A stretch of DNA of 34,920 bases, taken from positions 1 through 34,920 of the forward strand of contig JAYEOM010000100.1 of assembly GCA_034722955.1 (NCBI GenBank), read 5' to 3'. This document shows, piece by piece, positions 1-34,920 of this stretch (position 1 is the stretch's first letter; every line of letters begins with the position of its first letter). Made by a program: the position numbers and the translations under genes. The notes under the pieces are model-generated. The model worked only from the letters and a program-made list of their open reading frames with translations, was not told where the DNA came from and did no database searches. This DNA is from Campylobacterota bacterium (lineage in GTDB: Bacteria; Campylobacterota; Campylobacteria; Campylobacterales; Sulfurovaceae).

Positions 1-701
1 GGGTCAAAATGTGTCTCAAAGAAGAAACCATCTACACCCACAGCTGCTGCTCCTCGTGAGAGATATGGTACGAATGAACTATCTCCTCCGCTACTTGCTC
101 CACCACTTGCTGGCATCTGTACAGAGTGTGTCGCGTCGAAGACTACGGGTGCGAACTCTCTCATGATCTTGAGTCCTCGCATATCGACTACGAGGTTGCC
201 ATAACCAAAGCTAGAGCCTCTCTCTGTGAGCCATACGCCATACTTTTTGGCGTTTTCATAGTTCACCTCATCGCAACCTCTGGTTTTGAGAACTTTGGCT
301 ACGGAGTGTTCCATCGCTGCGGGGGCTAGGAATTGCCCCTTTTTGATATTGACCACCGCTGAGGTTTTGGCAGCTGCTACGAGCAGGTCTGTCTGTCGTG
401 ATAGAAAAGCCGGTATCTGTAGGATATCTGCCACTTCAGCTACACTGCATGCTTGATTTGGTTCATGTATATCTGTCAAGATCTTGTACCCAAATGAATC
501 CTTGACCTCTTCAAGCATCTTCAAGCCCTCATCCATCCCCGGACCTCGAAAACTATCTAAACTAGTACGGTTGGCTTTGTCAAAGCTAGCCTTAAAATAA
601 AAATCCTTGGTACAATCCTCCTGATAAGGCATCAACGCCTCAGCAATACGAAAAACTGCATCACGACTCTCTATCACACATGGTCCTGAAATGAGTATCA
701 T
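1..701 (-). CDS. kdsA: 3-deoxy-8-phosphooctulonate (KDO8P) synthase, 3' end truncated by window edge
   Basis: Not in the ORF track. My minus-strand translation from ATG at 701 gives [12 protein letters not shown]...[12 protein letters not shown]...[13 protein letters not shown]...NIKKGQF...[15 protein letters not shown]...FDATHSVQ, the hallmark KdsA motifs. ATGA overlap with the stop of the upstream DMT gene. Confidence 0.97.
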
Positions 702-1609
702 TTAGTAATCTCCTTCTTCTCTTTGGGCAATGCCACCAACAGCCCTGCTACAATGACTAAGATTATACCCAAAAAAGTCCAAACATCAGGTATAGGGTCT
801 CCTAGCATCACTCCTATAATAACAGCAAATATGATATTGGAGTAGGAGATCGTACCTACTATGCCCGCTTTGGTAAGCTCGTAGGCTTTGGTCATCAAGA
901 CTTGGGAGGCAGTAGCAAAGATACCTACTGCGATGATCATCAGCCACTCTACTCCTACAGGCATCACAAATGGTGCGAAGAGTATATCTCTACTATCTCC
1001 GCCTACATAGGGAGCCAAAAGCATCAACACTACAGGTCCTATCGTACCCACTCCCATAAAAGAGAGTACAATAGCACGAGTATCATAGTATTTGCGTAGT
1101 TCACGGATAGAGGTGTAGGCTAGTGCAGCTCCTATGCCTGAAAATATACCTAACATATCATACTTATCTAGTGAAAAACCATCAGGCTTGGCTACCAAAA
1201 CTATCCCTGCAAAACCTACAAATATAGCCAGTAATGCAGCTCTAGGCAACTCCTCTTTGAGAAAAATATAGGCAAATATAGCTACAAATATCGGTGAAGT
1301 TTTATTGTAAGTGACTGCTTCTCCTAAAGGGATATATGCCATGATATAAAAGTACGCCAGCAGAGCCAAAAAACCCATCGTACCGCGAAACAGCAGCATG
1401 AGTGGCTTGCCACCTCTCTGCTTGAGAGGGATTTTCCAGATTGTCGCACCCACAAGTATCACACCTGCTATATTGCGGAAAAAGGTGATCTCTACAGGAG
1501 GCAAAACATCAGTCAAGACTTTTGCAAATCCTCCCATGATCGCAAAGCTCAGAGAGGCTAAAAGCATCAGGAGGATACCTCTATCCATATTTTTGATTTT
1601 TTGTCGCAT
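698..1609 (-). CDS. DMT/EamA family transporter
   Basis: 303 aa, about 10 hydrophobic segments, two EamA-like repeats ([29 protein letters not shown]). Confidence 0.9.
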
Positions 1610-1724
1610 CTATATTTATCCCAAATTTTATGAAATTTTTAAACCCGAATTGTGCAGTGATAAATGTCAGCTACATAATTTGAGTTGAAAGTGTAACATA
1701 TTCCTTGTATAGGTGATCATATTT

Positions 1725-1733
1725 TGGTAAAAT
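1725..1733 (+). promoter_or_regulatory. Extended -10 element (TGGTAAAAT) upstream of mscS
   Basis: TGn-TAAAAT about 20 nt before the ATG at 1753, in a divergent intergenic region. Confidence 0.5.
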
Positions 1734-1752
1734 ACGCTCAAAAAGTAGAAAA

Positions 1753-2955
1753 ATGTCAGAAGCCCTCATCGTAGATATAAACAACTCAGAACAGACAAAC
1801 CTTATCAGCAGTATGGATATGGATCTCCATGGTACAGTACAGCCCCTGCTAAACCATCTCTATGATAGCAGATATGGTGATTTTTGGTCTTATCTCATCT
1901 GGAATATTCCCGTAGCCAATCTCCTCGGTGCTTTTCTTGTCTTTGCACTTTTCCTACTCTTTAGAAAGATTTTTACTAAGGTTATCTTGGAATTTTTCCT
2001 CTTTCTCTCCAGGAAGACAAAAACCAGCCTAGATGAACAGATCATAATGGGACTCAAAAAACCTATTCGTTTTGGTTTTATTGTAGTAGGAATACATCTC
2101 TTTTTTCTGCTTATCTTTGTCAACAACAAATTTATCCACCTTGTACTTGAGTCACTGATCATCTATACTATTTTCTGGGCTATTATCTCCATCATCGATG
2201 CTATAAAAGATTATATATTTAACTACAGTACTGCAGATCCACAACAGTCCAAAGAGCTTAGTGGCTTTATCATCAAAGTCATCAAAGGGATAGTTATGGC
2301 TATCGGTACTAGTGCGATTTTGCACAATTGGGGTGTCAATGTCACTGGTATAGTCGCATCACTTGGACTTGGGGGACTCGCCTTTGCTTTGGCTGCCAAA
2401 GATACAGCAGCAAATCTTTTCGCCTCCATAGCTCTCCTACTGGACAACTCCATCAAAGGCGGAGAGTGGATCAAGGTTGCAGGGGTAGAGGGTGTAGTAG
2501 AGGGTGTGGGAATGCGTACGACCAAAATACGCTCTTTTCGAAAGTCACTCTATACAGTACCCAACCACCTCATCGCCAACAACCCTATAGAAAACTTCTC
2601 TCGCAGAGGTGTACGACGCATCAGTATGGATGTAGGATTGACCTATGACACAAAGGGTAAGCAGGTAGAAAAAATCGTCTCTGATATCAGAGAGATGCTC
2701 CAAAAACACCCTAAAATTTCACAAAAAGAGACTCTTTTAGTCAACTTTAACAGTTTTGGAGATAGTGCTCTGAATATATTTATCTATGCTTTTGTATATA
2801 CTGCACAGTGGGATCACTATCTTGATATACGAGAAGATATTCATCTCAGGATCATAGAGATTGTTGAAAGAAATGGTTCTGCTTTTGCATTCCCGTCACA
2901 ATCTTTGTACCTTGAGTCACTGCCCGAGAGAAATCCTCCACAAACTATGGTATAA
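1753..2955 (+). CDS. mscS: Small-conductance mechanosensitive channel (MscS family)
   Basis: TM3 motif ASLGLGGLAFALAAKDT, beta domain GVVEGVGMRTTKIR, PNHLIAN..IENFSR, C-terminal FAFPSQ. Confidence 0.92.
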   Translation: MSEALIVDINNSEQTNLISSMDMDLHGTVQPLLNHLYDSRYGDFWSYLIWNIPVANLLGAFLVFALFLLFRKIFTKVILEFFLFLSRKTKTSLDEQIIMGLKKPIRFGFIVVGIHLFFLLIFVNNKFIHLVLESLIIYTIFWAIISIIDAIKDYIFNYSTADPQQSKELSGFIIKVIKGIVMAIGTSAILHNWGVNVTGIVASLGLGGLAFALAAKDTAANLFASIALLLDNSIKGGEWIKVAGVEGVVEGVGMRTTKIRSFRKSLYTVPNHLIANNPIENFSRRGVRRISMDVGLTYDTKGKQVEKIVSDIREMLQKHPKISQKETLLVNFNSFGDSALNIFIYAFVYTAQWDHYLDIREDIHLRIIEIVERNGSAFAFPSQSLYLESLPERNPPQTMV

Positions 2956-2956
2956 T
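2948..2956 (+). promoter_or_regulatory. Extended -10 element (TGGTATAAT) for der, overlapping the mscS stop codon
   Basis: Perfect TGn-TATAAT about 40 nt upstream of the der ATG. Confidence 0.6.
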
Positions 2957-2997
2957 CGCATCAATATTTTGGGCTCTGCCCTACCGAAAGATTTACT

Positions 2998-4389
2998 ATG
3001 AAAAAAGTAGCCATACTGGGTCGTCCCAATGTAGGGAAGAGTTCCCTCTTTAACCGTCTTGCTAGAGAGAGAGATGCCATCACCTCTGATGTCTCAGGTA
3101 CAACTCGTGATGTCAAAAAGCGTATCGTTACCATCTCAGGCGATCGTGATTTTGAAGTCCTCGATACAGGCGGTATAGACTATAGCAGTGAACTCTTCAG
3201 CAGAGTAGCCAAACTCTCACTGAGGGCTGCGGCGAATGCTGATCTCATCATCTATCTGGTTGATGGCAAAACGATCCCCGATGAAGAGGACAAAGAGCTT
3301 TTTTATCGTCTGCAATCACTAGATAAACCTTTAGCACTTGTCGTTAACAAGATAGACAATGACAAAGAGGAGGAGCGTTATTGGGAGTTTTTGGAGTTTG
3401 GTGCAGATGCAACTTTTCCTATGTCTGTGAGTCACAACAGATATTTCAATGACTTTTATGCTTGGCTGGAGGAGTATATACTGCCTAGAGAAGAGAGTGT
3501 CACAGAGGAGATCACTGAAGAGCTCGACCCGACTGCCCAGAGGATCAAAGAGGTGATAGAGGATATCAACGAAACCAAAGAGGAGATCGATAACAAGATC
3601 AGTGTCGCCATCATCGGACGGGTCAATACAGGCAAAAGCTCTCTGCTCAATACTCTACTAGGTGAAGAGCGATCTGTAGTGAGTGATGTAGCAGGAACCA
3701 CGATCGACCCTATCGATGAGATGTTAGAACACAATGGATATGAGATCACATTTATCGACACGGCAGGCATACGAAGACGGAGCAAAATAGTAGGGATAGA
3801 GAAGTATGCACTCGGCAGAACCACTGCCATGCTAGAGGAAGCCAATCTAGTACTCCTCATCATCGATGCTACTGTAGGCGTGACAGAGCTAGATGAACGC
3901 GTAGCAGGACTCATCGAAAAGTATAGACTAGCTTGTATGATCGTTATAAACAAATGGGATATTCGTGGGGAGAGATCTTACGAGGATGCAGTCAATGATA
4001 TCCGTGATGAACTCAAATTTTTACACTATGCACCACTGATAACTATCTCTGCAAAAACCGGTATGCGTGTACATAAGATACTCGATCAGATCACAGCGAT
4101 CTATGAACGATACAAGCAGCGTATACCCACCTCCAAACTAAACGATGCACTTAGAGAAGCGATCAACAGACACCATGTCCCATCACACAATGGTGCAACA
4201 GTCAAGATCAAGTTTGCTACACAATATGAGACAAAACCACCAAAAATAGCTCTGATCTCCAATCGCCCTGACGGACTGCACTTCAGTTATAAACGCTATC
4301 TTGCCAACTTTATACGAAGCCGTTTTGATTTTGAGGGTGTACCACTAGATATCGTAGCACGAAGACGCGGAGAGAGGATGGAGGAGTAG
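2998..4389 (+). CDS. der: Ribosome biogenesis GTPase Der (EngA)
   Basis: Two tandem G domains (GRPNVGKSS/DTGG/NKID and GRVNTGKSS/DTAG/NKWD), an acidic linker and a KH-like C-terminus. Confidence 0.98.
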   Translation: MKKVAILGRPNVGKSSLFNRLARERDAITSDVSGTTRDVKKRIVTISGDRDFEVLDTGGIDYSSELFSRVAKLSLRAAANADLIIYLVDGKTIPDEEDKELFYRLQSLDKPLALVVNKIDNDKEEERYWEFLEFGADATFPMSVSHNRYFNDFYAWLEEYILPREESVTEEITEELDPTAQRIKEVIEDINETKEEIDNKISVAIIGRVNTGKSSLLNTLLGEERSVVSDVAGTTIDPIDEMLEHNGYEITFIDTAGIRRRSKIVGIEKYALGRTTAMLEEANLVLLIIDATVGVTELDERVAGLIEKYRLACMIVINKWDIRGERSYEDAVNDIRDELKFLHYAPLITISAKTGMRVHKILDQITAIYERYKQRIPTSKLNDALREAINRHHVPSHNGATVKIKFATQYETKPPKIALISNRPDGLHFSYKRYLANFIRSRFDFEGVPLDIVARRRGERMEE

Positions 4390-4399
4390 TACCCTCTAT

Positions 4400-4969
4400 C
4401 TACGACAGTGCATCATCTATCGCTTGACAGATCGTATGCCCGATGAGTATATGCATCTCTTGGATACGAGGTGTATCATCTGAGGGGACTATGATATTGA
4501 GATCACAAGCTCGATTCATCAATCCGCCATCTCTACCACTCATACCGACCGTATGACACCCCATCTCTCTAGCCACTTCCAGTGCAGATATGATATTGGT
4601 ACTATTGCCGCTCGTAGAGATACCGATGAGCAGATCTCCAGGATTTGCCAATGCCTCCACCTGCCTATCAAATACCCTATCAAAACCATAATCATTGGAG
4701 ATTGCTGTCAGTGCTGAAGTATCTGTAGTCAGAGCAACTCCTGCCAACCCTCTGCGTTCACTCTTGTATCGACCAGTCAATTCTGCTGCGATATGTTGTG
4801 CATCCGCAGCAGAGCCACCATTGCCACAGAGGAGGATCTTGTTTCCGCTTTGCAGTCTCTCTATGACTATCTTGGAGGCTCTCTCTACATCTGGAATCAA
4901 CTGCAAGATAACAGCATCTATGGTTGCCCTGTGTGCTTCAAACTCCTCTCTGATCATATCTCTGATCAT
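4400..4969 (-). CDS. gmhA: D-sedoheptulose 7-phosphate isomerase
   Basis: [33 protein letters not shown]. Confidence 0.97.
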
Positions 4970-6405
4970 TTGATCTCCTTTGACTCTCTACCTATCTTCT
5001 CTATGATAGAGCTGGTACTTTTACCCTCTACAAAATGGATCAACTGCACCTCTCCTGCCAAGTCACTCCCTACCACCTCTTTGCCTTTATAGTCAGCACC
5101 TTTGACGAGAGTATCGGGCATGATCTTTTCGATCAGCTGATATGGAGTATCTTCGCCAAATGGTATGAGATAATCCACACTCTCTAGTGCCGCTAGCAGA
5201 TAGGCACGATCCTCTAGTATGTTGACTGGACGGCTCTCTCCCTTGAGTCGTCTCACACTCTCATCACTATTGAGTCCTACGATGAGGATATCGCCTAGTG
5301 CTTTGGCTTTTTGGAGATAGCTGGCATGTCCTCTGTGTAAAATATCGAAACAGCCATTGGTGAAGATAACTTTTCGTCCTTGAGTTTTGAGTCGTTTGGC
5401 AATTCGTTCTATCTGAATAAAATCTTTGATCTTACTCTCTATCTCTCCTTTGTTGAGAGAGTGTTCATACTCCTCTATCTCGTCGAGTGTTGCTGTGGCA
5501 GAGCCTACTTTGGCGACGACTATCGCAGCGGCTTTATTGGCAAAGTGGCAAGCCTCTACGATATCCATGCCAGTAGAGAGTGCTACGCCTAGTGAAGCTA
5601 GTACAGTATCTCCTGCACCAGTCACATCATATACCTCTCTAGCAACAGTGGGGATGATATCCATATCTTGGTCAAATATAGCTATACCATCTTCACTGAG
5701 AGTAATGATACCATACTCAAGAGAGAGTTCATCTTTGAGCTTGAAGCCTGCATCTTTCAGCGTAACTTTATCTATGATATCTATACTGGAGGCTTGTGAT
5801 GCCTCCTTTTTGTTGGGAGTGAGCAGTGTCGCTCCTCTGTACTTGCTGTAGTCATCCCCTTTGGGATCCACAAGTACCGGTTTATTATGTAGATTGGCAA
5901 GGGCGATAATACTCTGAGTCAATGAAGCTGTCAAGAGACCTTTGCCATAGTCGGAGAGTAGTATCGCATCGTAGGTCTCTATATGCTCTTGGAGTGTAGA
6001 TAGCAGTGACTCTTGAGATAGGAGTGAAATATCTGTACGATTCTCATCATCAAAACGAATAATCTGCTGATTTGAAGCGATCACACGACTCTTTTTAGTA
6101 GTGACTCGACCACTCTCCTCTATCACCTCTGTAAAGTTGGCACCATCCTCCTCCAGTAGTCTCTTTGCAAGCAGAGCACTCTCATCAGAACCCAATACGG
6201 TATAGACACTGACACTGCTATGAAGGGAGATGAGATTGCGGATGACATTCCCTGCACCACCTAGCAGGCTACTCTCTTTGGATACCTCTATGACTTGTAC
6301 CGGTGCTTCAGGTGATATCCGTTCACACTTTCCCCAGATATAGTGATCTATCATAAGATCACCTATGACAGCTATAGATAGAGGGTTTTTGCGGATTCTA
6401 TCCAT
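4966..6405 (-). CDS. hldE: Bifunctional heptose 7-phosphate kinase / heptose 1-phosphate adenylyltransferase
   Basis: PfkB-type domain ([21 protein letters not shown]) plus a cytidylyltransferase-like domain ([19 protein letters not shown]). Start reassigned to ATG 6405 (MDRIRK, 479 aa) because the track's extension to 6573 overlaps hldD. Confidence 0.96.
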
Positions 6406-7441
6406 TTGAGACCTCTGTATGATAGATGCGTTTGATCTCAGGCAGATAAGCTTTGATCCCATCTTCCAGCTCAAAACGGGGTTGATAACCCAAGATTTTG
6501 ATAGATTGAGTGATATCTGCCTCTGTATGAAATTGGTAGTGTCCGATATATGGGTTTGGGATATAGTCAGCATCTCTGCTTATGCCCATTTGATCTTGGA
6601 GTATGTTGCATATATCTTGGAAAGAGCGTGCTCTTCCTGTGCCTACATTATAGATACCGCTCTCTAGTGGCTTCATCGCTTTGATATTGGCTTGGATCAC
6701 ATCTTCGATATAGATAAAGTCACGCAAAATCTTATCTGACCCTTTGAAGAGTTTGGGTGTTTCTCCTGCCAAGATCTGATGTCCAAACTGTATGACTGTG
6801 GAGGCAGTTTTATTTTTGAAGTACTCTCGTTCGCCATAGACATTGAAGTAGCGAAGTCCAACAATCGAAATCCCATCCTCCTCTCTCATGTACTCTCTAG
6901 CTATATTGTCCATCATCAGTTTAGAGAAACCATAAGCATTATTGGGAGCCTCCTCTCCGACTCTTTGAGGACTAGGTGCATCTCCATAGGTGGCGGCAGA
7001 GGAGGCATAAACTACATTTGCCTGATGAGAGCGTGCCAAATCCAGTAAGTTCTTAAAAGCATTTACATTGCTCTTTATCATAAGATCCTGTTCAAGTACA
7101 GTTGTGTCGGAGATAGCTGCTTCGTGAAAGATGTAGCTGAAACTATACTCCTCTTTCAGCTTATCTAAAGCGTCAGGGTCATTGATATCTCCACTGATAA
7201 CCTCTCCTTGGAAACCTATCAGGTTTTTGAAGTGCCCAAAGCTCTTGAGGTTGCCGTTGGAGAAGGTCTCTCCTGAACGAAATGCATCAAAAACTACTAT
7301 TTTGCACTCAGGATGATTCTCTTGAAAATAGAAAGCTAAATTGGAACCGATGAAGCCGGCTCCGCCTGTGATCAGTATGGTTTTATCATTGAAGTTCTCG
7401 TTGGTATATTTCATAAATGTATCAAACTTTTTGTTTTTCAT
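6398..7441 (-). CDS. hldD: ADP-L-glycero-D-manno-heptose 6-epimerase
   Basis: ITGGAGFIGSN, YASSAATYG, YGFSK, LRYFNVYG, RDFIYIEDV, YQFHTEAD, within the heptose operon. Alternative start ATG at 7414. Confidence 0.94.
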   Translation of the reverse strand: MKNKKFDTFMKYTNENFNDKTILITGGAGFIGSNLAFYFQENHPECKIVVFDAFRSGETFSNGNLKSFGHFKNLIGFQGEVISGDINDPDALDKLKEEYSFSYIFHEAAISDTTVLEQDLMIKSNVNAFKNLLDLARSHQANVVYASSAATYGDAPSPQRVGEEAPNNAYGFSKLMMDNIAREYMREEDGISIVGLRYFNVYGEREYFKNKTASTVIQFGHQILAGETPKLFKGSDKILRDFIYIEDVIQANIKAMKPLESGIYNVGTGRARSFQDICNILQDQMGISRDADYIPNPYIGHYQFHTEADITQSIKILGYQPRFELEDGIKAYLPEIKRIYHTEVSNG

Positions 7442-7962
7442 ATTTTACCTTGATTGTCTTGAAAGTAGCTCTTGCACTCTCCTAGTGATGCAAATGAGAG
7501 TGTAGCTTCAGCTATATCTCTCCCTATATAGATACTATTGGCGATGCCTGCATTGTCAGCCAACTCTATATCGCTCACCTTGTCCCCTATCATCCAAGAG
7601 TGGTGCAGGTCTATGGGATAACTCTCTGTCGCCTGCTCTATCATACCAATCTCAGGCTTCCTGCAGTGACATCCAGTCTTGGGCGTATGAGGGCAGTAGA
7701 AGACCTCCTCTATCGTGATGGCTTGTTTTTTGAGTTCGGAAACCATCCATTTGGTCAGTATCTCAAAATCTATTTGACTATAATACCCACGACCTATACC
7801 TGACTGATTTGTCACTACAAATAGTCTATATCCAGCATCTCGAAACTGACGGAGGATCGCTATGATCCCTTCTGAAAACTCAAAATCCTCTATTTTGGAG
7901 ACATAGCCATGATCTACATTGATGATGCCGTCTCTATCTAAAAATAGTGCTTTATGCAACAA
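7438..7962 (-). CDS. gmhB: D,D-heptose 1,7-bisphosphate phosphatase
   Basis: HAD motif FLDRDG, TNQSGIGRG, Zn-binding CPH...CHCRKP, IGDKVSD. TTG start. Confidence 0.95.
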   Translation of the reverse strand: MLHKALFLDRDGIINVDHGYVSKIEDFEFSEGIIAILRQFRDAGYRLFVVTNQSGIGRGYYSQIDFEILTKWMVSELKKQAITIEEVFYCPHTPKTGCHCRKPEIGMIEQATESYPIDLHHSWMIGDKVSDIELADNAGIANSIYIGRDIAEATLSFASLGECKSYFQDNQGKI

Positions 7963-7964
7963 CT

Positions 7965-9131
7965 CTAATCACTTCCAAATAGATCTCTTGTATAGACTTT
8001 ATCTTTGACATCGAGAATATCATCAGAGAGTCTATTGGCAACTATCACATCAGAGATACTCTTGAACTCCTCTAGGTCACTTATGACTCTTGAGTGGAAA
8101 AACTCATCTTTATGCAACTCTGGTTCATAGACTACAACCTCTATACCTTTGGCTTTTATCCGTTTCATAATCCCCTGTATGGAGGAGGCTCGGAAGTTAT
8201 CTGATCCACTCTTCATAATGAGCCTATAGATGCCTACTAATTTTGGATCTCTATCGGTGATACTCTTGGCTATAAAGTCTTTGCGTGTTCTATTTGACTC
8301 TACAATAGCACTGATCATATTGTTGGGCACATTTTCATAGTTTGCTCTGAGCTGCTTGGTATCTTTGGGCAGACAGTATCCGCCATATCCAAAAGAGGGG
8401 TTGTTGTAGTGAGTCCCGATCCTAGGATCTAATCCTACACCCTCTATGATCTGTCTCGTACTGAGTCCATGTGCCTGTGCATAACTATCTAGCTCATTAA
8501 AGTAGGCAACCCGCATCGCTAGATAAGTATTAGAGAAGAGCTTGACTGCTTCAGCTTCAGTAGAATCCGTATAGAGGATATCAATATCTTTTTTGACTGC
8601 ACCATCTGCTAAAAGATTTGCAAATATCTCTGCCCTCTGGCTTATCTCTCCAACGATGATACGCGATGGGTGCAAGTTGTCATAGAGAGCCTTCCCCTCT
8701 CGTAAAAATTCCGGTGAAAAGATGATATTTTGGCAATTAAGCTCTCGGCTTATCTGCTTGGTGTATCCTACAGGTACTGTAGACTTGATCACCATGGTGG
8801 CCTTAGGATTGATAGCGATGACATCTTTGATGACAGACTTGACAGAAGAGGTATCAAAGTAATTTGTCTCAGGATCATAATCAGTCGGTGTTGCGATGAT
8901 GACAAAATCTGCATTACTGTAAGCTTCTATCTTCTCTAGGGTTGCTTTAAAATCAAGTGATTTGTTGTTTAGAAACTCTCTAATCTCTCGATCTTCGATA
9001 GGTGAGATTTTTCGGTTAAGCATCTCTACTTTCTCTTCAACAACATCTAATGCGATAACTTCATTGTTCTGAGCCAAAAGGATACCGTTAGACAAACCAA
9101 CATATCCTGTACCGGCAATTGCAATCTTCAT
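7965..9131 (-). CDS. ugd: UDP-glucose 6-dehydrogenase
   Basis: [26 protein letters not shown], catalytic [13 protein letters not shown]. Confidence 0.96.
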
Positions 9132-9163
9132 CTTAAATTTCCTTCTGCCTGCTTGTTTGGTCG

Positions 9164-9169
9164 ATTATA
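9164..9169 (-). promoter_or_regulatory. -10 box (TATAAT) for ugd-gmhB-hldD-hldE-gmhA
   Basis: Plus-strand ATTATA at 9164-9169, about 33 nt upstream of the ugd ATG. Confidence 0.5.
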
Positions 9170-9255
9170 CTAAAAGCACAATGAACTGGCACTGAAAATC
9201 TATCTCTTATCAATGATTCTATAATTTATAAATAGACTTCTGCTTGATTTTCCAG

Positions 9256-11139
9256 TTAATCGAGCTCAAACTCTTCTCTCCAGTTGCCTTTGTCCTCAAA
9301 GTCCGGCTGCTCCTCTTTGTATAAGATAAAGTTGTCAATAACCAAAAGATCCATTTCTGTTCGCATAAAACAACGATAGCTATCTTCGGGTGTACATACT
9401 ATAGGTTCGCCTCTTACATTAAATGAAGTGTTTACTATAGTAGCACAACCCGTCTTCTCTTCAAATTTGGATATGAGTTTGTGATATCTTGGATTGGTCT
9501 CTCTATGTACCGTTTGGACTCTTGCACTATAATCGATATGTGTTACTGCCGGTATCTCGCTTCTTGGGATATTGAGCTTCTCTATACCAAAGAGCTTCTC
9601 CTGCTCTTTGGTCATCTTGATCTGCTTGGACTCTTTGATGGGTGCAACTAGCAGCATATATGGACTAGGTCTCTCCAGCTCATACCAATCATTGACTCTC
9701 TCGAATAGTACAGAGGGGGCAAATGGTCTGAAACTCTCTCTATATTTTATCTTTAGGTTCATAGTGGATTGCATCTCTTGGCTTCTAGGATCACCTAAAA
9801 TACTCCTGTGTCCTAGTGATCGCGGACCAAACTCCATCCTATCATAGTGCCACCCTACTACTCTACCGGAAGCCAGTTGGCTACTGACTCTATCTACCAG
9901 CTCATCTTCACTATCTATATAGCTGTAGTTTGCATCAACACTCTCTAGATAACTCTCTATCTCATCATCAGAGAATTTGGGTCCTAGATAAGCCCCCTGC
10001 ATCTTATCAAACTCATCTGGGTTGATAGTGCGGGTATGGTCAAGCTCTTGATAGTAGACACTATATGCACCACCCAAAGCACCGCCTGCATCACCTGCTG
10101 CAGGCTGTATCCATATACTCTCAAAGATATTTTCTCTCAGCAGCTCTCCATTGGCTACACAGTTGAGTGCAACACCACCTGCCAAACAGAGATTGCTGCT
10201 GCCTGTTACCTCTTTGGCGTGGCGAGCTAGCTTGATCATAATCTCTTCGGTGATCGCTTGTATGGAGGCGGCTAAATCCATCTCTCTTTGTGTGAGTACA
10301 CCCTCACTCTCTCTAGGAGGAGCTCCAAAAAGCCGATGAAACTTTTCACTTGTCATAGTCAGACCGGCGGTGTAGTTGAAGTAGCTCATATCGAGCTTGA
10401 AAGAGCCATCATCTTTGATATCTATAAGATGCTCTTTGATAGTGTCTACATATATAGGTTCACCATAGGGAGCTAGCCCCATTACTTTATACTCTCCACT
10501 GTTGACTTTGAACCCTGTATAGTAGGTAAATGCTGAATATAGCAATCCCAACGAGTGAGGAAAATCGATCTCTTTTAGGAACTCTATCTTGTTACCTTTT
10601 CCGTAGGCTAGTGAAGTGGTAGACCACTCACCCACACCATCTATGGTTAAGATAGCGGCCTCTTCGTATGGTGATGGATAGAAGGCACTCCCTGCGTGGC
10701 TCTGATGGTGCTCTCCAAACATAAACTTATCCTGGATCACTTGTTTAAAAGCTTTTGCCTCTCTCTCTTGGCTGGGGTTGAGCTCCAAGAAGAGCTCTTT
10801 GAACTCTCTAGATAGTGTCTCTTTGAGGAAAAGCTTATCTTTCAGCCAGATGGGTATAGAGAGCAGAAAAGATGAGAATCCTCTAGGTGCCTCAGCCAGA
10901 TAAGTCTCTAGCAGGCGTTCAAACTTTATGAATGGTTTATCATAAAAGGTGATATAGTCGATCTGTTCGAGGGAGATATTTGCCTCTTTGAGACAATATT
11001 TTATAGACTCTTTTGGAAAGCTATCATCCTGTTTTTTACGACTAAATCTCTCCTCTTGTACTGCAGCTACGATCACTTCATCTCTGATAAGCGCTACACC
11101 GGAGTCGTGGTAGTAGGCTGATATCCCTAAAATATACAT
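9256..11139 (-). CDS. O-carbamoyltransferase, NodU/CmcH/TobZ family (SxtI-like)
   Basis: ILGISAYYHDS, EERFSR, metal-binding EHHQSHA, DGVGE, GEYKVMGLAPYG, LAGGVALNC, GDAG, EFGPRSLG, RESFRPFAP, NTSFN. ATG 11139 is preceded by AGGA; TTG 11148 is an alternative start. Confidence 0.95.
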   Translation of the reverse strand: MYILGISAYYHDSGVALIRDEVIVAAVQEERFSRKKQDDSFPKESIKYCLKEANISLEQIDYITFYDKPFIKFERLLETYLAEAPRGFSSFLLSIPIWLKDKLFLKETLSREFKELFLELNPSQEREAKAFKQVIQDKFMFGEHHQSHAGSAFYPSPYEEAAILTIDGVGEWSTTSLAYGKGNKIEFLKEIDFPHSLGLLYSAFTYYTGFKVNSGEYKVMGLAPYGEPIYVDTIKEHLIDIKDDGSFKLDMSYFNYTAGLTMTSEKFHRLFGAPPRESEGVLTQREMDLAASIQAITEEIMIKLARHAKEVTGSSNLCLAGGVALNCVANGELLRENIFESIWIQPAAGDAGGALGGAYSVYYQELDHTRTINPDEFDKMQGAYLGPKFSDDEIESYLESVDANYSYIDSEDELVDRVSSQLASGRVVGWHYDRMEFGPRSLGHRSILGDPRSQEMQSTMNLKIKYRESFRPFAPSVLFERVNDWYELERPSPYMLLVAPIKESKQIKMTKEQEKLFGIEKLNIPRSEIPAVTHIDYSARVQTVHRETNPRYHKLISKFEEKTGCATIVNTSFNVRGEPIVCTPEDSYRCFMRTEMDLLVIDNFILYKEEQPDFEDKGNWREEFELD

Positions 11140-11150
11140 ACTTTTCAATC

Positions 11151-11300
11151 CTAAAACAGTGTGTAGATGAAAGGGGCAACTGCACTACCCTCAGCCAAGA
11201 CGATCAATGCACCAAGGAGGAGCATGATGAGGATAATAGGAAGCAGCCAAAACTTCTTTCTAACTCTCATAAAGGTCCATAACTCTTTTAAAAATGACAT
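11151..11300 (-). CDS. 49-aa single-TM peptide, SxtK/DUF5989-like
   Basis: Below the ORF-track cutoff. My translation: MSFLKELWTFMRVRKKFWLLPIILIMLLLGALIVLAEGSAVAPFIYTLF*. AGGAG Shine-Dalgarno upstream; it fills the gap between the SxtJ-like and carbamoyltransferase genes; RKKFWL.P...APFIYTLF matches my recollection of the family. Confidence 0.9.
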   Translation of the reverse strand: MSFLKELWTFMRVRKKFWLLPIILIMLLLGALIVLAEGSAVAPFIYTLF

Positions 11301-11313
11301 TTTGATGATTCTC

Positions 11314-11694
11314 CTAAAATTGATGTTTCATTGATTGGGGTTGAGTCTCTCTATCTATCCAGTAGCTATCTTGGGATCTGTCAACTTTTTTATTGAGTAG
11401 ATCTTTTCCGAGAAGTTTCAAAAATAGAGATACAGGAGTAAAGAGTCCAAAGAAGAGGATAAACATAATGATCCTAGAGATCACTCCCCCTATTAAGGTG
11501 CCGATCTTTATCCATATCAGATAAAATCTGCTCAGTAGTTCAGGCTTCAGAAAAGCTGTAGCAACAAATGCCAAAGAGATTACAATAGCCCAATATCTAA
11601 CCCCACCATCTTTGATAAGCGGTAACACTCCTATCACGATAAATATACCTGCCCAAATAAGTGCAAATAGTTTCAAATCATATTTTTTTATCAT
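11314..11694 (-). CDS. SxtJ family membrane protein
   Basis: 126 aa with 2-3 hydrophobic segments, W..IG..IG.V.S.II...FF...TP...GKD.L...SYW...QF pattern, adjacent to the SxtK/SxtI-like genes. Confidence 0.85.
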   Translation of the reverse strand: MIKKYDLKLFALIWAGIFIVIGVLPLIKDGGVRYWAIVISLAFVATAFLKPELLSRFYLIWIKIGTLIGGVISRIIMFILFFGLFTPVSLFLKLLGKDLLNKKVDRSQDSYWIDRETQPQSMKHQF

Positions 11695-11841
11695 ATATCT
11701 ATTTAATCCTTCTATTTTTATCTACTTATAATATCAATTTTTAAGTTAAGAGTATATGAATCTACTCTATCTTAAATGATTTGAGAGCCATAGCTAACTA
11801 TCTAGGGGCATCATAGTAAAATCTTATCTTTTCACTTAGAT

Positions 11842-12804
11842 CTACTTCTCATTTTCATCTATAAATTTGCCTATCGCTTCAGACCCTATGATACTCCCTT
11901 GATCATTTAGGTGTGATCGGTCTGCAAAATATTTATCATCTAAATGAAGCTCTTCATGTAGACTAAAAAACAGACCACCATTTTCCGCCATGATCTTTTT
12001 GATTCTCTCTGGAAATGTTATCATAAGATTTTGGATATGCTTATGTTGGTCGATAAGTGCCTGCCTGTATGGCTGCTGAACAAAATAAAATTTTATACCC
12101 TTCTCATGAGCTTTTTTGGTCATTCTAGCAACAGCTGGAAAAGCTCTCTTCTCTTGATGTGAACCATGAGGTGCTGCCCACCGCTTGTGAATAATATCTT
12201 TTCCATAGATATGCAGCGGCACACTACCTGTATGGTCAAATCCAAGATATGTAAATTTATTATTCATAGCATGTTTTTTACCCCACTCAAGCTCTCTCTT
12301 GATACAGAAGATGAGGTTTTTGCAAGAATCGAACATAAGATTAAAGTACTCAATAGGGTTCAACTCATGTCTGATATATTTTTTGATAAACTCAGGGTCA
12401 TAATCTTTGAATTTTGATGGATATGGAAAGTCAGAAAATTGTGCTGAGTAGATGATTCGTTTTAGATTTGGAAAAGCATCTGTCAACTCAAGCAACTGCT
12501 CTACCTGAAAGGCACTAGCTTCATAGACAGATAGATTCAAGACACTATTGCATTTTTTGGATCCCTTCTCTAGATAAGCACCCTGGATATTGTTCAAACC
12601 AATAGATGAGCCTACAATGATAGTATCTACCGAATCAACATCTATATTTTCGCGGATAAATTTGATCTTGGCATCAAAAGAGATACGATTGGTGACAGGT
12701 ATGGGGTAGTTTTTGTAAAAATAGTAAGCATAAGTATAAGCCGATGCAAAAATAATCGCATATACTATAAAGAGTCTCTTGAGATAAGTTTTATACTTCT
12801 GCAT
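11842..12804 (-). CDS. Membrane-anchored SGNH-like protein (AlgJ/PatB/DltD-like acyl transferase candidate)
   Basis: N-terminal TM anchor, block-I-like IIVGSS, C-terminal D-x-x-H (FADRSHLN), directly downstream of an MBOAT gene. Confidence 0.7.
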   Translation of the reverse strand: MQKYKTYLKRLFIVYAIIFASAYTYAYYFYKNYPIPVTNRISFDAKIKFIRENIDVDSVDTIIVGSSIGLNNIQGAYLEKGSKKCNSVLNLSVYEASAFQVEQLLELTDAFPNLKRIIYSAQFSDFPYPSKFKDYDPEFIKKYIRHELNPIEYFNLMFDSCKNLIFCIKRELEWGKKHAMNNKFTYLGFDHTGSVPLHIYGKDIIHKRWAAPHGSHQEKRAFPAVARMTKKAHEKGIKFYFVQQPYRQALIDQHKHIQNLMITFPERIKKIMAENGGLFFSLHEELHLDDKYFADRSHLNDQGSIIGSEAIGKFIDENEK

Positions 12805-12815
12805 AGATGATTCTC

Positions 12816-14270
12816 CTAAAAATTGAAATAGATAAATTCACTCTTTCTATAGAGAATGAAGATCGATAGAGAGAAGAGAAGAGTAAGAGAGAGATAGAGT
12901 AGCGTAGGCTTGAACTCTCTCCTCATCTGCATAGAGTTTTTCAAAAATAAGACAATGATAAATCCACCTATAAGCCACAATCCCAAATAGGTATCTTGCT
13001 GAAACAGTTTTGACCAGTTTCCAAATGTCAAGCTTGACTCTTTGAGAAACTCAAGATGTTCTGATAGATAGTTAGGCAGTATAAGTGCTCCCTTGAACAT
13101 CCCATGGAGTACTTTGATAGCAGAGTCAAAATCCTTGGCTCTAAAGAAGACCCAAGCGATATTGATAAAATTGAATGTAATAAACCATCCAAGAATTGCA
13201 GGCATCTTCACTCCTAGCTTTTGCCATACTCTGTGTATCACTATGGCAACTCCATGCAGAGCACCCCATACGACAAAGGTCCACCCTGCACCATGCCAAA
13301 TACCGCCTAGCAGAAAAGTAGCAAAAAGATTGGTATAAGTTCTAAACTCTCCTTTCCGGTTGCCCCCTAGAGGGATATATAGATACTCTTTTAAGAATCT
13401 AGAGAGAGTGATATGCCATCTACGCCAAAAATCCTGTATAGAGGTAGCCTTATATGGAGAGTAGAAGTTTATAGGGAGTTTGATGTTAAATAGCAGTGCT
13501 GCCCCTATCGCCATATCTGTATATCCACTGAAGTCAAAATAGAGTTGAAAAGTGTAGCTTAGCGAAGTAGCCCAAGCTTCAAGCATATTTAGCTCACTAG
13601 AGAGATCAAAACCTCTGCTTGCCCAGATGGCAAAAGTATCTGCAATGACTGCTTTTTTAAACAAGCCCATAGAGAAGATAAAGATCCCAAGTGCGATATG
13701 ATAATAGTTTTTAACCTTATTTTTGACTTTTGCAAATTGGGGCATCATCTCGGCATGGTGGACGATGGGACCTGCGATCAGCTGAGGAAAAAAGGTGACA
13801 AACAGAGCATAGTTTAGAAAATCATACTCTTTAGTCTCTTTGCGGTAACTATCTACTAGATAGGCGATCTGTTGAAAAGTAAAAAAACTTATCGCCAAAG
13901 GTAGTGCCAAATTCAATAGCTCTATATCCGCTTTGAGTATCTTGTCGATATTTGTGATAAAGAAATCTGCGTACTTGAAGTAACCAAGCAGAGACAGATT
14001 GAATACTACGCCAATAGCAAGCAGGTGCTTTCTATTGTAGTATCTCCTATCTATAGACTTTGAGAGCTCTTTTCCTATGCTGTAGTTGACCAGCATAGAG
14101 AGAAGTATAAGTGGCAGATACGAGATATTCCACCAGCTGTAAAAGAAGAGTGAAGCAAGTACCAAAAATGCTTTACTAGCTTCCGTCAGACGCTTTTTGT
14201 TGAGGTAAAAATAGATAAAAAATGTAACGGGTAAAAAAAGGAATATAAAGATATATGAATTAAATAACAA
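12816..14270 (-). CDS. MBOAT O-acyltransferase (AlgI/PatA/DltB family)
   Basis: LFNS, LPLAISFFTFQ, FFPQLIAGPI, DFSGYTDMAIG, FWRRWHITLS, catalytic GIWHGA, C-terminal EFIYFNF. Likely start TTG 14270 after GAGGA (the track uses ATG 14291). Confidence 0.95.
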   Translation of the reverse strand: MLFNSYIFIFLFLPVTFFIYFYLNKKRLTEASKAFLVLASLFFYSWWNISYLPLILLSMLVNYSIGKELSKSIDRRYYNRKHLLAIGVVFNLSLLGYFKYADFFITNIDKILKADIELLNLALPLAISFFTFQQIAYLVDSYRKETKEYDFLNYALFVTFFPQLIAGPIVHHAEMMPQFAKVKNKVKNYYHIALGIFIFSMGLFKKAVIADTFAIWASRGFDLSSELNMLEAWATSLSYTFQLYFDFSGYTDMAIGAALLFNIKLPINFYSPYKATSIQDFWRRWHITLSRFLKEYLYIPLGGNRKGEFRTYTNLFATFLLGGIWHGAGWTFVVWGALHGVAIVIHRVWQKLGVKMPAILGWFITFNFINIAWVFFRAKDFDSAIKVLHGMFKGALILPNYLSEHLEFLKESSLTFGNWSKLFQQDTYLGLWLIGGFIIVLFLKNSMQMRREFKPTLLYLSLTLLFSLSIFILYRKSEFIYFNF

Positions 14271-14429
14271 GTAGATTTCCTCTCTGAACATATCGACTGA
14301 TGTCTGTTTTTATAAAAACAATAATATATCTTAAAGTCACTTAAAGAATAGATTATGAGAAAAGAGGGTATACTTACGCTTTAATTTTTCTTAATAATAC
14401 TTAATTAATGAGATAACAAAGGGGTATCT

Positions 14430-15278
14430 GTGAAAAATAGGATCATAAATTTAACTATCAAAATAGTCTCTTTCTCGCTTTTTATTGGCTTCTCCATCGC
14501 AACTGCAGAAGAGGTGCGGATCATGCCGTTGGGAGACTCTATAACTTATGGTAACAGTGAAGCTGACCTAGTAGACCCTAGACCTACAAGCATGCGAGAG
14601 GCATACAGGAGTCATCTCTATTACAAACTAAGGGATGTTGCATATGATGGCAACTTTGTCGGCTCAGAGATAGCAGGTCAAGGTGTATCGCCATCCTTTG
14701 ACCCTGACAATGAGGGTCATCCAGGTTGGCATAGTCATAGATTTGCAGACCACACCTATAATTTTCTAAACAACAACCCAGCAGATATCATACTACTGCA
14801 TATCGGCACAAATGATCATATCAAAAATGCAGGCGGTGTAGAGCTGGTACTGGATCAGATCGACTATTTTGAAGTACAAAACGAGCAACCCGTTACCGTT
14901 ATACTGGCATTGATTATCAATAGAGAAGAGCATGACCCTATAGTATCCGATTTCAACAAAGATTTGACTAGAGTAGCAAAAAGTCGCATCAAAGAGGGAG
15001 ATGATATCATCATTGTCGATATGGAACATGATGCAGGCTTGACTACTGGGGATTATGCTGATAATACACACCCAAATAGCAGTGGATACAATAAGATGGC
15101 AAATATTTGGTTTGATGCCATAATAAGCCTCGATGGTAAACCAGCTGACAACAAAGCCCTGCGTGACTATCCATATACTATAATAGACAAATCATATATT
15201 AACTATATCTATGTAAATAGTGAGAGTTCGTATGTTACATTTGAGACAGAAATCCCTGATAGCGGCATTGCATTTTAA
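14430..15278 (+). CDS. Exported SGNH/GDSL hydrolase (carbohydrate esterase-like)
   Basis: Signal peptide (…SIATA|EE), IMPLGDSIT, GHPGW, HIGTND, DNTHPN. Confidence 0.85.
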   Translation: MKNRIINLTIKIVSFSLFIGFSIATAEEVRIMPLGDSITYGNSEADLVDPRPTSMREAYRSHLYYKLRDVAYDGNFVGSEIAGQGVSPSFDPDNEGHPGWHSHRFADHTYNFLNNNPADIILLHIGTNDHIKNAGGVELVLDQIDYFEVQNEQPVTVILALIINREEHDPIVSDFNKDLTRVAKSRIKEGDDIIIVDMEHDAGLTTGDYADNTHPNSSGYNKMANIWFDAIISLDGKPADNKALRDYPYTIIDKSYINYIYVNSESSYVTFETEIPDSGIAF

Positions 15279-15287
15279 GGAGCCATA

Positions 15288-15605
15288 ATGAAAAAAACTA
15301 TAACATTGATAACGCTTTTGATCTCTCTTGTTGGATGCGGAGGCGGCTCTAGTTCCAGCTCTGGCACAATCACACCTATCGACCCTGTTGAGCCTGTTGA
15401 GCCTGTTGATCCTGTTGATCCGGATGATCCTAAAAATCCAAAAACTATATCTATGACGACAAATGAAGTATACCAAGTATTTCCGGGTGACAAGATAGAG
15501 AAGAGATCGGAAGGGACAAGAGTAAAAATCGCCTATTTTGAGAACAAGACTGCATCAGGGGTAGAGTTGATTGAGGGAAGTGCAGAGATTATTCGTTCAG
15601 AATAA
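15288..15605 (+). CDS. Small lipoprotein with Ser/Gly and Pro-Val-Asp/Glu linker
   Basis: AAGGAG SD, MKK plus hydrophobic stretch plus lipobox LVGC, then GGGSSSSS and (PxE/D)n. Confidence 0.8.
   Translation: MKKTITLITLLISLVGCGGGSSSSSGTITPIDPVEPVEPVDPVDPDDPKNPKTISMTTNEVYQVFPGDKIEKRSEGTRVKIAYFENKTASGVELIEGSAEIIRSE
15375..15431 (+). repeat. 9-bp coding tandem repeat CCTGTTGA(G/T), about 6 degenerate units
   Basis: CCTATCGAC CCTGTTGAG CCTGTTGAG CCTGTTGAT CCTGTTGAT CCGGATGAT CCT, encoding PIDPVEPVEPVDPVDPDDP. Confidence 0.9.
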
Positions 15606-15615
15606 GGAGCAGATA

Positions 15616-16407
15616 TTGTTTGACTTCATCAAATCTATATGGCAGAGCAGGAGACTTCTTTGGAAGTTAACAAAAAATGATTTCAAACAGAAGTATCTTG
15701 GGAATTTTTTAGGAATTTTTTGGGCATTTATTCAGCCAACAGCTACTATCATCGTCTTTTGGTTCGTTTTTCAAGTAGGATTCAAATCACAGCCTGTTGA
15801 TAATTTCCCATTTATTCTATGGCTTGTCGCAGGGATGTTTCCTTGGTTCTATTTTGCGGATGGACTCTCCAATGGAACCAATAGTGTTTTGGAAAATAGT
15901 TTTCTTGTCAAAAAGATTCTATTTAGAGTCAGTCTACTACCTATTATCAAACTCCTCTCGGCACTTGCGATTCATATCTTTTTTATATTTTTTATGTTTG
16001 CTATGTTTATATACTATGGATACTCACCTCAAATCTATTGGCTGCAGATCATCTATTATCTTTTTGCTCTTTCACTGCTCCTGCTTGGTATTACCTGGAT
16101 CACCTCATCAGTTGTAGTCTTCTTTCGTGATATGGGACAACTAGTCTCTATTATAATTCAGTTTGGATTTTGGCTTACACCTATCTTTTGGTCTATGAAG
16201 ATCGTACCTGAGAAGTACCATTTTATCATCCAGCTCAATCCTCTTGTATATATCATAGAGGGTTATCGAAACAGTATGATATATCACCATTGGTTCTGGG
16301 AAGATCTGGAGATGACACTCTACTACTGGGCTGTTACTGCCACTGTTTTTGCCATTGGCGGATTGACATTTTCCAAGCTTAGACCACATTTTTCGGATGT
16401 ATTATGA
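15616..16407 (+). CDS. wzm: ABC-2 polysaccharide export permease
   Basis: DFKQKYLG..LG.FWAFIQP, FRD..Q, FWLTPIFW, LNP..YIIEGYR, F.DVL. Start reassigned to TTG 15616 behind AAGGAG. Confidence 0.92.
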   Translation: MFDFIKSIWQSRRLLWKLTKNDFKQKYLGNFLGIFWAFIQPTATIIVFWFVFQVGFKSQPVDNFPFILWLVAGMFPWFYFADGLSNGTNSVLENSFLVKKILFRVSLLPIIKLLSALAIHIFFIFFMFAMFIYYGYSPQIYWLQIIYYLFALSLLLLGITWITSSVVVFFRDMGQLVSIIIQFGFWLTPIFWSMKIVPEKYHFIIQLNPLVYIIEGYRNSMIYHHWFWEDLEMTLYYWAVTATVFAIGGLTFSKLRPHFSDVL

Positions 16408-17687
16408 TAGATCGAGAGATATCAATACGCGTCAATAAGTTGACAAAAATTTATCACCTCTATGATAACCCTCAAGATCGCTTCAAAGAGGCACTCAATC
16501 CATTTAGAAAATCTTACCATCATGACTATTATGCTATGAGCAGTGTAAATTTTGATATCTATAGAGGCGAAACAGTAGGTATCATTGGCAAAAATGGAGC
16601 AGGCAAATCAACTCTGCTAAAGATGATAACTGGTGTTTTGACTCCTACGAGTGGCAGTGTAGAGACCAAAGGGAGAATCGCATCACTCCTAGAGCTGGGT
16701 GCTGGATTCAATCCTGAGATGACAGGTTTGGAAAATATCTATCTCAATGGTACACTTATGGGCTTTAGTGACAGAGATATGGATAGTAAGATATCAGCGA
16801 TACTGGATTTTGCTGATATTGGAGAGTTCATACATCAACCTGTCAAGATGTATAGCTCTGGTATGTTTGCAAGACTTGCTTTCTCTGTCTCCATCAATGT
16901 CGATCCTGATATATTGATCATAGATGAAGCATTGAGTGTTGGTGATATGGCTTTTCAAATGAAATGTTTCAAGAAATTTCAAGAGTTTCAAGAGCAGAAC
17001 AAAACGATACTCTTTGTAACCCATGCACTAGATACAGTTATACGATACTGCACGAGAGGTATTGTGATAGATGCAGGCAAAATGATCTGTGATGATAGTG
17101 CCAAGGAGGCAGTAGATATCTTCAAGCAGGTACTAACTGGGCATTTTGTATCTGCCGGTTTGACACCACAAGATCAAGATTTGACACCATCTTCTCTAGA
17201 GAGTGATACTCTACTGAAAGATAGTTTTCCCCCCAATAAAGAGATGCTTGAGTATGGTAACAATAAAGCAGATATTTATGACTACGGCATGGTAGATAAG
17301 GTAGGCAAACCCAGTGTTGTATTTGATTATGATCAGCTCTGCGATATTGTGATGAAAGTTCGATTTAATGAGACTATAGACTCTCCTATATTTGCATTTA
17401 CTATCAAAGATGCCAAAGGCTTGGAGATCACCGGTACCAATAGTATCATGAAACATATGATGACATCTCTCTATAAACCAAATGAGGAGACAACTGTAAA
17501 GTTCACTCAAAAGATAAATCTACAGCCTGGCAAATATGCACTCTCTATAGGGTGTGTAGGTATCTCTGAAGAGGGTGTAGAGGTCTATATGCGACTCTAT
17601 GATGCGATACTGTTTGAAGTGATTGGCACTCAACAGATGGTTGGATTTTTCGATCTAAAAAGTGATATCAGTATAGATGAAGCGTGA
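16404..17687 (+). CDS. wzt: ABC polysaccharide export ATPase with C-terminal Wzt_C carbohydrate-binding domain
   Basis: Walker A GKNGAGKST, signature YSSGM, IIDEALSVGD, and a ~170-aa beta-rich C-terminal extension (YGNNKA…FAFTIKD..G.EITGTN). Confidence 0.93.
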   Translation: MIDREISIRVNKLTKIYHLYDNPQDRFKEALNPFRKSYHHDYYAMSSVNFDIYRGETVGIIGKNGAGKSTLLKMITGVLTPTSGSVETKGRIASLLELGAGFNPEMTGLENIYLNGTLMGFSDRDMDSKISAILDFADIGEFIHQPVKMYSSGMFARLAFSVSINVDPDILIIDEALSVGDMAFQMKCFKKFQEFQEQNKTILFVTHALDTVIRYCTRGIVIDAGKMICDDSAKEAVDIFKQVLTGHFVSAGLTPQDQDLTPSSLESDTLLKDSFPPNKEMLEYGNNKADIYDYGMVDKVGKPSVVFDYDQLCDIVMKVRFNETIDSPIFAFTIKDAKGLEITGTNSIMKHMMTSLYKPNEETTVKFTQKINLQPGKYALSIGCVGISEEGVEVYMRLYDAILFEVIGTQQMVGFFDLKSDISIDEA

Positions 17688-19218
17688 ATACTACTTCTAC
17701 CTTCTACTATTTGTCACTGTAGCAGGTCTCTTTTTTACCTATCCATTTACGAGATACCCTTATGATATATGGGAGCATCTCTTCACTATGGACAGTGAGT
17801 ATATCAATCTGCTCCATATGCCTGAGAGCAGGAAGAGTTGGCACCACTTCTGGACTCTTTTTTTTGACTTTTTTGGTGTAGAAAACAGTCAGATCCTCCT
17901 AAGAGCGAAAATCATCCATACCATACAGACTCTAGTGAGCTTTTTTGCTCTTTTTTTCTTTAGCAGGGTAATGATACGCATACTCTTTAGATCAGCAGAT
18001 AGATTGGCTATCAACTATATGGCATACTGGTCAACTATACTCTGGTTCACTATTTTTGCAACTTTTTCAGTCCATTATCATCAAATGTGGATCATGTGGT
18101 ACTCAGTCAACTATCAAATATCACTTCCTCTTTTTTGGTATAGCTTGGCGTTGATATTGATAGTACTATTTGATAAACCATCACCAAAGATCAACTCTCT
18201 CTATCTGCTTCAAATAGTGATAATTACTCTTTTGATATTACGGATACACCCTATGGAGATACTCTATTTGATGATGCATCTCTTTGTGCTACTCCTTGTT
18301 TTTGGAGACAAGGTTTGGTTCTCTATCAAAAAAAATTATTATATTTGGATACCTCTATTTATAGTGATAGCTGTCACTATAAAAGCATACTATCAAGATC
18401 AGTTGCCTCTCATCATAGGTTATCTTCATATAGATAGGCTGCCCCAGCTCTATCAGCTGATCATACACAATGGAGAGCTACTGGAGAAGACAGGTAACAA
18501 TCGTGCCTTCTCATCCTTTAATGAGTTGATGATTTTGACACTGTTGATGGGAAGTGTCACTGCACTTATCCTCCTCTATCATCACTATAGAGATCGTAGT
18601 GACACTATAGATAGACAGCTATTTATATTTCTCATCTTGACTTCACTTTTTGTGCTGATACCTATATTTACCTTTAGTTCGGGAGTAGCTTCTGTTATCG
18701 CCAAAATATCTGTAGTCAACCGTTTTTACTATAGTGCTTCGATATTCATACTCTTTCCTGTCTCTATCTACTACCTCTTCTCTCTCTATTCCAAAGAGGT
18801 AAATCTTCGCTACTTTAACGCTACAGTAGTAGTGATACTCTTAGGTACCACTCTCTACTCTAGGGATTATACTCTTTCACAAAATTATTATAAAAATATC
18901 AAATCACTTGAGTCTAGTTTTTTTCAAGAGAGGGTTGGGTTTCATCTCACACAAGATCACATAGATAGGATTGGTACTGAACTTAAAACCTATGAGAGTA
19001 GACGCGATCATAACAAAACAGCACTCTATCTAGCTAGAGGAGATATCGCGATGGTACTTAGATACATCTATCGCCAAAATGTCTACTGGAGAGGACGAAA
19101 AACCAATCCTACCTACCCTCAGATGGAAGCTTATATTGAGACTAGATTGCCGACAGGAAGAGAGGGTATTATCTTTATGACACCCAAAGGCTTTCCCGAT
19201 TATGAACCATATCGCTAG
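17677..19218 (+). CDS. Polytopic membrane protein of unknown function (GT-C glycosyltransferase candidate)
   Basis: 513 aa, about 11-12 hydrophobic segments, a loop after TM1 with YPYDIWEH, soluble C-terminal tail; overlaps the wzt stop. Confidence 0.5.
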   Translation: MKREYYFYLLLFVTVAGLFFTYPFTRYPYDIWEHLFTMDSEYINLLHMPESRKSWHHFWTLFFDFFGVENSQILLRAKIIHTIQTLVSFFALFFFSRVMIRILFRSADRLAINYMAYWSTILWFTIFATFSVHYHQMWIMWYSVNYQISLPLFWYSLALILIVLFDKPSPKINSLYLLQIVIITLLILRIHPMEILYLMMHLFVLLLVFGDKVWFSIKKNYYIWIPLFIVIAVTIKAYYQDQLPLIIGYLHIDRLPQLYQLIIHNGELLEKTGNNRAFSSFNELMILTLLMGSVTALILLYHHYRDRSDTIDRQLFIFLILTSLFVLIPIFTFSSGVASVIAKISVVNRFYYSASIFILFPVSIYYLFSLYSKEVNLRYFNATVVVILLGTTLYSRDYTLSQNYYKNIKSLESSFFQERVGFHLTQDHIDRIGTELKTYESRRDHNKTALYLARGDIAMVLRYIYRQNVYWRGRKTNPTYPQMEAYIETRLPTGREGIIFMTPKGFPDYEPYR

Positions 19219-19291
19219 GATAAGTACCTAATTTCAAGAGACCCACATGGCAATTAGTATAAAATACTAACTATAAATCTAAGGAAACAAA

Positions 19292-20182
19292 TTGAGTGCA
19301 AAACTAAACCTATCATTTTATAGCGGGGAGGATTACTATAGCGATGGAGATATCGAAGATGAGCTTTTAGAGATCGTTAAGAAGAGTAGTGATTTTGATG
19401 AGATACTCGCAAACGACAGTCGCTGGCCTATCCTCTATCATCTCTCACCTATACGCAATAATATTATCAACTGGTACCCTTTTGAAGATGATGCATCCTG
19501 CCTGGAGATTGGCGGAGGTTGTGGAGCCATCACGGGAGCACTTTGTGATCTGCTCGATAGAGTAACTGTAGTAGAACTCTCCAAACGAAGATCTATGATC
19601 AACTATGAGAGGCACAAAGAGTATGAAAATCTAGAGATTATTGTAGGCAATCTCAATGATATCGTATTTGAACAGAAGTTCGACTATATCACACTCAATG
19701 GCGTACTGGAGTATGCCGGTGCATTTACACAATCAACCCAGCCCTACAGGGATTTTCTTCTCAAAGTCAAATCTATGCTCAAACCCAAAGGCAGACTGAT
19801 CATCGCCATAGAGAATAGATATGGCTTAAAGTACTTTGCAGGTGCAAAAGAGGATCATACTGCCAAAGAGTTTGATGGGATCACAGGATATATTGGCAAT
19901 AAAAGTGTACGAACCTTCGGCAAGCTAGAGATAGAGCAGCTCTTGATAGAGAGTGGTTTTAGGCAACAGACATTTTACTATCCTCACCCTGACTACAAGA
20001 TGCCCATGGAGATCTATAGCGAGGATTGGTTACCAAATGCAGATAGACTACTCTCTCCTGCTCCAAACTTTGACCATGAACGGTTTGAGTATTTTGATGA
20101 GAGAGAGGCATTTAAGGGCATTGTAGAAAATAGACAATTTGAATTTTTCGCCAACTCATTTTTGATTGTATGTGGAGAGTAG
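19292..20182 (+). CDS. Class I SAM-dependent methyltransferase
   Basis: LEIGGGCGA motif I, VVELS, FDYITLNGVLEY, IAIEN..GLKY.AG. TTG start after AAGGA. Confidence 0.9.
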   Translation: MSAKLNLSFYSGEDYYSDGDIEDELLEIVKKSSDFDEILANDSRWPILYHLSPIRNNIINWYPFEDDASCLEIGGGCGAITGALCDLLDRVTVVELSKRRSMINYERHKEYENLEIIVGNLNDIVFEQKFDYITLNGVLEYAGAFTQSTQPYRDFLLKVKSMLKPKGRLIIAIENRYGLKYFAGAKEDHTAKEFDGITGYIGNKSVRTFGKLEIEQLLIESGFRQQTFYYPHPDYKMPMEIYSEDWLPNADRLLSPAPNFDHERFEYFDEREAFKGIVENRQFEFFANSFLIVCGE

Positions 20183-23155
20183 ATGAAGATATTATATGTT
20201 AAAAACAGTAGTGAAAGAGCCAAAGCTTTTCAACTGAGAACCACTATCTATGAAGACAATGGAGAGAAGTTTGTCAAAAAAGAGATACTCTGCCCCGAAG
20301 CACTGCCTCACTTGATGAAGATGAGAGAGAGCTACAACAAACTCACAAACTCTATCATAAACCCTCATATAAAACTTGCCAAAATCATAGATGAGACTCC
20401 CAAAAGTTTAACTTTTGAATTTATAGAGGGTATCTCTCTAGAGAAGAGATTTTATGCAGCCAAGCAAGCCGGAGCGGAGGAAGCCAAAAAAGTCATAGAT
20501 AGTTATATACAACTGGTCGATGAAGGTTTCAAGACAAAACCATTTGATAGCAAGGAGTCTTCAGAGTACACTATGAAGATATTTGGTGATATAGAGAGTC
20601 ATCAAATAGAGAAAAACATCACTCTGGAGGGTGCCTCCAATATAGATCTGATTTTTTCAAATATCATCTACAGCGGTAATGAAGTATGTATTATAGATTA
20701 TGAGTGGGTATTTGATCTTCCTATCTCTCTGGACTTTATCTACTTTAGAGCTATAGATCAGCTAGGGGATGATACGCTGACAAAGAGCTACTTTACGACT
20801 CAAGAGATAGCCAGATACAGCAAACAGGAGAGTGCTTTTTTACTGAACTATGTTTTGGATAAAAAGAGTTTTTATCAAACGCAGCACAACTACCTGAAGA
20901 ACCGACTCACCGCATCAAAAGAGATTGATATAAGAGATAGAGAGATAGAGCAGAGGGAGCGACATATCCAAGAGCTTGAAGATATAGCACAATCACTAAG
21001 GATCAAGAACAGAATCAAGCGTCTATACCCTAAAGGGACACTAGATACTCTGCAGAGTATAGCAAAGAACCCTATGCTGATAAAGAAAGCATATTTCCAT
21101 CTCAAACGAGGCAATTTCAAATTTCTTCTATCAAAAGTCAAAGAGAAGTTGAGAAAAACTACTAGATCAAGAGCTGAGGGTGACCTCATCGATCCTGCTG
21201 GATATTTTCAAAAGTTTCATCTCGATGCATATAGCACAAAAGGGTTGACGATAGATATCATCATCCCTGTCTATAATGGATATGAGTTTCTACCTGCTCT
21301 GTTTGATAGCATCAAAGCCAACACCACCTCTGCATATCGCCTCATAGTTGTGAACGATTGCAGTCCTGATGAGAGGGTCAAGCCATATCTGCTAGAGAGA
21401 CTCACAGAACACCCCTCTGCGATATTTATAGACCATGAAGTCAACCTAGGTTTCCTCAAAAGTGTCAATGAAGCTCACACCTATATCTCAAACCACTTTC
21501 TGATACTCAACACTGATACAGAGGTGCCAAAACATTGGATGGAGAGGCTAATGTACCCTATCTTGCATATGGAAAATATCGCCTCTACTACCCCGTTTAC
21601 CAATTCAGGTGAAATTGCAAGTTTCCCAAACTTCATCGCAGACAATAGTATCTTTGAGGATATGACTACAGATGCTCTCGACACTATCTTTCGTGATGTT
21701 AAACCTGATGACTTCTATGAAGAGCTGCCTACAGGTGTAGGCTTCTGTATGGGGGTCAACTATCAGTTGACAGAGGAGATAGGCTTCTTTGCTGAAGAGA
21801 AGTTTGGAAAAGGGTATGGAGAGGAGAACGATTGGTGTCAACGATCCATCGCTCATGGGTATAAAAATCTTCTAGTACCCAATCTCTTCGTCTATCACAA
21901 ACATGGAGGATCATTCTCAGCAGAGGAGAAGCAGCGTCTCCTTGATGAAAACTATGCCAAATTAACAGCGATACACCCCAACTACGCTACTGATGTTCAT
22001 GCCTATATCGACAGAGATCCGCATCGCATCCTGCGTAACCTATTGATCATGGTTGCCTCATCTAGAGATAGAGATGGTCTACACCTCATCATCGATCATG
22101 CTCTAGGAGGTGGTGCCAACCACTACAGAGAGGATTTGGTGAGAGAGTATGCACAAAAAGGCAAAAAAGTTTTACACCTTGTCTATGACTTCTATGCTAA
22201 CTGCTATAGACTCTACTTTGACTATGGTACCTACAAACTATCTTTTATCATAGAGAAGTTTGATGGCTTGAGACTCCTGTTTGAAGAGCTCAGATTTAGA
22301 GAAGTTTTTGTCAATGAACTCGTATCTTTTCAAAATCCAGATGAGATGTTATCACTGATCGAAGATATATCAGATGCCTCAAATAGTGACTTGATCATCC
22401 CTATTCATGACTTCTATCCTATCTGTCCTAGCTATACACTTCTCAATGAGAAGGGACTCTTTTGCGACATACCTTCACTAGATAGATGCAAAATCTGTAT
22501 GCAACACAATGATCTCGAATGGAAGACATTTTTTAATGAGAAAGTTGATATTGAAACTTGGAGAGAATCTTGGCAAAAACTCCTTAACAGATCGACAAAA
22601 ATCCTCTGCTTTTCAGACTCCTCCAGAGATATATTGCTAAAAGCCTATCCGGCGATAGCAGAGAGCAAGATCACTGTTATACCTCACAAAGTAGCACATT
22701 TGGATAGTGTCAAATATGATAAACCTAAAGATGATAGAGAGATCGTTATCGGTATCTTGGGGGCGATCAACTATGCGAAAGGCTCTAGAGTAGTCAAGGA
22801 GCTTGTCAAGACTATAGAGAGTAGAGGTTTGGATATCAAAGTAGTACTCATAGGTGAAATATCAGAGTCTATAATAAGCAGACATTTTCACTCTACCGGA
22901 CGATATGAGAGAGATGACCTGCCCAAGCTGGTAGAGAAGCTTGGTATAGACATATTTCTCATACCATCTATTTGGCCAGAGACCTTCTCCTACACTACAC
23001 AGGAGATCATGTTGATGGAGATGCCTCTGATGGTTTTTGACCTTGGTGCACCTGCTCAGAGAGTAGAAGAGTATGAGAAGGGTATCATCCTAAGGAGGGG
23101 CTCTATAGAGGATATCCTTGACTCTGCAGCACAACTCTCCGCCAAAGGACTATAG
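20183..23155 (+). CDS. Multidomain glycosyltransferase: kinase-like domain, short coiled coil, GT2 and GT-B (GT4-like) domains
   Basis: N-terminal FVKK…FEFIEG…NIDLIFSNII…IIDYEW; charged heptads KEIDIRDREIEQRERHIQELEDIAQSL; GT2 IIIPVYNG, VNDCS, LNTDT, GYGEENDW; GT-B HALGGGA, IHDFY, AKG, PSIWPETFSY. Confidence 0.88.
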   Translation: MKILYVKNSSERAKAFQLRTTIYEDNGEKFVKKEILCPEALPHLMKMRESYNKLTNSIINPHIKLAKIIDETPKSLTFEFIEGISLEKRFYAAKQAGAEEAKKVIDSYIQLVDEGFKTKPFDSKESSEYTMKIFGDIESHQIEKNITLEGASNIDLIFSNIIYSGNEVCIIDYEWVFDLPISLDFIYFRAIDQLGDDTLTKSYFTTQEIARYSKQESAFLLNYVLDKKSFYQTQHNYLKNRLTASKEIDIRDREIEQRERHIQELEDIAQSLRIKNRIKRLYPKGTLDTLQSIAKNPMLIKKAYFHLKRGNFKFLLSKVKEKLRKTTRSRAEGDLIDPAGYFQKFHLDAYSTKGLTIDIIIPVYNGYEFLPALFDSIKANTTSAYRLIVVNDCSPDERVKPYLLERLTEHPSAIFIDHEVNLGFLKSVNEAHTYISNHFLILNTDTEVPKHWMERLMYPILHMENIASTTPFTNSGEIASFPNFIADNSIFEDMTTDALDTIFRDVKPDDFYEELPTGVGFCMGVNYQLTEEIGFFAEEKFGKGYGEENDWCQRSIAHGYKNLLVPNLFVYHKHGGSFSAEEKQRLLDENYAKLTAIHPNYATDVHAYIDRDPHRILRNLLIMVASSRDRDGLHLIIDHALGGGANHYREDLVREYAQKGKKVLHLVYDFYANCYRLYFDYGTYKLSFIIEKFDGLRLLFEELRFREVFVNELVSFQNPDEMLSLIEDISDASNSDLIIPIHDFYPICPSYTLLNEKGLFCDIPSLDRCKICMQHNDLEWKTFFNEKVDIETWRESWQKLLNRSTKILCFSDSSRDILLKAYPAIAESKITVIPHKVAHLDSVKYDKPKDDREIVIGILGAINYAKGSRVVKELVKTIESRGLDIKVVLIGEISESIISRHFHSTGRYERDDLPKLVEKLGIDIFLIPSIWPETFSYTTQEIMLMEMPLMVFDLGAPAQRVEEYEKGIILRRGSIEDILDSAAQLSAKGL

Positions 23156-24242
23156 CTTGAGACTAGATGGGATCGACCTCTTGCGAGGATTGGCAGTAAG
23201 TTTTGTGATCGTTTATCATTTTTTTGCCATACTAGGTCTTCATGGCAATCCCTACTTCCACTATGTACACTCATTTGGACTCTTTGGAGTGTCACTATTT
23301 TTTGTGATAAGTGGCTATCTTATATATCGCTCTGTGTCGGTCAACCTCTCACGATACGATACTAGATCTGGGTTGAAGCACTACACTTACCATCGGCTTT
23401 TTAGGATCCTGCCGGCATACTACTTCAATCTAGCCATTGTACTGCTGATGGCTTCTTTCATCATAGATAGCAACTATCTCTACTCTCTCTCCTTTTTGAA
23501 GCAGATCTTTGTCAATATGACCTTCTTATCCTACTTTATATATCAAGACTCAGGCTTGGGCATCAATGGTGCCTACTGGACACTGAGTATCGAAATGTTA
23601 TGGTATATTGTCGCACCTCTCATGGTGATATTTGTCAAAAGAAATTCTATATTTTTCCTATTGGGACTCCTGAGTTTTCTCTATCTGATTGCACTTGATC
23701 TTAGGCTTTTTGATACACTTTTTCATCTCGACAGAGAGTCTCCGGCTTACATGATCAAGCTCTACTATCTATCGTTTCAGTTACCGGGACAACTCTCATA
23801 CTTTATCGCAGGTATTTTGATCTATAGATATGCAAAAGAGCAGACTTTTTTATCAGGTACGATCAAATATTTTTTAGCTCTGCTGCTTATCATACTGTTT
23901 ATATTCATCTCAAGCAGATATCCTATAAATTTGAGCTTTTTCGCAAATAACCTCTTCATATTGGCCATTGTATCAGCACTCTTTATACTCCTCTACAACT
24001 CCAAACCAAAAGGTGTAGTGTGGATGGAGTGGATAGGTAAAATATCCTATTCACTCTATCTATGGCATTTGCCACTCCTGTTTATCATGAATAAAACTTC
24101 TATATTGACACATATCTCTATGCCTGCGGCTATCACCATCTTTATCATATCTCTTCTATCGATCTCATCTATGAGTTATTATCTGATAGAAGAGGGCGGA
24201 TTTCATCTACGCAAAAAATTTGAAGCCAAAATCAAAAAGTAA
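23118..24242 (+). CDS. Acyltransferase family 3 (OafA-like) O-acyltransferase
   Basis: DLLRGLA…VYH, GVSLFFVISGYLI, RLFRILPAY, WTLSIE, ISYSLYLWH. Confidence 0.9.
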   Translation: MTLQHNSPPKDYSLRLDGIDLLRGLAVSFVIVYHFFAILGLHGNPYFHYVHSFGLFGVSLFFVISGYLIYRSVSVNLSRYDTRSGLKHYTYHRLFRILPAYYFNLAIVLLMASFIIDSNYLYSLSFLKQIFVNMTFLSYFIYQDSGLGINGAYWTLSIEMLWYIVAPLMVIFVKRNSIFFLLGLLSFLYLIALDLRLFDTLFHLDRESPAYMIKLYYLSFQLPGQLSYFIAGILIYRYAKEQTFLSGTIKYFLALLLIILFIFISSRYPINLSFFANNLFILAIVSALFILLYNSKPKGVVWMEWIGKISYSLYLWHLPLLFIMNKTSILTHISMPAAITIFIISLLSISSMSYYLIEEGGFHLRKKFEAKIKK

Positions 24243-24250
24243 CTTATACT

Positions 24251-25279
24251 ATGAAACTGAGACCTTCACAATCACTCCATAATATTCAAATGCTGCGTGC
24301 AGTTGCAGCTATCATGGTGGTGATGCACCATGCCCTTCCCACCTATCAAGCGATGGGTGAGACACTCTCCACTATAGATATAGTATCAAAATGGGGATTT
24401 GCAGGAGTAGATATCTTTTTTGTTATCAGTGGCTTTATCATGGCTTATACCACATTTAACAAAGAGAGGAGTCTGCTCAATGCAAAAACATTTTTCAAAC
24501 ATAGACTCTTTAGGATCTATCTAGGGTATTGGCCTTTTTTCTTTGTCATGTTGGCAGCACTATTTATGGTAAATCCACAAAAACTATCTTCACTCGATAT
24601 AGTTGGCTCTTTTTTTCTAACCAATGTTGATATGTTTCAGTTAGTACTTCCTATATCTTGGTCTCTTAGTTATGAACTATATTTTTACCTGCTTTTTCTA
24701 TTGACATTTTTTTTCAGTATCAAACAACTCTACCTTTTTATACCGATCCTGACTCTTTTTATCGTCTCTATTGTAGTTATTGTATTTTTAAACCATGGGT
24801 CTCCTCAAAGCTTTTTTTGGTCTCCTTTTATTTTGGAGTTTTTTGCCGGTGTACTTCTCTATATGTATAGAGATTCACTGATGAAGTATTGGATAGTACC
24901 TCTTGGTCTGCTGATGATAATCTTTGCATATGGATATGGGATAAGTCACGATACAAAAAATGGTCTATATAGAGTACTTACCTTTGGTACAGGAGCACTA
25001 TTTGTTGTTTTAGTTGCATTGATACTGGAGGAGAAACATCTCTATGTGGCAGGCAGAAAGATGACACTATTGGGTGATGCCTCCTATACACTATACCTCT
25101 CTCATCTTATTATTATTCAACTCTTTTACCATAGCGGGATGAGAGCTTTTTTTACAAGTGACTGCTTTTTGCTACCGCTTATCGGCTGGGCTGTTCTACT
25201 CTCTATCTCTACCCTGTTTAGTATAATTTACTATCAAAAAATTGAAAAACCTATTTACAAAAAGGCTATTAATCTATGA
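24251..25279 (+). CDS. Acyltransferase family 3 (ExoZ/OafA-like) O-acyltransferase
   Basis: IQMLRAVAA…HH, GVDIFFVISGFIM, RLFRIY, WSLSYE, GDASYTLYLSH, IEKP. Confidence 0.9.
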   Translation: MKLRPSQSLHNIQMLRAVAAIMVVMHHALPTYQAMGETLSTIDIVSKWGFAGVDIFFVISGFIMAYTTFNKERSLLNAKTFFKHRLFRIYLGYWPFFFVMLAALFMVNPQKLSSLDIVGSFFLTNVDMFQLVLPISWSLSYELYFYLLFLLTFFFSIKQLYLFIPILTLFIVSIVVIVFLNHGSPQSFFWSPFILEFFAGVLLYMYRDSLMKYWIVPLGLLMIIFAYGYGISHDTKNGLYRVLTFGTGALFVVLVALILEEKHLYVAGRKMTLLGDASYTLYLSHLIIIQLFYHSGMRAFFTSDCFLLPLIGWAVLLSISTLFSIIYYQKIEKPIYKKAINL

Positions 25280-26208
25280 CTACCTCGGTGATCATCCCTA
25301 CATATAACGCACAAGAGTATCTACCCGCACTGCTCGAAAAGCTAAGAGTCCAGACAGCAGCATTTGAACTCATCATAATAGACTCCTCCTCCAAGGATGA
25401 TACTGTCACTATAGCCAAGAGATATACCGACAAGATCATCATCATACCCCAGAGTGAGTTTGACCATGGAGGTACACGAACAGAAGCTGCAAAAACCGCC
25501 TCCGGAGAGATAGTCGTATTTTTAACACAAGATGCTCTACCAGTAGACAACTACGCCATAGAGAGGATCATCAAGGCATTTGAGGATACTCATATCGGTG
25601 CTGCATACGGAAGACAGATACCCTACCCCGATACGACACTTTTTGGAAAACACTTGAGAGGGTTCAACTATCCAGAAACTTCCCACATAAGATCCTATCA
25701 AGATAGAGAGAGATATGGTATGAAGACTGTTTTTCTCTCAGATAGTTTTGCTGCTTATAGAGTCACTTCACTAAAGAAGATCGACTGGATCAAAAATGGT
25801 TTGATCAGCAGTGAAGATAGCTATGCAGGGGCAAAGATGCTACTTGCTGATTACTCTCTAGCTTATGTTTCTGATGCTCAGGTTTACCACTCCCATAGCT
25901 ATTCAGTCATCGAAGAGTTCAAGCGTTATTTTGATATCGGGGTATTTTACAGAAGACAAAAGTGGATACTTGAATCCTTTGGCAAAGCAGAGGGAGAGGG
26001 TGGCAGATATGTCAAATCAGAGTTTCGTTATCTCCTGAAACATAATGCCTACCTCAAAATCCCAGAATTTTTTATCAGAAACGGTATGAAGTATTTAGGC
26101 TACAAACTAGGTCAGCACTATGAAAACCTACCTAAAGGCTTGATCCAAAAGATAAGTATGCACCCTCTATGGTGGAAGAAGCTTGAATCAACCCATTCTA
26201 TTGCATAA
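25276..26208 (+). CDS. GT2 glycosyltransferase, RfbN/WbaN-like rhamnosyltransferase
   Basis: VIIPTYN, IIDSSS.D.T, FDHGGTR, FLTQDA, AYGRQ, SED, HSH, RYFDIG. Sugar specificity is inferred from family resemblance. Confidence 0.8.
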   Translation: MTTSVIIPTYNAQEYLPALLEKLRVQTAAFELIIIDSSSKDDTVTIAKRYTDKIIIIPQSEFDHGGTRTEAAKTASGEIVVFLTQDALPVDNYAIERIIKAFEDTHIGAAYGRQIPYPDTTLFGKHLRGFNYPETSHIRSYQDRERYGMKTVFLSDSFAAYRVTSLKKIDWIKNGLISSEDSYAGAKMLLADYSLAYVSDAQVYHSHSYSVIEEFKRYFDIGVFYRRQKWILESFGKAEGEGGRYVKSEFRYLLKHNAYLKIPEFFIRNGMKYLGYKLGQHYENLPKGLIQKISMHPLWWKKLESTHSIA

Positions 26209-26265
26209 GGCTACCCCAACGAAAAAAATGGGGGGGAGGGATTTCATCAATTTTTAATAAAATTC

Positions 26266-26274
26266 TGTTAAAAT
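26266..26274 (+). promoter_or_regulatory. Extended -10 element (TGTTAAAAT) upstream of the ubiA-like gene
   Basis: TGn-TAAAAT preceded by AT tracts in the intergenic region. Confidence 0.4.
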
Positions 26275-26384
26275 CGGCATAGGATTTTTTAAAAATCGCA
26301 AAAAAAGAAATTTGGAAGTTTTAAAAGTTGTTTTTTGAGGTTCCCTGTATATTTCATCAAAAATTATACATAAGAGAGAATCAT

Positions 26385-27254
26385 TTGACATTATCATCAA
26401 TCATTAAACTCATGCGTCCCCATCAGTACATAAAAAACCTCTTTATCTTCCTCCCACTCTTCTTTGCACTAAAGATCACTGATGCAAGTCTACTTCTTAA
26501 TGCTATCATCGCATTCATAGCCTTTTCCCTCACAGCTTCTGCCATCTACACCCTCAACGACTATCATGACATAGAAGAGGATAGAGAGCATCCAAAGAAG
26601 AGAGACCGCCCACTTGCATCAGGAGCCATCAATAAGTCACAAGCAATCATAATATTGTCAGTATTGTTGGTATCAGGCTTTACTATAATGGTTTCTCTGT
26701 CACTCAAAGCAGCTGGTATCCTTGCTGCTTATGTTGTGATGAATATTGCTTACAGTTTCTACCTGAAACATGTTGCCATACTCGATGTTGTCATCATAGC
26801 CATCGGCTTTGTCTTGCGTCTCTTTATAGGTTCAGCCGTTACAGACACTCCTCTCTCCATGTGGATCGTCATTATGACTTTTCTATTGGCACTCTTCATG
26901 GCACTTGCAAAGAGAAGAGATGATGTACTTATCTATCTTGACACAGGCAGGAAGATGCGTAAGGTCATAGATGGCTACACTCTTCAATTCCTTGATACTG
27001 CAATGGCTATCATGGCATCTGTAGTCATTGTCGCCTATACTATCTATACCACCTCACCTGAAGTAGTAGCCAGAGTACATAGTGAGTATCTCTATCTTAC
27101 GGCTCTCTTCGTTATCTTGGGGATTATGCGATATTTGCAAGTTGCCTTTGTACTGAAAGACAGCAGTTCACCGACAAAGATCGCACTTAAAGACCGCTTC
27201 ATACAGTTGACCCTCATCGGATGGGTACTTACCTTCACTTGGATACTCTACTAA
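26385..27254 (+). CDS. UbiA-family polyprenyl-phosphate phosphoribosyltransferase (DPPR synthase/NoeC-like)
   Basis: MRPHQY.KN, YTLNDYHDIEEDREHP.K..RPLASG, YS..LKH...LDV..IA.GFVLR, KRR. Likely start TTG 26385 (the track uses 26328). Confidence 0.9.
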   Translation: MTLSSIIKLMRPHQYIKNLFIFLPLFFALKITDASLLLNAIIAFIAFSLTASAIYTLNDYHDIEEDREHPKKRDRPLASGAINKSQAIIILSVLLVSGFTIMVSLSLKAAGILAAYVVMNIAYSFYLKHVAILDVVIIAIGFVLRLFIGSAVTDTPLSMWIVIMTFLLALFMALAKRRDDVLIYLDTGRKMRKVIDGYTLQFLDTAMAIMASVVIVAYTIYTTSPEVVARVHSEYLYLTALFVILGIMRYLQVAFVLKDSSSPTKIALKDRFIQLTLIGWVLTFTWILY

Positions 27255-27661
27255 TGTTAGCCATCAAATACACCATCTTCGCAGTGATCTCTACACTCTT
27301 CAACCTATTGTTCCAATATTTTAGCTTTGGACTCTATGAGGGGCTTGGATCACTCTATGTTGCTATGCTCTTTGGAACACTGGCAGGACTGATAGCCAAA
27401 TATATTTTGGATAAGAAGTTTATCTTCTATCATACCCCTAAAGATAAAAAAGATGATGCCAAGAAGTTTGCACTCTATTCACTGATGGGTCTCTTCACTA
27501 CCATCATCTTCTGGGGGACAGAGATAGCATTTGATACTCTCTCCCAAGATCCCAATGCCAAATACCTGGGTGCTGTGGTCGGCTTAAGTATCGGCTATGT
27601 CATCAAATACTTTTTAGATAAGAGGTTTGTATTTATCCACAAGGAGGAAGTAGCACTATGA
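27254..27661 (+). CDS. GtrA-family lipid-linked sugar flippase
   Basis: About 135 aa with 4 TM and duplicated KY.LDK.F.F; TAATG coupling to the upstream gene gives ATG 27254. Confidence 0.85.
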   Translation: MLAIKYTIFAVISTLFNLLFQYFSFGLYEGLGSLYVAMLFGTLAGLIAKYILDKKFIFYHTPKDKKDDAKKFALYSLMGLFTTIIFWGTEIAFDTLSQDPNAKYLGAVVGLSIGYVIKYFLDKRFVFIHKEEVAL

Positions 27662-28956
27662 GTCTTATGAGTTGGGGAATGTATCCCAAGGTAAAAAACA
27701 CTGTCTTCAAATTTAATAAAGAAGAGACACTCAAAGAGATCATCAATGAACAAGATGAACTCATTCCTTACGGCAACGGCAGAAGCTACGGTGACAGTGC
27801 CTTAAGTAGCAATATCATCAATGTCAAACCCAAAGACTACTTCATTAACTTCGATGAAGAGAGTGGACTGTTGCACATACAAGCAGGCGTACTGCTTTCA
27901 GAGATACTCGAAGCCTATGTCCCAAGAGGCTGGTTTCTCAAAGTCACACCAGGCACCAAACTAATTACTATAGGTGGTGCAATCGCTTCAGACATACACG
28001 GCAAAAACCATCATGTCGAAGGATGCTTCTCTGAGTGTCTCAAAGAGTTTGAAATTATGCTCGCTGATGGTGAAGTCATTACTTGTTCCAAAAAAACTAC
28101 TCCTGAACTCTTCAAAGCTACCTGTGGTGGTATGGGACTCACAGGTGTCATCCTCACTGCCAAGATATATCTAAAGAAGATCAACTCCCAATATGTAGAC
28201 CAAACCACCATCAAGACCAAAAACCTCAAAGAGACCTTTGAAGCCTTTGAAGAGTACCAAGACAAACCATACTCTGTTGCTTGGATAGACTGTCTGGCTA
28301 AAGGCGATGAAACAGGCAAGTGTCTCTTAATGGTCGGTGACTTCAGAGATGATGGCAACTTAAAGTATAAAACCAAGAAACAAAAGAGCATTCCTTTTAA
28401 CTTTCCAAGTTTTGCACTAAACAACTGGAGTGTCAGAGCATTTAACTGGCTCTACTACGGAAAGGTCAAAGAGAGAATCACAAAGCAGAGAGTCGATATA
28501 GATACCTTCTTCTACCCCTTAGATGCTATAGGTCACTGGAACCGTATCTATGGGAAGAACGGCTTTACACAGTATCAGTTCATCTTGCCTAAAGAGAGTA
28601 GCTACGAAGGCCTAGAAGAGATCTTGACTGCCATCTCGAAGTCGGGCAAGGGTTCTTTCCTTGCAGTGCTTAAACTCTACGGTAAAGCCAATGAGAACTG
28701 GCTCTCATTTCCCATAGAGGGCTACTCTCTTGCACTAGACTTCAAGATAGAGAAAGGTCTATTTGATCTGCTTGATCAACTCGATGATATTGTAGTTAAA
28801 CATCAAGGTCGCATCTATCTCACTAAAGATGTCAGAGTAAGTAGAGAGACCTTTGAAAAGGGTTACCCACAGATAGAGACCTTTAGACAATTTAGAAAAG
28901 AGAACAAAATGGACAGTAAGTTCCAATCACTGCAATCAAAAAGAGTAGGAGTATAA
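27658..28956 (+). CDS. FAD-linked oxidoreductase, DprE1-like (polyprenyl-P-ribose 2'-oxidase)
   Basis: GNGRSYGD, VTPGTK.ITIGGAIASDIHGKNHH, GGMGLTG, YSVAWID, FFYPLD, YG..GF.QYQ, SFLAVLK, GRIYL.KD. Confidence 0.9.
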   Translation: MSLMSWGMYPKVKNTVFKFNKEETLKEIINEQDELIPYGNGRSYGDSALSSNIINVKPKDYFINFDEESGLLHIQAGVLLSEILEAYVPRGWFLKVTPGTKLITIGGAIASDIHGKNHHVEGCFSECLKEFEIMLADGEVITCSKKTTPELFKATCGGMGLTGVILTAKIYLKKINSQYVDQTTIKTKNLKETFEAFEEYQDKPYSVAWIDCLAKGDETGKCLLMVGDFRDDGNLKYKTKKQKSIPFNFPSFALNNWSVRAFNWLYYGKVKERITKQRVDIDTFFYPLDAIGHWNRIYGKNGFTQYQFILPKESSYEGLEEILTAISKSGKGSFLAVLKLYGKANENWLSFPIEGYSLALDFKIEKGLFDLLDQLDDIVVKHQGRIYLTKDVRVSRETFEKGYPQIETFRQFRKENKMDSKFQSLQSKRVGV

Positions 28957-28957
28957 T

Positions 28958-29689
28958 ATGAGTTATGTATTAATCATCGGTGCCAAGAGTGACATCGCTA
29001 AAGCAACAGCAAGAGAGTATGCAAAAAACGGTTATGACCTTTACCTTGCAGCTAGAGATGTGAATGAACTAGAAGAGTTTGCCAAAGATGTTATCACCAG
29101 AACACAAAAGAGAGTCAATCTGGTCGAACTTGACATCTTGGATTATGAGAGCCATCAAGCATTTTATGATCACTTAGATGAGAAACCTCTTGGTGTTATC
29201 TCTGCTATTGGGTATCTTGGAGATCAGGAGAAAGCACAGTCAGACTTTGATGAGGCACAGCAAATTATGAATACTAACTATATTGGTGTAGTGAGTCTCT
29301 TTAATATCATTGCTGATGACTTTGAAAAGAGACGAAGTGGTTTTATGGTGGGGATCTCGTCTGTTGCTGGTGATCGCGGGAGAAAGAGTAATTATATCTA
29401 TGGTTCAGCCAAGGCAGCATTGACTGCATATCTCTCTGGGCTTAGAAATAGACTTTATGAGGCACAAGTACATGTGTTAACTGTTAAGCCTGGATTTGTA
29501 GCTACAAAGATGACGGAAGATATGGATCTGCCTGAGAAGTTGACGGCTCAGCCTGAAGCAGTGGCGGAAGATATTTATAGAGCTCAGCAGAAGGGTAAGA
29601 GTGTACTTTATACGAAGTGGATTTGGAAGTGGGTGATGATGGCGATTAAGATGATTCCTGAGTGGAAGTTTAAGGGGATGAGTATATAA
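28958..29689 (+). CDS. Short-chain dehydrogenase, DprE2-like (2'-keto reductase)
   Basis: IIGAKSDIA, ISSVAGDRGR.SNY.YGSAKA, VKPGFV.TKMT; follows the DprE1-like gene. Confidence 0.88.
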   Translation: MSYVLIIGAKSDIAKATAREYAKNGYDLYLAARDVNELEEFAKDVITRTQKRVNLVELDILDYESHQAFYDHLDEKPLGVISAIGYLGDQEKAQSDFDEAQQIMNTNYIGVVSLFNIIADDFEKRRSGFMVGISSVAGDRGRKSNYIYGSAKAALTAYLSGLRNRLYEAQVHVLTVKPGFVATKMTEDMDLPEKLTAQPEAVAEDIYRAQQKGKSVLYTKWIWKWVMMAIKMIPEWKFKGMSI

Positions 29690-29891
29690 AATGTTTATAA
29701 CAATTAAAAAAATATGCTGCAAGAGGAGTTTTGTATGCATATAATACCCCTGACCAATGTTTATATATTTTCTGTAAGGGTGTAGCCTAAGCCGGTAATA
29801 GAAAAAATAGAGGAGTGTGAATTATCAGATGATGAGAGTCAGTACCTTGATAAAATAAAAATATTGATTAAAAAAATTTATCACTTTTGGA

Positions 29892-29897
29892 TATAAT
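29892..29897 (+). promoter_or_regulatory. -10 box (TATAAT) for the cytochrome c/kinase unit
   Basis: TATAAT about 25 nt upstream of the AGGAG SD at 29922-29926. Confidence 0.45.
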
Positions 29898-29932
29898 AAT
29901 CTTAAATTGTTTTATAAAAATAGGAGTCTACG

Positions 29933-31245
29933 CTGAAAAAGATTATCACATATATATTTATAGTAGTTTTATCTATTATCACTTATATGCTCTATATCAA
30001 TAGCTCAAAACTACTCCCTTTTTATCAACAACTCACCAAAACACGGGTAGGACTTCATCAAGATTTACAACCAGCAGAACAAAAAAATGCTCATTTTGTT
30101 GGCTCGCAAACCTGTATAGAGTGTCACAAGGAGAACCATACACATTGGCAAAACTCTCGTCATCCTCATATGGTTCAGCATATAGAGAGCAACAATTCAG
30201 TAGTCATAGCAGATTTCTCCAAACTTCCTAATGATGCTAGTTTTACACTTAAAGACGCTGTCTATACCGTAGGTGGGAAATTATGATGCGTAAAGATAGA
30301 AACGGTACAGAGGATTATATCCTAGGTAACTATCAGTGGAATGTAGAGACTGGCAAATGGCAAAAGTTCAAGCCATGGAAGTACTGGTACAAAGAGGCAT
30401 ATCCTCATGACAACAAAGAGCTTCCTACCTCTAGAGCTTGCGATGGCTGTCACTTTACTGGTTTTATGTCTAGGGATAAACGCGTGGAGAGTGGTATCGC
30501 CTGTGAGTCCTGCCATGGCCCAGCCTCCAAACATATCAAAGACCCTAAGTCTCTTGTATACAAAGCCTCTACTAGTGACCCAACAAGACAAAATGAAGTC
30601 TGCTTGCAGTGCCATATGCGCAACCGTGACTACCGCCTAAGTGAGCATAACATAAGCACCATCTATGGAGATGCTAGAGACTACCCTCACGGATATGAAG
30701 CTGGTAAACCCTTGAGGGACTACAAGATGGTTGCTCCTTTTGTCTTGGGTCAGGAGACCAAAGAGTTCTATGCCAATGGCTTGGGCAAAAAAAATCGTAT
30801 GCAGGGCAATGAGTTCGTCCACTCTATGAAGGGTAGACATGGCATCACTTGTATCAATTGTCACAATCCTCATACGCTAGAGCCTACATCACAAAAAAAC
30901 AGTGGCAATGACCTCTGTATGAAGTGTCATAGTTTTGGCTCACCTATAGGTCCTCATCAAGACTCCATACAAGAGCATACCCACCACAAGGTTAGCTCTA
31001 CAGGCTCACTATGTGTAGAGTGCCATATGCCAAAAGTAGGTAAACACACAGACAAGTCTCCATATACTGTCCGTACACATAGTTTTGGGTTTGTAACACC
31101 CAAGGAGACTATAGCTTATGGTATGCCTCATCAGACCAATGCTTGCTATGCTTGTCACCAATCCACTAAAGCCAAAGATAAAACTATGCAAACCCTTCAA
31201 GATGATTTGGAGTCTTGGGGTATGGTAGGATGGGAGAAAAGATGA
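29933..31245 (+). pseudogene. Membrane-anchored octaheme c-type cytochrome interrupted by a frameshift near 30280
   Basis: In-frame CTG at 29933 after AGGAG gives MKKIITYIFIVVLSIITYML (TM anchor). One CxxCH lies in the 5' part (CIECH) and seven in the 3' part (CDGCH, CESCH, CLQCH, CINCH, CMKCH, CVECH, CYACH). The 3' ORF 30283-31245 has no export signal of its own. Confidence 0.75.
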
Positions 31246-33032
31246 GTGCCAACTATAAAGGTGAACTTAAATTAAATGAATATATAAAAACTTTACTATA
31301 TTTCTCATTTGCTTATTTGATAATAGTTTTTTCTATATCAGGATTTCATTTTAATATTTTAGAAGAGAAACAAAAAAGTCTTCAAATGGTACAAAATCAA
31401 CTCTCTGGTGTTGATTATCTAAAAAGCATCCAAGAGTTGAGTATGACTGAAGCATATTATCAAGAAAACTCTAAGCAGCACACAGATGAGATTATTAAAA
31501 GTATAGAAAAAATTTATCAAATACAAAACAGATATCCTCTTTTTAGAAATCAACCATTCAACAATCAATTAAGCTTTATAGAAAAAAACCGCTTGAGCGT
31601 AGATAACTATTATGATTTCTTTGATACCATCAACCACGAAAATTATCGTATTGGAGATGTAGCAGAGTTGCACTTTTTTGATGATAGAGAAAAGTACTTT
31701 TTAGGAACTATGATTACTCACTATCTTCCTGAGTTTTCTATTAGTATAGCTATTTGTCACAACATAATGGAACACTACCATAAAGATAAAAAAATTAACA
31801 ACACAATGAAAAGTATATTTATAGAAAATTTAAAACTAATCTATCTGAGTGCTGATGAGGTAGAAGGTATCATAAAACTATTGAGCCAACATCATCACTC
31901 TAGCACATTATCATCGCTGATAGAGAAAGTTAAAAAGAGACTTGGTCAGTTAAATTTTGACAGAGAACAGTTTATATCATCTGCTATCAGTGAAGATGCA
32001 ATAATGGCATACTTAGAAAATCTACATCTACTTTTGCTTCTCTCGTCTGAACTTAATATAGAAAATAGTAAACAACTTACAAAAGCATTAGAGATAAAAG
32101 AAGATGCATTAAATTCTAAGATGATATTTTATAAGTGGGAGTGGGGACTGCTGATGTTACTTGTGTCCTTTTTGTTTTACTATTTTTATATCACATATAG
32201 ATCCAATATAGAAAAAGATGAAGAGATATACAAGCGTCAAAAAGATTTAGAGGAGTTCAATCATACACTCCAAGAACGCATAGAAGAGGAGGTATCCAAA
32301 AATAGAGCTAAAGACCAACAGATATTTCAGCAGTCTCGTCTAGCACAGATGGGAGAGATGATTAGTATGATAGCCCACCAATGGAGACAGCCACTCTCAG
32401 CTATCTCAGCTACGAGTTCAGCTCTAGAATTAAAAACTGAACTAGGTATGATGACTGATGAGATTATTATTGAACAAACTCAAATCATCTCTAGGATTAC
32501 ACAACACCTAAGTCAGACTATTGATGACTTTAGGAACTTTTTTAAGTCAAGTAAACAAAAGAATATGACATCATATTCAAAAATTATAGATGCTGTAATG
32601 GATATTACTAAGACAGGAATAGTAAACAATAATATCCAAATAATTGAAAAATTAGAAAATAAAGAGGAGTTTGAAAACTATGATAGAGAGATTCAGCAAG
32701 TAGTACTCAATCTTATTAAAAATGCAGAAGATATTTTGCTTGGCAAAAAGACTCTATCGCCTACTATCACCTTAAAAAGCTATAAAGATGAAGATTACAT
32801 AATCCTTGAAGTTATTGATAATGCAGGAGGTGTCCCCAAAGATATAATAGATAATATTTTTGACCCTTACTTCTCTACAAAATCAGAAAAAAATGGTACA
32901 GGGTTAGGGCTTTATATGTCCAAGCAAATTATTGAAGATCATTGCAATGGAAAACTTGAAGCAATAAATGAGAAGAATGGAGCTATTTTTAGGATTAGTT
33001 TACCAAGAAAAATAAAGAATGCAGAGAAATAA
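31242..33032 (+). CDS. Membrane sensor histidine kinase
   Basis: Two TM segments flanking a large periplasmic domain; H box IAHQWRQPL, N box NLIKNAED, DNAGG, FDPYFSTK, GTGLGL. ATG 31242 overlaps the cytochrome stop (ATGA). Confidence 0.93.
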   Translation: MSANYKGELKLNEYIKTLLYFSFAYLIIVFSISGFHFNILEEKQKSLQMVQNQLSGVDYLKSIQELSMTEAYYQENSKQHTDEIIKSIEKIYQIQNRYPLFRNQPFNNQLSFIEKNRLSVDNYYDFFDTINHENYRIGDVAELHFFDDREKYFLGTMITHYLPEFSISIAICHNIMEHYHKDKKINNTMKSIFIENLKLIYLSADEVEGIIKLLSQHHHSSTLSSLIEKVKKRLGQLNFDREQFISSAISEDAIMAYLENLHLLLLLSSELNIENSKQLTKALEIKEDALNSKMIFYKWEWGLLMLLVSFLFYYFYITYRSNIEKDEEIYKRQKDLEEFNHTLQERIEEEVSKNRAKDQQIFQQSRLAQMGEMISMIAHQWRQPLSAISATSSALELKTELGMMTDEIIIEQTQIISRITQHLSQTIDDFRNFFKSSKQKNMTSYSKIIDAVMDITKTGIVNNNIQIIEKLENKEEFENYDREIQQVVLNLIKNAEDILLGKKTLSPTITLKSYKDEDYIILEVIDNAGGVPKDIIDNIFDPYFSTKSEKNGTGLGLYMSKQIIEDHCNGKLEAINEKNGAIFRISLPRKIKNAEK

Positions 33033-33150
33033 AGTTCTACTTTTATCTCCCCATAATAGCTACAGTACCCATATACCTAAAGAGACTATAAAGATACTTG
33101 ATCTTGATTGTTGATTTGCCCCTTGCTTTGCAATGTCTTTCATCGTATAA

Positions 33151-33354
33151 GGCTACCCCAAGGAGATAAACACACAAATAGAAGCCACCAAGAGGGCAAG
33201 ATTTGCAAAATATAATTTGCAGGACCAGCCATAGCTAATTGCCCGCAGGAAATGCCCTTGGGGTACAAAAACGATTAACGAAGTCATATGGGAAATCTCA
33301 TAAAGCCCGTAGGGAAGCCTAAAGCTATTTGGGTGTTTATTTCATTGGGTAGCC
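33151..33354. mobile_element. 204-bp MITE-like element with ~30-bp imperfect terminal inverted repeats and TAA target duplication
   Basis: Left end GGCTACCCCAAGGAGATAAACACACAAATAG; right end reverse complement GGCTACCC-AATGAAATAAACACCCAAATAG; TAA at 33148-33150 and 33355-33357; no ORF from the track lies inside. Confidence 0.8.
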
Positions 33355-33450
33355 TAACATACAGTGTCGTTATTGAGAGCTTTTTTGTTACCTGCAGTAC
33401 AAATATGAATTTTTACAAACCATAAAGTAGTTACATTAACGATAATTTTG

Positions 33451-33456
33451 TATAAT
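33451..33456 (+). promoter_or_regulatory. -10 box (TATAAT) upstream of nhaA
   Basis: TTTTG-TATAAT about 105 nt before the ATG. Confidence 0.4.
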
Positions 33457-33560
33457 AAGCCCGAAATATGCAATAGAGATTACTAAACTAGTATTTATCA
33501 TTGCATAATTCGGGATAAATTTACAAAAAATAACCCACAATGAGGTAAAAGAGAGAAGAG

Positions 33561-34892
33561 ATGAAAATATACGCACCATGGGAAAAGGGATTTAATAAAA
33601 TAACGACTCCTTTTGAAGAGTTTTTGCACGCACAGACCACGACAGGTATTATTCTTATCATAATGACCATATTGGCATTGTTTCTTGCCAACTCTGGCTT
33701 ATCAGAAATGTATGTACATTTTTTTCATACTAAAGCAGATTTTAGTATTGGTTCATGGGAACTCTCACATACCATACACCACTGGATCAATGATGCCTTG
33801 ATGGCGATCTTTTTCTTCCTTATTGGACTAGAGATAAAGAGAGAGGTTTCGGTAGGAGAACTCTCCAATATTAAAGTAGCCATACTTCCTATATTGGCGG
33901 CTATTGGGGGTATGATCTTTCCTGCACTTATATACTATTATATTAATGCAGGAACAGATGGGGCTAACGGATGGGGTATCCCTATGGCTACAGATATTGC
34001 TTTTGCTATTTCTGCATTGGTACTTTTAGGTAAGCGTGTGCCTCCTGCCTTGGTGACTTTTTTGGTCGCACTCGCCATAGTTGATGACTTGGGTGCTGTA
34101 TTAGTCATAGCACTTTTTTATACAGAGCAGATACATATTCTTCCACTGACTTTAGCTGGTGGTACTTTTTTAGCCATGATAGCGATGAACCGTTTTGGTA
34201 TACATAAGGTTTTGCCTTACTTTATAGTGGGTGTCATTATGTGGTTCTTTATGCTTCAGTCTGGTGTGCATGCTACCATAGCAGGGGTCATCGCAGCTCT
34301 TGCCATTCCGTCTATCCCAAAGAGAGACCCCTCTAATCTAAGAGCAGAGCTTAAAGTGCTGCTTGATGAGTTTGAAATCTACCCGATCAAAGAAGACTAT
34401 ATGATGAATGACAGACAAAAGACTATACTTATAGAGGTGAAAGAGAAAATTTCTGATGTTGAGACACCTGCTGCTAGACTGGAACATAGCTTACATCTCC
34501 CTGTCTCATTGATCATTATTCCACTCTTTGCACTTGCCAATGCAGGCATTGCTATAGATTTCGACTCTATTGGTACGACTATAGTACAATCTATCTCTAT
34601 GGGGATCATCGCGGGTCTTATACTAGGAAAAGTCTTAGGTATCTTTGGTGTGGCATGGTTGGCTGTCAAACTCAAAATGGCCTCTCTTCCTGAGGGTAGC
34701 AGCATGAGCCAGATCTTTGGTGTGGCTTTTCTAGGAGGTATTGGTTTTACTATGTCTATATTTGTTGCTGACTTGGCATTTATCAACAGTGCAGAGTTGG
34801 TTTTTCAAGCCAAAGTTGGCATCCTGGCGGCTTCTCTATTTGCCGGTCTATTTGGATACTTCTGGCTTAGGTTTGTGGCAAAATCAAAATAG
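33561..34892 (+). CDS. nhaA: Na+/H+ antiporter NhaA
   Basis: WINDALMAIFF..IGLEIKRE, GWGIPMATDIAFA, ALAIVDDLGA, SGVHAT, PLFALANAG, GIGFTMS. Confidence 0.97.
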   Translation: MKIYAPWEKGFNKITTPFEEFLHAQTTTGIILIIMTILALFLANSGLSEMYVHFFHTKADFSIGSWELSHTIHHWINDALMAIFFFLIGLEIKREVSVGELSNIKVAILPILAAIGGMIFPALIYYYINAGTDGANGWGIPMATDIAFAISALVLLGKRVPPALVTFLVALAIVDDLGAVLVIALFYTEQIHILPLTLAGGTFLAMIAMNRFGIHKVLPYFIVGVIMWFFMLQSGVHATIAGVIAALAIPSIPKRDPSNLRAELKVLLDEFEIYPIKEDYMMNDRQKTILIEVKEKISDVETPAARLEHSLHLPVSLIIIPLFALANAGIAIDFDSIGTTIVQSISMGIIAGLILGKVLGIFGVAWLAVKLKMASLPEGSSMSQIFGVAFLGGIGFTMSIFVADLAFINSAELVFQAKVGILAASLFAGLFGYFWLRFVAKSK

Positions 34893-34920
34893 ATCTATAA
34901 GTTAATTATCATAGAGAGTG

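Follow-up and report, generated by a model that had tools for sequence, protein, structure and literature searches.

Two adjacent, probably envelope-decorating modules in a Campylobacterota surface-glycan locus, one of them with a candidate tyrosine-shuttle peptide

Do five neighboring genes that combine an MBOAT, an SGNH-fold protein and a NodU/TobZ-type carbamoyltransferase form one carbamoylation relay across the membrane, or more than one system? The genes lie in a 34,920-nucleotide stretch of DNA from a Campylobacterota bacterium, the whole of which is here called the window. A preliminary description of the cluster, made from the letters alone, had read it as a single relay spanning positions 9256 to 14270. 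All five ORFs are present on the minus strand and the genes are as described, but at its MBOAT end that span stops 21 bases inside the gene, whose first ATG is at 14291. The surface-glycan setting was also borne out, as the window encodes a Wzm/Wzt ABC exporter (15571-17687, plus strand; ABC2_membrane, E 2.4e-15; ABC_tran plus Wzt_C, E 7.4e-34), glycosyltransferases, and heptose and UDP-glucose dehydrogenase genes. We found that the five genes are two adjacent modules, not one, both probably envelope-decorating.

The first module comprises the MBOAT (12816-14291, minus strand, 491 aa; PF03062, E 2.6e-42) and its partner, a membrane-anchored, DltD-like SGNH-fold protein (11842-12804, minus strand, 320 aa). 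The MBOAT is of the AlgI/PatA type, with a fused C-terminal F-I-Y-F-N-F tail and a WRRWHITLS stretch that presumably corresponds to the MBOAT histidine motif; DltB was excluded as its identity, since it scored far under the cut-off of model TIGR04091 (146 versus 375 bits). Six of six other MBOATs (L023, L038, L072, L113, L114 and L115) terminate in F-[IL]-Y-F-x-F. The SGNH protein gave no Pfam match above threshold, and DltD was weakly indicated (E 0.012). Its AlphaFold model (pLDDT 89.3, N-terminal helix at residues 2-32) best matched DltD in Foldseek (6pfx, E 1.6e-5) and also matched PatB (7tjb, E 2.6e-3); 28 relatives all keep G65-S66-S67 and D295/H298 unchanged. A gene of this type adjoins an MBOAT in three of four other loci, and the pair is present in three related genomes that lack the peptide of the second module. 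Judged from sequence and model, the two proteins are a self-contained PatA/PatB-type O-acylation pair, sharing with PatA/PatB and AlgI/AlgJ the fused tail (here FIYFNF), the TM-anchored SGNH-fold partner and the glycan locus. The MBOAT would load an acyl group, probably acetyl, onto its tail tyrosine, from which the SGNH protein would hand it on to an exported glycan.

The second module is a trio consisting of an SxtJ-like small polytopic membrane protein (11314-11694, minus strand, 126 aa; PF19588, 28.6 bits versus a cut-off of 24.4), a DUF5989/SxtK-like microprotein (11151-11300, minus strand, 49 aa; PF19451, E 3.5e-27) and the carbamoyltransferase (9256-11148, minus strand; Carbam_trans_N, E 8e-103; Carbam_trans_C, E 1.6e-72). 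DUF5989 is equated here with SxtK by size and position. Of 80 loci from many phyla, 76 have a carbamoyltransferase beside the peptide and 70 have an SxtJ relative there. An MBOAT lies within 10 kb of the peptide in 3 of these 80 loci (L023, L038 and L072) and in 0 of 13 loci of a further set. If all five genes acted as one system, carbamoyl would pass through the MBOAT either to the peptide or to the MBOAT's own tail, for delivery by the neighboring SGNH protein. The adjacency and shared orientation of the genes in the window, together with the three MBOAT-bearing loci, speak for such a system, but 77 of the 80 loci and all 13 of the further set lack an MBOAT near the peptide, the MBOAT-SGNH pair recurs peptide-free, the MBOAT has a complete shuttle tail of its own, and the gap between the SGNH gene and sxtJ is 147 bases versus 2-13 bases between genes within each module. 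We consider a five-gene system very unlikely, and neither the single relay of the preliminary description nor its alternative of a relay through the MBOAT is supported.

What, then, does the trio do? The peptide matches the DUF5989 profile over its full length (94.7 bits, cut-off 27; positions 1-49 of 49) and consists of an N-terminal basic amphipathic helix, a single TM helix and a C-terminal tail, F44-I-Y46-T-L-F49. Its only hydrophobic stretch is W18-A37, with five basic residues ahead of the TM helix and zero behind it. By the positive-inside rule this arrangement fits a periplasmic C-terminus, as does the co-fold described below, in which the N-terminal helix is predicted to rest on the cytoplasmic carbamoyltransferase.

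The resemblance between the ends of the peptide (PFIYTLF) and the MBOAT (EFIYFNF), which had first suggested a shuttle, proved to be family-wide on both sides. We collected 5585 relatives of the peptide. All 120 of the closest terminate in [FL]-x-Y-T-[LI]-F. Among 150 further representatives, PFIY is kept in every one and the motif is terminal in 121; the remaining 29 read through past the motif with unconserved sequence, and in 6 the last one or two motif residues are altered. The tyrosine, whose conservation the preliminary description had proposed to check, is kept in 270 of 270 DUF5989 relatives, and [FLM]-x-Y-x-x-F stands at the extreme C-terminus, as in DltX and PatA, in 241 (a few begin with L or M). 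Identity across phyla is 67-88%, and G38, S39, A42, P43, F44, I45, Y46, T47 and F49 are invariant among 18 diverse members. Because the hexapeptide is a family trait in both the peptide and the MBOAT families, its sharing is, on sequence grounds, not chance. FXYXXF is the acyl-shuttle motif of DltX and PatA in PMC12148441, and the peptide tail FIYTLF resembles the PatA tail FIYANF given there. No homology of the peptide to DltX was detected: hmmscan against Pfam-A at E values up to 10 returned DUF5989 alone, and a profile search of PDB chains gave no DltX match.

Co-folding of the trio yielded an ipSAE of 0.68 (runs of 0.67, 0.69 and 0.68), whereas the best control reached 0.01. Among solved complexes the ipSAE mark is attained in 116 of 157 cases, and among mismatched pairs in 2 of 215; this calibration is only rough here because the co-fold used custom alignments. 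The runs had at least 94% of contacts in common, with partner pLDDT of at least 72. In the model, the peptide interface extends over residues 3-37, of which residues 3-16 lie on the cytoplasmic enzyme; SxtJ contacts the peptide through residues 65-88 and 120-126, and enzyme segment 73-107 is predicted against the TM helices of the peptide (19-37) and of SxtJ (65-88). The co-fold supports a predicted membrane complex of SxtJ, peptide and carbamoyltransferase. It agrees with the earlier suggestion that SxtJ docks the enzyme at the membrane, the predicted docking surface being SxtJ plus the peptide. On the companion question of whether the tyrosine enters the enzyme, the co-fold gave no such support, as peptide residues 38-49, which include the tyrosine tail, made no confident contact. 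The presumably periplasmic tail is the most conserved part of the peptide, yet it lacks a confident partner in the trio model.

The AF2 model of SxtJ (pLDDT 87.8) has helices at residues 4-27, 34-49 and 51-94, and the protein closes with a conserved cytoplasmic tail that ends M-K-x-Q-F. Its invariant positions are F10, W61, G65, P87 and D98; by our reading of the helix boundaries, most of these sit where a helix meets the cytoplasm or past the last helix. The conservation includes no invariant histidine and no other obvious catalytic residue. A Foldseek search with the model gave no fold match. Small flippases such as GtrA and ArnE/F are about the size of SxtJ, and a lipid carrier could in principle link the two faces of the membrane: the enzyme would carbamoylate a polyprenyl phosphate-like carrier, SxtJ would flip it, and the peptide and SGNH protein would use it in the periplasm. 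Such a scheme draws on the co-fold, in which enzyme segment 73-107 packs at or in the membrane within a stretch unlike the soluble relatives, and on the high conservation of the enzyme, which suits a universal acceptor. We judge it improbable, as SxtJ matches only its own family in Pfam and shows no likeness to any flippase in sequence (Pfam) or fold (Foldseek), and that we know of no such carbamoylated carrier lipid also counts against it.

The carbamoyltransferase is 59-76% identical to trio partners in other phyla. It passes the cut-offs for both Carbam_trans domains and scores 134 bits on the NodU equivalog model, whose cut-off is 1000. Its true start is likely the ATG at 11139, as indicated by relatives that begin MYILGIS. 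Searches showed that it shares the two-domain make-up of the soluble NovN, GdmN and TobZ (E 5e-90 to 2e-71), a likeness that extends to NodU. Chemistry of the TobZ/NodU type runs via carbamoyl-AMP, and TobZ, NovN and GdmN put the carbamoyl group directly on the final substrate. These soluble enzymes need no membrane partners. In the window enzyme, residues ~84-140 form a longer, conserved segment that is unaligned with NovN, GdmN and TobZ and includes the predicted contact with peptide and SxtJ.

The preliminary description had proposed measuring the co-occurrence of the trio with SGNH genes, and the association was found. With our own profile, membrane-anchored SGNH genes with intact catalytic residues occur within 2.5 kb of the trio in 39 of 93 other loci (40 of 94 with the window included as seed); the profile was seeded from peptide-adjacent genes and is therefore biased toward near matches. 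It matched 47 of 265 near ORFs versus 7 of 577 far ORFs. Lipase_GDSL_2 from Pfam is the top family of the near ORFs (13/74 and 8/74, or 21 of 148) and falls outside the 25 commonest families of 125 far ORFs, hence at most 2 of 125. In the alignment of the 39 trio-linked SGNH proteins, the G-x-S serine is present in 39 and the block V histidine in 38. The insertion point of the gene varies (J-K-CT-SGNH, CT-J-K-SGNH, CT-SGNH-J-K, J-SGNH-K-CT, J-K-SGNH-CT and others), and trio and SGNH genes occur in at least seven orders in several phyla. Two loci (L038 and L081) have the peptide beside an SGNH gene with no carbamoyltransferase within 10 kb. The trio-linked SGNH proteins are too divergent for most Pfam cut-offs, and a conserved enzyme and peptide beside divergent SGNH partners fits a fixed loading step that may feed variable end enzymes. 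No SGNH gene was found within 2.5 kb in the other 54 of 93 loci, some of which are on short contigs.

These features are consistent with a carbamoyl-tyrosine relay that the trio loads and SGNH transferases receive, a reading to which we give somewhat less than an even chance. As both the co-fold and the gene linkage support, the soluble carbamoyltransferase would sit on the cytoplasmic face, held by the basic and TM helices of the peptide, the TM helices of SxtJ and the SxtJ C-terminal tail. Tyr46, four residues from a presumably periplasmic C-terminus, would take the carbamoyl group made from carbamoyl phosphate and ATP, making the peptide the carbamoyl counterpart of DltX. From the resulting aryl carbamate, O-carbamoyl-tyrosine, the group would pass to the catalytic serine of a membrane-anchored SGNH enzyme, and that enzyme would place it on a hydroxyl of the glycan being exported. 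The SGNH type found with the trio elsewhere is missing from the window, so the trio would have to borrow either the neighboring DltD-like protein or the secreted GDSL protein encoded divergently (14430-15278, plus strand; signal-peptide-like N-terminus; Lipase_GDSL, E 3.9e-9; Lipase_GDSL_2, E 7.4e-8), which is possibly an esterase or an acceptor-side enzyme for the trio. By phmmer, neither of these two proteins has detectable similarity to the trio-linked SGNH genes of other loci. We know of no established or predicted route from a cytoplasmic carbamoyl group to a periplasmic tyrosine, which counts against the relay. Also against it are the tail's lack of a confident contact in the co-fold, the small size of SxtJ and its lack of an obvious catalytic residue, the 54 loci without a nearby SGNH gene, the direct action of TobZ, NovN and GdmN on their substrates, and the failure to detect DltX homology.

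A membrane anchor for the cytoplasmic enzyme is nearly as likely as the relay, though doubtful in its own right. SxtJ and the peptide would tether, and perhaps activate, the enzyme at the inner face of the membrane, where it would carbamoylate an undecaprenyl-linked glycan directly before export or, in other hosts, another membrane-near molecule; SGNH neighbors would either trim the modification as esterases in the periplasm or be O-acyltransferases unrelated to it. The confident interface indeed draws only on the peptide's cytoplasmic and TM helices and on SxtJ's cytoplasmic tail, and the solved relatives act on their substrates directly. The Wzm/Wzt pathway finishes its polymer in the cytoplasm before exporting it, and this logic and the 54 loci without a nearby SGNH gene point the same way. 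Ape1, encoded beside patA/patB, is a known esterase, and the same role would suit an SGNH gene of the operon just as well. SxtL is proposed as an esterase (decarbamoylase; PMC2679770). Left unexplained by an anchor are the highly invariant, presumably periplasmic tail that copies the exact acyl-shuttle motif, the two loci with peptide and SGNH gene without a nearby enzyme, and the 59-76% cross-phylum identity in an enzyme for variable glycans.

Returning to the carbamoyl-tyrosine relay, a close parallel is the DltX-DltB-DltD system (with DltA/DltC) of teichoic-acid D-alanylation, which likewise combines a one-TM microprotein of ~50 aa ending in F-x-Y-x-x-F and a cytoplasmic ATP-dependent activating enzyme; it also has a membrane-anchored SGNH-fold partner, for which many trio loci encode a candidate. 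The trio differs in that its group would be carbamoyl rather than D-alanyl and no carrier protein is involved, most trio loci have the small SxtJ in place of an MBOAT, no sequence homology of the peptide to the DltX family was detected, and an SGNH partner lies beside only ~40% of trio loci. DltX is partnered by an MBOAT without its own tail, whereas MBOATs near the peptide are rare and all four, the window's included, carry one. In PatA/PatB and AlgI/AlgJ the motif is fused to the MBOAT, unlike the free peptide of the trio, and in the part of PMC12148441 available, MBOAT/SGNH pathways besides Dlt are without such a free peptide. PMC12148441 also describes an acyl-tyrosine intermediate passed to an extra-membrane SGNH domain in OatA-type AT3-SGNH proteins. 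These differ in being single fused proteins whose membrane domain is AT3 and whose donor is acetyl-CoA.

More tentatively than for the trio itself, DUF5989/SxtK peptides may represent a second family of tyrosine shuttles, free-standing and very large, with MBOAT-independent carbamoyl loading by SxtJ and a dedicated carbamoyltransferase and transfer to varied SGNH enzymes. We found no paper linking peptide, carbamoyltransferase and SGNH enzymes in such a relay. If true, exported glycans would be O-carbamoylated outside the cytoplasm via carbamoyl-tyrosine and then carbamoyl-serine, and the sxt pathway would possibly end there as well. The cyanobacterial saxitoxin genes resemble the trio loci in having a carbamoyltransferase (SxtI), SxtJ (PF19588), a DUF5989-matching microprotein (SxtK by size and position) and an adjacent GDSL gene of similar size (SxtL), and differ in that the acceptor is a small alkaloid there and presumably a glycan here. 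No mechanism is assigned to SxtJ or SxtK in the available parts of PMC2885083, PMC2679770 and PMC12300590. sxtI, J, K and L measure 1839, 405, 165 and 1281 bp and have consecutive accession numbers (PMC2679770), and the same sxt-like order, CT-J-K-SGNH, is also found among the trio loci.

Five co-oriented genes on the minus strand of the window encode an MBOAT protein (12816-14291; Pfam E 2.6e-42), a 320-aa DltD-like SGNH protein (11842-12804; an ORF with a weak DltD match, E 0.012), SxtJ (11314-11694; Pfam 28.6 bits, cut-off 24.4), a 49-aa SxtK-like DUF5989 peptide (11151-11300; full-length Pfam match, E 3.5e-27) and a carbamoyltransferase in which Pfam recognizes both carbamoyltransferase domains (9256-11148). 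The peptide ends in PFIYTLF and the MBOAT in EFIYFNF. ORFs, Pfam matches and tail sequences bear out the gene run and the common C-terminal motif of the preliminary description. Intergenic spacing is 2-13 bases within each half of the run and widens to 147 bases between the SGNH gene and sxtJ; a promoter and terminator scan of 9000-14600 returned fewer sites than shuffled sequences did and is thus uninformative on transcription units. The 320-aa protein gave a confident AlphaFold model (pLDDT 89.3) with an N-terminal helix at residues 2-32. Its top fold match was DltD (6pfx, E 1.6e-5), PatB was also matched (7tjb, E 2.6e-3), and G65-S66-S67 and D295/H298 are invariant across 28 aligned relatives. 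Glycan genes surround the five ORFs: a heptose-precursor set (SIS, HldE-like, HAD and epimerase), UDP-glucose dehydrogenase, Wzm/Wzt with a Wzt_C domain, a methyltransferase, glycosyltransferases, two AT3 acyltransferases and, divergent from the run as its neighbor in the glycan locus, a secreted GDSL protein (14430-15278, plus strand).

We searched the surroundings of 80 peptide genes, taken from named genomes in many different phyla, by tblastn with the window proteins. The carbamoyltransferase was present at 76 loci, SxtJ at 70 and MBOAT at 3; the two SGNH proteins of the window (DltD-like and GDSL) were found near the peptide at none of the 80. Within the window's phylum, a peptide above the family cut-off is present in 14 of 401 genomes. 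The 13 Campylobacterota peptide loci outside the window have SxtJ (13/13) and the enzyme (11/13), with MBOAT or the window's SGNH proteins at 0/13. Three other genomes of the 401 have the DltD-like protein, at four loci in total. At three of these loci its neighbor is an MBOAT with 62-73% identity to the one in the window and with a C-terminal F-[IL]-Y-F-N-F. All three genomes fall outside the set in which the peptide was matched at the family cut-off. Because the MBOAT-SGNH pair recurs without the peptide, and the trio of SxtJ, peptide and carbamoyltransferase occurs elsewhere mostly without MBOAT, the pair is a separate module. It is self-sufficient, of the PatA/PatB type, and a chance neighbor of the trio here. 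On the same distribution (3/80 and 0/13 loci; pair recurring without the peptide), we rejected a place for the MBOAT in the carbamoyl path. Despite the co-orientation and the shared motif, a single five-gene system is therefore highly improbable; what stands of that interpretation is the linkage of the trio, its predicted assembly at the membrane and the enrichment of SGNH genes nearby, both described below.

Some peptide genes lie apart from the enzyme gene. At two loci, the peptide adjoins SGNH genes and the enzyme is missing within 10 kb; L038, one of the two, has an MBOAT as well. The genomes of both carry the enzyme elsewhere. The genome of L038 (G401) has three peptide gene copies (C12:93642, C16:555192 and C16:443127): only one adjoins a carbamoyltransferase, another lies beside an MBOAT and a pair of SGNH genes, and the third has no recognizable partner. 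Three further peptide loci (one being the site of locus L064 itself), in genomes with the enzyme elsewhere, have no recognizable partner nearby.

The 49-aa ORF is a genuine gene; at E up to 0.001 it has 5585 relatives. The best 120 of these are 82-100% identical, and all 120 end in [AT]-P-F-[IVL]-Y-T-[LI]-F; the few with a source label are assigned to Campylobacterota and to Alpha-, Beta- and Gammaproteobacteria. A library of representatives at 50% identity yielded 3613 matches at E up to 0.001. Among the best 150 of these, the hexapeptide is terminal in 121, and the remaining 29 keep PFIY followed by an unconserved extension, which we read as a frameshift or read-through. We call the tail invariant with reference to these 270 sequences (the best 120 and best 150 listed), weaker members lying outside the statement. 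An alignment of 18 diverse peptides has two invariant blocks, one on the N-terminal side (E6, W8, F10, R14, K15, K16, W18, L19 and P21) and one in the tail (G38, S39, A42, P43, F44, I45, Y46, T47 and F49). Longer forms are rare and comprise 52 proteins, 46 of which occur as a single sequence. Pfam identifies three as SxtJ-peptide fusions, protein P0160 is a fourth such fusion, and six or seven continue into carbamoyltransferase. We read the longer forms as rare fusions or calling errors and reject a fused peptide family. Overall, the family runs to thousands of proteins and spans many phyla, with SAR11-type Pelagibacteraceae, Nitrospira and Campylobacterota among its hosts. A viral contig (locus L135) carries one DUF5989 peptide gene at 7998-8150, full length and with APFIYTLF intact at its C-terminus; carbamoyltransferase, SxtJ and SGNH genes are all absent within 8 kb of it.

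FXYXXF is the published C-terminal motif of DltX and PatA-type MBOATs, in which the tyrosine bears the acyl group (PMC12148441). This terminal motif recurs in the peptide family, whose linked partner is a carbamoyltransferase instead of an MBOAT. Pfam at E up to 10 matched the peptide to DUF5989 only; a PDB profile search returned no DltX, its lone TM-like match being by chance (7tgg_A, E 0.78), and a protein atlas search gave no usable match.

Co-folding of the enzyme, SxtJ and the peptide gave a score of 0.68 (runs 0.67, 0.69 and 0.68), whereas the best of three controls scored 0.01. Of 157 solved complexes, 116 attained the co-fold mark, as did 2 of 215 mismatched pairs; this calibration is only rough here since we supplied the alignment of each chain ourselves. 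The runs had at least 94% of contacts in common, with partner pLDDT of at least 72. The confident interface comprises peptide residues 3-37, enzyme residues 73-107 and SxtJ residues 65-88 and 120-126; no confident contact was named for peptide residues 38-49. The C-terminus of SxtJ carries a motif conserved in alignment, M-[KR]-x-Q-F, within segment 120-126, and in the co-fold this tail contacts peptide residues 6-10. Residues ~84-140 of the window enzyme fail to align with the soluble enzymes NovN, GdmN and TobZ, whereas the remainder aligns (E 5e-90 to 2e-71). SxtJ itself was modeled with pLDDT 87.8, and its fold had no match among solved structures at E up to 0.001. Because five basic residues precede the transmembrane helix of the peptide and none follow it, the predicted orientation is N-in/C-out, which would place Tyr46 of the tail F44-I-Y46-T-L-F49 in the periplasm. 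The co-fold supports a membrane complex of the three proteins. The interface is accounted for if SxtJ and the peptide merely tether the enzyme at the inner face of the membrane; this explanation leaves the invariant periplasmic tail unexplained, and we regard it as credible and nearly as likely as the relay considered below.

At other loci, a gene for a 320-500 aa protein with an N-terminal transmembrane helix lies within or beside the trio, and many such proteins match Lipase_GDSL_2 or ALGX, often below the Pfam cut-off. We built an SGNH profile from near-peptide genes after removal of carbamoyltransferase, SxtJ, peptide and MBOAT ORFs. An SGNH gene was present within 2.5 kb of the peptide at 40 of 94 loci (window included as seed). 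The profile matched 47 of 265 near ORFs versus 7 of 577 located at least 4 kb away, a count biased toward near genes by the origin of its seeds. In a check by Pfam alone, which compared ORFs of 250-520 aa near the peptide with randomly drawn far ones, Lipase_GDSL_2 was the commonest family in near ORFs (13/74 and 8/74) and fell outside the 25 commonest families of 125 far ORFs, the last-ranked of which had two members. Gene order varies: SxtJ-peptide-enzyme-SGNH (10 loci), the same trio with a convergent SGNH gene (4), enzyme-SxtJ-peptide-SGNH (3), enzyme-SGNH-SxtJ-peptide (7, all Campylobacterota), SxtJ-SGNH-peptide-enzyme (2), SxtJ-peptide-SGNH-enzyme-SGNH (1) and enzyme-SGNH-SxtJ-SGNH-peptide (2). 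Among 39 aligned trio-linked SGNH proteins, the G-x-S serine is kept in 39, the block V histidine in 38 and the aspartate in 34. Membrane-anchored, intact SGNH genes are thus enriched near the trio. The window's own two SGNH proteins had no phmmer match to the trio-linked ones at E under 0.01. No SGNH gene is nearby at 54 of 93 loci, and loci of that kind are likewise accounted for by simple tethering of the enzyme. Many of the loci surveyed are kin, so that the counts given here do not represent independent events.

The preliminary description proposed that the peptide shuttles a carbamoyl group. The enzyme would use ATP and carbamoyl phosphate on the cytoplasmic side, Tyr46 would receive the carbamoyl group, and the tyrosine would then pass it to the SGNH serine. 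We hold this relay to be a reasonable though tentative possibility. Serine hydrolases are carbamoylated by aryl carbamates, which makes its chemistry plausible. Between phyla, the enzymes share 59-76% identity and the peptides 67-88%; SxtJ proteins share 25-54%, and the SGNH partners are barely alignable. Such a pattern would be in keeping with a loading step that is fixed and end enzymes that vary. The weak point of the relay is topology: ATP and carbamoyl phosphate are inside, the tyrosine would be outside, and no conduit was seen. A variant of the relay that employs a lipid carrier seems unlikely to us.

In the literature on sxt clusters (PMC2885083, PMC2679770, PMC12300590), SxtJ and SxtK either have no assigned function or are said to act "in conjunction with" SxtI, and SxtL is given as a putative decarbamoylase of the GDSL type. 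Outside subscription journals, we found no mention of DUF5989 in the literature, no title or abstract among those listed that was relevant to a link between carbamoyl groups and DltX and, since 2022, only Dlt and Pat work among titles and abstracts on acyl shuttles or DltX. The acyl-tyrosine shuttle has only recently been worked out, for D-alanyl and acetyl groups, and a DltX-like peptide is described as absent from pathways other than Dlt (PMC12148441). A relay of the proposed kind, if correct, would be a tyrosine shuttle in carbamoyl form: it would broaden shuttle chemistry from esters to carbamates, provide a second means of passing a group through the membrane and account for carbamoylation of exported polysaccharides after export. 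SxtJ and SxtK, whose function has been given as unknown ever since the first descriptions of sxt clusters, would then have a role open to testing. Tethering alone would still give this enzyme class a three-part membrane complex undescribed in literature outside subscription journals.

Directly downstream of the carbamoyltransferase, window positions 4400-7962 (minus strand) encode SIS/GmhA-like, HldE-like kinase-adenylyltransferase, epimerase and GmhB-like HAD proteins. Heptose is a candidate acceptor because the Pseudomonas aeruginosa core contains 7-O-carbamoyl heptose (PMC7168646). In SAR11-type Pelagibacteraceae (eight loci), the trio is not in an obvious glycan locus; its neighbors there are a thiamine-diphosphate enzyme, APS-reductase subunits and a TauE-like exporter. 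A 105-aa lipoprotein-like ORF of the window with a P-[IV]-[DE]-P repeat (15288-15605, plus strand) and a 513-aa ORF after wzt (17677-19218, plus strand) had no Pfam match at E up to 1e-5. The two AT3 (Acyl_transf_3) acyltransferases are in tandem at 23118-25279 on the plus strand (E 4.6e-34 and 7.1e-32), so that with the MBOAT the locus has three membrane O-acylation devices besides the carbamoyl trio. Consecutive genes at 26328-29689 (plus strand) encode a UbiA prenyltransferase, a GtrA-like membrane protein, an FAD_binding_4 oxidase and a short-chain dehydrogenase, a set that we take to recall the mycobacterial pathway from polyprenyl-phospho-ribose to the arabinose donor and that would be unusual for such a bacterium.
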